Source of the DNA: Methanotrichaceae archaeon
Lineage (GTDB): Archaea > Halobacteriota > Methanosarcinia > Methanotrichales > Methanotrichaceae
Direction of reading: 5' to 3'
DNA length: 49,658 nt
Assembly: GCA_963803145.1 (NCBI GenBank)
Contig: CAWDLW010000004.1
Location: forward strand, 1 to 49,658
Shown: piece by piece, positions 1 through 49,658 of the stretch
How positions within the stretch are numbered: the first letter of the stretch is position 1
How the letters are laid out: every line of letters starts with the position of its first letter
Program-made: the position numbers and the translations under genes
Notes under the pieces: model-generated
Told to the model about the DNA's origin: nothing
The model's database searches: none
The model's input: the letters and a program-made list of their open reading frames with translations, nothing else

Positions 1-2
1 CG

Positions 3-1928
3 TCAAAGGAGCTCGTCGAGAATTCTAATGTAATGAAGTGGATGAAGGAAAAGGGGTTCAAGACCGAGCGCGAGATGCGCCTATGGTGCTCTGCCAATTA
101 CATCCAGTTCTGGGGCGAGATGGCCAAGACCTATGCAGATTGGTTCGAGCCATGGGGTTCGACCCTGGAATGGAAGCCACCTTATGCCCGCTGGTTCGTG
201 GGCGGCAAGTGCAACGTGGCCTATAACTCCGTGGATAGGCATGCCAAGGGCGCGAAAAAGGATAAGGTAGCATACGTTTTCGTGCCGGAACCAACCGACC
301 AGCCCACTCAGAAGATCACTTATTTGCAGCTCTACAAGGAGGTCAACAAGTTCGCTAACGGCCTCAAGAGCCTGGGCGTCGGAAAGGGAGATAGAGTCAT
401 GCTGTACATGCCCATGATCCCCCAACTGCCCATAGCAATGCTCGCTATCGCCAAGATCGGAGCAATTCACTGCATTGTGTTCTCTGGATTTTCTTCAGGC
501 GGCCTTAACAGCAGGATCCTGGATGCTGAGGCCAAAGTGGTTGTGACTGTTGATGGATTTTACAGGCGCGGCAAGCCACTGCCCCTCAAGCCAAATGTAG
601 ATGAGGCTACCGCCAATACTCCATCCGTCAAGAATGTAGTAGTGTACAAGAGGGCGGGCATTACTGTCCCCATGAAGGAGGGCAGAGATATCTACTGGTC
701 CGACCTGGTGGCAGGAAAGTCTGAGGAGTGCGAGTGCGAGAAGATGGATTCTGAGGACAGGCTGTTCATCCTGTACACCTCCGGAACCACTGGTAAGCCA
801 AAGGGCATCGAGCATGTCCATGGTGGCTACCAGGTAGGTCCAGCTCAAACTCTGCATTGGGTCTTCGATATCAAAGACACTGATGTATGGTGGTGCACAG
901 CAGATATCGGATGGATCACCGGCCACAGCTACATAGTCTATGGACCACTGGTGCTGGGTGCCACATCACTGATGTACGAGGGTTCTCCGGATTACCCAGA
1001 CTTAGGCAGATGGTACAAGATCATCCAGGAGAACAAAGTGTCAGTGCTATACACAGCACCTACAGCAGTCAGGATGTTAATGAAAGCTGGGGACCAGTGG
1101 GCCAAACCGTACAACCTTTCCGGCCTAAGGCTGCTCGGATCTGTTGGTGAGCCCATCAACCCAGAGGCATGGATCTGGTATAGAAACACCTTCGGCGGTG
1201 GCAAGCTGCAGATCATGGATACCTGGTGGCAGACTGAAACAGGCACATTCCTGGTTTCGCCTCTGCCAACCACGCCACTCAAGCCAGGATCGTGTACTTT
1301 CCCGCTGCCAGGATTCAACATCGATATCCTCGACGAGGATGCTAACCCTGTTGCACCCGGCACAGGAGGCAATATAGTCAGTAATACACCCTGGCCGTCG
1401 ATGCTCAGGGCCTTCTACAAAGACCCAGTGAGGTACCAGAAGGAGTACTGGTCCACTTATTGGGAGATCAGGCCCGGCACATACCTGGCTGGCGATAAGG
1501 CCACAAAGGACAAGGATGGATACTTCTTCATCCAAGGCAGGATTGACGACGTGCTGAAGATTGCTGGACACAGGATCTCCAATGCTGAGGTCGAGTCCGC
1601 TCTGGTCAGCCATCCAAAGGTTGCAGAGGCAGCAGTTATCGGCAAGCCTGACGAGGTCAAAGGCGAGGTCATCGTAGCCTTCGTCATCCTCAGAACAGGA
1701 AACGTGGAGAGCGAGGAACTGAAGAAGGAGCTGGCCAAGCACGTCAGGACAGTTCTTGGGCCAGTCGCCTATCCGGAGACGGTCTTATTCGTGAAAGACG
1801 TTCCAAAGACCAGGTCTGGCAAGATCATGCGCCGGGTTATCAAGGCTAAGGCCTTGGGCAATCCAACTGGAGATCTATCTGCTCTGGCTAATCCAGAAGC
1901 CGTGGATGCAATTCCGCTCATCAAGTGA
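3..1928 (+). CDS. acs: Acetyl-CoA synthetase (AMP-forming), copy 1; 5' end lies outside the window
   Basis: Motifs [23 protein letters not shown] and [11 protein letters not shown]. The frame is open from base 3 ([11 protein letters not shown], matching [10 protein letters not shown] of copy 2), so the real start is upstream. Confidence 0.97.
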
Positions 1929-1935
1929 GCGGCCA

Positions 1936-1951
1936 TTTTTTAATTTTTTTT
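1936..1951 (+). terminator. Oligo-T archaeal-type terminator after acs copy 1
   Basis: ttttttaatttttttt lies just after the stop. Similar T-tracts follow copy 2 (~4302-4315) and copy 3 (~6668-6685). Confidence 0.55.
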
Positions 1952-2091
1952 ACAATATTTTTGAAACGATTTTACTGATTCTGTTAATTTGAATTTCAGT
2001 ATATTTTGGCGATTTCTGATTAAAAATTCTTCAGAAATTGACCATTTTTTGCATTAATTATGATAATAATCTATAATTAAATAAATTTCTC

Positions 2092-2111
2092 CGCGATAAG
2101 TTTATAAATGA
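2092..2111 (+). promoter_or_regulatory. BRE/TATA promoter of acs copy 2
   Basis: cgcgataag-TTTATAAA-tga, nearly identical to the motif upstream of copy 3 (cgcgatacc-TTTATAAA-tga). Confidence 0.75.
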
Positions 2112-2294
2112 AAGACAGCTATAATTATCGATCGTCACAGTGTTTCCTAGACAGCTCTAAGTCGGAGATGTTTGATATTACAGATAATCCAGGGATTGAG
2201 CAAGAGGGAAGGCGATAAAATTTGAGGGTATTCTGCTTTTTCCTTTTGTGTATGTCTAGAGGAAACATGTGGGGATTTATAAAGGAGGTTCAAA

Positions 2295-4283
2295 ATGGCT
2301 GAGCAAAAAGCAACAACATCTGTTCTACTTGAGGAAACAAGAATATTCGAGCCGCCAAAGGATCTCGTTGAGAACTCCAATGTCATGAAGTGGATGAAGG
2401 CCAAGGGATTCAAGAACGAGCGCGAGATGCGTGCCTGGACCGGCCAGAATTTCATAACGTTCTGGGGCGAGATGGCAAAGACCTATGCCGATTGGTTTGA
2501 GCCCTGGGCACAGACCCTAAACTGGGTGCCGCCCTATGCCAAGTGGTTCGTAGGTGGCAAGTGTAACGTTGCCTATAATGCTGTAGATAGGCATGCCAAG
2601 TCAGCCAAGGCTGATAAGGTAGCTTACATATTCGTCCCCGAGCCCACCGACCAGCCCACTCAGAAGATCACCTATGGCGATCTGGCCAAGAGGGTCAACA
2701 AGCTTGCCAATGGTCTAAAGAGCCTGGGAGTTGTGAAGGGCGACAGGGTCAGTATCTACATGCCCATGATCCCCGAGACTCCAATTGCAATGCTCGCATG
2801 CGCCAAGATAGGTGCCATCCACTCGGTAGTGTTCTCTGGATTCTCCTCAGGTGGCCTGAACAGCCGTGTTCTGGATGCTGAGTCCAAGGTAGTTATTACC
2901 ACAGATGGCTTCTTCAGGCGCGGCAAGCCACTTCCACTCAAGCCCAATGTGGATGAGGCAACTGCCAATACTCCATCCGTCAAGAACGTAGTGGTAGTAA
3001 AGAGAGCAGGCATCGACGTGCCCATGAAGGCAGGCAAGGATATCTGGTATCATGACCTGGTAGCCAAGCAGTCCGATGTATGCGAATCTGAGAAGATGGA
3101 TGCTGAGGACAGGTTGTTCATTCTGTACACATCTGGAACAACCGGCAAGCCCAAGGGTATCGAGCACGTCCACGGCGGATATTGTGTCACTCCTGCCCAG
3201 ACACTCGCTTGGGTATTCGATATCAAGGACAACGATGTCTGGTGGTGTACAGCCGATGTTGGATGGATCACCGGTCACAGCTACGTGGTCTATGGACCAC
3301 TCTGCCTTGGTTGCACATCAATGATCTATGAGGGATCTCCTGACTATCCAGACTTCAGCAGGATGTTCAAGATCATCGAGGATAATAAAGTCAGCGTCTA
3401 CTACACGGCACCTACAGCCATCAGAATGTTCATGAAGGCTGGAGATAAGTGGCCAAAGATGCACGACATCTCGAGCCTGCGCCTACTAGGATCCGTCGGT
3501 GAGCCCATCAACCCAGAGGCATGGATCTGGTACAGGAACAACTTCGGTGCTGGCAAGCTTCAGATCATGGATACCTGGTGGCAGACTGAGACAGGATGCT
3601 TCCTCGTATCGCCATTGCCCATTACTCCACTGAAGCCCGGATCCCCAACATTCCCGCTTCCCGGATTCAACATTGATATCCTGGATGAGGATGCGAACCC
3701 AGTTCCACCAGGCTCCGGAGGCAACATCGTCAGCAACACACCCTGGCCAAGCATGCTCCGTGCCTTCTTCAGAGATGAAGTCAGGTACAAGAAGGAGTAC
3801 TGGCAGATGTACTGGGAGATTCGTCCTGGAACATACCTGGCTGGCGATAAGGCCACCAAGGATAAGGATGGATACTTCACCATACAGGGCAGGATCGACG
3901 ATGTGCTGAAGGTAGCAGGACACAGGATCTCCAACGCTGAGGTCGAGTCCGCTCTGGTCAGCCATCCAAAGGTTGCAGAGGCTGCAGTCATAGGCAAGCC
4001 CGATGAGGTCAAGGGCGAGGTCATAGTGGCTTTCGTCATACTCAGGACCGGAATGGAGGAGTCCGAGGATCTCAAGAAGGAGCTGGCCAAGCACGTCAGG
4101 ACAGTCCTCGGCCCAGTTGCATACCCAGAGGTCGTATACTTCGTCAAGGACGTTCCAAAGACAAGGTCCGGCAAGATCATGCGCCGTGTCATCAAGGCAA
4201 AGGCTTTGGGCAACCCGACTGGCGATATATCCGCTCTGGCTAACCCTGAGTCTGTGGATGCTATTCCGCTCATAAAGAAGTAA
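2295..4283 (+). CDS. acs: Acetyl-CoA synthetase (AMP-forming), copy 2
   Basis: 662 aa with all ACS motifs; aggagg RBS at 2283-2288. Confidence 0.98.
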
Positions 4284-4503
4284 GCGGACTTCCACTCTCT
4301 CTTTCTTTTTTCTTTAAATTTTGTAAAATTATCGGGTTTGCTTTAGGATCGCTATGGGATATCTACCTAAGCCTTGCTCACTTGGATTATATGTATGAAC
4401 AAACAAAAACTCACTTTTTGTAGAAATACTTGACTAAATTATTGATATGTAATAGGAAATAATAGCAATAATCATTATTATTGAAAATAATGACCAATTT
4501 TAT

Positions 4504-4523
4504 CGCGATACCTTTATAAATGA
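4504..4523 (+). promoter_or_regulatory. BRE/TATA promoter of acs copy 3
   Basis: cgcgatacc-TTTATAAA-tga; the same motif precedes copy 2. Confidence 0.75.
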
Positions 4524-4674
4524 TCGAATAGTTTTCGATTCAATGTTTCCCAAGCCTTCCGAGCCTACTTATAGGACGATCAGGACAAGGAATCAAAGAG
4601 TTAGGAGAGATTTTCGTGAGTGAACCTGATCATTACGGGAGCGGGAAATAATTGATATTAAAGGAGGAATAAGG

Positions 4675-6663
4675 TTGGCTGATACAGCGAAAACTGCTGT
4701 TCTACAGGAAGAGACTAGAATCTTCAATACTCCGCAGTGGATTATCGAGCACTCCAATGCATATCAGTGGATGAAGAAGAAGGGCTTCAAGACTGAGAAA
4801 GAGATGCGTGAGTGGTGCTCCGTAAACTACGTAGACTTCTGGGACGAGATGGCCCAGAGTTACGCTGACTGGTATAAGCCTTACACTCAGATTCTTGATG
4901 AGTCAGGCAAGCCCTACTACAAGTGGTTTACCGGCGGCAAGATCAACGTAGCCTATAACGCAGTTGACAGGCATGCACGATCGGAAAAGAGGAACAAGGT
5001 TGCATACTACTTCATAGGCGAGCCAGTTGGAGACACAAGGACCATCACCTACTATGAGCTCTATCGTGAGGTCAACAAGCTAGCAAACGCTCTGAAGAGC
5101 CTGGGCGTCGGGAAGGGTGACAGAGTAGTCTGCTATCTCCCAATGATTCCAGAGCTGCCCATGACCATGCTGGCCTGCGCCAAGATAGGTGCAATTCATA
5201 CGGTAGTCTTCTCAGGATTCTCCTCAGGCGGTCTGAACAGCCGCGTTAACGATGCTGAGGCCAAGGTAGTAGTCACATCCGATGGCTTCTTCAGGCGTGG
5301 AAAGCCACTTCCACTCAAGCCCAATGTTGATGAGGCCCTGAAGACGGCACCCTCAGTCAAGAAGGTAGTTGTAGTAAAGAGGACTGGCGTGCAGGTGCCC
5401 ATGACAGAGGGCAGGGATATTTACTACGATGAGCTTGTGAAGGGTCAGTCTTCCCAGTGCGAGACAACTCAGCTTGATCCCGAGGACAGGTTATTCATTC
5501 TCTATACATCTGGAACAACTGGCAAGCCTAAGGGTATCGAGCATGTCCATGGCGGATATGCCGTCGCTCCGGCTCAGACTCTATCTTGGGTGCTGGATGT
5601 ACACGATGATGACGTCTTCTGGTGCACAGCCGATGCCGGCTGGATCACAGGACACAGCTACGTGGTATATGGCCCGCTTTGCCTTGGCGCAAGCAGCATC
5701 CTATACGAAGGCTCCCCGGACTTTCCAGACCTGGGACGCTGGTGGTCCATCATTGAGCAGTACGGCGTCAACGTCTTCTACACTGCACCTACTGCCATTA
5801 GGATGTTTATGAAGACCGGCGAGGAGTTCGTCAAGAGGTACGACCTCTCCAGTGTCAGGGTGCTGGCCTCTGTAGGCGAGCCTTTGAACCCTGAGGCATA
5901 CATCTGGTTCAGGAAGAATATCGGTGCTGATCAGTCCCCAATCATTGATACATGGTGGCAGACTGAGACAGGATGCCACGTCATTGCTCCTATGGTTATG
6001 ACACCTGAGAAGCCCGGATCAGTAGCATTCCCGCTTCCAGGATTCAACACCGATATATTCGACGAGGATGCGAACTCCGTTCCACTGGGCTATGGTGGCA
6101 ACATCGTCCAGAAGACTCCCTGGCCAAGCATGCTCCGTGCCTTCTTCAGAGATGAAGTCCGGTACAAGAAAGAGTACTGGGAGATGTACTGGCAGACCAA
6201 GCCCGGAACTTACCTTGCTGGCGATAAGGCAACCCGTGACAAGGACGGCTACTGGTGGATCCAGGGCAGAATCGACGATGTGCTGAAGGTAGCTGGACAC
6301 AGAATCTCCAATGCTGAGGTCGAGTCCGCAGCCGTATCCCACCCGAAGGTCGCAGAGGCAGCCGTCATAGGTCAGCCCGATGAGGTCAAGGGCGAAGTCA
6401 TAGTGGCTTTCGTCATTCTTAAGACCGGTGTCCAAGAGAGTGAGGATCTAAAGAAGGATATATCCAAGCACGTCAGGACAGTCCTCGGCCCAGTCGCCTA
6501 CCCAGACAAGGTCTACTTCGTAAAGGATGTGCCAAAGACAAGATCCGGCAAGATCATGCGCCGTGTCATCAAGGCAAAGGCTCTTGGCAAGGAGACCGGC
6601 GATCTGTCTGCTCTGGCCAATCCAGAATCCGTAGAGAACATTCCGCTCATTAACAAGAAGTGA
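4675..6663 (+). CDS. acs: Acetyl-CoA synthetase (AMP-forming), copy 3 (TTG start, most divergent of the three)
   Basis: 662 aa with all ACS motifs; aggagg RBS at 4662-4667. Confidence 0.98.
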
Positions 6664-6779
6664 GCAAATTTTCTCTCTATTTTTTAACGAGATTCAATTA
6701 AGTAAAATAATTCTTTGCAGGCTTTTGCCCGTAAATTCGGATGAAATACGTTTTATATCCCAGCTGCCGAAGGTTATAT

Positions 6780-7115
6780 GTGAGACGCAGAAAGAACGCA
6801 CAGAAGTCAAGAGAAATCTCAATAGAACGCATGCATCGGCTCTTTGAGCTTGCTTCTACAGAGCACAAGTTACATCCCGATAGAAGTGATAGATATGTTC
6901 AAATTGCTCGCCATATCAGCACCCGCATGAGGATCCGGATGCCACACCAATTAAAGAGTCAATTCTGCAAGCATTGTGGCTGTTACCTTCCTTCATCAGG
7001 CGTGAGAACTCGACTACATGATGGAGTACTTTCCGCCACCTGCCTGAGATGTGGAGGACAGGCAAGAAGGCCATATAAAACCGGAATGCCAATGTCAGTA
7101 ATAGAAGGAAAATAG
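6780..7115 (+). CDS. rnp4: Ribonuclease P protein component 4 (Rpp21)
   Basis: IERMHRLFELA...RYVQIARHISTRMRIRM plus zinc ribbon CKHC...CLRC and RRPY. Probable GTG start at 6780 (ORF track starts at 6741). Confidence 0.92.
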   Translation: MRRRKNAQKSREISIERMHRLFELASTEHKLHPDRSDRYVQIARHISTRMRIRMPHQLKSQFCKHCGCYLPSSGVRTRLHDGVLSATCLRCGGQARRPYKTGMPMSVIEGK

Positions 7116-7131
7116 GCCAGGACGCTTTCTT

Positions 7132-8928
7132 ATGAGCTCCATTGATGCTTCGGGCCTCCGAGGTATTCGCCCACTTTTATGTAATCCTGCAAATATGCCT
7201 AGCATTGCCAGCGCCGACGATAGAGATGCTTTGGAGAAGCTGCTGGGAGACGTATTGCAAGATCACCACTTGAGATGGGCTGCAGCCCGCAGACTTGGAG
7301 ATATCGGCAATCCAAAATCAACAAGAGCATTATGTATCGCTCTTGAGGATAAATATCCTTCAATTAGGTTTGAGGCTATTACAGCTCTCGGCAAGATCGG
7401 GAGAAAGCCAGCCTGCGAAGCTCTCTCAAATCTGCTGGATTGTGAAAGCCAATATGTTCGTGGCATGGCTGCCAGAGCATTAATAAAAAGTTTAGGGGTG
7501 CCAGATTCCCGCGAGGAGAATCTTGGGAAGCTTATGAAGCTCATCTGCTCAGGAGATATGCGAATCAAGAGAGCAGTTCTCGATATAGGTCCCCCTTCAA
7601 TCAATCTTCTAATAACGCGGCTCAAAAGCAGCTCATTTACAGAGCGCCAGGAAGTTGCCGCTACAATAGCATTGCATATCCGAGAACTCATAGATCAGCT
7701 CCCCCCTGGAGAAACCATTTTTTCATGGCTGGCAGGACAGGGCTTCTCCGTAAAGTCTATAGCAGATCTATATAGTTTTAGGATCTGCCGCATAGGCAAG
7801 ACTGTGGATAGGGCTGAGAACTCTGGATTTGATGTCATCTCAAAGACGTTATGCCGGGATAGATTAATACTGAGATTATTGCCGGAAACTTTTGACCTTC
7901 CCGAGCCTGATCCTGAGCCTGAAATAATGACTATCAATCTAAAGGATCTTATTTCAGAACATGCCTCAGGTGAGGTCGAAAAAGTGGGCAGAACACTTGT
8001 GGTGCCTTTGGGCAGTGCATGTCTCGCTATCAAGATTTGCATGAATGACGGAGATAAGGTAAAGCTTTCCGCCGAAGCCCGAATGCAGAGAATGCTTGCG
8101 ACCTTCGAACTATCAAGCAGGCTGCCTCACCCTTTGGGCGGTCTCTTCAAGTTACAGGGGCTTCCTGATTGCGTTCAAGATCTTAAGCTCTCGGAACTTT
8201 CGGGATCCCATGCCATCTGCTATATCACAGATAGCGATTATTTCCGGTATCTGGGTGATCCAGCTATATCTATAGAAGAGATGAAGTTGGCACTAGCATC
8301 ATGCGCTATGGACCTCGGAACGCTCATGAGAAGCGGCATAATTCACACATCGCTCATACCCTTATTCCATAACAGAGAACGCCCTGCAGGAGATAGCACA
8401 TATCGCTGGAATAGAAAAGTTGCAGGTAGGCTTGATAACTGGCTTGAGTCTTGCAGATATCCTAACCTGAGGCTATCTGGGATAGCTGATCTGGAGCATA
8501 TCGAGATTCAAACTGAAATTCCCGCCTGGGTATTACAATCTTATGCCGGAGAGCATCTTTTGAGCATGAGCCTAGTTCTAGGAAGCTACTTTTGCAGAAG
8601 AGATAGGTTTGATGAGAATGCACTGGGCTCCATCTTAAAGCACTGCTTCCTAAAGTACTGCTGCTCCATGGGAGGATCATCCGATATGGTTTCTGAATGC
8701 CTTTCTGAATGTATTGATTGGAGGGAGCTAGCTGGAAGGATGGCTGAGGAGATGGAGTCACATGCTACCCGCAAAACTGAGACTGGCAAAGTCGAGACTC
8801 GCGGAGCCAAGACTGTATCCCATCTTGGTCGCCCCAATGGATACTTCCCAATACCTGAGCTAATAAGGGCCATCCATATAACCTCGCTCTTTGCAGTGCT
8901 CGAGCTTCAGGCAGGCAGTCGATGCTGA
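7132..8928 (+). CDS. HEAT-repeat protein fused to a SidJ-related pseudokinase (putative polyglutamylase)
   Basis: N-terminal HEAT/PBS-type repeats (LRWAAARRLGDIG, IRFEAITALGKIG, VRGMAARAL). C-terminal motifs GRTLVV, AIK, LFHN, GRLDNW, YPNLRLSGIADLEH and NGYFP match my recollection of SidJ catalytic motifs. Confidence 0.8.
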   Translation: MSSIDASGLRGIRPLLCNPANMPSIASADDRDALEKLLGDVLQDHHLRWAAARRLGDIGNPKSTRALCIALEDKYPSIRFEAITALGKIGRKPACEALSNLLDCESQYVRGMAARALIKSLGVPDSREENLGKLMKLICSGDMRIKRAVLDIGPPSINLLITRLKSSSFTERQEVAATIALHIRELIDQLPPGETIFSWLAGQGFSVKSIADLYSFRICRIGKTVDRAENSGFDVISKTLCRDRLILRLLPETFDLPEPDPEPEIMTINLKDLISEHASGEVEKVGRTLVVPLGSACLAIKICMNDGDKVKLSAEARMQRMLATFELSSRLPHPLGGLFKLQGLPDCVQDLKLSELSGSHAICYITDSDYFRYLGDPAISIEEMKLALASCAMDLGTLMRSGIIHTSLIPLFHNRERPAGDSTYRWNRKVAGRLDNWLESCRYPNLRLSGIADLEHIEIQTEIPAWVLQSYAGEHLLSMSLVLGSYFCRRDRFDENALGSILKHCFLKYCCSMGGSSDMVSECLSECIDWRELAGRMAEEMESHATRKTETGKVETRGAKTVSHLGRPNGYFPIPELIRAIHITSLFAVLELQAGSRC

Positions 8929-8998
8929 TATTCCAGTATGAGCTTTCGCTATATTACCGATAATCTAATCGATGTTATCCAGCTGTACGATTTCACAG

Positions 8999-9421
8999 CT
9001 AATCGTATCCAATGAACTGGAATATCAGCTCCTTTTTATCTTCGATAAGCTCCTTCTCTCGGCTAAGGATTTCCTTTACGAGGGGCACAATGGGCTTATT
9101 ATCGTCCCAGTTCCTGACCAGTATATCCTCGCTGCCAGACTCTTTCATAACCTGATCTGCAACAAATGCACAGAAGAAGATATCATCTACATAGCCAATA
9201 GGGCCAACCTCTTCCTCCGGTATAATATCTGCAGGTGCTATAAAGTAAGCTATTGCTGCAATCACCAGCGGCGAAAGCCTCTCTGGCAAGGCAGGATCAT
9301 CCAGGAGTTTGGTCATAAGCCTGTAGAGCGCCGGGGCCTCATGGATAAGCTCACTGAAGTCGCCCTCATAACCTGATACATCCTCTTCAAGCAGTAGATC
9401 GAATCTCTTCAATTTCACCAC
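8999..9421 (-). CDS. YkvA/DUF1232 family protein
   Basis: Signature AAIAYFIAPADIIPE...GPIGYVDD. Confidence 0.85.
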   Translation of the reverse strand: MVKLKRFDLLLEEDVSGYEGDFSELIHEAPALYRLMTKLLDDPALPERLSPLVIAAIAYFIAPADIIPEEEVGPIGYVDDIFFCAFVADQVMKESGSEDILVRNWDDNKPIVPLVKEILSREKELIEDKKELIFQFIGYD

Positions 9422-9614
9422 CTCCTCTGCCAGAGCTATTATGAATATTCTGGCCTTTGTAGATCTATAGGCATATGGTTAGTTAACTTTTGTGTATGAA
9501 GCATGTGATATAAGATTAATTGAGGGATCACTGCAGATGCGAGAGAATATAAAGGAACATAATGTCTAGCTATAATCTATAGCTGATTCTCTTGGTAAGG
9601 CAGAGGCGAGGAGA

Positions 9615-10523
9615 ATGGAGAAATATCGCATAATAGCAGCATTGCTCATAATAGGTTTCATCATTGCTATGATCATCGGCGTTCTATCGCTTTCAGACAG
9701 CAAGCAGGAGTGGCGTGTGAGCAGCGATGGAATCCTCGAATATTCTCTTTCATCTCCCGAATACCAGTTGACGCCATTAAATGCCGAGAACAGCACCGCG
9801 CTTTACAATGTCAAATTTACAAGCCGGGATGCACAAATATCAGGACTTCTTCTGATCCCAGAGCAGTTGAAGGGGGATAAGGCACAAAGTGTGCCTGGCA
9901 TAGTTTTGCTCCCCGGGGCGACTGTAACGAAGGAGCGTGAGCAAGGGCTGGCAAAATATCTGTGCAGCTTAGGCTATGCAAGCCTTACGCTGGATCAGCG
10001 CAATTTGGGCGGCATAGATATGGATGGCGATTTGCAAATGTTTCTGAAGGGTCAAGAGCCCACTGAAAATAAGATGGTATATGACGCCCTCGCAGCAGCA
10101 GAGATCCTTAGAAGCAGGCCGGAGATCGATCCGAACCGTATTATATACGCCGGAGAAAGCAATGGAGCACGTTTTGCGATCATTGCATGCGCTCTGGATC
10201 CTAAAGCCCGCGGCGTGATTGCCATCAGCACATCCGGCTTTAGTGTGAATCAGGCAATTGCCTCCGGGATGCTAAACGATCCTCAGATGATTCGGTTTTA
10301 TAGATCGATTGACCCTGAGACATATCTTGCCAAGATTCCTCCAAGAAAGCTGGTGATGATGCATTCGCAAAAAGATCCTATCATCCCTTATGAACAGGGG
10401 AAAGATTTGTTCTCAAAGGCATCTGAGCCAAAGGCGTTTTACACTGTAAACTGCTCTGTACACGGCCGCTGTGCTGAAATGGACCCATTTATTGAAAGTG
10501 AGCTAAAGAATATGAGCTCCTGA
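9615..10523 (+). CDS. Membrane-anchored alpha/beta hydrolase (dienelactone hydrolase/acetyl xylan esterase-like)
   Basis: N-terminal TM helix, nucleophile elbow GESNG, Asp in KDPII and His in VHG. Confidence 0.8.
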   Translation: MEKYRIIAALLIIGFIIAMIIGVLSLSDSKQEWRVSSDGILEYSLSSPEYQLTPLNAENSTALYNVKFTSRDAQISGLLLIPEQLKGDKAQSVPGIVLLPGATVTKEREQGLAKYLCSLGYASLTLDQRNLGGIDMDGDLQMFLKGQEPTENKMVYDALAAAEILRSRPEIDPNRIIYAGESNGARFAIIACALDPKARGVIAISTSGFSVNQAIASGMLNDPQMIRFYRSIDPETYLAKIPPRKLVMMHSQKDPIIPYEQGKDLFSKASEPKAFYTVNCSVHGRCAEMDPFIESELKNMSS

Positions 10524-10835
10524 TTGTCTATTTGAGAATTAGAGTGCTCTTAGGATAAACATAAAAGCGATAGATGTAAAGGCAATAGATATAAAACCGA
10601 TAGATCTAGAGGCCATCCCAAAACTCCGAGCATATTTTTATGTCCTTATGCTTTTGTAATTTAGTGCGGCTGAACAAGGCACTAAGATTCAAAGGCACAA
10701 TGCCGTTATTCAACCATTAAGCTGTTCTCAGTTCCGGAATGGCATTATGAAATGATGCTGGGAGCATATTGGTTATTGGTGTTAAGCCGAGCATCAAATC
10801 TAGGGCAAATCGCCATCCATATCTATGTTGATCTA

Positions 10836-11978
10836 TCACTTCCCGAAATATTCAGCAACCTTCTTTATGTGTTCCCTGATAGGAATTCCCTGAGTACAGA
10901 GCTCTTCACATTTGCCGCACTCTTGGCATTGAGACGCAAATCCCGAGTTCCCTCCAAACATGCCGCCGAGAGCGATCTTGTAATTAATTTTTGCGACTTC
11001 AGGGGCATCGAACATGCAAGCTGTATTGTACATCTCAAAGCATTCAGGAATACTGACGTTGGATGGGCACGGCATACAATATCTGCAGCCTGTGCAGGGA
11101 ACCTTGATCCTTTTCTTGTACTCGGCCTTGACCTCTTCGATGAGGTTGAGCTCCTCCTGTGAAAGCAAGTCAGGTAAACCCTTCGAAGCGAACGACACAT
11201 TTTGCACCACCTGTGGAAGAGCAGACATGCCCGAAAGAACAACTGTTACCTCGGGATGGTCCCATACCCATCGAAGCGCCCATTCGGAAAGGCTACGCTG
11301 AACTGGGGCTTTTTTCCATACCGCCGTGATTGAAGGTATATCCTTAGTAAGCATACCTCCTAAGAGCGGCTCCATAACAACAATGCCGAGCCCTTTATCG
11401 CTTGCATATCTCAGTCCTTCTGTACCTGCCTGGTACTCTTCGTTCATGAAATTGTACTGAATCTGGCAGAATGTCCAATCATAGGCATCTACGATCTCTT
11501 TGAACACCTCTACTTTATCATGGAATGAGAAACCAGCGTACTTTATCCGGCCATCAGATATGGCATCATCCAGGAACTCTGTAACCCCAAGCTGATAGAG
11601 GTTGTCCCAGAACGGTTTCACAAGCCCGTGGACCAGGTAGAAGTCGATATGATCAGTCCTCAGGCGCCGAAGCTGCTCTTTAAGGCATCTGTCCATATCC
11701 TTTCGCGATTTTATCATCCAGCTTGGAAGCTTTGTAGCCAGATTCACCTTCTCGCGATATCCGTCCTTGAGAGCATTCCCCAGAAACGGCTCACTCTCTC
11801 CGTTATGATAAGGATAGGCAGTATCAACGTAATTGACGCCCTTGTCAATTGCGTATCTCAGCATTTCAGCTGCCTGCTTCTGATCGATGTGGCCGTCCTT
11901 CTTGATAGGGAGGCGCATGCATCCGAACCCTAAGATCGAAAGCTCGGGCGTAACTTTGTTCATCTTTCTGTAGAGCAT
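10836..11978 (-). CDS. Aldo/keto reductase with C-terminal 4Fe-4S dicluster domain
   Basis: LGFGCMRLP, DTAYPY and LATK motifs; C-terminal CTGCRYCMPCP and CQECGKCEELC. Confidence 0.92.
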   Translation of the reverse strand: MLYRKMNKVTPELSILGFGCMRLPIKKDGHIDQKQAAEMLRYAIDKGVNYVDTAYPYHNGESEPFLGNALKDGYREKVNLATKLPSWMIKSRKDMDRCLKEQLRRLRTDHIDFYLVHGLVKPFWDNLYQLGVTEFLDDAISDGRIKYAGFSFHDKVEVFKEIVDAYDWTFCQIQYNFMNEEYQAGTEGLRYASDKGLGIVVMEPLLGGMLTKDIPSITAVWKKAPVQRSLSEWALRWVWDHPEVTVVLSGMSALPQVVQNVSFASKGLPDLLSQEELNLIEEVKAEYKKRIKVPCTGCRYCMPCPSNVSIPECFEMYNTACMFDAPEVAKINYKIALGGMFGGNSGFASQCQECGKCEELCTQGIPIREHIKKVAEYFGK

Positions 11979-12030
11979 GGTACCACACAGAATATTGATC
12001 TTTGAATTATACTTTTGACTTCTAGTTAAC

Positions 12031-12636
12031 TCAACGATCTTTCTGAGTCATCTTCTCTCGCAGCTCATCTATATTCAGCGGATTGAGCGGTTTGCAGATG
12101 ATCTCGCTAACTCGTAGATTTCTCATATGCTGGGTTGAGGCTGCCTGCATCACCAGAGCAGTATCAGACCCTCTGCCAGTCCCAGCTATCGCTATCACCT
12201 TCTCGCCGCTTGCAATGTGACCACCATCTGTAGCCATTAGAACTATCTCAAAGCATACTTTGACTCCCTGACAGAAGCAGCGCAGCAGGTTTGCCATAAT
12301 GGTTCCATTATTTGATCCATAAAAGTCATCAGTATGGAAGAGCATTGTGCCGAAGTGAACTTCATGTCCCGATTCTCTCAGGGTTTTTACTAGCTCCTGT
12401 GGAAATGCATTTGTGTCTCTATGAAAATCGAACTGATGAGGCACTATAATCAATTTGACCCCACTATCTTTAAAGAAGTCCATGGCCAATTTAGCCGTTG
12501 AGCCTGTAGTGGATGCAATTACTAGTTTCTTTATTCCTGAACCTTTTAGCCTTTCCTGAACCAGCCTGAAGACCGCCTCAGTATTCTCAGGCTTAATATC
12601 TTCAAAGTAGACTACCTTGCTTTCCATGATTACCAC
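12031..12636 (-). CDS. Pyruvate kinase C-terminal-like (alpha/beta) domain protein, archaeal stand-alone family
   Basis: VIASTTGSTA, QGVKVCFEIVLMATDGG and AIAGTGRGSDTA. Confidence 0.85.
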   Translation of the reverse strand: MVIMESKVVYFEDIKPENTEAVFRLVQERLKGSGIKKLVIASTTGSTAKLAMDFFKDSGVKLIIVPHQFDFHRDTNAFPQELVKTLRESGHEVHFGTMLFHTDDFYGSNNGTIMANLLRCFCQGVKVCFEIVLMATDGGHIASGEKVIAIAGTGRGSDTALVMQAASTQHMRNLRVSEIICKPLNPLNIDELREKMTQKDR

Positions 12637-12690
12637 AGAATTATGTAAGTTCTCTAAACTTTTATATATGCTTGGATGCTAATTTTACTA

Positions 12691-12882
12691 CTAACTTAGA
12701 AGACATAGAATTATCAGGTAATTGAGGAACTTTAGAGACTCAAGACATCCAACTATGGCCTCCTTTATGTTATCTAGAGCCTCCTCAATAGTATCTCCTT
12801 GAGAATGACAGCCGGACAGTGCTGGGCAGCTGACTATATAGCCTACTTCCTCTGCATCCTCCAGGATAACCTTGAATTTCAT
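12691..12882 (-). CDS. hicB: Type II TA HicB-family antitoxin
   Basis: MKFKVILE...GYIVSCPALSGCHSQGDTIEEALDNIKEAI. Confidence 0.88.
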   Translation of the reverse strand: MKFKVILEDAEEVGYIVSCPALSGCHSQGDTIEEALDNIKEAIVGCLESLKFLNYLIILCLLS

Positions 12883-13109
12883 GGATATATATGTCCCATC
12901 GCGGGATGAAAAAGCTTCCGAGCAGCCAGGAATTTCCAGAAAGCCTTATACGGCGAGATCTGAGAATATCCCGCAATCATCAGGGAAGCTTTTGGCTCTT
13001 TCGCTGGCCGAAAGGTCTTCCTTGACAAGCTCCTTATCAAGGCATTCTTCACTGAATTTGCGAAATGCCTTTAAGTTTTCAGCACAGAATAGCATTGGTT
13101 GATCAAGTC

Positions 13110-13211
13110 ATGGAAAAGCTGCACCTGCCAATTCTCATTGAAGTAGACGAGGACGGCCGATATATAGTTAGCTGCTCGCTCTCCAAGGGCTGTCACTCCT
13201 GGGGCGAATAG
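13110..13211 (+). pseudogene. hicB: Truncated second HicB-family antitoxin, cut at the IS end
   Basis: My translation is MEKLHLPILIEVDEDGRYIVSCSLSKGCHSWGE*. The stop falls within the IS terminal repeat, where 'TIEEAL' should follow. Confidence 0.75.
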
Positions 13212-14502
13212 TGCTAACACTTTTCTCATTTACCCCTCTTCGTGACCTACCAGGAAGGTATAGCCTTTTTTCCGATATTTAGAGAATTCGCTAAAGAAAC
13301 TAACTTTGTAGCTAAGAAAACTATTGGGACAACCTTTTTTTCGACACTAGGCTGTGTATATTGATGTATTTTGTTCAATCCTAAGGTATTTTTAGCTATA
13401 TTGAAGAAAACTTCTATTTCAAGCCTATAATACTTAAAACTCTTCCATTGATAGATTAAATTCTTAAATTCGTTAACAATATGAATCCATTTTTCTAATT
13501 TATATTTATTGTGAGAAAATGCATCTAAAGGCGGATTAAGTTCGTAAATTATTTGATCTAAATTGGTGTTATTCCTTGGATAAATAATCGGAATCAAGTA
13601 AAATTGATTGATTAACGCATGATAATTCTTTTTTGACGTAAAGCCTTTATCACAGATGATTAAATCGCCTGAATGTATTTTTCTTGAATTGAAAAGCCTT
13701 TCTACAAAAGGAATAAGTATTTTTGAATCATTAGGACAATCTTTATGAATTTCAAATCCAATAAGATTGTCATCAAGATCTATAGCCAAAATTAACTTAA
13801 ATCCTACGAAATAGCCTATGGGAGGGTAATAAGACCATTTATATTTTTTATTCTTCTTACCTATTTTATCCTTGTTTCTCCAAATATTAAGGTCAATTAC
13901 GATTGGAGAGGTATCAATAATTATAGTTCTTTGCTTTTTATCTCTTTTACGGCGTTCAGACTGGAATGTTTTGCTAAAAAAATGGAACAATGAGTCATAA
14001 CTTAAATCAAACATAGATTTATAGACTTTTTGCGCATTTATCGTTGAATCAATATCCAATAGCTTTTGTAACTCTAAATTCATATTTATTTCTGAAATTA
14101 TAGAGGAAATATCTCTTTCAAACAAGCTTGATAGGACTATAATTTTTATTGCTAATACGAAATTATCTATATCATATATTTTTAACTTGGATGCAATTTT
14201 CCTAGATCGCTGAGATCCGATAATTTCAAGTATTTTGAGCACTATTATCCATTTTGGGTGCTTATAATTAGGAATCAGAGGAGATAACATCAATAATACC
14301 TTCCTTTGGTGGTGCAACCTAGTTATAAGCGCCCAAATTACTTAAAATTAACTATTGAAAGTTTAATTCCAGATCAAATCAAGACCCATAATTTGTTTTC
14401 TAATCAAAGTTAAAATTTCTAAGTAAATTTAAATTAAATTGATAGAATTAGTTTGTTTTAAAGAGAGTTTGAAGAGGGGTAAAAAAGGATATTAGCGATA
14501 TT
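13207..14502 (-). mobile_element. AT-rich insertion sequence (~1.3 kb, DDE transposase, IS4/IS5-superfamily-like)
   Basis: Imperfect terminal inverted repeats: aatagtgctaa..tttacccctcttc (13207-13241) and gaagaggggtaaa..ttagcgatatt (14471-14502). GC content drops abruptly. Confidence 0.75.
13247..14290 (-). CDS. DDE transposase (DDE_Tnp_1-like)
   Basis: IIIDTS, GFKL, ND, ICDKGF and RLEIEVFF motifs. ATG at 14290 follows an aggaaggt RBS (ORF track starts at 14317). Confidence 0.88.
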   Translation of the reverse strand: MLSPLIPNYKHPKWIIVLKILEIIGSQRSRKIASKLKIYDIDNFVLAIKIIVLSSLFERDISSIISEINMNLELQKLLDIDSTINAQKVYKSMFDLSYDSLFHFFSKTFQSERRKRDKKQRTIIIDTSPIVIDLNIWRNKDKIGKKNKKYKWSYYPPIGYFVGFKLILAIDLDDNLIGFEIHKDCPNDSKILIPFVERLFNSRKIHSGDLIICDKGFTSKKNYHALINQFYLIPIIYPRNNTNLDQIIYELNPPLDAFSHNKYKLEKWIHIVNEFKNLIYQWKSFKYYRLEIEVFFNIAKNTLGLNKIHQYTQPSVEKKVVPIVFLATKLVSLANSLNIGKKAIPSW

Positions 14503-14542
14503 AATCGAAAATGTCATATGAGAATGTAGAATGTCAGATAAA

Positions 14543-14568
14543 AATTGCCTGGCCCGTTTTAGGCAATT
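14543..14568 (-). terminator. Hairpin plus T-tract downstream of the 14642 gene
   Basis: aattgcct-N10-aggcaatt, followed by Ts on the minus strand. Confidence 0.45.
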
Positions 14569-14641
14569 ACCAAGAAGCTCTTCAGCGATCTCGATAATTA
14601 AGCCGCTACGGGCCTAAAAGTATCCAGATACAAATAGAGTT

Positions 14642-14893
14642 TTACTTCTTTTCCATGCCTTCTAGCTGGCGCTGAAGCTCATCCCGGCGCTGCTTGATAT
14701 CGTCTTTGGAAGCCTGTGTTGTTGCTTTCTTCATATCATCATCGAGAGCCTGGAGCTGTCCTTTTACACTTCGCATCCTCTCTTCGCTGCTCCAATTCTC
14801 TTGCCCTGGTTGGCTCTTCTGTCCCATTCGGCTTTCTTCCATTCCAGACGATCTGCTCCCTTTTGCGGGCATGTTCTCTTTTCTCTCTTGCAT
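14642..14893 (-). CDS. Small hydrophilic coiled-coil hypothetical protein (start may be 14872)
   Basis: Highly charged Q/E/K/S-rich ORF with an AT-rich promoter region upstream. Confidence 0.6.
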   Translation of the reverse strand: MQERKENMPAKGSRSSGMEESRMGQKSQPGQENWSSEERMRSVKGQLQALDDDMKKATTQASKDDIKQRRDELQRQLEGMEKK

Positions 14894-15222
14894 ATACTTA
14901 GATATGTCCTTAACGTATATAAATATTGTTATATGTCCATTACTATAATCGGTCGCACAGCTATCGATTTATTCTATTCTTAAATAGATATCATTTCCAC
15001 TATTGTGGGTTTTTCTACGATATCATTGAATTTATGTAAATATTAGATTATTTTAACTACGCTAATTTAGCAGACTTTTGTCCTACCCAATGGTAAAAGG
15101 AATGCTTGCATTATCTCTATGTCGGACACGAGGATAGTTAAACTGCAGCACTCGGATACAAGCAACAGGAGTATTACGATAAAATAATGAAAAATCTGAA
15201 GCCCAATTGGGCTTCAATGCTC

Positions 15223-17316
15223 CTACCAGATTATCGGCCTCTGATCCTCTGGCCTGTACAGCTTATCTCCTGGCTTGATCTCCGGGAATGCCTTGTAGAA
15301 CTCCGGTATATTAAACAATGCACCATTGACTCTGAACCTACTGGGTGCGTGTGGATTTGTCTGCACCAATGTTCTCAGAAATTCGTTTCTTACGGACTCT
15401 CTCCATATCTGTGCATAGCCCAAGAAGAATCTCTGGTCGCCTGTAAAGCCATCGATCTTTTCAGGCTCTCCTTTTAGAGACATATGGTAAGCGTGGTAGG
15501 AGATAGTCAAGCCTCCGAAATCCGCGATATTCTCTCCCAGAGTCAAATTACCGTTGATATGAAGATCCGGCAGCGGCTTAAAATTACTGTACTCATCTAT
15601 TAGGATGCGAGTGCTATTGTTGAACTTATCCGCATCCTCCTTTGTCCACCAATCGGTCAGGTTTCCGTCTTTATCGTACTGTCTTCCCTGGTCATCGAAG
15701 CCATGAGTCATCTCATGTCCTATCACCGCTCCGATGGCGCCATAGTTGATGGCATCATCTGCATCTCTATTGAAGAAGGGAGGCTGCAGAATTCCTGCAG
15801 GGAAGATTATAGTGTTTTTCATCGGGTCATTGTAGGCATTTATCGTTTGAGGTGGCGTGAACCATAGGTCGCGGTCTACAGGCTCTCCTATTTTGTCCAT
15901 GCCGCTGTACCCATGATTGAACTCGAAGTTTCCAGCCCTAAGAACGTTCATCACATAGGAATCGTTCTTTATTTCGAGTCCTGAGAAATCTCTCCACTTG
16001 TCGGGATAGCCAACTTTCACATCCATAGTATCAAGCTTCTCCAGCGCCTTTTCCTTAGTGGAATTTCCCATCCAGGTTAGGTTTCTGAGACGAGATCTGA
16101 ATGCAGCCTTCAGGTTGCTCACAAGCTCTTTCATCCTTGCCTTGGACTCTGGATCAAAATATTTCCTAACATATGTCTGTCCGATTGGCTCACCAAGGAA
16201 TACGTTCTCGGTATCAAGAACTCTCTTCCAGCGTGGCTCCATCAGCTCCTGTCCATTTAGCTTTCTGTCATTGAAATCGAATGATTCGTTCTCAAAGTTG
16301 GAGCTAAGATATTGGGCTGTTGCCGATATCAATTTCCAGCGCAGGAAAGTCTTCCAATCTGCCACACTCTCATTTTGCATCATCGCTCCGAGTTCTTTGA
16401 TAAACGGCGGATTCAAGACATTAATCTCTTTGATCTCAGGATAGCCTAAATCTGCGGTGAACCTCTTCCAGTCAAATCCAGGAGCAAAGGCTGCAATCCC
16501 TTCCATGGTCATTCTATTGTATGTCTTGACTGGGTCTCTGTTCTCTACATTCGTAAAGGATGCGTTTGCAAGCCTCGTCTCCATTCTCATGATAGTCTGT
16601 GCGTTCTTTGAAGCGGCTTCTGGCGTATCACCGAGAAGAATGAACATCTTTGTTACGTGCTCTACATATTCCTTCCTTGTCTTTATTGAATCATTATCCT
16701 GCCTGAAGTAGTAATCTCTATCAGGCAGGCCGAGCCCGCTCTGGAAAAGAGTGGCCATCATCATTTTGGTGTTCTTAGGATCTGCATCGGCGTAGAATGA
16801 GAAGAAGGGGTCGATGATATAATAGCTGGTGAGATGCGCTGAGTCATTCTGAACATCTGAGATGGTCGAAATATTATCTATACGGATGAGTTCTTCTTTG
16901 AGGGATGAGATTCCCTGTCTGTCAAGCGTGGCATTATCTAGTCCTACGCGATAAAACTCGCCTATCTTTTGCTCTATGCTTCCCTTCTCAGCAGTAGTAT
17001 TGTTTGCTGCCTCTTCAACCAGCTCCCTGACCCGCTCATCTGTTTTATCTCCTACAATCACAAATTCACCGTAGCGGGGCTTATCGGAAGGCACTGGATG
17101 ATTCTTTATCCATGCTCCATCGACGTACTCATAAAAATCATCTCCAGGCTTTGCCGAAAGGTTCATGTTAGCAGGATCAAATGCTTTAGTGCTATTCTGG
17201 TCTTTAACTGAAACAGCATCTGATGTAGTCGCATGAGTGCTGGGAGCTATAAAAATTAACAAGATGAGCAGAATAAGGCTGAATGCATCCTGCTTCAAAC
17301 GCAGGGACATGATCAA
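15223..17316 (-). CDS. Secreted M13 family (neprilysin/PepO-like) zinc metallopeptidase
   Basis: Signal peptide, PGDDFYEY, INAY, GHEMTHGFDD, GENIAD and PHAP. Confidence 0.95.
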   Translation of the reverse strand: MIMSLRLKQDAFSLILLILLIFIAPSTHATTSDAVSVKDQNSTKAFDPANMNLSAKPGDDFYEYVDGAWIKNHPVPSDKPRYGEFVIVGDKTDERVRELVEEAANNTTAEKGSIEQKIGEFYRVGLDNATLDRQGISSLKEELIRIDNISTISDVQNDSAHLTSYYIIDPFFSFYADADPKNTKMMMATLFQSGLGLPDRDYYFRQDNDSIKTRKEYVEHVTKMFILLGDTPEAASKNAQTIMRMETRLANASFTNVENRDPVKTYNRMTMEGIAAFAPGFDWKRFTADLGYPEIKEINVLNPPFIKELGAMMQNESVADWKTFLRWKLISATAQYLSSNFENESFDFNDRKLNGQELMEPRWKRVLDTENVFLGEPIGQTYVRKYFDPESKARMKELVSNLKAAFRSRLRNLTWMGNSTKEKALEKLDTMDVKVGYPDKWRDFSGLEIKNDSYVMNVLRAGNFEFNHGYSGMDKIGEPVDRDLWFTPPQTINAYNDPMKNTIIFPAGILQPPFFNRDADDAINYGAIGAVIGHEMTHGFDDQGRQYDKDGNLTDWWTKEDADKFNNSTRILIDEYSNFKPLPDLHINGNLTLGENIADFGGLTISYHAYHMSLKGEPEKIDGFTGDQRFFLGYAQIWRESVRNEFLRTLVQTNPHAPSRFRVNGALFNIPEFYKAFPEIKPGDKLYRPEDQRPIIW

Positions 17317-17523
17317 TTTTACGCTAATTTTAATCCCCTCAATTACATCGATCTTCCGAATATTCCTGTGTTGGAAGGCCCATTTGGGGCTTTAATTATG
17401 TGGGAAGTTCATGCAAATATAAAATGGCTTTGCTGATTTATTCCTGGCCTGACGGCCGGTGTCTTTCGCACATTAGCGCTTCCCGATGAGATAAAATAGT
17501 CCAAAAATAAAGGTTCATGGAAT

Positions 17524-19074
17524 ATGATCTCCCTACAGTCCATTCCCCATTCCCCCGGATGCTACCTATTCAAGGATGTTGATGGAAGAGTTCTCTATGT
17601 TGGAAAGGCCAAAGACCTAAAAAAGCGTGTGAGCAGCTATTTCCAGAAGCTTGATCGTGAGGCGAAGACAGAAAACCTGATTCAGGCTGCGAAAGATTTA
17701 GACTTCATAATCACCAACACCGAGATAGAAGCATTCCTTTTGGAGAACACTCTGATCAAGAAGCACTTGCCTAGATACAACATCAAGCTCAAGGACTCAT
17801 CAAATTATGCTTATATCCACTTGACAAACGAGGCATTCCCACGAATCTGTATCTCTCGGAAGGCTACTGGAGATGGTGCTTTTTTTGGCCCATTTGTCTC
17901 TGCCCGTGAGAGAACATTCGTCTTCCATATTGTTCGCAAGACCTTTGGGCTTCGGACCTGCAGGCGTCTGCCAAAAAGAGCATGCCTCCGTTACCATTTA
18001 TGCGTATGCGGGGGGCCATGCATCGGAAAGATTTCCGAGTTCGATTACAGGGAAAGGGTGTTGAGGGCTGAGTCTGTTCTGAAGGGCAATATCGGCGAGC
18101 TAATGGAATCGCTTCATAATAAGATGAAGGAACTTGCCGAGAAGCAGGATTTCGAAGAAGCAATGGAGCTTCGGGATGAGATTGCGGCTCTGGAGAAGCT
18201 CCAAGAAAGGCAGAATGTTGAGCGGCAAAGGAAGTACGACCAGGATGTTTTGGCTTATGCTGTTGACGTAGAAAATGTCTACCTCATGCTCTTCAAGGTC
18301 TATAAGGGCACCTTAGAAGACAAGGAATCATTTATCTTTGCCAATAGCGATAACTTCTTAGAGGAGTTCCTTGTCCAGTATTATTCAGAGAATGAGCCTC
18401 CTGAAGAGATGATCATTTCTGAAGCCATTGATGAATCCCTTGTCGATTTTCTCTCACATATAAAAGGCAAGAAAGTTCATGTCACAGTCCCCAAGCAAGG
18501 CGAGAAGAAGGCGCTTTTGGATTTGGCTGCAAAGAACGTGGAAATCGGTTTCTTCGGAGATAGAAAAAAACTGGAGGCACTCCAGGAAGCCCTTAAGCTT
18601 CCGAGACTGCCGAACATCATCGAGTGCTTCGATATCTCTCACCTTGCCGGCACCTCCACTGTTGGATCCATGGTGCAGTTCAGAGGCGGGAGGCCTGATA
18701 AACATAATTATCGCCGCTTCAAGATTAGAAGCGTTGAAGGCATCGATGACTTTGCATCCATCGCCGAGGTAGTGCGCAGGCGCTATGCCAGGCTCAAGGA
18801 GGAACGCCATGAATTACCGGATCTAATATTAATCGATGGAGGAGAAGGGCAGCTATCCTCAGCCTCAAAAGAGCTCAGAGAACTGAGAGTTAAGGTCCCG
18901 GTAATTTCAATCGCCAAGGAGAATGAAGAGATTTATATCCCCGGGAGGTCCGAACCTATGCCTATAGGAAGAGATGAAAAGGCTTCGCTCTTTCTCCAGG
19001 AGATAAGGGATGAGGCTCATAGGTTTGCTATAAACTACAATCGCCTGCTCAGGCAGAAGGCGCTTACATTATGA
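17524..19074 (+). CDS. uvrC: Excinuclease ABC subunit C
   Basis: GIY-YIG domain (GCYLF...YVGKAKDL), UVR domain and RNase H-like domain (ECFDISH, IDGG). Confidence 0.96.
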   Translation: MISLQSIPHSPGCYLFKDVDGRVLYVGKAKDLKKRVSSYFQKLDREAKTENLIQAAKDLDFIITNTEIEAFLLENTLIKKHLPRYNIKLKDSSNYAYIHLTNEAFPRICISRKATGDGAFFGPFVSARERTFVFHIVRKTFGLRTCRRLPKRACLRYHLCVCGGPCIGKISEFDYRERVLRAESVLKGNIGELMESLHNKMKELAEKQDFEEAMELRDEIAALEKLQERQNVERQRKYDQDVLAYAVDVENVYLMLFKVYKGTLEDKESFIFANSDNFLEEFLVQYYSENEPPEEMIISEAIDESLVDFLSHIKGKKVHVTVPKQGEKKALLDLAAKNVEIGFFGDRKKLEALQEALKLPRLPNIIECFDISHLAGTSTVGSMVQFRGGRPDKHNYRRFKIRSVEGIDDFASIAEVVRRRYARLKEERHELPDLILIDGGEGQLSSASKELRELRVKVPVISIAKENEEIYIPGRSEPMPIGRDEKASLFLQEIRDEAHRFAINYNRLLRQKALTL

Positions 19075-21086
19075 TAACATCCTCAACATCTACAACGTCA
19101 ACAGCATCACCAGGCAAGATGAACCCTCGGCAGCCGCCGGACGGCTCCTCAGAACCGAAGTTCAATCTTTTTTCAGACTTCAAGCCTAAAGGCTCACAGC
19201 CTGAAGCCATTAAAAAACTAATTGAGGGCCTTAAAGAAGGCCAGAAACGCCAGACTCTCCTCGGAGTTACAGGCTCAGGCAAAACCTATACCATCGCCAA
19301 TGTCATTAACCAGATCCAAAAGCCGACTCTAGTAATCGCACACAACAAGACATTGGCTGCACAGCTTTACAATGAGTTCAAAGAGTTCTTCCCGGAAAAC
19401 AGGGTGGAATACTTCGTTTCATATTATGATTACTACCAGCCTGAGTCCTATATTCCATCAAAGGATCAGTATATCGAGAAGGATGCCTACATCAACCCCA
19501 AGATAGAGCAGATGAGGTTGGCAGCTACGGCTTCTCTGATGTCTCGAAAAGATGTTATCGTCGTGGCCTCAGTCTCCTGCATATACGGCCTTGGTAATCC
19601 TGAGACCTATGAGGGAATGGGCTTTGAGATGAAGGCCGGAGACCGAATATCGAGAAAAGAAATCCTGGGAAAGCTGGTCGATATCCTTTATGAGCGGAAT
19701 GATATTGAGCTTGCTCCAGGACGGTTTAGGGTTAAGGGAGACACCATCGACCTGATCCCGGGATACTTCAATGACATCATCAGAATCGAGTTATTCGGGG
19801 ATGAAATAGACCGAATCTTAGAGCTCGATAGGCTGACGGGAAAACAGAAGGAGAAACTGGATTATTTCTATGTCTACCCTGCCAGGCACTTTGTGATTCC
19901 GGAGGATGAGAAAAAGAGCGCCATACAATCGATCATGGCAGAGCTTGAAGAGCGTTTGCCTGAGCTGGGACTGATCGAGTCGCACCGGCTGAAGCAGCGC
20001 ACGCTTCACGATATGGAAATGATCGAAGAGACCGGGAGCTGCAAAGGAATCGAAAACTACTCTCGACATTTCGATCGCCGAAACGCGGGGGAGCCGCCAT
20101 ACTGCCTCCTGGACTACTTTCCAGACGACTTCCTGCTGGTAATCGATGAAAGCCACCAGACCCTCCCGCAGATACACGGAATGTACAATGGAGATCGATC
20201 GAGGAAGAAAAGCCTTGTGGATTACGGATTCCGCCTTCCCAGCGCCTATGATAACCGTCCGCTCCAGTTCGAGGAGTTTGAGCGATACATGAAGAATGTT
20301 ATCTTCGTATCGGCAACTCCTGGCGATTACGAGTTGGAATGTTCTGCCCAGGTTGTGGAGCAGGTCATCCGCCCCACAGGGCTTCTAGATCCGATTGTAG
20401 AGATCCGGCCTATCGATGGCCAGGTAAGGGATGTGATGCAGGAGATAGGTCAAGTCATCGCTAATGGAGACCGCGCCCTGGTGACTACCCTTACCAAGAG
20501 GCTTGCAGAGGAGCTGACGGACTATCTGGCGCAGAATGGCATCAAGGCCCGCTACCTGCACTCTGATATCGATACTCTGGAGCGAACAGAGATCATTCGT
20601 GAGCTTCGCCTTGGAAAGTTCGATGTGCTTGTAGGCATTAACCTGCTGCGTGAGGGGCTGGATATCCCCGAGGTTGGCTTCATAGGCATATTGGATGCAG
20701 ACAAAGAGGGCTTCCTTCGGAATGAAAAGAGCCTAATCCAGACTATAGGCAGGGCTTCAAGAAATGCAAACTCCACGGTTGTCCTTTATGCCGATAATAT
20801 AACCGGCTCCATCAAGGAGGCCATGGAGAAAACCGAGAGGAGACGGGCTCTGCAGATGGCCTATAACCAGGAACATGGGATTATACCTAGAACGATTAAG
20901 AAGCCTATAAGAGAAAAAGTCGTGGAGATAACCGATACAAAGCATATCCCGAAGTCCGATATACCGAACGTAATCATCGAGCTGGAGTCCGAAATGAAGG
21001 AGGCTGCGGAGAGACTGGAGTTTGAACGGGCGATTCATCTTAGGGATACTATTAGGAAGCTGGAGAAGGAGATTCGCGTGACCTAA
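19071..21086 (+). CDS. uvrB: Excinuclease ABC subunit B
   Basis: GVTGSGKT, YYDYYQPE, DESH and INLLREGLD; ATGA overlap with uvrC. Confidence 0.97.
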   Translation: MITSSTSTTSTASPGKMNPRQPPDGSSEPKFNLFSDFKPKGSQPEAIKKLIEGLKEGQKRQTLLGVTGSGKTYTIANVINQIQKPTLVIAHNKTLAAQLYNEFKEFFPENRVEYFVSYYDYYQPESYIPSKDQYIEKDAYINPKIEQMRLAATASLMSRKDVIVVASVSCIYGLGNPETYEGMGFEMKAGDRISRKEILGKLVDILYERNDIELAPGRFRVKGDTIDLIPGYFNDIIRIELFGDEIDRILELDRLTGKQKEKLDYFYVYPARHFVIPEDEKKSAIQSIMAELEERLPELGLIESHRLKQRTLHDMEMIEETGSCKGIENYSRHFDRRNAGEPPYCLLDYFPDDFLLVIDESHQTLPQIHGMYNGDRSRKKSLVDYGFRLPSAYDNRPLQFEEFERYMKNVIFVSATPGDYELECSAQVVEQVIRPTGLLDPIVEIRPIDGQVRDVMQEIGQVIANGDRALVTTLTKRLAEELTDYLAQNGIKARYLHSDIDTLERTEIIRELRLGKFDVLVGINLLREGLDIPEVGFIGILDADKEGFLRNEKSLIQTIGRASRNANSTVVLYADNITGSIKEAMEKTERRRALQMAYNQEHGIIPRTIKKPIREKVVEITDTKHIPKSDIPNVIIELESEMKEAAERLEFERAIHLRDTIRKLEKEIRVT

Positions 21087-21115
21087 AGATCTCTATAGGA
21101 AAACATTTCCTAAAA

Positions 21116-21445
21116 TTATATTCTCCCATGATCGCTAGGCACCCACCGCATAATCACTCTATGAAGCTGTTCTGCTCCAACGATTGGATCAGGCCCAGGA
21201 TCAAGCTCAGACGGATATATTAAGAATCCGCGCAATTGGTCGCCTCCCATCCCTCCATGTGATCCCACAAGCTCTTCGAAGGCTGCTATCTCTCCTGTCC
21301 CAGAGTTGTAGAAGCTGTTGACGACAATATCTGCAACATTGGTGAAGCCGCTCTCCTTGCGGAGCCTCTCTGCTGCAAGCGTTCCAAAGCCTGCGAGTGG
21401 GTTTATCCCTTCAACACAATCGTTCTGCAGATAGTAAATCCCATT
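21116..21445 (-). pseudogene. C-terminal remnant of an alkaline-phosphatase/phosphodiesterase-superfamily gene
   Basis: Startless 110-codon frame NGIYYL...ADIVVNSFYN...AFEELVGSHGGMGGDQ...GAEQLHRVI, preceded by an in-frame TAA. Confidence 0.7.
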
Positions 21446-21639
21446 TTATTTCCTATTTTCCGGAATCCTTATAGTGCCAGGTTGTATTCTCTGAATGGCG
21501 CTGAGTTAGTGAGCTAAGTATCGATCACATTACAGTCACCGCATTAGTCTTCTTGAACCCAAATATTTTAGCAGTCAATTTACCCAGTTTCCTTGTTATG
21601 GAAAAAAGGAAAAAGAATCTGTAAAAATAAATATAAAGA

Positions 21640-22830
21640 TCAATAAGTGCTTATCTCGCCCTTAAATATCATCTGCTGGATCTTGGGAATATTAGCCAGA
21701 CAGTCATCCAGCATCTGAGTAGCCTGTGCCTCAATGCTAGCGAAATCAGCACCGTTCTTTGGTACTATTTGAACGCTTGCGATATGCGGCTCATCGATGG
21801 GCTTGCCTATCTGCGAAAGGATCTTAATGTATATCTCGTCTATGCCCTTGATCTCTTCAGCGATCTGCTTGGCTGCAACCATTGATAGGAGATTATAGAT
21901 CTTGCCCACATGGTTTATCGGATTCTTGCCGCAGGTTGCCTCAAGGCTCATGGGCCTATTGGGAGTTATCAGACCGTTCGCCCTATTTCCGCGGCCCACA
22001 GCCCCATCATCCCCCATCTCAGCCGATGTGCCGGTGACTGTGATATAGACAGATCCGCTCTCAATGTTGTCGGCCACGTTCATCTGAGCCTGGACTTTGC
22101 GAGAAGTGAACTGAGAAGCATAATTTGTTATATGCTCCACGATATCCATCTTCATATCAGCATAAGCCTTCAGATCTGCCACATACTTATCGACCATTGC
22201 GCAGGCAATGGTGAGATTGATTAAATCGCCCTCCCTCATTCCCATTACCTTGATATCTTCGCCTATGGCAGGCATGCTCTTCTTGAGCCTCATAAGCTCT
22301 CTCTCAGTGTTATAGACGATAGTCTCTGTCTCTGAAAGCGGAGCATAGCCCACGCCGAATGATGTATCATTTGCGCTTGGGATCTTTCGTCCGAAGACGT
22401 CGCGAAGGTCCGAGGAACCCATGCCAATCCTAGCATCGAGGATGAGCTGATTATTGATATCTAGGTTGGATAAGGATTCACGTAAGAGATTCCTGGCGGC
22501 CTTGATGGCAATAGTATCTACTGGAATCTCCTCTTCCTTGAAAACTTTCGTCGCCCTGCCGGTGAGGAGAATATAAATCGGGCAGATGACCTCTCCGCCG
22601 CCAAACTCTGGTTTGGACCTTCCGGCCACTATCTGCGTTTTATCCGTATTGTGATGGAGCACCGCTCCGAACCTATCAAGGTACTCCTGGCAAAGAGCCC
22701 TGCTGATTGACTCCGCTAGCCCATCGGCTACGCTGTCTGGGTGCCCAATGCCCTTGCGTTCTACTAGCTCTATCTCCTGCTGTTCTATCGGTCTTTGATT
22801 GAGGCGCTCGACCTTGATATTTCTTTTCAT
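21640..22830 (-). CDS. mat: Archaeal S-adenosylmethionine synthetase (methionine adenosyltransferase)
   Basis: [20 protein letters not shown] and [13 protein letters not shown]. Likely ATG at 22830 after gagga (ORF track starts at 22878). Confidence 0.96.
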
Positions 22831-22989
22831 GACTAATCCTCGATGATGATCTTGATTTGGGCTTAAGGAGAAATCCAATTACATATTAATGCTTTGCATC
22901 TTCTACAGATTCCTGGGGCAGGTATTGTAGATTCGAAAAGGTTAAAACGGGCGCAAATGGTAAATCCATTCCGATGAAATAATTATGGT

Positions 22990-23892
22990 ATGAGACTTAT
23001 TTACGTGGCAGGAAAAGGCGGAGTAGGGAAAAGCGTTACCTCGGCATCAACAGGCTTATGGACGTCTACACATGGACAGGAAACACTCGCCTTCTCGATG
23101 GATCCTGCACATTCTCTGTCAGACATTTTCGACATGGATATAGGGGCTCAGCCAAGAAAGATCAGCGAGCACCTTTATGGTTATGAGCCCGATCTCAGGG
23201 AGGAGTCCAAGTCATTCTACAAAAAGTACAAGAGCATGCTCACTGCACTCTTTGGTCTTTTTGAGATGGAGGTCAGACCTGAGGACTTCGGAAGTATGCC
23301 CGGTGTAAACGAGCTCATATTCATGGATAAATTGAACGATATTTACGTCGAGGGCAAATACGATGTGGTTGTGCTCGATTCGGCTCCAACTGCAATGGTC
23401 ATGCCGCTGCTTCAGCTGCCTTCAGTTACTACCGGCTTCGTTGCGAGGATGCTCGGTGTAAAGAACCGGTGGATGGGTTTTCTGAATATGGTTGAGGCTG
23501 GATTTGGAGATGCCGTCCTGACAGAGATAAGGAGCATGAGGATCAAAGCCGATAGAATGAGAGGCGCCCTGCTCGATCCTAAGGTTGCCACAGTCACTGT
23601 TGTAACAATTCCTGAGAAGGCGGCTGTAATGGAAACCCAGCGACTGATCGATACTGTAGAATCTCACGGAGTCCATGTCGAAGCAATAGTCATCAACCAT
23701 GTAATGAGAGATTGCGACTGCGAGTATTGCACACGCAGAATGGCATCGCAAACAGCCTACATCGATTCTATAAAGAAAAAATATAGCGATAAACGCATTG
23801 CTATACTGCCTGATTATGGCGGAGAGGTTAAAGGGAGTTCGCTGAACCAGGTTGCAGAGGATCTGTACGGTAAAGGGCAATTGGTTGTCTGA
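22990..23892 (+). CDS. ArsA/GET3(TRC40)-family ATPase, single domain
   Basis: GKGGVGKS, DPAHSLSD, DSAPT and C-terminal CDCEYC. Confidence 0.9.
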   Translation: MRLIYVAGKGGVGKSVTSASTGLWTSTHGQETLAFSMDPAHSLSDIFDMDIGAQPRKISEHLYGYEPDLREESKSFYKKYKSMLTALFGLFEMEVRPEDFGSMPGVNELIFMDKLNDIYVEGKYDVVVLDSAPTAMVMPLLQLPSVTTGFVARMLGVKNRWMGFLNMVEAGFGDAVLTEIRSMRIKADRMRGALLDPKVATVTVVTIPEKAAVMETQRLIDTVESHGVHVEAIVINHVMRDCDCEYCTRRMASQTAYIDSIKKKYSDKRIAILPDYGGEVKGSSLNQVAEDLYGKGQLVV

Positions 23893-23979
23893 AGGAGCGG
23901 TATCCCCAAATCATTATTTTTTTATGCTGTTTAAACCTTTATGCATGAAGTAAAAAGGGATTATAAAAGTTTTCTGCTA

Positions 23980-24405
23980 TCACAGCAGTGTATCTCTTCC
24001 GGAGCCCGCAGGATACATCACCATTACGGGCCGCTCTGTAGTCTGAGCGATAGACCCGGGATCATTCATAAAATCCTGGAATAGAAGATCTATAGGCATG
24101 AGGGCTTTATCTTTTATTAGGGCAGTTCCGTTCAGAACAATCGGCGTAGTGTTGCTCATGAACGCCGGATAATACCACTCGGTAGGCGCTAGCAATGGAT
24201 AGAGCTTTCCATTAAACACCTCGTAGCCATGAGGCGTTCCTCCCCAGTACCATAGATCATTTGTGCTGCTATCTTTGTTGGAAACAAACTTATTGCTGTA
24301 CTTTATCAACCACGAATCGCCGAAATTTCCTCCTACGTCTTGGGTCATCGCAAGGCTTAGGCTGCACAGTGCTAATGCTATGAATAGTATCAGTAATATT
24401 CTCAT
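23980..24405 (-). CDS. Secreted hypothetical protein (Methanothrix-type family)
   Basis: Signal peptide; LWYWGGTP and DPxxxAQxTxRPV motifs. Confidence 0.7.
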   Translation of the reverse strand: MRILLILFIALALCSLSLAMTQDVGGNFGDSWLIKYSNKFVSNKDSSTNDLWYWGGTPHGYEVFNGKLYPLLAPTEWYYPAFMSNTTPIVLNGTALIKDKALMPIDLLFQDFMNDPGSIAQTTERPVMVMYPAGSGRDTLL

Positions 24406-24552
24406 GTATCTCTCCCCCATGGAGAATAGGCAGGCCTAATAAAAGCTTTTTCCTTAAGCACGCAAATTTATATATTCGCGATCTAGCTTAACCAATGCCA
24501 AATGTATTGAATTATGGTTTTAAGCTAATAATAAGTAAAATAATAAAAAAAA

Positions 24553-25212
24553 CTAGGGCATAATCTCTTGCTTAAATCTCTCGAATCCCACCTCATCAAT
24601 GAACTCGCCAAGGCGCTGCTTTTTCGCATGATCTTTATAGTAATCGAGGATTCTATCTATGAGGCTTAGCGCCTCTTCATCTGTCAGGCTTTCAGCAAAA
24701 GGCTGACCGACCCTTGGCTTGACACCACTGCAACCGCCGACTACCATCTTCCAGCCTTTGGAGGTACCTATCAGGCCTATATCTTTTATCGCAGATTCTG
24801 CGCAGGAGTTGGCACATCCTGATACGCCCATCTTAAGCTTCCAGGGAAGCGACATGCCGTGATATTTCTCGTCAAGCTTGAGACCAACGCCTACCGAATC
24901 TTGCTGTCCCCTCTTGCAAAACGTGGTGCCTGGACATATTTTGACACTTCTCACGCAGAGCCCTATGGCATGGCCCGGCTTCATATCCAGATCCTTCCAA
25001 ACATTATCGATATCTTCGGGCTTAATTCCTACGATAGCGATTCTCTGCGCAGATGTAATCTTCAAAACCTTGGCGTTGTACTTTTCAGCCACATCGGCGA
25101 TCTTCCGCAGCCCTGCAGGCGTGATTATGCCGCCGGGAATATGGGGAGCAATGGCAAAGGTTTCCTTATCTCTCTGCACAATGGCACCTTTCTCTAGAAT
25201 ATCCTTGGACAT
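24553..25212 (-). CDS. Small siroheme-[4Fe-4S] nitrite/sulfite reductase (low-molecular-weight assimilatory type)
   Basis: Ferredoxin-half domain PHIPGG..LRKIADVAEKY..KITSAQR; ligands CPGTTFC and SGCANSC. Confidence 0.88.
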   Translation of the reverse strand: MSKDILEKGAIVQRDKETFAIAPHIPGGIITPAGLRKIADVAEKYNAKVLKITSAQRIAIVGIKPEDIDNVWKDLDMKPGHAIGLCVRSVKICPGTTFCKRGQQDSVGVGLKLDEKYHGMSLPWKLKMGVSGCANSCAESAIKDIGLIGTSKGWKMVVGGCSGVKPRVGQPFAESLTDEEALSLIDRILDYYKDHAKKQRLGEFIDEVGFERFKQEIMP

Positions 25213-25281
25213 ATCTTAACCTCTAATTGCTTTTTCTATTTTCGGCTTATATTAAAGCTCTGATTATTGAGATAAAAGTAG

Positions 25282-25310
25282 TATCAAAATTATCAAAATC
25301 GATTTTGATA
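25282..25310. repeat. Perfect 20-bp palindrome plus an extra direct half-site
   Basis: tatcaaaatc|gattttgata at 25291-25310, preceded by tatcaaaat at 25282-25290. Confidence 0.8.
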
Positions 25311-25314
25311 GTAA

Positions 25315-25749
25315 TCAAGCTGTGATTCCTTGAGCCACAGCTCTTCCGAGGCGGAAGCATCTCTCGATATCCTCTTTTTTCGGTACCTGATAGGCTGTCG
25401 TTCCCGGCTCAATGACATTCATTCCGAATGATTGCATCCTTTTTATCAATGTTGGCACGCCTTCGCCACTCCAGCCGTATGAGCCAAATGCGACTCCAAC
25501 TTTGCCCTTCAGGTTTGCTTTTTCCATCTCCTTCAAGAAGGGGTCCATGGCTTTGATCAGCTTGTAGTTGTAGGTAGAGCCGCCTAGAAGGATCGCATTC
25601 GCGTCCAATATATCCACAAGCGTGGCATCGTATGCATCCTTCAGGACAATATCAACACCTTCTATTGTCTTTGCACCATCTGCTATTGCCTCTGCCATTT
25701 GCTTAGTTCTTCCGAGGCCGCTCGCATAAATTATCGTCATCTTAGGCAA
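25315..25749 (-). CDS. Flavodoxin (short chain)
   Basis: IIYASGLGRT, GGSTY and FGSYGWSGE. Probable TTG start at 25749. Confidence 0.9.
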   Translation of the reverse strand: MPKMTIIYASGLGRTKQMAEAIADGAKTIEGVDIVLKDAYDATLVDILDANAILLGGSTYNYKLIKAMDPFLKEMEKANLKGKVGVAFGSYGWSGEGVPTLIKRMQSFGMNVIEPGTTAYQVPKKEDIERCFRLGRAVAQGITA

Positions 25750-25906
25750 GAATATCCCCCTAATTAGTCTATTCAACATTTATAACTAATTTTTGGTGGT
25801 CGTGATTCCGAAAATGCTTTGTCAAAGATAGCTGAATTGTGCTACCAAACTTAACATAATTAGAACTTTATGCGCAAATAAAAGCTTTGAAACCAGCCTG
25901 GATAAT

Positions 25907-26080
25907 CTAATGGTGTACCAGGGAGCTGATCATCAGCACTAATACAAATATTCCTCCTAGGCCAAGAAGAACATGCCATGGTTGAATCGGCAATCCTTCC
26001 TTTGTGTGCTTTGGCCTATTCTTCAGAGTTTCTTCTGTCCATTTATCATGTACCTTCATGGCATCGCTTTTCTCAATCAT
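25907..26080 (-). CDS. 57-aa protein with a single C-terminal TM helix (tail-anchored-like); not in the ORF track
   Basis: MIEKSDAMKVHDKWTEETLKNRPKHTKEGLPIQPWHVLLGLGGIFVLVLMISSLVHH*, with a ggtga RBS. Confidence 0.6.
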   Translation of the reverse strand: MIEKSDAMKVHDKWTEETLKNRPKHTKEGLPIQPWHVLLGLGGIFVLVLMISSLVHH

Positions 26081-26257
26081 CTCATCACCAGGCTTTCTTA
26101 AGCCGACAATTATTATGCATAGTACATTAAGCTTATTACAGACATATTTACAGGAACTGAATCCATTTTTGCTATAATGCCTAATTTATTTTAAACGAAT
26201 ACCCAGCAGCATGGCATGAAGTGCGCATGTTTGACTTAAAGGTTTAACGATGATCTG

Positions 26258-26605
26258 TTAATACAACTTTTCTTCCTTGGCAGCCTCCTCTGGCCCCATC
26301 TCTTTCAGCTCCTTATTAAGGGAATAGCCGACTACGGTCCTTATTGCTACGATAACAGCCACCACTGCTATCTGGTCCAAAGTAGGTTCTAGAACGGTCT
26401 TTATGAGATCATCTGCTACAAAGAATTCAAGTCCAATCATTATTTTAAGCGTAAAATTTCTTCTCAGGGAGTTATAGCTGATATTTTGTTTCAACACCTC
26501 CTTTTCCAGGATCTGAGTTATTGCCAACAGACCCCCATAAAGTACAACTGCGGCCCCGCATATACCGAGAAAGCGCGCCACCAGATTGACAATTTCTTCG
26601 TACAT
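26258..26605 (-). CDS. DUF1622 membrane protein
   Basis: GLEFFVADDLIKTVLEPT...IVAIRTVVGYSLNKE. Confidence 0.88.
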   Translation of the reverse strand: MYEEIVNLVARFLGICGAAVVLYGGLLAITQILEKEVLKQNISYNSLRRNFTLKIMIGLEFFVADDLIKTVLEPTLDQIAVVAVIVAIRTVVGYSLNKELKEMGPEEAAKEEKLY

Positions 26606-26784
26606 ACTTTTTTAGTATATGTTATAACCCGACTTAAGGATTATTGGCTTAACTGTAATATTAGAAACGCCGAATTAATCAAAATAGTAATAGTAAATTA
26701 TAACATGGAAACATATAAATCATATAAACAGGCGATAGGAGGCAGATAATTGTATAATCTTGGAAAGCGTATACAAAGGCCGGA

Positions 26785-27345
26785 ATGGATTCAACAGAGG
26801 ATTTAACGGACGAGCACAAGGAAATAGCAGTCTTCTTGGCTATAGTGGAGGAGATCGCCAATAGGTTAGCATCGATGAAGGGAGCAAGTGCTGAGGATCT
26901 ACAGTGGCTCTTTGAGTTTAACAGGGACTTTGTGCTGAGAGTGCACCTTAGCAAGGAGGAGAGCCTATTTTTTCCTGTTCTTCGAGACATTGGTGTGCCT
27001 GAAGATCCAGTTAATGCTCTGACTGGAGACCATGATGCTTTAAGGGGTATCGCCAAAATAATCCGAGGCTTGATCGAGGATTATAATGATGGCGGTGACG
27101 GAGATGTAATCTCAGATCTAGTCGATATGTTGAGATTTTACTCTGCGTTTATGAAGGACCATATAGAGACTGAAGAAACCATATTCTATCCTATAGTTGA
27201 TAAATGCGTCTCAAAAGAGAACGATATGAAGCTTGCCGCTAGATTGAAATGCTCTGGAGCTGAGCGGATCGGCATCGGCAGAGATGAAGAGCTGCGTGAG
27301 ATCCTCGATAGCTTAAAGCTGTTTTATGGAATATCGAATGGGTGA
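26785..27345 (+). CDS. Hemerythrin-domain protein
   Basis: EH, HLSKEE, DH and HIETEE di-iron motifs. Confidence 0.88.
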   Translation: MDSTEDLTDEHKEIAVFLAIVEEIANRLASMKGASAEDLQWLFEFNRDFVLRVHLSKEESLFFPVLRDIGVPEDPVNALTGDHDALRGIAKIIRGLIEDYNDGGDGDVISDLVDMLRFYSAFMKDHIETEETIFYPIVDKCVSKENDMKLAARLKCSGAERIGIGRDEELREILDSLKLFYGISNG

Positions 27346-27451
27346 AGGATTTCATCTTAGCCTTGAGGATTGCAGCCGAGTTCTGCTCAATCCCTGATCT
27401 CAAAGAAAAATTAAATCTTCATCGGTCATCGCTCGCTATGTCCTGATGACC

Positions 27452-30400
27452 TCAGACTGACCAAGGCTGGTTAGGAGCTATCTGTACAGAATCCCCCGTA
27501 CCGGTGTAAATATATTTGACATATAACGGAGAGCCCTCTTGAGGCGTCCCAGCCAACGTTTCCTTAAACTGTTCCTCAATGGGCATGGTATCGATGACAG
27601 ATGGATCACAGTAGACCGCCGCGCCTAACGTTTCTGGTTCTTGATAGATCTTTGCCCAATCCGTCGCGCAAATCGACCAGTTGGTTTCAGGTCCTCTGGC
27701 AGGATTGCCGTTCTCATCGTAGTAGCATGCTTCGTAGAATTGATCATTTGCCGCAAAAAAGGTGTCAGGCACCTGCTCGAAGACGATAGGTATCCTCAGA
27801 GTTTCTCCGGGCTGCAGCGATGGGATAGCCACTGATTTTTGCACGAAGACGTGGTTCGGTTCGGATATCTCTAAAGTACCAGGCAAAGTCGGCTCGCCCT
27901 GGCTGTTCGTGACCTCAACTATCATGTAGGCCGGATGATACTGGTATGCTGGATCGGGCTTGAGCCCATTGGGGCCACCAGATCCAGAATAGTCGATGAA
28001 TGCATTGACTCCTTGCTTGACGGTATCAGGGTCAATCTGGTTCGCCAAATCGGCCATACCAGGGTCTACTCCAGCTTGAGCAAGTAATGTTTTTGTGAGG
28101 TAATCGGAGCCCATACTGGCTAACTGATCGAAGTTCGGTATACTTGGTGGAATGCCCATTGAGGCTAAACCTGTATCTATGCCAGTACTGACCCATGGAC
28201 CCACCGCACTAGAACAATCAGTATTCCCTAAGCAAATTGCATTGCTTATGACATCCACACAGACACTTTTGATGTCGTCCCAAGCTGTGGATACCCAGTT
28301 AACAATGCTCGCAAAGAAGTCCAAAATGGATTCAAAGAAATCCACTACCTCATCCCACCAGCTTTCATCCTTTGGTTTGGTGTACAAGTGATCGCCTTTT
28401 TTCCATAATGAACCTTCTGGGAAGAAGATCTGGCTACCCATTTTAATATCCTGAGGAGGATTATCTGATGTAGCGATGAAGTGATATTCAGCTTCTGGAT
28501 CTGCATTTTGTATCGGCGAGTAGGACAAAATCTTGACATCCGGTTGGAATACGGTAACAGGTACAGGTAATGCTATCTTTGGCTGCGTCTGCTGGCCATA
28601 ATTTATTATCCTTGTGGGCGATGAGTAACCTATGAAGGTGCCCGGACCACTTGGAATCAGGGCAACCACTCGGAGGTAATACTTAATCTGCAGTGGCTTG
28701 TTCGGGTCCCTGGGGGGCGCGAACTTGGAGAAGTCTATGCTGAACTCATGGCCTGATGCATATTTATCGGAGGAGAGGCCTGCAATCTCTCCGGCGCATC
28801 CAACCGATTTCATATCCGACTGATCAACGTTCAGCTTACCTCTGGCCACCAGGCCTTGTGGGTTCATCAGTTCCTCATTATTGAAGGGAACCTGAGAGAT
28901 CTGCCATTCAGCTGATGTTAGATTGGTAAGATTCGAGCTCCAGATGCACCATCTATTGAGGTCCTGGCTCCAGTCAACGTATGCATCTGATTCGAGATAC
29001 CAATTGTTCGAGCATGGGAACTCACCACCCATTCGGTACGGCCTTACGGAACCGTCTGCTACTGCAAGCTTGATGTTGGAACCGAACAAAGCAGATTGCA
29101 AGAAGGCCCATTTTGCCAGTTCAACAATTGGCTTCCCTACGATCACTTCCTTTTCGTCCGAGGGTAGACCCGTACAGTTGCCGTTGGAATCAAGAGGTAC
29201 TACACGAACATAGTAGGTGCGTCGCTCCTGTGGCAGGGCATTTATCAAAGCATCTTCCGAAAGAATGGCTGGTATTGATTGGGAGACCCCTGTGGCAACG
29301 AGTCCTTTGTTTATTATTGTACCCTGAGATCCTATGATTCCAGCAATGTTCTTTGTGACTGTAGCGTTTACGCTTCTCTGTTGACTGATCTTGAATTGAG
29401 GAGAGATGGATTTAGTCGTGAGTATCGGATTGAGGATCCTGCGACTTGCCATCAGGCCGCTAATGTTTTTGGTGATAGCGGCTTTATTGGAAGTGGACAC
29501 CATCATTGCAGGTCTGGAATCGATCTGCTTGACGGCGTCATCAGCCCATGATATGAAATTCTTGTTAGCTTGGACAGCCTGAACGTTCGAAGTATCCGTG
29601 TGTTCCAGATTTAAAGCAGCAACATTTTTGAATGAAGCCAGAATACTCTTTTGGAATATGAGATAAGGCTTGGACAGGCTCCAGCGATTAGCAATCTCTT
29701 TCTGAGTAGGTATGAACTTGCCGAAGTCTATAGCAAACTCATTTTCATTGGACCCTAATATGCCTTGAGCCAATAACCCTGGTGGATTGGCCCAGTTCTT
29801 TGGATCATATGGAAAAGGCATTATGGAGACCTGCCATACAGCTGATGCTGGAGGTATCATTGTAGTCGGCAACCATTTGAATCTGGCAGTGAGGTCGTTG
29901 CCACTTGAATCGATGAATGAGCTTGTACTATCTGCAAAGTCCAGATTTGCCGTTGTGTTAACCCCCAGCTTGGACATTGCAATCAACTGGAAATTCCTCC
30001 AGTCAAGGTGCTTCAGATTGACTACTGATCGCGCACTTCCTTGAATCACGGGATTATGCTTCTGAACTGTCGTTGAAGGCTCCTTATTTGGGGTCTGGTT
30101 AAGCATCGGCAGGATTCGCTTGCCAGCTATGGGCAACTCAACTTTTCCTGTCTCGCCCTGAGATACAATTGAAGGCGTTTTTATAGTGCTTGGACGAACG
30201 GAATTTTTAGTTTGAGCCTGGATTAGGGTAGCATTCCAGCTATAATCACCCTGGGCGCCAGTCTGGGTGAATGTGCCTTTCATTGTGTATATGCCATCAC
30301 TGGATCGTGATACTAGACCTGTATACTTCTGAGACCATTCGTTAGGCCTAACTCGATTGAACTCTACCCTTCCACCTTGATTTATGGTGCCTTCAATTGA

Positions 30401-30730
30401 ATCCACTGGTTCATTGCCGTTAGTTCGGGTCATCGTGCCGCGTATAACATTATTCGTCTGCGTCAGGTCAAGAACAAATTGAAAGATGCTATTGCCGATC
30501 ATATCCCACTTGCCGGAGATATTGTATGTTGGGTTAGATATTCCTTTCAAATCTGACACATAGGAAGAATTTTGAGCCGTGGCGGCAGGAAAACCACTAG
30601 CTTTTGTCAGTATTGCTGGCGAGGCCTTTATTATCGGTGCTTTTGCCATTGTTGGTGCATCATTTGTCAGTGATACCGATGCCGAAGTTATGATGAAACA
30701 CAAGCCCAAGCAAAGTAATAATGCCCTCAT
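27452..30730 (-). CDS. Large secreted multidomain hypothetical protein (1092 aa)
   Basis: Signal peptide, ggggaga RBS, internally repeated beta domains and an amphipathic Trp-rich helical segment. Confidence 0.8.
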   Translation of the reverse strand: MRALLLCLGLCFIITSASVSLTNDAPTMAKAPIIKASPAILTKASGFPAATAQNSSYVSDLKGISNPTYNISGKWDMIGNSIFQFVLDLTQTNNVIRGTMTRTNGNEPVDSIEGTINQGGRVEFNRVRPNEWSQKYTGLVSRSSDGIYTMKGTFTQTGAQGDYSWNATLIQAQTKNSVRPSTIKTPSIVSQGETGKVELPIAGKRILPMLNQTPNKEPSTTVQKHNPVIQGSARSVVNLKHLDWRNFQLIAMSKLGVNTTANLDFADSTSSFIDSSGNDLTARFKWLPTTMIPPASAVWQVSIMPFPYDPKNWANPPGLLAQGILGSNENEFAIDFGKFIPTQKEIANRWSLSKPYLIFQKSILASFKNVAALNLEHTDTSNVQAVQANKNFISWADDAVKQIDSRPAMMVSTSNKAAITKNISGLMASRRILNPILTTKSISPQFKISQQRSVNATVTKNIAGIIGSQGTIINKGLVATGVSQSIPAILSEDALINALPQERRTYYVRVVPLDSNGNCTGLPSDEKEVIVGKPIVELAKWAFLQSALFGSNIKLAVADGSVRPYRMGGEFPCSNNWYLESDAYVDWSQDLNRWCIWSSNLTNLTSAEWQISQVPFNNEELMNPQGLVARGKLNVDQSDMKSVGCAGEIAGLSSDKYASGHEFSIDFSKFAPPRDPNKPLQIKYYLRVVALIPSGPGTFIGYSSPTRIINYGQQTQPKIALPVPVTVFQPDVKILSYSPIQNADPEAEYHFIATSDNPPQDIKMGSQIFFPEGSLWKKGDHLYTKPKDESWWDEVVDFFESILDFFASIVNWVSTAWDDIKSVCVDVISNAICLGNTDCSSAVGPWVSTGIDTGLASMGIPPSIPNFDQLASMGSDYLTKTLLAQAGVDPGMADLANQIDPDTVKQGVNAFIDYSGSGGPNGLKPDPAYQYHPAYMIVEVTNSQGEPTLPGTLEISEPNHVFVQKSVAIPSLQPGETLRIPIVFEQVPDTFFAANDQFYEACYYDENGNPARGPETNWSICATDWAKIYQEPETLGAAVYCDPSVIDTMPIEEQFKETLAGTPQEGSPLYVKYIYTGTGDSVQIAPNQPWSV

Positions 30731-31067
30731 CTCTTATCTCCCCCAATCCTAAAGTTGCCTCAAAAAATTGGCCCAAGTATAGATAGGGCTTGTCATTGGT
30801 AGTTTAAAATATCTTCGGTCCTGATCTAAATGAGCAAGGAGATGGGCTATTACTGGGACAAGAAGGATGTTGATGAAGTCCTGACTAAAGTAGAATGCCA
30901 TTGGGTTAAAGTTTGTAGGATATAAGATCAGCAGCGAGAGATTTGTAGCATGGCACCCCAAAACTTAAAAATTGGGCGCTTCCTTCTAGGCAATAAATGA
31001 GTGAGATTGATAGGCATAAGAGTATCAAATTTGATTTCAGCAAGAGGTAGCTAGGGAGGTGAGCTAA

Positions 31068-31349
31068 TTGCCAACCGATAAGGAATCCGAGAATATTAAG
31101 AAGGCGATTAAGACTATAGGGGAATCCAAGCTTCCATTAAACAAGGCACTGATAAAGGATGTTGAGAGCGCTCTGATTAAAAAAGGCTATGATGATGCAA
31201 TTGTGTTTGCCGAGCAGGCTTACCTGTCTACAGACGTGAATGCTGAGATTGTTCGCGTTCTAGTTATTTGCAGACGCTATAACCTAAGTCCAGAGGCGGC
31301 TGCACAAGTACTTGATAGCTTAAGCATGAAATATAGCCAGGATGATTAG
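31068..31349 (+). CDS. Small all-helical hypothetical protein
   Basis: ggaggtga RBS before TTG; 93 aa. Confidence 0.65.
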   Translation: MPTDKESENIKKAIKTIGESKLPLNKALIKDVESALIKKGYDDAIVFAEQAYLSTDVNAEIVRVLVICRRYNLSPEAAAQVLDSLSMKYSQDD

Positions 31350-31670
31350 CCATAAAAGCTTTGAGAATGAATACGTTCATTGGGGCGCATAGGTACAAGC
31401 ACATGAACATCAAACTGCAGAATCAGTTCATGCTCGGCGAGTTCCAATCTTCTGAAAGGAAGCTATTTGGTTGCTAATGATTCTTAAATATCCAAACCAA
31501 ATGATTCAGCATGATCTATCTACCATTTGATTGAAGGTTGATTTCCTTCTCACAGCTAGAAGAATTATAAGCCATTTGTATGTTATTCATATTTTCTTTT
31601 ATGTTAATATGGATCTTTTTCATCTTTTTACCCCAAAACTACTTATTCTCATACGTAGAATAGGCATACT

Positions 31671-31964
31671 ATGGCAGGAGTTCTTGAGCAGATAAGGAGA
31701 CCCAGGAGAAGGCTGGTGAAGGAGAATGTATCTTCAGCCAAAATCGATAAGAGGGTTCTGGAGCTCCAGGCGGCGATGGAAATCCTGGCTGAGGTATTTG
31801 GCACCGATGTATCGGAGATAGACGAAATGATCAAGCAGCGCTATGAAGAAGGCGCAGAGAGATCACGGGGATCGTATTCACGCAGAAGGCAAACGCAGCC
31901 GCTTCTTAAGCATCGGTGTGATGAGGCCGGGGAGTGGCCATTGGAGTTCTGCCTGGCGGAGTGA
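31671..31964 (+). CDS. Hypothetical protein
   Basis: 97-aa ORF with typical codon usage after an AT-rich promoter region. Confidence 0.6.
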   Translation: MAGVLEQIRRPRRRLVKENVSSAKIDKRVLELQAAMEILAEVFGTDVSEIDEMIKQRYEEGAERSRGSYSRRRQTQPLLKHRCDEAGEWPLEFCLAE

Positions 31965-32086
31965 ATTTAAACGCATATATAATGGATGATGCATTTCTGG
32001 TTAAAAGCTCTATCAGCAATTGTCTATAAATAGAAGATAGATGCTATAGGGCTGAAATTCAAATATTTAATCTTCAGGTGATGAGA

Positions 32087-32602
32087 ATGAGAACTTCTGC
32101 AATTATGGCTCTTATCCTGCTGTCATCAGTTATTGGATTAGCCTTTGGAGCCACGGATAATATGGCCGGAATGGCTGGTATGAATTCAACTCCAAGCAAT
32201 GTGACCAAGACCACTAACGTGACATCCAGCGGCGCCTCAATGACAAGTGGCATGAATATGACCAATAATGCTTCGAAAATGGGAAACACCGTGTGCATGA
32301 TGATGAACGGCACCTGCATGACTTTAAATAATACCTCAATGATGAAAAGCGACATGTGCACAATGCAAAACGGTAGTTGTATGATGGTCAACAATTCATC
32401 GATGGTGAAAATGGGCCAAAGTGGTCAAGGTATGATGGGCAAAGGCATGATGGGAATGGGGATGATGGGAAGTGGGATGATGCCTAATCAAATGACAATG
32501 AAAAATAACAGCTCATCCAATAATTCTAGCAAGGATATGAATGGAATGAAGATGACCACTATGGGGATGAGCCAGGGAATGGGCGGTTGCTGCAAGATGT
32601 GA
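32087..32602 (+). CDS. Secreted Met-rich, Cys-containing low-complexity protein
   Basis: aggtga RBS, signal peptide, GMMG repeats; ends in GGCCKM. Confidence 0.75.
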   Translation: MRTSAIMALILLSSVIGLAFGATDNMAGMAGMNSTPSNVTKTTNVTSSGASMTSGMNMTNNASKMGNTVCMMMNGTCMTLNNTSMMKSDMCTMQNGSCMMVNNSSMVKMGQSGQGMMGKGMMGMGMMGSGMMPNQMTMKNNSSSNNSSKDMNGMKMTTMGMSQGMGGCCKM

Positions 32603-32800
32603 ACTTTCAGCTTTTTACGGCTGTCGATGTAAAATGCATTATCGGCGTTTGCAATAAGCTCTCAATGTAGGGATTTGCCTTTAGAGCATAGAGCATATTG
32701 CCCTTTCCCTTTAGAGCCATTCTCAGGACATTTATTGAAGCTTCAGATAAGTTTCAATAAACGATAGCACGATATCAACAGGGATATTAATAATAGAAAT

Positions 32801-33040
32801 CTAACTAAACAGCTTACTCCTTATATGCTCCTTCAACTTTCCTTCATCCTCCTGAATCTTAGCATGCATGCCGCACCTCTGAGGCATTGGAATAAGATCG
32901 CTATCCAGAAGATCGTAATAAGCCTCATCAGGCCCGATCTCTCCATCAACATATTTTCGTAAGATCTCCTTTACACCCGCCTGCTTATCCAGACTTAAAC
33001 CCTGGAAATCATCCGCAGCCTGCTTTATCTGATTGTACAT
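32801..33040 (-). CDS. Small hypothetical protein
   Basis: 79-aa helical ORF divergent from the cation transporter; PMPQRCGMH motif. Confidence 0.65.
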   Translation of the reverse strand: MYNQIKQAADDFQGLSLDKQAGVKEILRKYVDGEIGPDEAYYDLLDSDLIPMPQRCGMHAKIQEDEGKLKEHIRSKLFS

Positions 33041-33110
33041 GAATTACTCATTCCAAGTAGAGTATTTATCCCTTATCAGCGTCTTATCCCGCCTATAATC
33101 GGGGAGTTTC

Positions 33111-33731
33111 ATGGACAAACTCTACAAAAAGGCGCTCAATCTTGAGTATTTCACTGTAGGCTACAATATCCTTGAGGCATTCTTCTCCATATTATTCGGC
33201 TCTGAGGCTGGCAGCATAGCCCTTGTGGGCTTCGGCTTGGATAGCGTAGTTGAATCGCTCTCAGGCTTGATCCTGATCTGGCGGCTCCGTAAGCATGGGG
33301 GTGCCACTCATGAGGAAGAAATGACGAGCGAGATAAAGGCCATCAGGTTTGTTGCAGCCACATTCTTCCTGCTGGGAGCCTATGTTCTTTATGAGTCTGC
33401 GAGAAAGCTGATCTTCGTCGAGATCGCAAAGCCAACATTGCCAGGAATTGCTATAGCCTTGCTATCGGTCATTGTAATGCCCGTTTTGTCGCTTAAAAAG
33501 CGTGACCTGGGGACTAAAATCAACAGCCGAGCCCTCGTGGCAGATTCGAAAGAGACGCTGACCTGCGCCTTTTTATCAGTGCCTTTACTTATTGGTTTGG
33601 CAGCAAATTACCTCTTCGGCTTTTGGCAGGCTGATCCGCTCGTTGGTCTGATAGTTGTGATATTCTTGATCAGAGAGGGCACTGAGTGGTGGATGGAGGC
33701 AGATGAAGACGAAGAGGATGAGATGATTTGA
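33111..33731 (+). CDS. Cation diffusion facilitator-like (short cation-efflux) transporter
   Basis: SIALVGFGLDSVVE, SRALVADSKET and WQADPL; about 6 TM helices. Confidence 0.88.
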   Translation: MDKLYKKALNLEYFTVGYNILEAFFSILFGSEAGSIALVGFGLDSVVESLSGLILIWRLRKHGGATHEEEMTSEIKAIRFVAATFFLLGAYVLYESARKLIFVEIAKPTLPGIAIALLSVIVMPVLSLKKRDLGTKINSRALVADSKETLTCAFLSVPLLIGLAANYLFGFWQADPLVGLIVVIFLIREGTEWWMEADEDEEDEMI

Positions 33732-33796
33732 GTATATCCGTTAGCATCAACTCTCAGGAAAGAGTTTTATATAAGCAAGAGTTTGCTTCATCCTTT

Positions 33797-34885
33797 ATGG
33801 GACATGCATTCATAAGTCCTCTCAACTGGGGGTTGGGTCATGCAACGAGAGATATCCCCATCATCCGAGAGCTTTTGAATCGCGGCCATGAGGTAACAAT
33901 TGCCACCAGTGGAAATGCCCTGGTTTCTCTGAAAAAAGAATTCCCCGAATGCAGCTTCATATTCTATAAGGATTATCCTGCGCCCTATAGCTCCACAAGG
34001 TTCTTCTTGCCTAAGTTTGCGGCTGCCACTCCAATGCTGCTGAAGGCCCTTGCTACAGAGAGGAAGAATTTGAATAAAATACTCTCTGGGAATAAGTACG
34101 ATCTAATAATTAGCGATAACAGATTGGGTGTTTATTCTAAAGACATTCCCTGCTATTTTATTACCCATCAGCTACGCTTCAGATTGCCGAAATATGTCCG
34201 ATCGCTTGAGAAAGGTACTCTTTACTTCAATGGATTCTTCCATAAAAGGTATACCGGAGTTATAGTGCCTGATATCAAGCCCAATGGCTCAAACCTCAGC
34301 GGCGAACTGGCCCTATCTAATCTGAAGGTCACAAACGACAGAACCTATTTTGCCGGGATACTGACAAGCACCAGAAAAATTAACGTAGATAATGATCTGG
34401 ATTTTCTCATAATAGTTTCGGGCCCCGAGCCGCAGAGAACAAAGCTTGAGGAGATCATACTTAAGCAGGTTAGAAGTCTTCCAGGCGAGAAAGTAGTCCT
34501 TCTCGGAAGCCCGCAAAAGGAATGGCATGAAAAGCTTGATGAGCATACTACAGTTTATTCCTACGTTTCAAACGAGGATAAGGTAGAGCTGATGAACAGG
34601 GCGAAGTTCATAATCAGTAGATCAGGCTATACAACTATGATGGAGCTTGCTGAGCTCGATAAGAAGTGCGGCTTGTTCACTCCCACGCCAGGACAAACGG
34701 AGCAGGAGTACCTTTCCAGGTATTATGCTAGAAAATGCTGGTTCTATTCTCGCAGCCAGTATAAGCTAAAGCTGCCTGAAGATGTAGATACTGCGATGAA
34801 ATACAAAGGATTCCCAGATATGCCCAAGACAGCGGAAAACGTAAAACGGCTTTACGAGAATGTTCTGAAGCAACATTTATCCTAA
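33797..34885 (+). CDS. Glycosyltransferase (GT-B, family 28 C-terminal-like)
   Basis: PLNWGLGHATR, ISDNR, SGPEPQRT, SRSGYTT and PTPGQTEQEYL. ATG at 33797 preferred over TTG at 33728. Confidence 0.88.
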   Translation: MGHAFISPLNWGLGHATRDIPIIRELLNRGHEVTIATSGNALVSLKKEFPECSFIFYKDYPAPYSSTRFFLPKFAAATPMLLKALATERKNLNKILSGNKYDLIISDNRLGVYSKDIPCYFITHQLRFRLPKYVRSLEKGTLYFNGFFHKRYTGVIVPDIKPNGSNLSGELALSNLKVTNDRTYFAGILTSTRKINVDNDLDFLIIVSGPEPQRTKLEEIILKQVRSLPGEKVVLLGSPQKEWHEKLDEHTTVYSYVSNEDKVELMNRAKFIISRSGYTTMMELAELDKKCGLFTPTPGQTEQEYLSRYYARKCWFYSRSQYKLKLPEDVDTAMKYKGFPDMPKTAENVKRLYENVLKQHLS

Positions 34886-35096
34886 AAATAATTTTGAAGT
34901 TATCCATATCTTCGGATGAAGTCTTTGGACAAGCGATAATTATACGGATGCTTTAAAAAATTTACGCTGTACTGTAACAGAAACATGATAAAAAGGCCTT
35001 ATAGTTATTTCGACTGTCAATTCATTAGCGAAAGGATTATAAAAGAGTATACCGTTAGTTTTGATTAGGCCACTTAAGAAGTGCCAGGGAGTCATT

Positions 35097-35240
35097 ATGA
35101 GCAGTGATGCAATTTATTGCGGCTTCTGCCAGGGTCAATGCCCACTAGGCGTTGAAAAGACAATGGAGTGCCGCGTTATTCAGGGCTATGAGTGCCCCTA
35201 TTTCTGTGATCCTATAAACCGCGAGTTAGTCGTTACATAG
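35097..35240 (+). CDS. 47-aa six-cysteine small protein; not in the ORF track
   Basis: MSSDAIYCGFCQGQCPLGVEKTMECRVIQGYECPYFCDPINRELVVT*, with a gggag RBS and BRE/TATA (gcgaaaggattataaaa, ~35028-35044). Confidence 0.65.
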   Translation: MSSDAIYCGFCQGQCPLGVEKTMECRVIQGYECPYFCDPINRELVVT

Positions 35241-35389
35241 TCGTAAGTTAGCATAGAGCTAATTATATTTTTAGACTATTTCAAAAATTCAAGCCTGCTC
35301 TGACCAATCAAATCAATCCATTATCTGCAATCACGGCGATATTATCCTTGTTTCTGGATAACCAGAAACTGATTCCGAATATCCCTGAG

Positions 35390-37396
35390 TTATCTTGCTT
35401 TCCTGGTTCTGGCCCTTCTCTCTCGCCGGATATCATGAAGCATCTTCAATCCTTCCGAGGCGGCAATGCAGCCCTGGAAACATTTGCCACAGCGGACACA
35501 TCTTTTTTCATCAACTGTTATAGTGTCCTTGACTGTAATCGCCCTCCGCCTGCATTTATTCTCGCAAATTTTGCAATGCGTGCACGTTTGGACACGGAGT
35601 ATCGTTTCTATAATGCTTTTCAGGATATCATCTGCCTTCTCCTTCGGCGCTACAACAAGGATATGTCCGTTTGCAAACACAGTAGACCTGGAGTCCCCTT
35701 TTTCCAGGATCGCTGTGCCCAATTCCTCAGAGTACTTTACATTTCCGAGGCAGCTCAAAGCATTGGCTACCCGTCCAAAAGGATAGTTTTGAGGCACTGA
35801 GAGGTTGCATTCAATTGAATGCTTAACGCCGCAGGGCGACCGCCCTTCAACAAAATCAAGCCGGATCTCCTTCTGCACCTTAGGGCTGACTCTCAAGCTG
35901 ACATCATGAGCCTTTGCGATCTCGGCGATCTTCGGAGGATGTCTTTTCCAGCGCCAAAAGCCCCAGTCGATGTATCTCATATCCAGTCTGTTTTCTTTTG
36001 CCCACGTCCGCAGGCATGAGTTCAACTGCTCATAAAGCTGAGGATGAGTCCTTCTTGTGTTCTCAAGCTCGGACTGTAGAGATGCCGGACATAGCCAGCA
36101 GCCTATGCGCTCGTAGTCCTTCTCATAAAGCGGATTTTTGGGTAGTTTATTCCAGTAGATGTATAGCATGACCTCAAGCGCCTTCCAGTTCCGAATGGGG
36201 CAAAGGGTTGTCTGGTTCGGCACATAAGGATTCTTCTCAACTGCGCCTATCTTCGAGCGGCTGAAAGACTCGTAAATTCTTCGTCCCTCAACAGTTACAC
36301 AGCCTTTCGGATACTGGCGCTGTATAAATGTTGTTAGAGGACCAAGCTTGTTGGTCTTGCAGCACCATCTGAAGTCCTTTGCAGGCGGCCCGAAGCTTTT
36401 AATCTGCTCAAAGAAGTTGCTGTTTTCTTCTTTGATCTCGTGAAGCTTCAAATTGCGTTTCGAGCAGAAATCGTGGACATACTCAACCGTTTCCGGGAAT
36501 TCCAGTTGGGTATTGATGAAGAGAATCTCGGCATTCGGCTTTGCTTTGAGGCCGAGATTGAGGGTCGCAAGGCTATCCTTTCCCCCGCTGAATGAGATGT
36601 TTATGGGCAGCTTCGTCCTGGAAATGTAATCCTTCAACTCCTTAACAGCGACCATTTCCAGCCTCTTGAGGTGTGCATCATTTGCCGCTACGACATCTTC
36701 AAGGGTCGGGATATGGTCACTGAGCCTGAACTCCCTTTGGGTTACGTCCTTTATCCTGATGGATAGAGAGCCGTCACCTCTTCTCCTGACAGTTCCAACT
36801 CCGACGAATTTTCCGATTTTCAAAATAACAGAATCGCCCTCAACTAAATGGTCAGGCTGACTTTCGATATTCTCCCTCTCAATCCATTTCCCTTTGATAT
36901 GCCCTTTCAGTAGCGATTCACGGCAGATAACTACATTCTTTGTCGCCTTTGAGGCAAGCAACGATGTGCCCGGAAGCTCTAGATCGAGCATGTATGTTCC
37001 GGAGGTTATATCGAACCATAGCGTAGCTATATGGTAGCCGTCCAAAATCACCTGATCTCTGCGGTCGATGCCAGCGATCTTGTTGAGCAGAATTACGCGA
37101 TTATCCAGGAAATCAAAATAGCCGTAGCTGTGCTCGAAAAGGTCCTTCAGCAGCTCTCTGCATGAGCTGGAGCAGAGGCGCACATCAGCAGGAGGCGAGA
37201 GATGGATGACCCTGCCCGATCCTCCGCAGGTGGAGCATTTCTCGGAGAGCAACGGAACGTTGCAGGTCTGGCACCAGAAGATGTCGCTCTCGCCTGGTGC
37301 AAAGGTTCTTGATGCAGATGTCCTCTCCTTTGGTGCAAATGTCCTATGTTTTTCTTTCATGTGTTCCTTTTCTATGGAATACGATGCTGAAATCAT
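35390..37396 (-). CDS. Archaeal PAPS-reductase-family protein with Zn ribbon and C-terminal 4Fe-4S dicluster
   Basis: PP-loop SFSGGKDS, CCKTNK, RIGCWLC, CTHCKICENKC and CVRCGKCFQGC. Confidence 0.9.
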   Translation of the reverse strand: MISASYSIEKEHMKEKHRTFAPKERTSASRTFAPGESDIFWCQTCNVPLLSEKCSTCGGSGRVIHLSPPADVRLCSSSCRELLKDLFEHSYGYFDFLDNRVILLNKIAGIDRRDQVILDGYHIATLWFDITSGTYMLDLELPGTSLLASKATKNVVICRESLLKGHIKGKWIERENIESQPDHLVEGDSVILKIGKFVGVGTVRRRGDGSLSIRIKDVTQREFRLSDHIPTLEDVVAANDAHLKRLEMVAVKELKDYISRTKLPINISFSGGKDSLATLNLGLKAKPNAEILFINTQLEFPETVEYVHDFCSKRNLKLHEIKEENSNFFEQIKSFGPPAKDFRWCCKTNKLGPLTTFIQRQYPKGCVTVEGRRIYESFSRSKIGAVEKNPYVPNQTTLCPIRNWKALEVMLYIYWNKLPKNPLYEKDYERIGCWLCPASLQSELENTRRTHPQLYEQLNSCLRTWAKENRLDMRYIDWGFWRWKRHPPKIAEIAKAHDVSLRVSPKVQKEIRLDFVEGRSPCGVKHSIECNLSVPQNYPFGRVANALSCLGNVKYSEELGTAILEKGDSRSTVFANGHILVVAPKEKADDILKSIIETILRVQTCTHCKICENKCRRRAITVKDTITVDEKRCVRCGKCFQGCIAASEGLKMLHDIRRERRARTRKAR

Positions 37397-37667
37397 GACG
37401 GTTTTATCTATTAAATAGATTGTCTTAAGCTAGCTGTTCTTGAATTGGAGCAATGAGCAACCTTTAACTCTCATTTTATTAACGGTTGATTTGTATAGTA
37501 ATATTGGATCCATTCATCCTTAAAAAGATTACCTTCTCCGAATACTACTAATATTATAAATAATTTGCAGCTTGAACAATAAATGGGAAATATGCTTTGC
37601 GAGACATAAGCCTCATGAGGCCATATCTCTTGCTTTGCCCTCAGATATCACCCACATTGTCCTTTTC

Positions 37668-38303
37668 TCAGTTATAATTTTTTGCTGTAACACTGGTAGC
37701 TATCCTGAGTGCTCTTACAGTTCCTGAGCCAGTCTCGCCTCCAGCTCTGAATACAGTATACGGCGATGAAAGATATAGCCTGCTGATATCAAGAGATATG
37801 GCGTAAAGCACAGTTCCGCTCTCTGAAACAACATTCAGGTTCATGATGCTTCCCGACATAAGGCCGCTTGCTGTAACTGGCTGAGAGGTCATTCCTGAGT
37901 CCATGCTTCCGCGCCCAAAAATCCTTTCTCCAAGTTGGAATAGGTCCAAATCTATTGATCTGCCTTCTGAAAGCTCCAGATGCCAGCGGCCTTTTACACT
38001 TATAGCAGCTGCACTCGTTGTGGTTTTCCCGACAGTTGTAGCCCTCTGAGTAGCCGGCGTTGTTGCTGCAGACCCAAGAGCTACACCATCTCCATATCGG
38101 TCCATGGATCCTTGCATTTCACTTATCGCCGGATCTGACGATGTATAGTGGCTGCCGGTTGAGGAAAAGATCGGATCTGTGAAGTATTGCCCAACATCGC
38201 CATAATTTCCGCTCCTCGCGTATCCTCCGTCCAGGTAGTCCTGCCCGCTAGCTACTGCTATTAGCATGACAAAGAGCGAGAGAGCCCCATAAACTTTTAT
38301 CAT
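37668..38303 (-). CDS. Secreted hypothetical protein (Methanothrix-type, C-terminal beta-barrel-like domain)
   Basis: Signal peptide from ATG at 38303, QYFTDPIF motif, Thr/Ala linker and GRWHLEL...LDLFQ. Confidence 0.7.
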   Translation of the reverse strand: MIKVYGALSLFVMLIAVASGQDYLDGGYARSGNYGDVGQYFTDPIFSSTGSHYTSSDPAISEMQGSMDRYGDGVALGSAATTPATQRATTVGKTTTSAAAISVKGRWHLELSEGRSIDLDLFQLGERIFGRGSMDSGMTSQPVTASGLMSGSIMNLNVVSESGTVLYAISLDISRLYLSSPYTVFRAGGETGSGTVRALRIATSVTAKNYN

Positions 38304-38656
38304 GGTTACACCGCTGATATTATTATCGTCAATTGACTTAAATGTATCCGTCATATATTGAATAAGTTCATCTACGGCCAAATTTTATGCGAGCAATGGC
38401 TAAGAAAAGAGCGACTGCCCTAATTCCGATACATCTCTTCTTTACTTTGCCACCCCAGCTTCAGTAGCCATGCGCCACTGGCAATGGAACCTAACGATAG
38501 TATATAGCCAATACTTTTCTAGTGTTTTACGCTCATCGATAATTATACATGCTAAGAAGTGAAGATAATAACCTACCACGCTAAAAGGAATACGCAAATA
38601 TGCACAAAGACAGCAGATATATAAATCAAAATATAAATATTAATACCCCAAAAACT

Positions 38657-39649
38657 ATGCGTGCCATGGTTTTAGAGCGGCCAACCGAGCCATTACGGCT
38701 TTTGGAGCTTCCTGTCCCTCGCCCGGATCCTGAGCAGATCCTGATCAATGTACATGCATGCGGAGTTTGCCGAACGGATCTTCACATAGTTGATGGCGAG
38801 CTGAAAAGTCCAAAGCTTCCGCTGATTCCAGGCCATGAGATCGTTGGAACTGTAGTTCAGGTCGGTGAAAAAGCCAGCCGTTTTCATCCGGGCGACAGAG
38901 TCGGCGTTCCATGGCTTGGATATACCGATGGCACATGCCGCTACTGCAGATCAGGCCGCGAGAACCTTTGCGATAATCCAAAGTTCACAGGCTATACATT
39001 GGACGGCGGGTATGCAGAATACACCGTGGCAGATCAAAGATACTGCTTTCCCATCCCCGAAGGCTATAACGATCTGGAGGCCGCCCCTCTTTTATGCGCA
39101 GGCCTGATAGGCTACAGATCCTACCGAGTAGCGGTAAATGAAGGAAACGTCGAGCGCCTTGGCATCTACGGCTTTGGGGCAGCAGCACATATCATCACCC
39201 AGGTGGCCATGCATAAAGGTATAGAGGTATATGCCTTCACTCGGCCTGGAGATACGAAGGGACAGGAGTTCGCACGCCATATGGGTGCTATTTGGTCAGG
39301 CGGATCGAATGAGAATCCTCCTCAATCATTGGATGCAGCGATCATCTTCGCGCCTGCAGGTCCCTTGGTCTCGGCAGCCCTTAAAGTGATGGCAAAAGGT
39401 GGCGTTGTTGTCTGCGGAGGAATCCACATGAGCGATATTCCATCATTTCCCTATGTGATCCTCTGGGAGGAAAGGGTAGTAAGATCAGTTGCAAATCTGA
39501 CTCGTCTGGATGGAGAGGAGTTTCTTAAGCTGGCCCCAAAGGTGCCTGTGAAAACCCAGGTGACTCCGTTTCCTCTGGAAGAGGCGAATCAGGCGCTTGA
39601 GAGTCTGAGAGAAGGAAAAATAGAAGGAGCCGCTGTTCTTTATACATAG
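38657..39649 (+). CDS. Zinc-dependent alcohol dehydrogenase family protein (MDR)
   Basis: CGVCRTDLH, PGHEIVG, CRYC..ENLC and GIYGFGAAAH. ATG at 38657 preferred. Confidence 0.92.
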   Translation: MRAMVLERPTEPLRLLELPVPRPDPEQILINVHACGVCRTDLHIVDGELKSPKLPLIPGHEIVGTVVQVGEKASRFHPGDRVGVPWLGYTDGTCRYCRSGRENLCDNPKFTGYTLDGGYAEYTVADQRYCFPIPEGYNDLEAAPLLCAGLIGYRSYRVAVNEGNVERLGIYGFGAAAHIITQVAMHKGIEVYAFTRPGDTKGQEFARHMGAIWSGGSNENPPQSLDAAIIFAPAGPLVSAALKVMAKGGVVVCGGIHMSDIPSFPYVILWEERVVRSVANLTRLDGEEFLKLAPKVPVKTQVTPFPLEEANQALESLREGKIEGAAVLYT

Positions 39650-39671
39650 TGGCAGTTTGAAATAAGCAGTT

Positions 39672-40370
39672 TCAACCTAGCTGGAATAGCCTTGGAGATA
39701 TGAGCAGGGCTATTAGGAGAATTACAGCGCCCGAAATTAGCGCGGCAGCAGGCATATACAGGTCCGATGCACCCCACGAAAATAGCAGTGTATTCGATAG
39801 CTGCCAGAAAGGTGAGATAGCCCTGGCCAAGACAATTGAACCAGTTCCTGGGAGGATGCCGGAAAGGCCGGCAACTGCAATAACTGCCAAGAATGCATAC
39901 AGGTGTACTTCTCCGGATGAGCGAGAAATAAGTGCCACAACGGTTCCGAGGGCACTTGCTGATACCAATGCGGCTACATAGCTAAGAATAACCCAGGATA
40001 TAGAAATCATAGAAACTGTGCGGGATTGGCCTGCGAAAAATATTAAGGCAAGAGGCAGGGCCAGCTGAATGCCCATAAATATGGATCTTCCCAGAATATA
40101 GCTGGACACAACAACTGCAGGATGAAGCGGGAGCACAGCCAGTCTTTCCAGCATCTTTGAATCTCTTAGACCTACAATGCCGATGGATGATCCGAAGATG
40201 CCGATAAATATCACTGCCAGTGCCATGCCGCCGGACCTCATAGCAGGTGGAACCCAGGCCAAGGCCAATGGGCCTACAAGGATCATAGGAAGCAATAGCT
40301 TTGTTATCAGAGATCTTCTGCTCTTGCACTCCTCAATAATCTCCTCCTGCCATAGAGCGTTAGGCAGCAT
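39672..40370 (-). CDS. ABC-2 type exporter permease
   Basis: About 6 TM helices and LERLAVLPL. ATG at 40370 overlaps the end of the ATPase gene. Confidence 0.8.
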   Translation of the reverse strand: MLPNALWQEEIIEECKSRRSLITKLLLPMILVGPLALAWVPPAMRSGGMALAVIFIGIFGSSIGIVGLRDSKMLERLAVLPLHPAVVVSSYILGRSIFMGIQLALPLALIFFAGQSRTVSMISISWVILSYVAALVSASALGTVVALISRSSGEVHLYAFLAVIAVAGLSGILPGTGSIVLARAISPFWQLSNTLLFSWGASDLYMPAAALISGAVILLIALLISPRLFQLG

Positions 40371-41283
40371 CGATGTCCTCCCCGGCAAACTTCAGGAATG
40401 CATCTCCAAGATTGGGCTCCTTTACCTCGATCTTCTGAATCACTCCCCCAAGCGTTGTTACCTCTTTCACTACTGACGATAGTGATTCATGATTTGAGGC
40501 CGCAAGTATCCTTAACTCATCACCATTCGCTTCTATCTTCTCTATTCCTCTGATTCCTTTTATGGATTCTATGGATATGGGCGTAGCCAGCTTCAGTTCG
40601 ATCCTGGTCAGAGCATTGAGGGATGCCACTAGATGATCCGGCTGATCTAAGGCAATAATATGCCCATTTTTTAGGAGGGCGACTCTGCTGGCCAGAAGCT
40701 CGGCCTCGCTTACATCGTTGGTAGACAATATTATTGCTATGCCCTTCTCTGCTAGCTGCCGAAGATGAGAATAAATAGCCAAACGGGATGTATAATCCAG
40801 TCCCATTGAGGGCTCATCCATCAGAAGCAGATCGGGCTCATGTACAAGTGCCTCTATAAGCGACAGCTTGCGCCTCATGCCGTAGGAATAGGCTGTAACA
40901 GCTTCATCGCGTCTTTCAGAAAGTCCTATCCATTTGAAGAGGCTATCAAGCCTTGAAGCCGCCACATTATTGGGAAGGCCGTAAGATCGGGCAAACATCC
41001 AGGCATTCTCGTATCCAGTGAGCTTATCCCAGTGGGCTGTATGGTCGAACATGATCCCAACATGCTTCAGGATTTCTGGACTGCTTTTCAAGCCGAAGAG
41101 CAATGCTTCACCTGAATCAGGCTTGAGCAAAGTCGCCATTATCCGTAGAAGCGTTGATTTTCCACAGCCATTGGATCCCAGGAGGACAAATATCTCTCCT
41201 TTATAGACTTCAAGGTCTATGCCATCGAGGACTCTATTTTTACCATAAGATTTTGAGATGCCCTGCAGGGATAGGATCTGCAA
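40360..41283 (-). CDS. ABC exporter ATP-binding subunit
   Basis: GSNGCGKS, YSYGM, LLMDEP and C-terminal EPNLGDAF. Confidence 0.93.
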   Translation of the reverse strand: MQILSLQGISKSYGKNRVLDGIDLEVYKGEIFVLLGSNGCGKSTLLRIMATLLKPDSGEALLFGLKSSPEILKHVGIMFDHTAHWDKLTGYENAWMFARSYGLPNNVAASRLDSLFKWIGLSERRDEAVTAYSYGMRRKLSLIEALVHEPDLLLMDEPSMGLDYTSRLAIYSHLRQLAEKGIAIILSTNDVSEAELLASRVALLKNGHIIALDQPDHLVASLNALTRIELKLATPISIESIKGIRGIEKIEANGDELRILAASNHESLSSVVKEVTTLGGVIQKIEVKEPNLGDAFLKFAGEDIDAA

Positions 41284-41285
41284 TC

Positions 41286-42560
41286 TCAGCGCACCTCCAG
41301 CCTGGTTCGTTCAGTCACTCTTACAGGACCGGCAGGAACGGTCTCATCGACCGTATAGATCAATATACTTTCACCTATATTGATTATCTTTCCTTGAATC
41401 TTGCCTCTAAGCATATGCCTGTGAAAATCCGGAGCAAATCTTTTTGTCTTATGCATTACCACCACCTCGGCGTCAAGCGGCTCAACTCCTTTTTTTGCAT
41501 AATTGATGTCCAAAGCACCACCGTCCCCTGCTGCAGAAATTTGGCCCGAAATTCTGTCTGGATTGTCTGGAGAAGCCCCCGTAGATACAATCAGCACGCT
41601 TGGGAGGTTCGATCGGGCAAGCCTCAAAGCATTTGAACCTATCATTGATTCCTGCTCCTTATGAAGTCCCCAACGACCCAAAACGATAAGAGAAATATCT
41701 TTCTTAGAGACAAAATCCTGAATTTGGGCACATACCTTGCCTGCCAGCACCTCTGCACGGGCCTTTATACCCTCAGCATCAGCCAGGTGTATGCCCTTCT
41801 TCAGCCCGTCGCTGTAAAGCCTCTTCAACCCTTCATCGATTACATCGTCGTGAATCTTCTCTTGGGCTGATAAATCAAAATGCTCCTTAGCCTTCTCAGG
41901 TAATGATTTCGATATTCTTTTAAAAACCATCGAATGGAAGAAGGGATCGTAGACTGAAACCGCTTCGATCTGGGCATTGAAGGCTTTAGCTATCTCTATA
42001 GCCCGCATCATGGCATAATAGCTATCAACGCTGCCATCTATGCCAACGAGAATAGATTTGCCGGCAAAGCTCCAGGGACTACGCATCAGTAAAACATCCA
42101 TTCCCTGAGAATAAAGGAGAACGCGTTCGGCCGTACTTCCCAGGCCCTCAGCTCGTCCCTGCCCTTGAGCACCCATGACGAGAAGATTTGCTTTTCGCTC
42201 TCCAGCAGCCCTGAGGATCTGTATATAATTTCGTCCCTCGGGAGTTGCACATTCATATTCAATTCCTTTATCAATAGCTCCATTAACAAGCGGCTCCAGG
42301 TAGGAGTCCGATATTAGCTGCAAGCCCTCTCCTATTAGACCTTCGTGGGTCCTCCTAAGGTTAACCAGACCTTCACCGCTATAGCCTTCAGGGAGTCCTG
42401 GCTCCATATCGCCAAACCGGGTACGATGAAGGCTGGCTGCATAAGCATGGCAGCCTATCAGATGAACGCTGCTTCCTTTTTCCGCCAGTGAAAGAGCTGC
42501 GTCTTTAGCAAGATCAGAGTGTATTGATCCGTCAAGAGCCACAAAAATTTGCTTGTACAA
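41286..42560 (-). CDS. Tandem universal stress protein with a C-terminal CDC48-domain-2-like extension
   Basis: Two Usp domains (IFVALDGS..LVMGAQG; ILVGIDGS..IVLGRWG) and C-terminal YTVDETVPAGPVRVTERT; aaggag RBS. Confidence 0.85.
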   Translation of the reverse strand: MYKQIFVALDGSIHSDLAKDAALSLAEKGSSVHLIGCHAYAASLHRTRFGDMEPGLPEGYSGEGLVNLRRTHEGLIGEGLQLISDSYLEPLVNGAIDKGIEYECATPEGRNYIQILRAAGERKANLLVMGAQGQGRAEGLGSTAERVLLYSQGMDVLLMRSPWSFAGKSILVGIDGSVDSYYAMMRAIEIAKAFNAQIEAVSVYDPFFHSMVFKRISKSLPEKAKEHFDLSAQEKIHDDVIDEGLKRLYSDGLKKGIHLADAEGIKARAEVLAGKVCAQIQDFVSKKDISLIVLGRWGLHKEQESMIGSNALRLARSNLPSVLIVSTGASPDNPDRISGQISAAGDGGALDINYAKKGVEPLDAEVVVMHKTKRFAPDFHRHMLRGKIQGKIINIGESILIYTVDETVPAGPVRVTERTRLEVR

Positions 42561-42617
42561 CTTTATCTCCTTTCGTCTCGAATATATTATAGCATTAGTT
42601 TGATAGCAACTGGACAG

Positions 42618-44213
42618 CTATTCCTCCTCTGGTTCCTCGTGGTGCTTCACAGTTACCTCTGCAGTCACCTTCGACACATACCAGAAGACCGCCAGTAAGA
42701 AGGCAAGAAGTATCCCCCATACTATGAAGATGCTTCCCAAAGATATTGGTGTAGGATCATTCATTCCTCCCGGCACAGGTATAATCTTCCAAATGGTCCA
42801 AGGGGCTCTGGCCGATTCCCTGACAAACCCCATAGTCATCACAATCCACATTCCTAGAACCCCTGCGAAGATGCCGGAGATACGAGAACTCCTGTGAAGG
42901 TTGCCCCAATCCTGCTCTTTGGCAACGCCCAGAGTAAAGACATCTATTATGACCACGATAATGCTTACTACGGATAATACGGCGAGGGCTATGTATTTGT
43001 AAATCATCTTGCCTAATGGATTGATCCAGGCTGTGGGATCATCCCTGAACGCGGCACCAAGCCAACCCGGGTTTACCAATATAAAGGCTGAGATCGCTGA
43101 AACTGCCAGTAAGGCCTTAAGTGTAAGGCTTATGTTCTTAGTTTCGATCCGATCCAATATTGCCCCCCTGCGGTCGATAAAATAAACTACTGAGGTCATT
43201 ATGAGGATTGAAAGCAGCGCCGCCATCCATAGCATCTCCCAGGCCCTAGGACCATGCATTATCATCAGGAAGGCCGTGGGACTGGCACCTATTATCTGCC
43301 TCATGAAGAACACACCTAGGATGGGCTGAACTGCGAGTCCTGCCAGGCCCCAGGCCATGCCGTAAGATCCCGACCAGTCCCAATACTTCTGAGCATTTGG
43401 ACTGCCCTTCTTATCCTGATAGTGGAACATGGATAATACGGCTATAAGGAAGCCGAAGTAGGATATGGCCGCTGCCAGACTGTGGAACTGGAGAGCCCAT
43501 AGGGTTGGGTTGAACCACCATGAGAGTAGTGTTCTATAGTCCATTGTCAGAACGCCAATGTAGCCCCATGTAATCTCAGTATTATTAGGCGTCAACATTC
43601 CTGATCCCATCATCTGTATCATTAAAGCCTGGAAGAAGGATGCGATGGCATAACCGAGGCCTATGAATAAGTGCGATGAGGGTCTCATGCTCTTCCATGT
43701 GTAGAAATATAGCCAAAGGAAGAAAATTTGAGCGCTCCATAGTAGAAGCGTTGCGAAAATGGGCCACCAATAGATATGAAAGATATTAAGCATGAAGACA
43801 GGATAAAGTGAGTAAATGAAAAGTAGTGCTGACGCACCAAAGGTAGCACCGACTGAGAATAGTATAACGCTGAAGAAGGCCATGGATTTGGCCAGATTTC
43901 TATAGCGCTCTCTTCTGGATCTCAGGAAAAGGAACTCAGTTATCACAATTATCCAGGACCCGCCCAGCGCTAGGTTCGCCAGTTGGATGTGGCCTGTTAG
44001 GGTTATAGCCATGAATATGGATCTTCCTTGGCTTCCCAAATCTACAGTTTGAAGGGGCAGCTGATTTTCTTGCAATGGCGGTTTTACCGCGTCAAGATCG
44101 CCCGCACTGATGGCAGTTGAAGATATAAACGCTCCCTGTTGTGGAGCGATATACAGGATCAGCATCAGGAAGAAGGCCACCAGCAATAGTACTAAGGCTG
44201 CCAGCTTTATCAT
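42618..44213 (-). CDS. Cytochrome bd superfamily subunit I-like protein, paralog 2 (CydA'-like)
   Basis: GHIQLAN, FHSL, GKM and MGFVRESARAPW; proton-channel Glu residues replaced. ATG at 44213. Confidence 0.8.
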   Translation of the reverse strand: MIKLAALVLLLVAFFLMLILYIAPQQGAFISSTAISAGDLDAVKPPLQENQLPLQTVDLGSQGRSIFMAITLTGHIQLANLALGGSWIIVITEFLFLRSRRERYRNLAKSMAFFSVILFSVGATFGASALLFIYSLYPVFMLNIFHIYWWPIFATLLLWSAQIFFLWLYFYTWKSMRPSSHLFIGLGYAIASFFQALMIQMMGSGMLTPNNTEITWGYIGVLTMDYRTLLSWWFNPTLWALQFHSLAAAISYFGFLIAVLSMFHYQDKKGSPNAQKYWDWSGSYGMAWGLAGLAVQPILGVFFMRQIIGASPTAFLMIMHGPRAWEMLWMAALLSILIMTSVVYFIDRRGAILDRIETKNISLTLKALLAVSAISAFILVNPGWLGAAFRDDPTAWINPLGKMIYKYIALAVLSVVSIIVVIIDVFTLGVAKEQDWGNLHRSSRISGIFAGVLGMWIVMTMGFVRESARAPWTIWKIIPVPGGMNDPTPISLGSIFIVWGILLAFLLAVFWYVSKVTAEVTVKHHEEPEEE

Positions 44214-44374
44214 ATGGCCCATTCCCTCTCTACATGAGCATTGATTATGAGACCACTATCCTTTGGAGTGATTGACAATGCGTGAAACCCCTTATGAACA
44301 GAGATGTCATCTCTAGCGCTGCTATCCGCAGTATATTCTTCCGCCTCATTAAATGTCAATCTCGAATCGCACAT
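44210..44374 (-). CDS. 54-aa soluble protein between the two CydA-like genes
   Basis: gaggtg RBS 7 nt before ATG at 44374; its TGA overlaps the next ATG (ATGA at 44210-44213). Confidence 0.55.
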   Translation of the reverse strand: MCDSRLTFNEAEEYTADSSARDDISVHKGFHALSITPKDSGLIINAHVEREWAI

Positions 44375-44385
44375 CGAGTGACACC

Positions 44386-45990
44386 TCAATCCTTCCATGC
44401 TTGAGCGGCTGGTTCAAGCACATCGACATCTTCAGGATGCTCTGCGGTTACTTTGGAGACGAACCAGAACACTGTAATCGAGAAACCTAGCAGGCCAAAC
44501 CAGATCAGGAATATAGCCCATACGGATATCGGCGTCGGGTAATCAGTCCCTCCAGGCACGGGTACAATCTGAAAGATAGTCCAGGGGGATCTGGCCGATT
44601 CCCTCACGAATCCCATGACTATGATTACCCACATAGCCAGGATGGCCGAAATGATGGCAGCCGCCCTGGAAGATTTGGAGATGTGTCCCCAATCAGGCTC
44701 ATCGAGGCTCCCAAGTATGAAAACCGCAGATCCCACGACCAATGATGCTATTATTGTTATTGTAAATAGGGCTATGTACTTATAGACCATTGCGCCAGCT
44801 GGGTTGGCCACTGCACTCGGACTATTTACGAAGAGTGTCCCAAACCAAGCAGGGTTCGCGTTGATGAACCAAGCCAAGGCGGCAAAGGCTAGGAGTATCT
44901 TCCACATTGGGTAGATGTTGAAAGTCCTTTGTTTAGAGAGTGTCCCTTTATGGCGATCTATGAAGTATATAAGCGAGACTATGAGCAGCGTTGAGAGAAG
45001 CACTACCATCCATAGCATCTCCCAGGCCCTCGGGCCGTGCATCATGTAGTTGAACGCCGCTGGTTGGTTGAGATTTATTTGCGTCATGTACATGAGCCCG
45101 AACCCGGGCTGAAACGCGAGGCCCAGCAGCCCAAAGGCCATGCCGTATGTGGCTACCCAGTCCCAATAAGCCCTGGAGGCTTGATCCTTTCTATCCAGAT
45201 AATGGAACATGGCCAGTGCAGCTATTATGTAACCATAGACAGATACCGCTCCAGCCAGCCTGTGGAATGTGAGGAACCAGACGGTTGAGTTGCTCCACCA
45301 GGCTATGAGTGTGTACCATGCCATTGTGAGGATTCCCGAATATCCCCATACTATGGTACTGTCCCCTGTGGTCAGCATGCCAGCTGCCAGGGTATCTATC
45401 ATCAACATCTGCAGGAAAACATCAACAGCGAGAGCCCAGCCAAGGAACTGATGCCACCCATCACTGATCCTATCCCATGTGTACCAGTAAGAGTAAAGGA
45501 AGAATATTTCACCTGCGAAGGTAAGGGCCTCGATAAATAGAGGCCACCAGTAGATATGGAATATGTTTTGGGTAAAGACCGGAAAGAGGCCTGCGAAGAA
45601 GAGCATTCCTCCGAGAGCCCATGTAGCCCCTACGCTGAAGAATATGACGTTGAAAAGCGTCTGGGATCTGGCGAGTCTCCTAAATCGCTTCTTTCCTGAT
45701 CTGAGGTAAAGGTATTCGGTGAGAGGAATGATCCATGCTCCTCCGAGCTGCAGATTGGCGAGGAGAATGTGGCCAAGCATTGCAACGGCGATGAAGATCG
45801 ACCTGCCCTGTCCGCCCAAATCTACCTCCTGGATGGGCACATTCTCTTCGAGCTGCGGGGGTACCCCTTGAAGGTTAGATGTTTGCAGTTCCGTAGAAGA
45901 TATCAGCCCACCCTGCTGCGGCACTATGTAGAGCACTAACACCAAGAACATGACAGCAAAGGCAGCTAGCAGAACTGTAAGCTTGATCAC
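44386..45990 (-). CDS. cydA: Cytochrome bd superfamily subunit I-like protein, paralog 1 (CydA-like)
   Basis: GHILLAN, IEALTFAGE, FHRL, GAM and MGFVRESARSPW. GTG at 45990 (VIKL) matches the paralog's MIKL start. Confidence 0.82.
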   Translation of the reverse strand: MIKLTVLLAAFAVMFLVLVLYIVPQQGGLISSTELQTSNLQGVPPQLEENVPIQEVDLGGQGRSIFIAVAMLGHILLANLQLGGAWIIPLTEYLYLRSGKKRFRRLARSQTLFNVIFFSVGATWALGGMLFFAGLFPVFTQNIFHIYWWPLFIEALTFAGEIFFLYSYWYTWDRISDGWHQFLGWALAVDVFLQMLMIDTLAAGMLTTGDSTIVWGYSGILTMAWYTLIAWWSNSTVWFLTFHRLAGAVSVYGYIIAALAMFHYLDRKDQASRAYWDWVATYGMAFGLLGLAFQPGFGLMYMTQINLNQPAAFNYMMHGPRAWEMLWMVVLLSTLLIVSLIYFIDRHKGTLSKQRTFNIYPMWKILLAFAALAWFINANPAWFGTLFVNSPSAVANPAGAMVYKYIALFTITIIASLVVGSAVFILGSLDEPDWGHISKSSRAAAIISAILAMWVIIVMGFVRESARSPWTIFQIVPVPGGTDYPTPISVWAIFLIWFGLLGFSITVFWFVSKVTAEHPEDVDVLEPAAQAWKD

Positions 45991-46154
45991 CGTTTCATAT
46001 CCCGAAAATCCATTTACTATTAGCAATATTATGGGCAGTAAGTCATTATAAATTTTATGGTAACCTCTAACCAAACCAATATGCCAAAAATGAATGGACT
46101 CAATAAATTCTAAGGACGATTCATTCAGAATTCTCAGGTTTAGAATTTTAGAGT

Positions 46155-46886
46155 CTATTGTACCATAAACTGACCATTCATCTGAGTTGGGTGGACATCG
46201 CACTGGAAATAGTATGTGCCCGGCTTGCCTGGAGCGGTGAATGTATATGTGGTCTTAGCGGGGCCGGTCACTATCTGCCCCTTGAATATAGCGTTTGTGG
46301 CTGCGGATGATTGATAGACTGCAAAGTTATGGGGCACGCCGCTGTCCTGATTATTGAAGTTGATAGTTACCTGAGCATCAGCGGGCACAGTGATCTTGCT
46401 GGTGTTGAAGGCTATGTTCTTGGCCACAAGTCCTATGGTTATCTTTTGTGTCTGAGTTGTTTTATTGGCTTGAGCGGTCTTGTTGGCCAGCGCAGTAGAC
46501 GCAGGCAGCTCAGTAACCTTGGGCAGAGTGCCGTTTGCATTGGCAACAATTACCTGCCCCTGCATGGATGGTTTCTCTTTAGAATGATACCTGTACGCTC
46601 CGGGCTGCAGGAAGATGTAATCATACTCGTAACCATTGGGGTAAATCTCTCCAGAGTCGAATGAGCTATCGTCAGCAACTACATCAATGGGGTTCATATC
46701 GTGGTTGGCCCATGTAACAGTCGTATTAAGGGGGACTGTAAGGTTGTCTGGGTTGAACGTACCATTCTTTATATCTATCAGCTTGCCTGGAGGCAATCCC
46801 TGGCTCGAAGGTGCGCTTGCCTGCGTACAAGTCGATAATCCTAGAATCAATGCCAAAAGAAGGAGGATCTTGAAGAATCCGTTCAA
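46155..46886 (-). CDS. Exported two-domain cupredoxin (blue copper protein)
   Basis: Signal peptide. Domain 2 has PHNF...CDVHPTQM (type-1 Cu ligands); domain 1 lacks the Cys. gaggtgg RBS before TTG at 46886. Confidence 0.88.
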   Translation of the reverse strand: MNGFFKILLLLALILGLSTCTQASAPSSQGLPPGKLIDIKNGTFNPDNLTVPLNTTVTWANHDMNPIDVVADDSSFDSGEIYPNGYEYDYIFLQPGAYRYHSKEKPSMQGQVIVANANGTLPKVTELPASTALANKTAQANKTTQTQKITIGLVAKNIAFNTSKITVPADAQVTINFNNQDSGVPHNFAVYQSSAATNAIFKGQIVTGPAKTTYTFTAPGKPGTYYFQCDVHPTQMNGQFMVQ

Positions 46887-46960
46887 TCCAACCACCTCTA
46901 AATATTTCTATACTCTATAGTATTAAATTTAACTCGCCGGAGTGGAGAGGACGGAGCGGG

Positions 46961-46987
46961 AAGTCCCCGGCAAATTTCCGGGGACTT
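46961..46987. repeat. GC-rich perfect hairpin
   Basis: aagtccccgg-caaattt-ccggggactt. Confidence 0.8.
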
Positions 46988-47015
46988 TATTTGCCTGTAT
47001 TTTAGGGCATGTATT

Positions 47016-47507
47016 TTAGGTGCTAAAACCACTCCACCTGCCGCTGCCTATTGATGCTTCTGACGTGGGTTGATGCAGTGTACTGGCTCCTTTTGCATGC
47101 TGGAATCTCAGGCCCATCTCTTGAAGCTCAGCGTTGTCTATAATGCTTTTGGCGATATCAAATATAGGGCCTTCTTCCTCCCGGATATGGCTTAAAGATA
47201 TGTCCCTGAAGACCTGCAGCTTAGCTACCCACCATGGATCATCCTTTGGCGTTAATGAGAGATCATCCATTGAGATTCTGGCGATGTTGTGCGCCTCAAT
47301 GGATTTCATCATAGCCTCCGGAGCCTGCTGATTAATCGCAAGATAAAATACATCCTCTTCGGCCCTCATATGATCCAGATTATCCTTCATCACGGCATTG
47401 AATTTATCTTCTCTGGAGCCATCGGCATTCTTCTCGAGCTGGGCAATGCCGTCCAGCAATTTCTGATGATCCGATTTAATTATCCATAGTTCTCTATTGA
47501 TTATCAA
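47016..47507 (-). CDS. Hemerythrin-domain protein
   Basis: DH, HMRAEE, AH and HIREEE. Confidence 0.85.
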   Translation of the reverse strand: MIINRELWIIKSDHQKLLDGIAQLEKNADGSREDKFNAVMKDNLDHMRAEEDVFYLAINQQAPEAMMKSIEAHNIARISMDDLSLTPKDDPWWVAKLQVFRDISLSHIREEEGPIFDIAKSIIDNAELQEMGLRFQHAKGASTLHQPTSEASIGSGRWSGFST

Positions 47508-47545
47508 TCGTAGTTAGGAAGATAAAAATAAGGAGGCTATTTGTC

Positions 47546-48469
47546 TCATAGCCCCCCGTTCGGCATATCGAGAAAATCTTCTACTATCTTTGAAAACTCA
47601 TCAGGGAACTGATAAATCAGGCCATGTCCGGCTCCTTCAAACCTGATTAACCAGGACCCCGGTATTTGCTTCGCCAGTATCAGTGAGTTCTCTGGAGGCG
47701 CAATCTTATCTTCAGTCCCTACTATTACGAGCGTAGGCCTGCTTATATTTGTAAGCCGATCGTATGTTCCCGCCCAATATCCAATGGCTGCATTTTGCCT
47801 AGCTATGTTCTCTGGAGATGTAGTCTCCTTTGGAATTGGGAATTGCCTATAGAAATCTGGATGACTTTTAAGCCATTCCTCAGGGAATAGGAGACTAAAA
47901 AGCCTCATTCCTCTTTCGCTCGGGCTTCCTGTTGTGTTGGTCAGCTCCTGTAGTACTTCTGCAGATGGAGGAATAGCATGAGATCCGCCACAATCGCTTG
48001 CATATAATACTAGCTTGTCCACCTTATCAGGGTGGTTTAAAACAAGCTCCTGGGCTATAAATGAGCCCATGGACCAGCCCAAGATGTGGGCCCTCTTTAT
48101 TCCTAACGCGTCCATTAGCCCAGAGGTATCTTCAGCAAACTGCTCAATGGAGAAGTTGCCAGGTGGTGCGGTGGTGTATCCCATGCCTCTATTATCGAAG
48201 ATGATGACCTTATAGTTTGAGGATAGCTTGCTAAGAAGTTCCGGGGGCCAGAGATCCATAGTTGAGCTGCTGCCTATAATCATTATTAGTGGCTCGCCCT
48301 GGCCAAAGGTTTTGTAAGCAATGTCTATATCCCCCACATGGACTGTCTTAACCTCAATATTTGAAACATTTAGCAGAGGGTAATTATCCGATGTTTTACA
48401 TTTTATAATTCCAATAGGAATTAAGATTGCCAATAGCAAAACGAAGATAGCTATTCCTATATGTTTCAT
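47546..48469 (-). CDS. Exported/membrane-anchored alpha/beta hydrolase
   Basis: N-terminal hydrophobic segment, DNRGMG, GWSMG, GTED and GAGHG. Confidence 0.9.
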   Translation of the reverse strand: MKHIGIAIFVLLLAILIPIGIIKCKTSDNYPLLNVSNIEVKTVHVGDIDIAYKTFGQGEPLIMIIGSSSTMDLWPPELLSKLSSNYKVIIFDNRGMGYTTAPPGNFSIEQFAEDTSGLMDALGIKRAHILGWSMGSFIAQELVLNHPDKVDKLVLYASDCGGSHAIPPSAEVLQELTNTTGSPSERGMRLFSLLFPEEWLKSHPDFYRQFPIPKETTSPENIARQNAAIGYWAGTYDRLTNISRPTLVIVGTEDKIAPPENSLILAKQIPGSWLIRFEGAGHGLIYQFPDEFSKIVEDFLDMPNGGL

Positions 48470-48517
48470 ATTCCCTCCCAATTATTTGGAGCTATGCCGA
48501 CTTTCTATATTTAATTT

Positions 48518-48799
48518 TTACGTTTGACTTAATCCCATCGACCCTAATATACTGCTAATTTCAGGCAAGGCGCCAATGGCTGCAACCTCTATCTGCTTGC
48601 CAATTCGACAACCAGAAGAATAATCGATAACTACTCTGCCGTTTTCTCTTGGAACAGGCGGTGCAAAAGCAGCGAAGTAAAGCCAGTCAGGCATTATGCC
48701 TCTTGGCGAGCATGTGGAAAATCCAAGAAACATGCCGCCCCTATATTTGCTCATCATGGTCTCATCTGCTGTAAGTATTATTGTAGGAGATTTTTCCAT
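48518..48799 (-). pseudogene. N-terminal fragment of an archaeal B12-binding radical SAM protein
   Basis: IILTADETMMSKYRGGMFLGFSTC..P is typical of that family's N-terminus. aggtga RBS. Similarity is lost after about 55 aa and there is no CxxxCxxC. Confidence 0.6.
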
Positions 48800-49658
48800 T
48801 CAGTCACCTTAATCAATGGTCATTCAATGCTGAAGGGGTTCAAGCATATCGTTCATACTTGGATGTTTGGTAATATTACTTTTCTATGTTATTTTAAATA
48901 TTCGCTGAAATACGTTACCAGTAGGCAAATCAGCGTTAAATATACCGCTAAACTAATGGCAATAGTATGCTTCGCTGTATTGAGAATCCTCTGCGATTTA
49001 GGACTGGTATTTGCATAATGGACCATGTGAAAATTTTTCTTATATTTGATCAAAAAGGCTCCAAATAATATTATGAAAACTTAATTCATTCCAAATCGAA
49101 TTGATTTAGTAATATTATATCTACAAATATAAAGGAAGATCCAACAGATATGTGATTAGGTCAATGGAGACCAAGTTCCAAAAATTTTAAATGTCTTCTG
49201 CAGCAAATATATTTGAGCGTATAGCTTAGGTGTTTTAAATGAAATTAAAATTTTGGGCAACTGTGATTGTTGTTGTGATATCCGCATTAATACTTCGCCT
49301 GTTATCCATAATACGAACAAGGTCCGAGCAATATCTGTCTCGGGCCAAGAAATGGATAGGCGGGTTCAGCCTAAGAAATGATCTGAGGTCTAGTCTACGC
49401 ATTTTCAATCGTTAATGGCATCTAGAAGATGCTGAATGTGGGATTACTTTATATATCCCTCATTAATCCTGATATTTCAACCTTGCATTGGAAAGAACTA
49501 TGCTAAAAACCTGGAAGGATGATGCCTTGGTTAATTGGTTAAAGCTTTGCAGCGATGTTCTCGGAGTAATAGCTGTTCAGTTGCTATTTTATTTGCATTT
49601 CTTTTACCGAAAAGAGTTTAATCTTTTTGACTCCATTAAGAATGAGAAAAGATGAAAT

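Follow-up and report, generated by a model that had tools for sequence, protein, structure and literature searches.

Does a methanogen gene whose closest relatives carry only the name "HEAT repeat domain-containing protein" in public records encode an enzyme like SidJ, a Legionella effector? With HEAT repeats alone in these names, the putative enzymatic domain is invisible in annotation. In the ESM Atlas, the clusters returned are called "hypothetical protein" (0.94–0.95), plus one named for aminoglycoside phosphotransferase (0.93). The gene is found in contig CAWDLW010000004.1 (assembly GCA_963803145.1) of a Methanotrichaceae archaeon; "the window" refers below to the whole stretch analyzed, 49,658 nt. 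A first-pass annotation had proposed an open 598-aa reading frame at 7132–8928 with a series of SidJ-like motifs, and the ORF list and translation bear this out: GRTLVV, AIK and LIPLFHN begin at residues 286, 299 and 408 (nt 7987, 8026 and 8353, respectively), while GRLDNW...GIADLEH spans residues 432–456 (nt 8425–8499) and G..NG.FP residues 566–573 (nt 8827–8850). The start, MSSID, is conserved in both same-genus orthologs (2/2). Compared with these two, dN/dS is 0.31 and 0.26 (588–590 codons, both domains), and the gene is under purifying selection in both domains. Features are collected in Table 1.

Table 1. Features of the SidJ-like gene and its immediate neighbors in the window. Residue pairings with SidJ are from HMMER sequence alignments and structural range offsets.
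Feature	Nucleotides	Strand	Basis
RNase P protein subunit Rpr2/Rpp21	6741..7115	+	Pfam Rpr2, E 2.1e-11
Whole gene, HEAT–SidJ-like fusion protein, 598 aa	7132..8928 (incl. stop codon)	+	ORF list, translation
PBS-lyase-type HEAT repeats, ~5 (ten helices), residues 28–190	7213..7701	+	Pfam, structure matches, model
Helical/beta linker subdomain, residues 191–270	7702..7941	+	VIA and hhalign alignment starts
SidJ-type protein-kinase-like domain, residues 271–598	7942..8925	+	NF033874, SidJ profile, VIA
G286-R287-T288, Gly-rich-loop Arg motif (SidJ R352)	7987..7995	+	Alignment with SidJ GRT
K301, SidJ K367 (beta3 Lys)	8032..8034	+	Alignments; invariant in 149 sequences
E315, SidJ E381 (alphaC Glu)	8074..8076	+	Alignment; invariant in 149 sequences
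H413, SidJ H492 (migrated nucleotide pocket; stabilizes acyl-adenylate)	8368..8370	+	Alignments; invariant
Y424, SidJ Y506 (wall of migrated pocket)	8401..8403	+	Alignments; invariant
R433, SidJ R522 (binds donor glutamate)	8428..8430	+	Alignments
N445, SidJ N534 (metal/phosphate ligand; PKA N171)	8464..8466	+	Alignments; invariant
D453-L-E-H456; D453, SidJ D542 (metal-binding Asp; PKA D184)	8488..8499	+	Alignment
N569, probable SidJ N733 (positions target Glu, acyl-adenylate)	8836..8838	+	Profile segment, range offset
Convergent DUF1232 gene	8999..9421	-	Pfam DUF1232, E 1.4e-8

The reference for comparison is SidJ and its paralog SdjA, calmodulin-dependent kinase-fold glutamylases of Legionella pneumophila (PDB 6OQQ, 6K4K, 7MIR, 7PPO). 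The resemblance that the motifs had suggested proves to be far beyond chance. The NCBIfam model NF033874, "SidJ-related pseudokinase," matches the archaeal protein with an E-value of 3.3e-48. A single-sequence phmmer search of the PDB with the C-terminal 345 aa found SidJ chains only (four of four matches, E 8e-7 to 2.5e-6), and profile searches against SidJ gave E-values of 7.4e-25 and 1e-29, with SidJ the sole non-HEAT PDB family matched. The sequence match to SidJ covers residues ~154–594. Structure comparison leads to the same place. With the AlphaFold model (pLDDT 90.5, pTM 0.90), Foldseek ranks 1–14 are all SidJ (E 8e-15 to 1e-12), and VIA pairs model residues 154–594 with SidJ 222–756 (Z 32.8, rmsd 3.9 Å, 394 residues aligned), the alignment ending at SidJ 756–762. 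A fold search independent of Foldseek also recovered SidJ (Z 32.3); other kinase folds followed at Z ~10, the values for the C-terminal domain being 10.5 for SelO, 10.1 for RioK1 and Bud32, 10.0 for haspin and 9.5 for APH(3''). Sequence, profile and fold evidence thus agree on the arrangement first proposed, in which HEAT repeats at the N-terminus are followed by a kinase-like domain of the SidJ type.

The repeats themselves are canonical. HEAT_2 (PF13646) matches residues 43–117 with E 1.4e-14 and 54.5 bits, above the Pfam gathering threshold of 27.7, and HEAT_PBS matches the N-terminal repeats with E 6.4e-7. Residues 28–190 also match alphaRep/HEAT structures (sequence E 5.6e-38; fold Z ~17 by VIA), and helices span residues 28–188 in the AlphaFold model. 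PBS-lyase-type HEAT proteins (PF13646/PF03130, and the alphaRep scaffold) resemble this part of the protein but have no kinase-like domain, and repeats of this type do not imply a bilin-lyase function. HEAT repeats also precede the same domain in the relatives P0147, P0217 and P0139. Residues 191–270 correspond, judging from the model, to the C-terminal portion of SidJ's N-terminal domain. The kinase-like domain is divided into an N-lobe (271–372) and a C-lobe (373–598), and its catalytic loop has an insertion of 37 residues, between S407 and N445, that carries H413, Y424 and R433.

NF033874 is a hypothetical equivalog of putative function, and the members compared here are mostly from Desulfobacterota. 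The archaeal protein reaches 164.8 bits, below the cut-off of 300, and matches only profile positions 122–360 of 507; two other members of its clade score 179 (P0014) and 210 bits (P0092), and true members 489–627 bits. In an hhalign comparison with bacterial NF033874 sequences, residues 147–594 of the archaeal protein (P0001) aligned over 410 columns with probability 100 and E 1.1e-73. The two groups have in common the core motifs GR[ST], K, E, IHT, PLFHNR, Y.W, GRLD.W, SC.YPN, G..D.EH and HLG, with D-x-E-H identical, and an invariant set consisting of R287, K301, E315, H405, H413, Y424, G432, W437, P444, N445, G450, D453, H456 and G473. Compared with NF033874, the archaeal protein has ~120 more N-terminal residues of HEAT repeats and lacks two C-lobe segments and the pocket-loop "RR," which in bacterial relatives aligns to SidJ E499–R500 and is missing throughout the clade. 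It belongs to a Methanotrichaceae-specific sister clade of this uncharacterized family, which forms its own split in the family tree (SH-aLRT 96). The gene was found in 30 of 101 Methanotrichaceae genomes and not found in the other 71, and is therefore dispensable.

Conservation was compared in 73 clade members, 76 bacterial relatives and 149 aligned non-Legionella sequences including the bacterial ones. HMMER alignments pair the motifs with SidJ active-site residues, as the first-pass annotation had anticipated, and in the 149 sequences each equivalent of the SidJ catalytic set is either invariant or conserved in 90% or more. Fifteen columns are invariant, against a mean column identity of ~24%. 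Within the clade, G286-R287-T288 and the equivalents of K367, E381, H492, Y506, N534 and D542 are found in 73 of 73 sequences; R287, D453 and H456 are also invariant in all 149, and an equivalent of SidJ Y532 is present. In SidJ, K367A, D542A and H492A are described as abolishing glutamylation and N534A as severely impairing it (PMC6858067), and loss of activity in H492A is also given by Osinski et al. (2021).

The model and alignments together indicate a bilobal fold of the kinase type that has both the beta3 Lys–alphaC Glu pair and a metal-binding Asn and Asp. These features, including a catalytic-loop Asn and a DFG-type Asp, could also be read as those of a conventional protein kinase phosphorylating Ser, Thr or Tyr, but this is very improbable. 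Phosphotransfer needs the catalytic-base Asp of HRD, and S407 stands in its place; the 37-residue insertion occupies a site where PKA has four residues and SidJ has 47; and the glutamylase SidJ is by far the nearest structure, while RioK1, Bud32 and haspin remain near Z 10.

The missing HRD Asp is the reason for the term "pseudokinase," and might be taken literally, with the protein a HEAT scaffold without catalytic activity and its kinase-like domain limited to binding a nucleotide or partner. Of the 76 bacterial relatives, 68 have Ala at this position, many pseudokinases are described as acting as scaffolds (PMC12599244), and a dispensable gene would fit such a role. SidJ likewise has no Asp here, its Q486, aligned with S407, standing at the PKA D166 position, and is nevertheless an enzyme (Sulpizio et al., 2019). 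The invariance of the metal- and phosphate-binding residues K301, N445 and D453, and of H413, despite the low mean identity of the 149 sequences, also argues against a scaffold, which is considered improbable.

A further question is whether both half-reactions of SidJ would be carried out. SidJ shares with the archaeal protein the long insertion in the catalytic loop, which in SidJ forms a second pocket. The donor glutamate is reported to be positioned by SidJ R522 (Osinski et al., 2021), and its counterpart R433 is present in 71 of the 73 clade sequences and in all 76 bacterial relatives. The H413–Y424 loop is three residues shorter than the SidJ R500 loop, and R500, described as contacting the alpha-phosphate and Glu in SidJ, is matched by no conserved Arg in the alignment. 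The pairing of N569 comes from a weak profile segment that aligns HLG..N with SidJ 727–733, and the offset fits that of model residue 592 to SidJ 756. Among the 73 clade sequences, 48 have N and 16 have G at this position; N is found in 74 of the 76 relatives from bacteria. The final "NG" had first been considered a motif shared with SidJ; only the Asn is held in common (N733 to N569), as SidJ reads ..GGYN followed by R. With the R500-type Arg not alignable and N569 variable, the migrated pocket is remodeled relative to that of SidJ.

The protein might thus be active but halt at nucleotidyl transfer, as an AMPylase like SelO/YdiU, in which the kinase fold is likewise used to transfer AMP and not phosphate, or might ligate a nucleophile other than glutamate (another amino acid or an amine) to the adenylylated carboxylate. 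SidJ auto-AMPylates, and its R522A variant is reported still to adenylylate the target (Osinski et al., 2021; PMC6858067); the remodeled pocket would be compatible with either outcome, and SelO is the next-best kinase-fold match. The similarity to SelO (6EAC) is at the fold level only, however, with 10% identity over 209 residues, and SelO lacks the migrated second pocket. Within that pocket, retention of R433 and the invariance of H413 and Y424 would be hard to explain had the second half-reaction been lost. A truncated or altered reaction therefore seems an unlikely outcome, though the most serious competitor to glutamylation.

In other respects, the archaeal protein and SidJ differ considerably. 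SidJ is a secreted effector with a SidE-binding domain at its N-terminus, whereas the archaeal protein is chromosomally encoded and has a HEAT array in that position; organisms outside Legionella are described as having no SidE homologs (Osinski et al., 2021). The model for the effectors themselves, NF033873 (SidJ family T4SS effector polyglutamylase), gave 28.6 bits and E 4.6e-7, below its cut-off of 400. D545, which closes the DxxD motif in SidJ, is His here (H456), as had been pointed out at first, but the change is wider than the archaeal protein, being invariant in all 149 relatives; in SidJ, D545A is reported to have little effect (PMC6858067). In the clade, a median of 35 residues separates the HLG motif from the C-terminus, and since the chain stops ~35 residues past the N733 equivalent, the C-terminal domain of SidJ is absent. 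The initial remark that no IQ motif is evident also extends to the clade, in which a regular-expression search for the motif found it in 0 of 73 sequences. Without a calmodulin-binding tail, the protein would be expected to work independently of calmodulin. Because SidJ is described as requiring calmodulin to become ATP-competent (Osinski et al., 2021), it may alternatively be that an activator is missing here.

The surroundings of the gene were compared for clues to a substrate. The Rpr2 stop codon is 16 nt upstream of the start of the SidJ-like gene, on the same strand. The same arrangement, with Rpr2 directly upstream, is found at 13 of 20 related loci, with Rpr2 2.9 kb away in one more, and DUF1232 lies downstream at seven of the 20. 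Five genomes in which no SidJ-like gene was found were examined, and in two of them Rpr2 adjoins DUF1232 directly. The clade gene has a fixed genomic site between Rpr2 and DUF1232, in synteny that comes from a single archaeal family. In bacterial neighborhoods, among ORF clusters of 65 loci, in 61 of which the gene itself is an ORF, the commonest neighbor cluster appears at just 11 of 61. No conserved neighbor indicates the substrate. Three tandem acetyl-CoA synthetase genes are found upstream in the window and at one same-genus locus (L027), but at 0 of 19 other related loci, and were set aside as a substrate clue. CofE, the F420 gamma-glutamyl ligase, is four to five genes upstream at eight loci, but is on the opposite strand and within a housekeeping block (CofC, CofE, aIF2-beta, L10e, GatD, Ham1), which points to synteny and not function. 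A defense system was also rejected: PADLOC gave only HEAT-repeat matches for the archaeal protein, and no match for the bacterial member P0119, Rpr2 or DUF1232.

Given the established homology, fold, residue conservation, purifying selection and distribution, the reading considered somewhat better than even is an active, calmodulin-independent adenylylase/glutamylase, combining a HEAT array with a SidJ-type domain and acting on an endogenous protein. In the mechanism we infer, this would be a cytoplasmic enzyme of two parts, with the HEAT array (28–190) rigidly joined to the SidJ-type kinase-fold domain (~154–598). The kinase-like cleft (R287, K301–E315, N445, D453) would bind ATP and Mg and transfer AMP to a carboxylate of the target protein. 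The second pocket (H413, Y424, R433, N569), made by the insertion, would then hold the acyl-adenylate together with a free acidic amino acid. This donor is most likely glutamate, and attack by its amine would form an isopeptide bond. The HEAT array would be a likely module for target recognition or regulation.

RimK is an ATP-grasp protein glutamylase. Enzymes of that fold, such as the TTLL glutamylases, are described as adding Glu to protein carboxylates in an ATP-dependent manner, and are possible functional analogues; their fold is unrelated, their chemistry proceeds by acyl-phosphate and not acyl-adenylate, and no sequence or structure match between them and the archaeal protein appeared among the searches run.

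A more specific version can be offered tentatively, in which the protein is a HEAT-guided, calmodulin-independent glutamylase of a Methanothrix housekeeping protein, and the first kinase-fold glutamylase to act on its own organism's proteins. RNA processing or translation would be a candidate area for the target, because of the recurrent same-strand pairing with Rpr2.

The first-pass annotation had suggested an uncharacterized archaeal protein-glutamylation system, and noted that SidJ relatives outside Legionella were known. The second point is correct, and such archaeal relatives are already recorded in print: archaeal SidJ homologs are mentioned by Osinski et al. (2021), and Sulpizio et al. 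(2019) list KUK97762.1 from Methanosaeta harundinacea as a SidJ homolog. That accession was absent from a cluster look-up, and is a probable clade member by its name and species, two M. harundinacea MAG loci (L054, L057) holding clade members. The suggestion of a glutamylation system is supported insofar as the archaeal protein and SidJ correspond at their active-site residues, glutamylation itself being a prediction, but the group was not unrecorded. The analysis adds a residue-by-residue map usable for mutagenesis, the limits of the clade, its fixed genomic site, and a set of natural carrier and non-carrier strains suited to comparative proteomics.

Methanothrix/Methanosaeta are major acetate-using methane producers. 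To our knowledge, kinase-fold glutamylation is known biochemically solely from the Legionella effector pair. If the clade is active and calmodulin-independent, SidJ chemistry would be operating inside a free-living archaeon; studies of the SidJ mechanism would also gain a small model protein that is soluble and non-pathogenic. Should the housekeeping-target reading prove true, protein glutamylation would be revealed as a regulatory modification in archaea.

The SidJ-like protein of the window (P0001) has 598 residues, encoded by an open ORF at 7132–8928 on the forward strand. Each of the five SidJ-like motifs listed by the first-pass annotation is found where that annotation put it, and the start, MSSID, is common to both same-genus orthologs. 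Comparison with these orthologs gives dN/dS of 0.31 over 588 codons and 0.26 over 590, with similar values in the HEAT and kinase-like parts; purifying selection acts on the ORF, which is a genuine gene.

HEAT repeats, expected at the N-terminus from the first-pass annotation, are all that Pfam detects in P0001 (HEAT_2 at residues 43–117, E 1.4e-14; HEAT_PBS, E 6.4e-7). The NCBIfam model NF033874 (“SidJ-related pseudokinase”) is matched at E 3.3e-48 over profile positions 122–360 of 507, with 164.8 bits, under the 300-bit cut-off; the match to NF033873, the model for the SidJ family of Legionella, has E 4.6e-7 and 28.6 bits, under a cut-off of 400. A PDB sequence search with the C-terminal 345 residues returned SidJ chains only (four of four distinct sequences, E 8e-7 to 2.5e-6). 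SidJ is matched at E 7.4e-25 by a profile of 73 Methanotrichaceae-type relatives (the clade), and with bacterial relatives added at E 1e-29 (SidJ 339–543), where a weak segment also aligns the HLG..N motif with SidJ 727–733.

An AlphaFold2 model from 149 aligned sequences (mean pLDDT 90.5, pTM 0.90) has a kinase-like fold, and SidJ entries fill its Foldseek ranks 1–14 (E 8e-15 to 1e-12), in agreement with the likeness first read from the sequence. VIA-align superposes model residues 154–594 on SidJ 222–756 (Z 32.8, rmsd 3.9 Å, 394 residues aligned, 22% identity), followed by HEAT/alphaRep proteins at Z 17. In a Foldseek-independent search of 48,161 representative chains SidJ was again first (Z 32.3); for the C-terminal domain, SelO (Z 10.5) and then RioK1, Bud32, haspin, MTR kinase and APH(3'') (Z 9.5–10.1) came next. 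The C-terminal domain thus has a protein-kinase-like fold of SidJ type, since SidJ tops the structure searches and kinase folds follow; in the model the likeness also takes in the end of the SidJ N-terminal domain. Given this order of matches, a conventional kinase appears very improbable.

Features of the SidJ-like protein and of the genes upstream of Rpr2 (SidJ pairings from HMMER alignments)
Feature	Window position	Strand	P0001 residue(s)	SidJ residue	Remarks
Acetyl-CoA synthetase paralog 1 (tandem)	33-1928	+			AMP-binding, AMP-binding_C, ACAS_N domains
Acetyl-CoA synthetase paralog 2 (tandem)	2295-4283	+			same domains
Acetyl-CoA synthetase paralog 3 (tandem)	4675-6663	+			same domains
GRT motif			286-288
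AIK motif			299-301
PLFHN motif			410-414
GRLDNW...GIADLEH motif			432-456
G..NG.FP motif			566-573
Paired residue			R287	R352
Paired residue			K301	K367
Paired residue			E315	E381
Paired residue			S407	Q486
Paired residue			H413	H492
Paired residue			Y424	Y506
Paired residue			R433	R522
Paired residue			Y443	Y532
Paired residue			N445	N534
Paired residue			D453	D542
Paired residue			H456	D545
Paired residue			N569	N733	probable

The motifs align with SidJ active-site residues. R287, K301, E315, H413, Y424, N445, D453 and H456 are each present in 73 of 73 clade sequences, and the same eight plus H405 are invariant over 149 sequences including bacterial relatives, at a mean column identity of 24%. 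At position 443, 60 clade sequences carry Y and 12 carry F; at position 569, 48 carry N and 16 carry G. Among the SidJ mutants described by Sulpizio et al. (2019, PMC6858067), K367A, D542A and H492A abolish glutamylation and N534A severely impairs it, while D545A, E381A and D489A change it little or not at all. The positions that count most in SidJ are thus those that stay fixed in the clade. The replacement of the last Asp by His was correctly noted at first pass, but the Asp is dispensable in SidJ and the His is invariant in the aligned non-Legionella relatives. With such conservation at the cleft, a non-catalytic scaffold seems unlikely. For P0001, the evidence establishes homology, fold, conservation of these residues and selection.

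In the account of Osinski et al. (2021, bioRxiv 10.1101/2021.04.13.439722), adenylylation of the target Glu takes place at the kinase-like site of SidJ; the acyl-adenylate owes its stability to H492, Y506, R500 and N733, and R522 places the donor glutamate. Chemistry, donor, target and HEAT role in P0001 we infer, with slightly better than even confidence and by analogy, as those of an active, calmodulin-independent, ATP-dependent adenylylase and acidic-amino-acid ligase. The kinase-like cleft would adenylylate a protein carboxylate, the insertion-built pocket would ligate an acidic amino acid, most likely glutamate, onto it, and the HEAT array would serve as target adaptor or regulator. The R522 counterpart is kept in 71 of 73 clade sequences; an AMPylase, or a ligase of another nucleophile, is a possible but doubtful alternative to the glutamate-type ligase.

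The P0001 chain ends about 35 residues past the HLG..N motif and, as the first-pass annotation had remarked of P0001, no IQ motif is present (0 of 73 clade sequences), so the calmodulin-binding C-terminal domain of SidJ is missing from the clade. The catalytic-loop insertion is 37 residues in P0001 (S407 to N445) versus 47 in SidJ, and the H413–Y424 loop is three residues shorter than SidJ H492–Y506; unlike the bacterial relatives, it has no “RR”, which aligns there with SidJ E499–R500. The last HEAT repeat, linker and kinase-like domain are ancestral to the archaeal clade and the bacterial NF033874 group, because an hhalign comparison of the clade with 46 bacterial members (E 1.1e-73, 410 columns) spans P0001 147–594. 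Relative to these, the clade has about 120 additional residues of canonical HEAT repeats, is without two C-lobe segments, and scores 165–210 bits against NF033874 versus 489–627 for true members. When 94 domains are placed in an unrooted maximum-likelihood tree, all 18 rows of the clade fall on one side of a single split (SH-aLRT 96).

Proteins of this kind have already been noted in the literature. A figure legend of Sulpizio et al. (2019) includes among SidJ homologs a protein of Methanosaeta harundinacea (KUK97762.1), whose name and species match the clade. SidJ homologs in archaea and viruses are mentioned by Osinski et al. (2021, bioRxiv 10.1101/2021.04.13.439722) as being without IQ motif and SidE, with other substrates and activators probable. 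Full-text searches found nothing for SidJ together with Methanothrix, only Sulpizio et al. 2019 and its preprint for SidJ with Methanosaeta, and, in the full texts covered, no functional study of archaeal SidJ-like or SidJ-related proteins. Public annotation of clade proteins reads “HEAT repeat domain-containing protein”.

A word-indexed search gave 142 proteins at E ≤ 1e-3. Among the best 120 of these, the 100 following the query (P0002–P0101) score at least 205 bits, 94 have HEAT Pfam domains, and all source-named taxa are Methanotrichaceae, Methanothrix, Methanosaeta or Methanocrinis. An exhaustive search of 50%-identity representatives gave 359 at E ≤ 1e-3. Of 101 Methanotrichaceae genomes, the window's own included, 30 from 9 of 16 genera have a match at E 1e-90 or better, other matches there being HEAT-only; two of the 30 genes run off the end of a contig and another carries an in-frame TGA. 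Copies with in-frame stops (one TGA; one TGA and one TAG) or split copies, in G073:C56 (loci L008/L030), G085:C78 and G074:C155, may be decaying genes or assembly errors. The kinase-like domain was found in three of 401 genomes sampled from the phylum (12 Methanotrichaceae besides the window's): the window's, one other Methanotrichaceae, and one from another family with a true NF033874 member. This last, a 490-aa ORF (locus L139, 1036–2508, reverse strand; 488.8 bits), is the sole match among the 388 sampled genomes outside the family; its bin (G326) is 85% complete and contamination is possible. Scanning GTDB species genomes turned up 413 relatives; of the top 80, 15 are Methanotrichaceae loci and 65 are bacterial, 63 of the latter with Desulfobacterota-type names. 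The domain also lies within very long metagenome proteins of 1,346–5,545 aa (P0126, P0128, P0137, P0139, P0191, P0192, P0215, P0217, P0237, P0251, P0257), some adding HEAT, TPR, methyltransferase, metallophosphoesterase or DUF7790 domains.

Elsewhere in the window, positions 12000–16000 have low GC (0.38–0.39 versus about 0.47) and may be an inserted element; a DDE transposase ORF (13247–14317, reverse) adjoins an M13 peptidase gene (15223–17316, reverse). For the 1092-aa ORF at 27452–30730 (reverse), Pfam gives no match at E 1e-5. Two adjacent cytochrome bd oxidase subunit I-like genes, then cupredoxin-domain and hemerythrin genes (42618–47507, reverse), with another hemerythrin gene at 26785–27345, may be an oxygen-response cluster in this methanogen.

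The SidJ-like gene starts 16 nt after the stop of the RNase P subunit gene Rpr2 and is faced by a convergent DUF1232 gene. The Rpr2 ORF (6741–7115, forward) probably starts downstream of its first ATG: alignments with orthologs begin only near residue 15, and in the same-genus ortholog the matching upstream stretch is interrupted by stop codons. Directly upstream of Rpr2 is the acetyl-CoA synthetase trio, whose adjacency to the SidJ-like gene is seen in this genus only (the window and locus L027). Bacterial relatives have no conserved neighbor, the commonest neighbor cluster occurring at 11 of 61 loci. Rpr2 is directly upstream on the same strand at 13 of 20 related loci and 2.9 kb off at one more, DUF1232 is downstream at seven of 20, and a housekeeping block (CofC, CofE, aIF2-beta, L10e, GatD, Ham1) recurs farther upstream. 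All of this synteny lies within one family; it does not count as independent support for a functional link. Rpr2 directly abuts DUF1232 in two of five examined genomes where the SidJ-like gene was not found. At this one fixed site the gene is thus either carried or missing, a pattern consistent with a single early gain and repeated loss within the family.

Follow-up and report, generated by a model that had tools for sequence, protein, structure and literature searches.

Several described redox systems share features with the locus analyzed here. Bacterial OR-N2-type 'bd-like' modules (Nitrospira-type) combine a CydA-like protein, which has neither a CydB partner nor a Q-loop, with cupredoxins and membrane c-type cytochromes. 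In other bacterial chains, quinohemoprotein alcohol dehydrogenase passes electrons to azurin, and methylamine dehydrogenase, to amicyanin. The part of Murali, Gennis and Hemp 2021 (10.1101/2021.01.16.426971) that describes the OR-N group of the cytochrome bd superfamily reports very few archaeal representatives, 10 or 14 helices, and operons that carry alternative electron donors. CydAA' (qOR4a/4b) of Caldivirga maquilingensis, as presented in that part of the source, resembles the locus described below in being archaeal and consisting of two CydA paralogs without CydB, but differs in that it retains the quinol site, missing here, and oxidizes quinol.

The window, that is, the whole stretch of 49,658 nucleotides, contains a cluster of genes that an earlier reading of the letters alone (hereinafter, the sequence-only reading) described as a cupredoxin-linked, double-CydA system; ORF and Pfam checks recovered all the listed genes, co-oriented on the minus strand. 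With moderate confidence, we favor the interpretation of this cluster as an OR-N-like, non-quinol bd oxidase that would receive its electrons from a tethered type-1 copper protein on the outer side and would scavenge O2. The source genome (4.1 Mb, 99.3% complete, 6.8% contaminated) belongs to a genus with three genomes in the collection, which is not the largest genus of the family Methanotrichaceae, so that the reference of the sequence-only reading to a genus reported to perform DIET is only presumptive. A second copy of the CydA pair, on contig C22, lies in an 11.3-kb overlap that is 99.0% identical and ends at both contig ends; this copy is probably a strain-variant contig rather than a paralogous operon.

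The first CydA-like gene (CydA1, 'a' type) occupies positions 44386..45990 (-). Within the mechanical ORF (44386-46203, 605 aa), the in-frame GTG at 45990 is the most likely start, yielding a predicted protein of 534 aa, because the best exhaustive-search alignments begin at residues 67-78 of that ORF; read from this codon, CydA1 opens with MIKL, as does CydA2. Both CydA-like proteins score above the PF01654 cutoff (62 bits for CydA1 and 71 bits for CydA2). The AF2 model of CydA1 (pLDDT 92, pTM 0.92) has 12 long helices, including an extra N-terminal helix, and in a Foldseek search it matches best to CydA chains from bd oxidase structures (E from 1e-10 to 3e-8). Like CydA of the E. coli cytochrome bd-I, CydAB(X) (locus L020; 6rko, 6rx4), CydA1 has the CydA fold, and hhalign pairs its key residues H74 with H19, E154/E161 with E99/E107, H243 with H186, and E464/R467 with E445/R448. 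Unlike the E. coli enzyme, to which it is ~15-17% identical in structural alignments, it has no CydB or CydX, no Q-loop Lys/Glu, and contains extra helices. The full H-E-E-H-E-R signature is present in 110 of the 129 family members. M401 and M459 of CydA1 are invariant; in the weak hhalign alignment, E. coli M393 pairs with I411, 10 residues downstream of M401, and the second axial ligand to heme b558 can be assigned only tentatively.

The claim that the Q-loop is reduced to a short stretch without the quinol-binding residues held in part. The columns of K252 and E257 are unmatched, and the span from H186 to M393 comprises 163 residues vs 207 in E. coli, but this segment is more than a shortened loop: in the model, two additional long helices (322-346 and 360-378) lie between the b558 His and the helix of the next conserved Met, forming a helical hairpin in place of the Q-loop.

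The second gene (CydA2, 'b' type; 42618..44222 (-)) encodes 534 aa, or 531 aa if translation starts at MIKL, and is identical to CydA1 at 274 of 534 positions in the pairwise map. Alignment to Geobacillus CydA (5doq_A) shows that CydA2 keeps H78, H247, M406, M464, R468, E469, and R472 but has T158/Q165 where CydA1 has the channel glutamates E154/E161. Thus, the statement that both proteins keep the heme ligands stands for the equivalents of H19, H186, E445, and R448, whereas the E99/E107 pair is found in CydA1 only. The two genes appear to form a pair of a catalytic 'a' subunit and a degenerate 'b' subunit. CydA1 would be the catalytic heme subunit, with the active-site His, the two proton-channel glutamates, the b558 His, and the ExxR motif all kept; CydA2, apparently a recent paralog that lost the channel glutamates, is presumed to stand in for CydB in its structural place, by analogy with the known a/b pairs and CydAA'.

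In these respects, the pair agrees with OR-N as far as that group is described in the source cited above: the quinol site and the heme c motif are both missing, a/b paralog pairs occur with E99/E107 kept in 'a' and not in 'b', one residue is deleted between the two glutamates, and H19 is always kept. It departs from the same description in that the present clade is archaeal, has 12 long helices in the model, and acquired the a/b split twice, that is, by two independent duplications within the clade in a tree read without support values. The b-type signature is confined to close kin and to the second copies in the G299 genus. Accordingly, the double-CydA arrangement, which is present here, is lineage-specific: 10 of the 29 loci surveyed have two copies, and most relatives have a single 'a'-type gene.

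The counts of loci given below refer to these 29 CydA loci, with the caveat that related genomes are not independent samples. The clade is compact and archaeal, encompassing, by the source names, methanogens, Theionarchaea, and Promethearchaeota, and is patchily distributed, with representatives in 7 of the 105 genomes of the same order and in 16 of the 201 genomes of a second order.

The relatives are named 'cytochrome ubiquinol oxidase subunit I' in the source databases, as would befit an ordinary quinol oxidase, with a CydB encoded elsewhere or overlooked. That explanation is rejected and effectively refuted. PF02322 (CydB) has no match in this 99.3%-complete genome, as the sequence-only reading had claimed for the cluster, although the same search is positive in 11 of the 14 control genomes; the quinol-binding Lys and Glu are unmatched, with the Q-loop replaced; and among the nearest outgroups are, instead of canonical CydA, a bacterial fusion of CydA with cytochrome c and a CydA-like protein of Chloroflexota. 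The assignment to the OR-N kind of non-quinol bd-superfamily proteins is borne out. PF01654 matches in the genome are limited to the CydA pair and its C22 copy, so the genome lacks a canonical CydA; neither a heme-copper oxidase nor a bc-type cytochrome b was found in it, and the CydA pair is its sole oxidase candidate.

No cytochrome c was identified as a donor. None of the eight cluster proteins contains CxxCH, in agreement with the original observation, and among 378 ORFs of the neighborhoods, the motif occurs in three, all of them Usp proteins. Cupredoxins adjoin a CydA-like protein that lacks CydB and Q-loop, just as in the bacterial OR-N2-type modules, but the archaeal loci, unlike those modules, have no c-type cytochromes, and their donor side consists of copper proteins and propeller dehydrogenase-like proteins alone.

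The cupredoxin gene (46155..46895 (-), 246 aa; PF13473 82 bits in two stretches, PF00127 41 bits) encodes a hydrophobic N-terminus followed by a lipobox-like Cys, an N-terminal cupredoxin-like domain devoid of Cys, and, at the C-terminus, a type-1 copper domain. The copper ligands of this domain, H189/C232/H235/M239, do not vary in any of the 13 cupredoxins aligned, which come from CydA loci and the C22 island. The proposed link between this protein and CydA is upheld by synteny: a cupredoxin lies within 6 kb of CydA in 19 of the 29 loci, and in 13 of the 17 loci whose flanks both extend over at least 3 kb. Given this recurrence and the invariant ligands, the association is not due to chance. 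The genome itself has 17 cupredoxin domain matches in its 4.1 Mb. In the same order, at least 8 matches are found in 6 of the 7 CydA-positive genomes, and the only CydA-negative genomes to reach that number are G537 and G544.

It is conceivable, even if improbable in our assessment, that the cupredoxin is not the direct donor, but rather that cupredoxins and propellers form a separate surface redox system sharing the genomic island, with another carrier feeding the bd-like enzyme. At least one cupredoxin domain is present in 64 of the 105 genomes of the order, most of which have no CydA-like gene; hence cupredoxins have other partners, too. Both cupredoxin and propeller genes are missing from 4 of the 17 well-flanked loci (L019, L059, L072, L008). 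Furthermore, CydA1 is preceded by a block of its own (45988..46063 (-)) with TATA/BRE-like sequence, AAAATTTATAATGA, that is near-identical in the same-genus locus L005, the remaining spacer being unconserved; Rfam gave no match between 39000 and 49658, with E values up to 1 allowed. This block is a probable separate archaeal promoter, which suggests that the CydA genes may be transcribed apart from the cupredoxin. Against such a separation, the cupredoxin is immediately upstream and on the same strand in 13 of the 29 loci, an arrangement that spans several families; in L077 and L078, the gene order is PQQ-propeller, a protein with five cupredoxin domains, CydA, and Usp (followed by the ABC genes in L078), so that the multi-cupredoxin protein lies between propeller and CydA; and no other carrier gene recurs, with CxxCH proteins and a bc-type cytochrome b both lacking.

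PQQ- or GSDH-type propellers are encoded in 14 of the 29 loci, and propeller-cupredoxin fusions occur in L068 (14358-15968), L061 (3913-6144), and on contigs C7 and C17 of the source genome. Among solved structures, the propellers are closest to methanol, alcohol, and glucose quinoprotein dehydrogenases (E from 1e-18 to 1e-13). The search for PQQ biosynthesis yielded no match in this genome, and the control genomes were equally silent for that model. The chain proposed here parallels the quinoprotein dehydrogenase/blue-copper chains in its order, from a periplasmic or extracellular propeller dehydrogenase to a small type-1 copper protein to a terminal oxidase, but differs from these in that carrier and propeller are in some cases a single fused protein, a bd-like enzyme takes the place of a heme-copper oxidase, and the hosts are strict anaerobes.

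Downstream of CydA2 lies a tandem Usp gene (41286..42560 (-); PF00582 100 bits, two stretches) whose C-terminal extension of ~100 aa (residues 320-424) has no match in the protein atlas and whose stop overlaps the start of an ABC ATPase gene of the DrrA/ABC-2 exporter type (40360..41283 (-); PF00005 100 bits). The ATPase matches TIGR01188 drrA (232 bits) and TIGR03864 'PQQ-dependent alcohol dehydrogenase system ABC ATPase' (161 bits), each below its cutoff. The gene for a small ABC-2-type permease (39672..40388 (-); PF12698, weakly matched at E 0.0023) shares 29 nt with the ATPase gene. Of the 29 loci, 18 have a Usp relative no more than 6 kb from CydA and 13 have the ATPase, with permease orthologs adjoining it; AhbA/AhbB and AhbC/D-like heme-synthesis genes are present in 14. 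In the basal clade (L019, L071, L080), only Usp and ABC genes are found alongside, with Ahb genes also in L019 and L071. Two other listed components fared less well. The hemerythrin-domain protein (47016..47507 (-); PF01814 35 bits) is the directly upstream neighbor here but is not conserved, with no tblastn match in six related loci. The '54-aa ORF' is a 62-aa ORF (44210..44398 (-)) read from an internal ATG; it is probably spurious rather than a gene, given that it has no Pfam or NCBIfam match and nothing better than E 2.5 by tblastn in six related loci, and that the CydA1-CydA2 spacer is poorly conserved.

The substrate could be other than O2. The sequence-only reading proposed a terminal reductase, and the retained E99/E107 pair of CydA1 is consistent with a proton-consuming one; however, the active-site ligands and proton channel would suit any such reduction. 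Canonical bd oxidases can handle NO, H2O2, and peroxynitrite, and the neighboring Usp, together with the hemerythrin in the window, would accord with a general response to oxidative or nitrosative stress. Yet, no nitrogen-oxide genes were seen across the 29 neighborhoods, and all superfamily members characterized in the consulted part of the literature, including the heme-b-only CydAA' (10.1101/2021.01.16.426971), are oxygen reductases. We therefore regard it as unlikely that the same architecture serves mainly as an NO reductase, a peroxidase or peroxynitrite scavenger, or a reductase of another small oxidant.

Still less likely, indeed very much so, is the other function suggested originally, in which the system would admit extracellular electrons (by DIET or cathodic uptake) to methanogenic metabolism. 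Solved bd oxidases have their hemes close to the outer face, and no path leads electrons from there to the cytoplasm. The locus has no quinol or methanophenazine site, the genome lacks a bc-type complex linking to the membrane pool, and the distribution within the order (7 of 105 genomes) is patchy. In the relevant part of Holmes et al. 2018 (PMC6315138), the authors themselves point out that cupredoxin potentials, at +150 to +680 mV, are far above that of methanophenazine (-165 mV). The same part of that study reports that, in Methanosarcina barkeri, DIET co-cultures had 2- to 7-fold more transcripts for cupredoxin, PQQ-domain, and bd-type oxidase proteins than co-cultures relying on H2 transfer, and these are the types of proteins that are physically linked in the loci described here. 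Nevertheless, given the missing site, the outer-face hemes, and the mismatch of potentials, the claim is poorly supported.

Under the favored reading, that of a copper protein-fed, O2-scavenging oxidase, electrons would enter at the outer face from the membrane-tethered type-1 copper protein encoded upstream, as suggested by synteny and the fusions, with quinoprotein dehydrogenase-like beta-propellers, linked or fused in relatives and encoded nearby in this genome, as the likeliest upstream reductants. By extrapolation from the family, O2 would be reduced to water with protons from the cytoplasm, and accessory, assembly, or regulatory parts might be provided by the Usp and the ABC exporter pair, joined in other lineages by the Ahb genes. 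In this way, a strict anaerobe would remove O2 at its cell surface, possibly with a gain in membrane potential. The linkage of these CydA-like proteins to blue-copper, propeller, and heme-synthesis genes thus points to a surface O2-scavenging chain in strict anaerobes.

The gene cluster around the two CydA-like proteins lies entirely on the minus strand of the window, with the composition and co-orientation described in the sequence-only reading. It comprises the genes for a two-domain cupredoxin (46155-46895), CydA1, the first CydA-like protein (44386-46203, 605 aa as a mechanical ORF), CydA2, the second one (42618-44222), a tandem Usp protein (41286-42560), a DrrA-type ABC ATPase (40360-41283) and a small ABC-2-type permease (39672-40388), the last three of which overlap one another. 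The hemerythrin-domain protein reported upstream is indeed encoded there, also on the minus strand (47016-47507), but was discarded as a component of the system, given its lack of conservation in the relatives. The ORF of 54 aa placed between CydA1 and CydA2 has a full length of 62 aa, the shorter figure applying to an internal ATG start. We do not count it as a gene, as neither the protein families nor six related loci offer a match and conservation of the spacer is poor. The cluster is flanked by a zinc-type alcohol dehydrogenase (38600-39649, plus strand), the position of which is kept in the same-genus locus L005 (a 349-aa ORF after the permease, on the opposite strand), and by a secreted or membrane alpha/beta hydrolase (47546-48481, minus strand). 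No Rfam match was found in 39000-49658 at E-values up to 1, and a search of the protein atlas gave no usable match for the C-terminal residues 320-424 of the Usp protein.

The most likely start of CydA1 is an in-frame GTG at 45990, given that the predicted protein then begins with MIKL and comprises 534 aa, both as in CydA2, and that the best alignments of the exhaustive database search start at residues 67-78 of the 605-aa ORF. With this start, the spacer between the cupredoxin gene and CydA1 is 164 nt long and includes a block of ~76 nt that is near-identical in L005 and contains the TATA/BRE-like AAAATTTATAATGA. From this conserved block, we infer that the CydA genes have their own promoter, apart from that of the cupredoxin.

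Both CydA-like proteins belong to the cytochrome bd superfamily, with PF01654 scores of 62 (CydA1) and 71 bits (CydA2), compared to a curated cutoff of 26.2. The AlphaFold2 model of CydA1, based on an alignment of 77 sequences, has a pLDDT of 92 and a pTM of 0.92, and its 10 best matches in the PDB are all CydA chains of solved bd oxidases (E 1e-10 to 3e-8), with CydB chains ranking after these; every PDB match to the CydA-like proteins is named as a quinol-type bd oxidase. The model consists of 12 long helices, namely, an extra N-terminal helix that is followed by a conserved outer loop, a nine-helix core and a helical hairpin (322-346 and 360-378) that replaces the Q-loop region. In a profile alignment with Escherichia coli CydA, H74, E154, E161, H243, E464 and R467 of CydA1 correspond to H19, E99, E107, H186, E445 and R448, respectively, with a spacing of 7 residues between E154 and E161 compared to 8 between E99 and E107 of E. 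coli. M401 and M459 are invariant in the 77-sequence alignment, and M393, the axial ligand of b558, lies opposite I411 of CydA1 in a weak hhalign alignment (E 0.019). CydA2, which is 51% identical to CydA1 (274/534), retains H78, H247, M406, M464, R468, E469 and R472, with T158 and Q165 at the positions of E99 and E107. Thus, the earlier claim that both proteins keep the heme ligands stands for the His/Glu/Arg set, whereas the E99/E107 glutamates are present in CydA1 only. Because CydA2 keeps the ligand set but carries T158 and Q165 instead of the channel glutamates, the two proteins can be read from their sequences as a catalytic 'a' subunit and a degenerate 'b' subunit.

The CydA-like proteins constitute a heme protein pair of the bd superfamily that has no CydB partner and lacks a recognisable quinol site. 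The absence of cydB, noticed previously at the locus, extends to the entire genome of the window (4.13 Mb in 51 contigs, 99.3% complete, 6.8% contaminated): the CydB profile, PF02322, has no match in this genome at E-values up to 1 and matches 11 of the 14 control genomes. The loss of the quinol-binding Lys/Glu from the Q-loop was borne out as well: the columns of K252 and E257 (E. coli numbering) are occupied by A/S/G and M in all clade members, and, because the alignment in this region is unreliable, the case for the absence of the site is based on the lack of any matching Lys/Glu pair in these proteins. The CxxCH motif is missing in both CydAs of the window and in 11 other clade members checked; among the ORFs of the related neighbourhoods, it is found in 3 of 378, all encoding Usp proteins, in agreement with the observation that the locus encodes no CxxCH protein. 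We found no heme-copper oxidase in the genome of the window. A bc-type cytochrome b (PF13631) is likewise missing, and there is a single small Rieske frame; on the latter two grounds, we do not accept a route from methanophenazine to the cupredoxin via a bc complex.

The only other PF01654 matches in this genome are a second pair on contig C22. We reject the possibility that this pair represents a paralogous second operon: window 38356-49658 and C22:18853-30155 form an overlap of 11.3 kb with 99.0% identity that runs to the ends of both contigs, probably due to strain heterogeneity in the bin (contamination 6.8%), so that the apparent gene counts for this locus are doubled. C22 extends the region beyond the end of the window, with a divergent PQQ-propeller gene ~3.2 kb past that end and, about 9-15 kb past position 49658, a co-oriented blue-copper island (C22:3185-9837); between the island and the bd-like cluster, there are two IS-type transposase pairs (DDE_3 + HTH). 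The island encodes, in this order, a protein of 559 aa in which four cupredoxin domains were matched (three above the Pfam threshold), a PQQ-type propeller of 529 aa, three cupredoxins (155 aa, 255 aa with DUF4399, and 196 aa) and a secreted Lipoprotein_15 repeat protein of 290 aa.

We surveyed the neighbourhoods of the CydA-like genes in 29 distinct loci, that is, the window and 28 related ones, several of which are cut by contig ends (L005 and L006 were left out as duplicates of L075 and L018). Neighbours were counted within 6 kb of the CydA gene by six-frame tblastn with domain-trimmed reference proteins; the trimming avoids the cross-matches that arise from the cupredoxin and DUF4399 domains fused to the GSDH and PQQ references. 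Genes for type-1 copper proteins, for propellers, for a unit consisting of Usp and an ABC exporter, and for heme synthesis recur in tight linkage with the bd-like genes. The link to the cupredoxin, for which a synteny survey had been suggested as a check, was found in 19 of the 29 loci, in 13 of which the cupredoxin gene is located directly upstream of CydA on the same strand. PQQ-type propellers are encoded in 9 loci and GSDH-type propellers in 7 (either type in 14); Usp was detected in 18 loci, the ABC ATPase and the ABC permease in 13 each, and an Ahb-type radical-SAM gene in 14. In 17 loci, the sequence extends for at least 3 kb to either side of CydA; of these, 13 encode a cupredoxin and 10 a propeller, and four (L019, L059, L072 and L008) have neither. 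In two loci that lack a cupredoxin, a pyridine-nucleotide-disulfide oxidoreductase (PF07992 + PF02852) is encoded directly upstream of a single CydA (L064:4940-6418 and L072:4274-5812) and may be a different, cytoplasmic redox partner.

The radical-SAM neighbours are AhbC/AhbD/NirJ-like by NCBIfam, below the equivalog cutoffs, and the small proteins encoded next to them are AhbA and AhbB, the latter above its cutoff. The pathway of AhbA, AhbB and AhbC/D converts siroheme to heme. In L019, the full Ahb set directly follows CydA, Usp and the ABC genes. AhbA, AhbB and AhbC/D-like genes adjoin the bd-like gene at L019:12444-15773, L059:949-2534, L060:12863-14466 and L062:12287-14455, all from the order around G299, a genome of a second order; the source names of the relatives include Methanoculleus and Methanoregulaceae, lineages that are usually described as lacking cytochromes.

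The C-terminal domain of the window cupredoxin matches PF00127 and PF13473 and contains the type-1 copper set His...Cys-x2-His-x3-Met (H189, C232, H235 and M239), which is invariant in all 13 aligned sequences; the extra N-terminal domain has no Cys ligand and does not contain this set. In most of the aligned cupredoxins, a Cys comes after the hydrophobic N-terminal stretch, suggesting that they are lipid-anchored. Given that cupredoxin domains occur in 64 of the 105 genomes of the window's order, they are not exclusive to the bd-like system. The genome of the window contains 17 cupredoxin-domain matches in 4.1 Mb. The seven CydA-positive genomes of the order have 16 (the genome of the window, including 4 from the duplicated contig overlap), 10, 10, 10, 13, 8 and 0 matches, and just two CydA-negative genomes of the order have at least 8, in a comparison of related, not independent genomes. 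In the largest genus of the family, many genomes without the bd-like gene have in common a widespread copper protein, encoded by an open frame of ~450 aa with the cupredoxin domain at its end (for example, G576:C24, G596:C97 and G575:C24).

Propellers and cupredoxins are also fused to each other. A PQQ-propeller fused to a cupredoxin is encoded at L068:14358-15968, and two such proteins with a C-terminal cupredoxin are encoded on other contigs of the window's genome, one of 693 aa on C7 (L082:1263-3344, minus strand) and one of 736 aa on C17 (L083:1059-3269, plus strand), the latter two being a copper analogue of quinohemoprotein alcohol dehydrogenases. At L061:3913-6144, DUF4399, GSDH and cupredoxin domains are combined. 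Loci L077 and L078, from another genus of the family, share the order PQQ-propeller, five-domain cupredoxin protein, CydA and Usp, with ABC genes after Usp in L078; L077 ends soon after Usp. In the genus of G299, GSDH propellers with a C-terminal fasciclin domain (cell-surface adhesion) are encoded beside the CydA pair (L066:9666-11918, L070:9547-11823, L069:5810-8212 and L068:1899-4349), directly downstream of it in L066 and L070. Among solved structures, the PQQ-propellers are closest to the quinoprotein dehydrogenases for methanol, alcohol and glucose, with BamB ranking behind these, and PF01011 matches the PQQ-propellers with 144-184 bits, over profile positions 1 to about 340 of 595 only; for the GSDH-like proteins, the matches are soluble PQQ sugar dehydrogenases and the propeller of HHIP. 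A search for pqqC (TIGR02111) produced no match in the window's genome and was uninformative, the control genomes being equally silent. A complex prediction for CydA1 and cupredoxin residues 135-246, run without controls, gave a score of 0.00 and a mark of 0.32, which is evidence neither way.

An indexed search retrieved 206 CydA-like relatives, the named ones coming from Methanotrichaceae, Methanoculleus, Methanoregulaceae, Methanobacterium, Theionarchaea and Promethearchaeota and annotated throughout as ubiquinol oxidase subunit I. In the exhaustive search, against 1.84 billion representatives, the full-length 50%-identity clusters numbered only three, with identities of 39-47%, beyond which the identity falls to about 30%. 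The CydA-like gene is present in 3 of the 401 genomes of a phylum sample, in none of the 12 other genomes of the window's family in that sample, in 7 of the 105 genomes of the order (including all three of the genus), and in 16 of the 201 genomes, from 8 of the 40 genera, of the order of G299. The full H-E-E-H-E-R signature is found in 110 of 129 sequences; 17 of the others vary at the two glutamate positions, and 2 lack the first column. A single 'a'-type gene is the rule, with one copy in 19 of the 29 loci. In a Methanoregulaceae MAG, the CydA-like gene is interrupted, resulting in two ORFs (L007:6998-8564), which could be an assembly error or a pseudogene.

We constructed a FastTree tree of 36 locus-derived proteins and 5 outgroups, which is read here without support values (the CydA of L007 was included only as a 400-aa piece, and both L074 and the partial second copy of L065 were omitted). 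In this tree, the 'b' copies are sister to the 'a' copies of their own genus, both in the genus of the window (signature H-T/N-Q) and in that of G299 (H-Y-I/V), and the pairwise identities agree. Given this sisterhood in each genus, the CydB-like partner apparently evolved twice in the clade.

The nearest named outgroups comprise a cytochrome c-fused CydA of bacterial origin and a CydA-like protein from Chloroflexota. To our knowledge, no enzyme of the non-quinol bd branches, OR-N and OR-C, has been purified. In the available part of the preprint by Murali et al. 2021 (10.1101/2021.01.16.426971), OR-N is described as a non-quinol family of a/b pairs with alternative electron donors and either 10 (N3-N5) or 14 (N1/N2) helices, a one-residue deletion between the glutamates is reported for OR-C and OR-N, and the electron donor of the non-quinol branches is stated to be an open question; the OR-N concept is therefore already published. 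The archaeal clade resembles OR-N in having no quinol site, no heme c motif and genes for alternative donors nearby, as well as, to the extent that the preprint text is available, in the pairing, in the window, of an 'a' protein with E154/E161 and a 'b' protein with T158/Q165 and in having one residue fewer between the glutamates of CydA1. The 12 long helices of the CydA1 model differ from the 10 or 14 given in that text, a soft difference because the counting methods are not the same. In contrast, OR-C has a heme c CxxCH motif in subunit I that is missing in the CydAs of the window, and the quinol-type family (qOR, CydAB) has the CydB partner and the K252/E257 Q-loop, neither of which is found here. 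We found no paper on such a system in methanogens, although the subfamily tables and the list of archaeal OR-N members of Murali et al. may already contain the clade; in PMC10654671 and PMC13564446, 'cytochrome bd' is confined to the reference lists. Supplementary tables of Murali et al. aside, we also found no printed account of an archaeal 12-helix clade free of cytochrome c, of propeller-cupredoxin fusions, of travelling Ahb genes or of two independent a/b duplications.

Under the mechanism that we propose, the propeller dehydrogenase-like proteins would reduce the cupredoxins, and the tethered cupredoxin would pass electrons to CydA1 at the outer face of the membrane, with O2 as the acceptor and proton uptake via E154/E161; CydA2 would occupy the place of CydB, and the ABC and Usp unit might aid assembly or regulation. 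The sequence-only reading had also considered a membrane entry point for extracellular electrons in DIET, and in the available part of Holmes et al. 2018 (PMC6315138), transcripts for cupredoxin, PQQ-domain and bd-oxidase proteins are up in DIET-grown M. barkeri. However, electron entry would have to proceed in the absence of a quinone site and through hemes that, in solved bd oxidases, lie near the outer face, and the cupredoxin potential is high according to the same part of that study, so we consider the DIET role unlikely. The cupredoxin-fed reduction of O2 is the reading that we favour.

The archaeal clade is unusually simple in that it makes do with one or two heme subunits and one tethered type-1 copper protein, c-type cytochromes being absent, and the natural propeller-cupredoxin fusions point to the donor chain; with this make-up, the donor question becomes amenable to a direct test by expression and spectroscopy. 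In the two independent 'a'-to-'b' duplications, nature has replayed the origin of CydB-like partners from CydA. The most far-reaching possibility, which we put forward as a long shot, is that some methanogens, including members of orders regarded as cytochrome-free, own a complete extracytoplasmic O2-respiring chain without quinones or c-type cytochromes. Such a chain would lead from surface quinoprotein-like propellers via blue-copper 'wires' of one or several domains to a bd-like heme oxidase with 12 helices. This oxidase would use cytoplasmic protons, come with a siroheme-to-heme pathway of its own and have re-evolved, on two occasions, a partner resembling CydB from CydA; by drawing cytoplasmic protons, the oxidase would combine O2 detoxification with energy conservation. 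Already under the mechanism proposed above, strict anaerobes, including methanogens that textbooks place among the lineages without cytochromes, would possess a membrane heme oxidase together with its own heme-synthesis genes, which would bear on the survival of methanogens during oxygen pulses in soils, peat and digesters.
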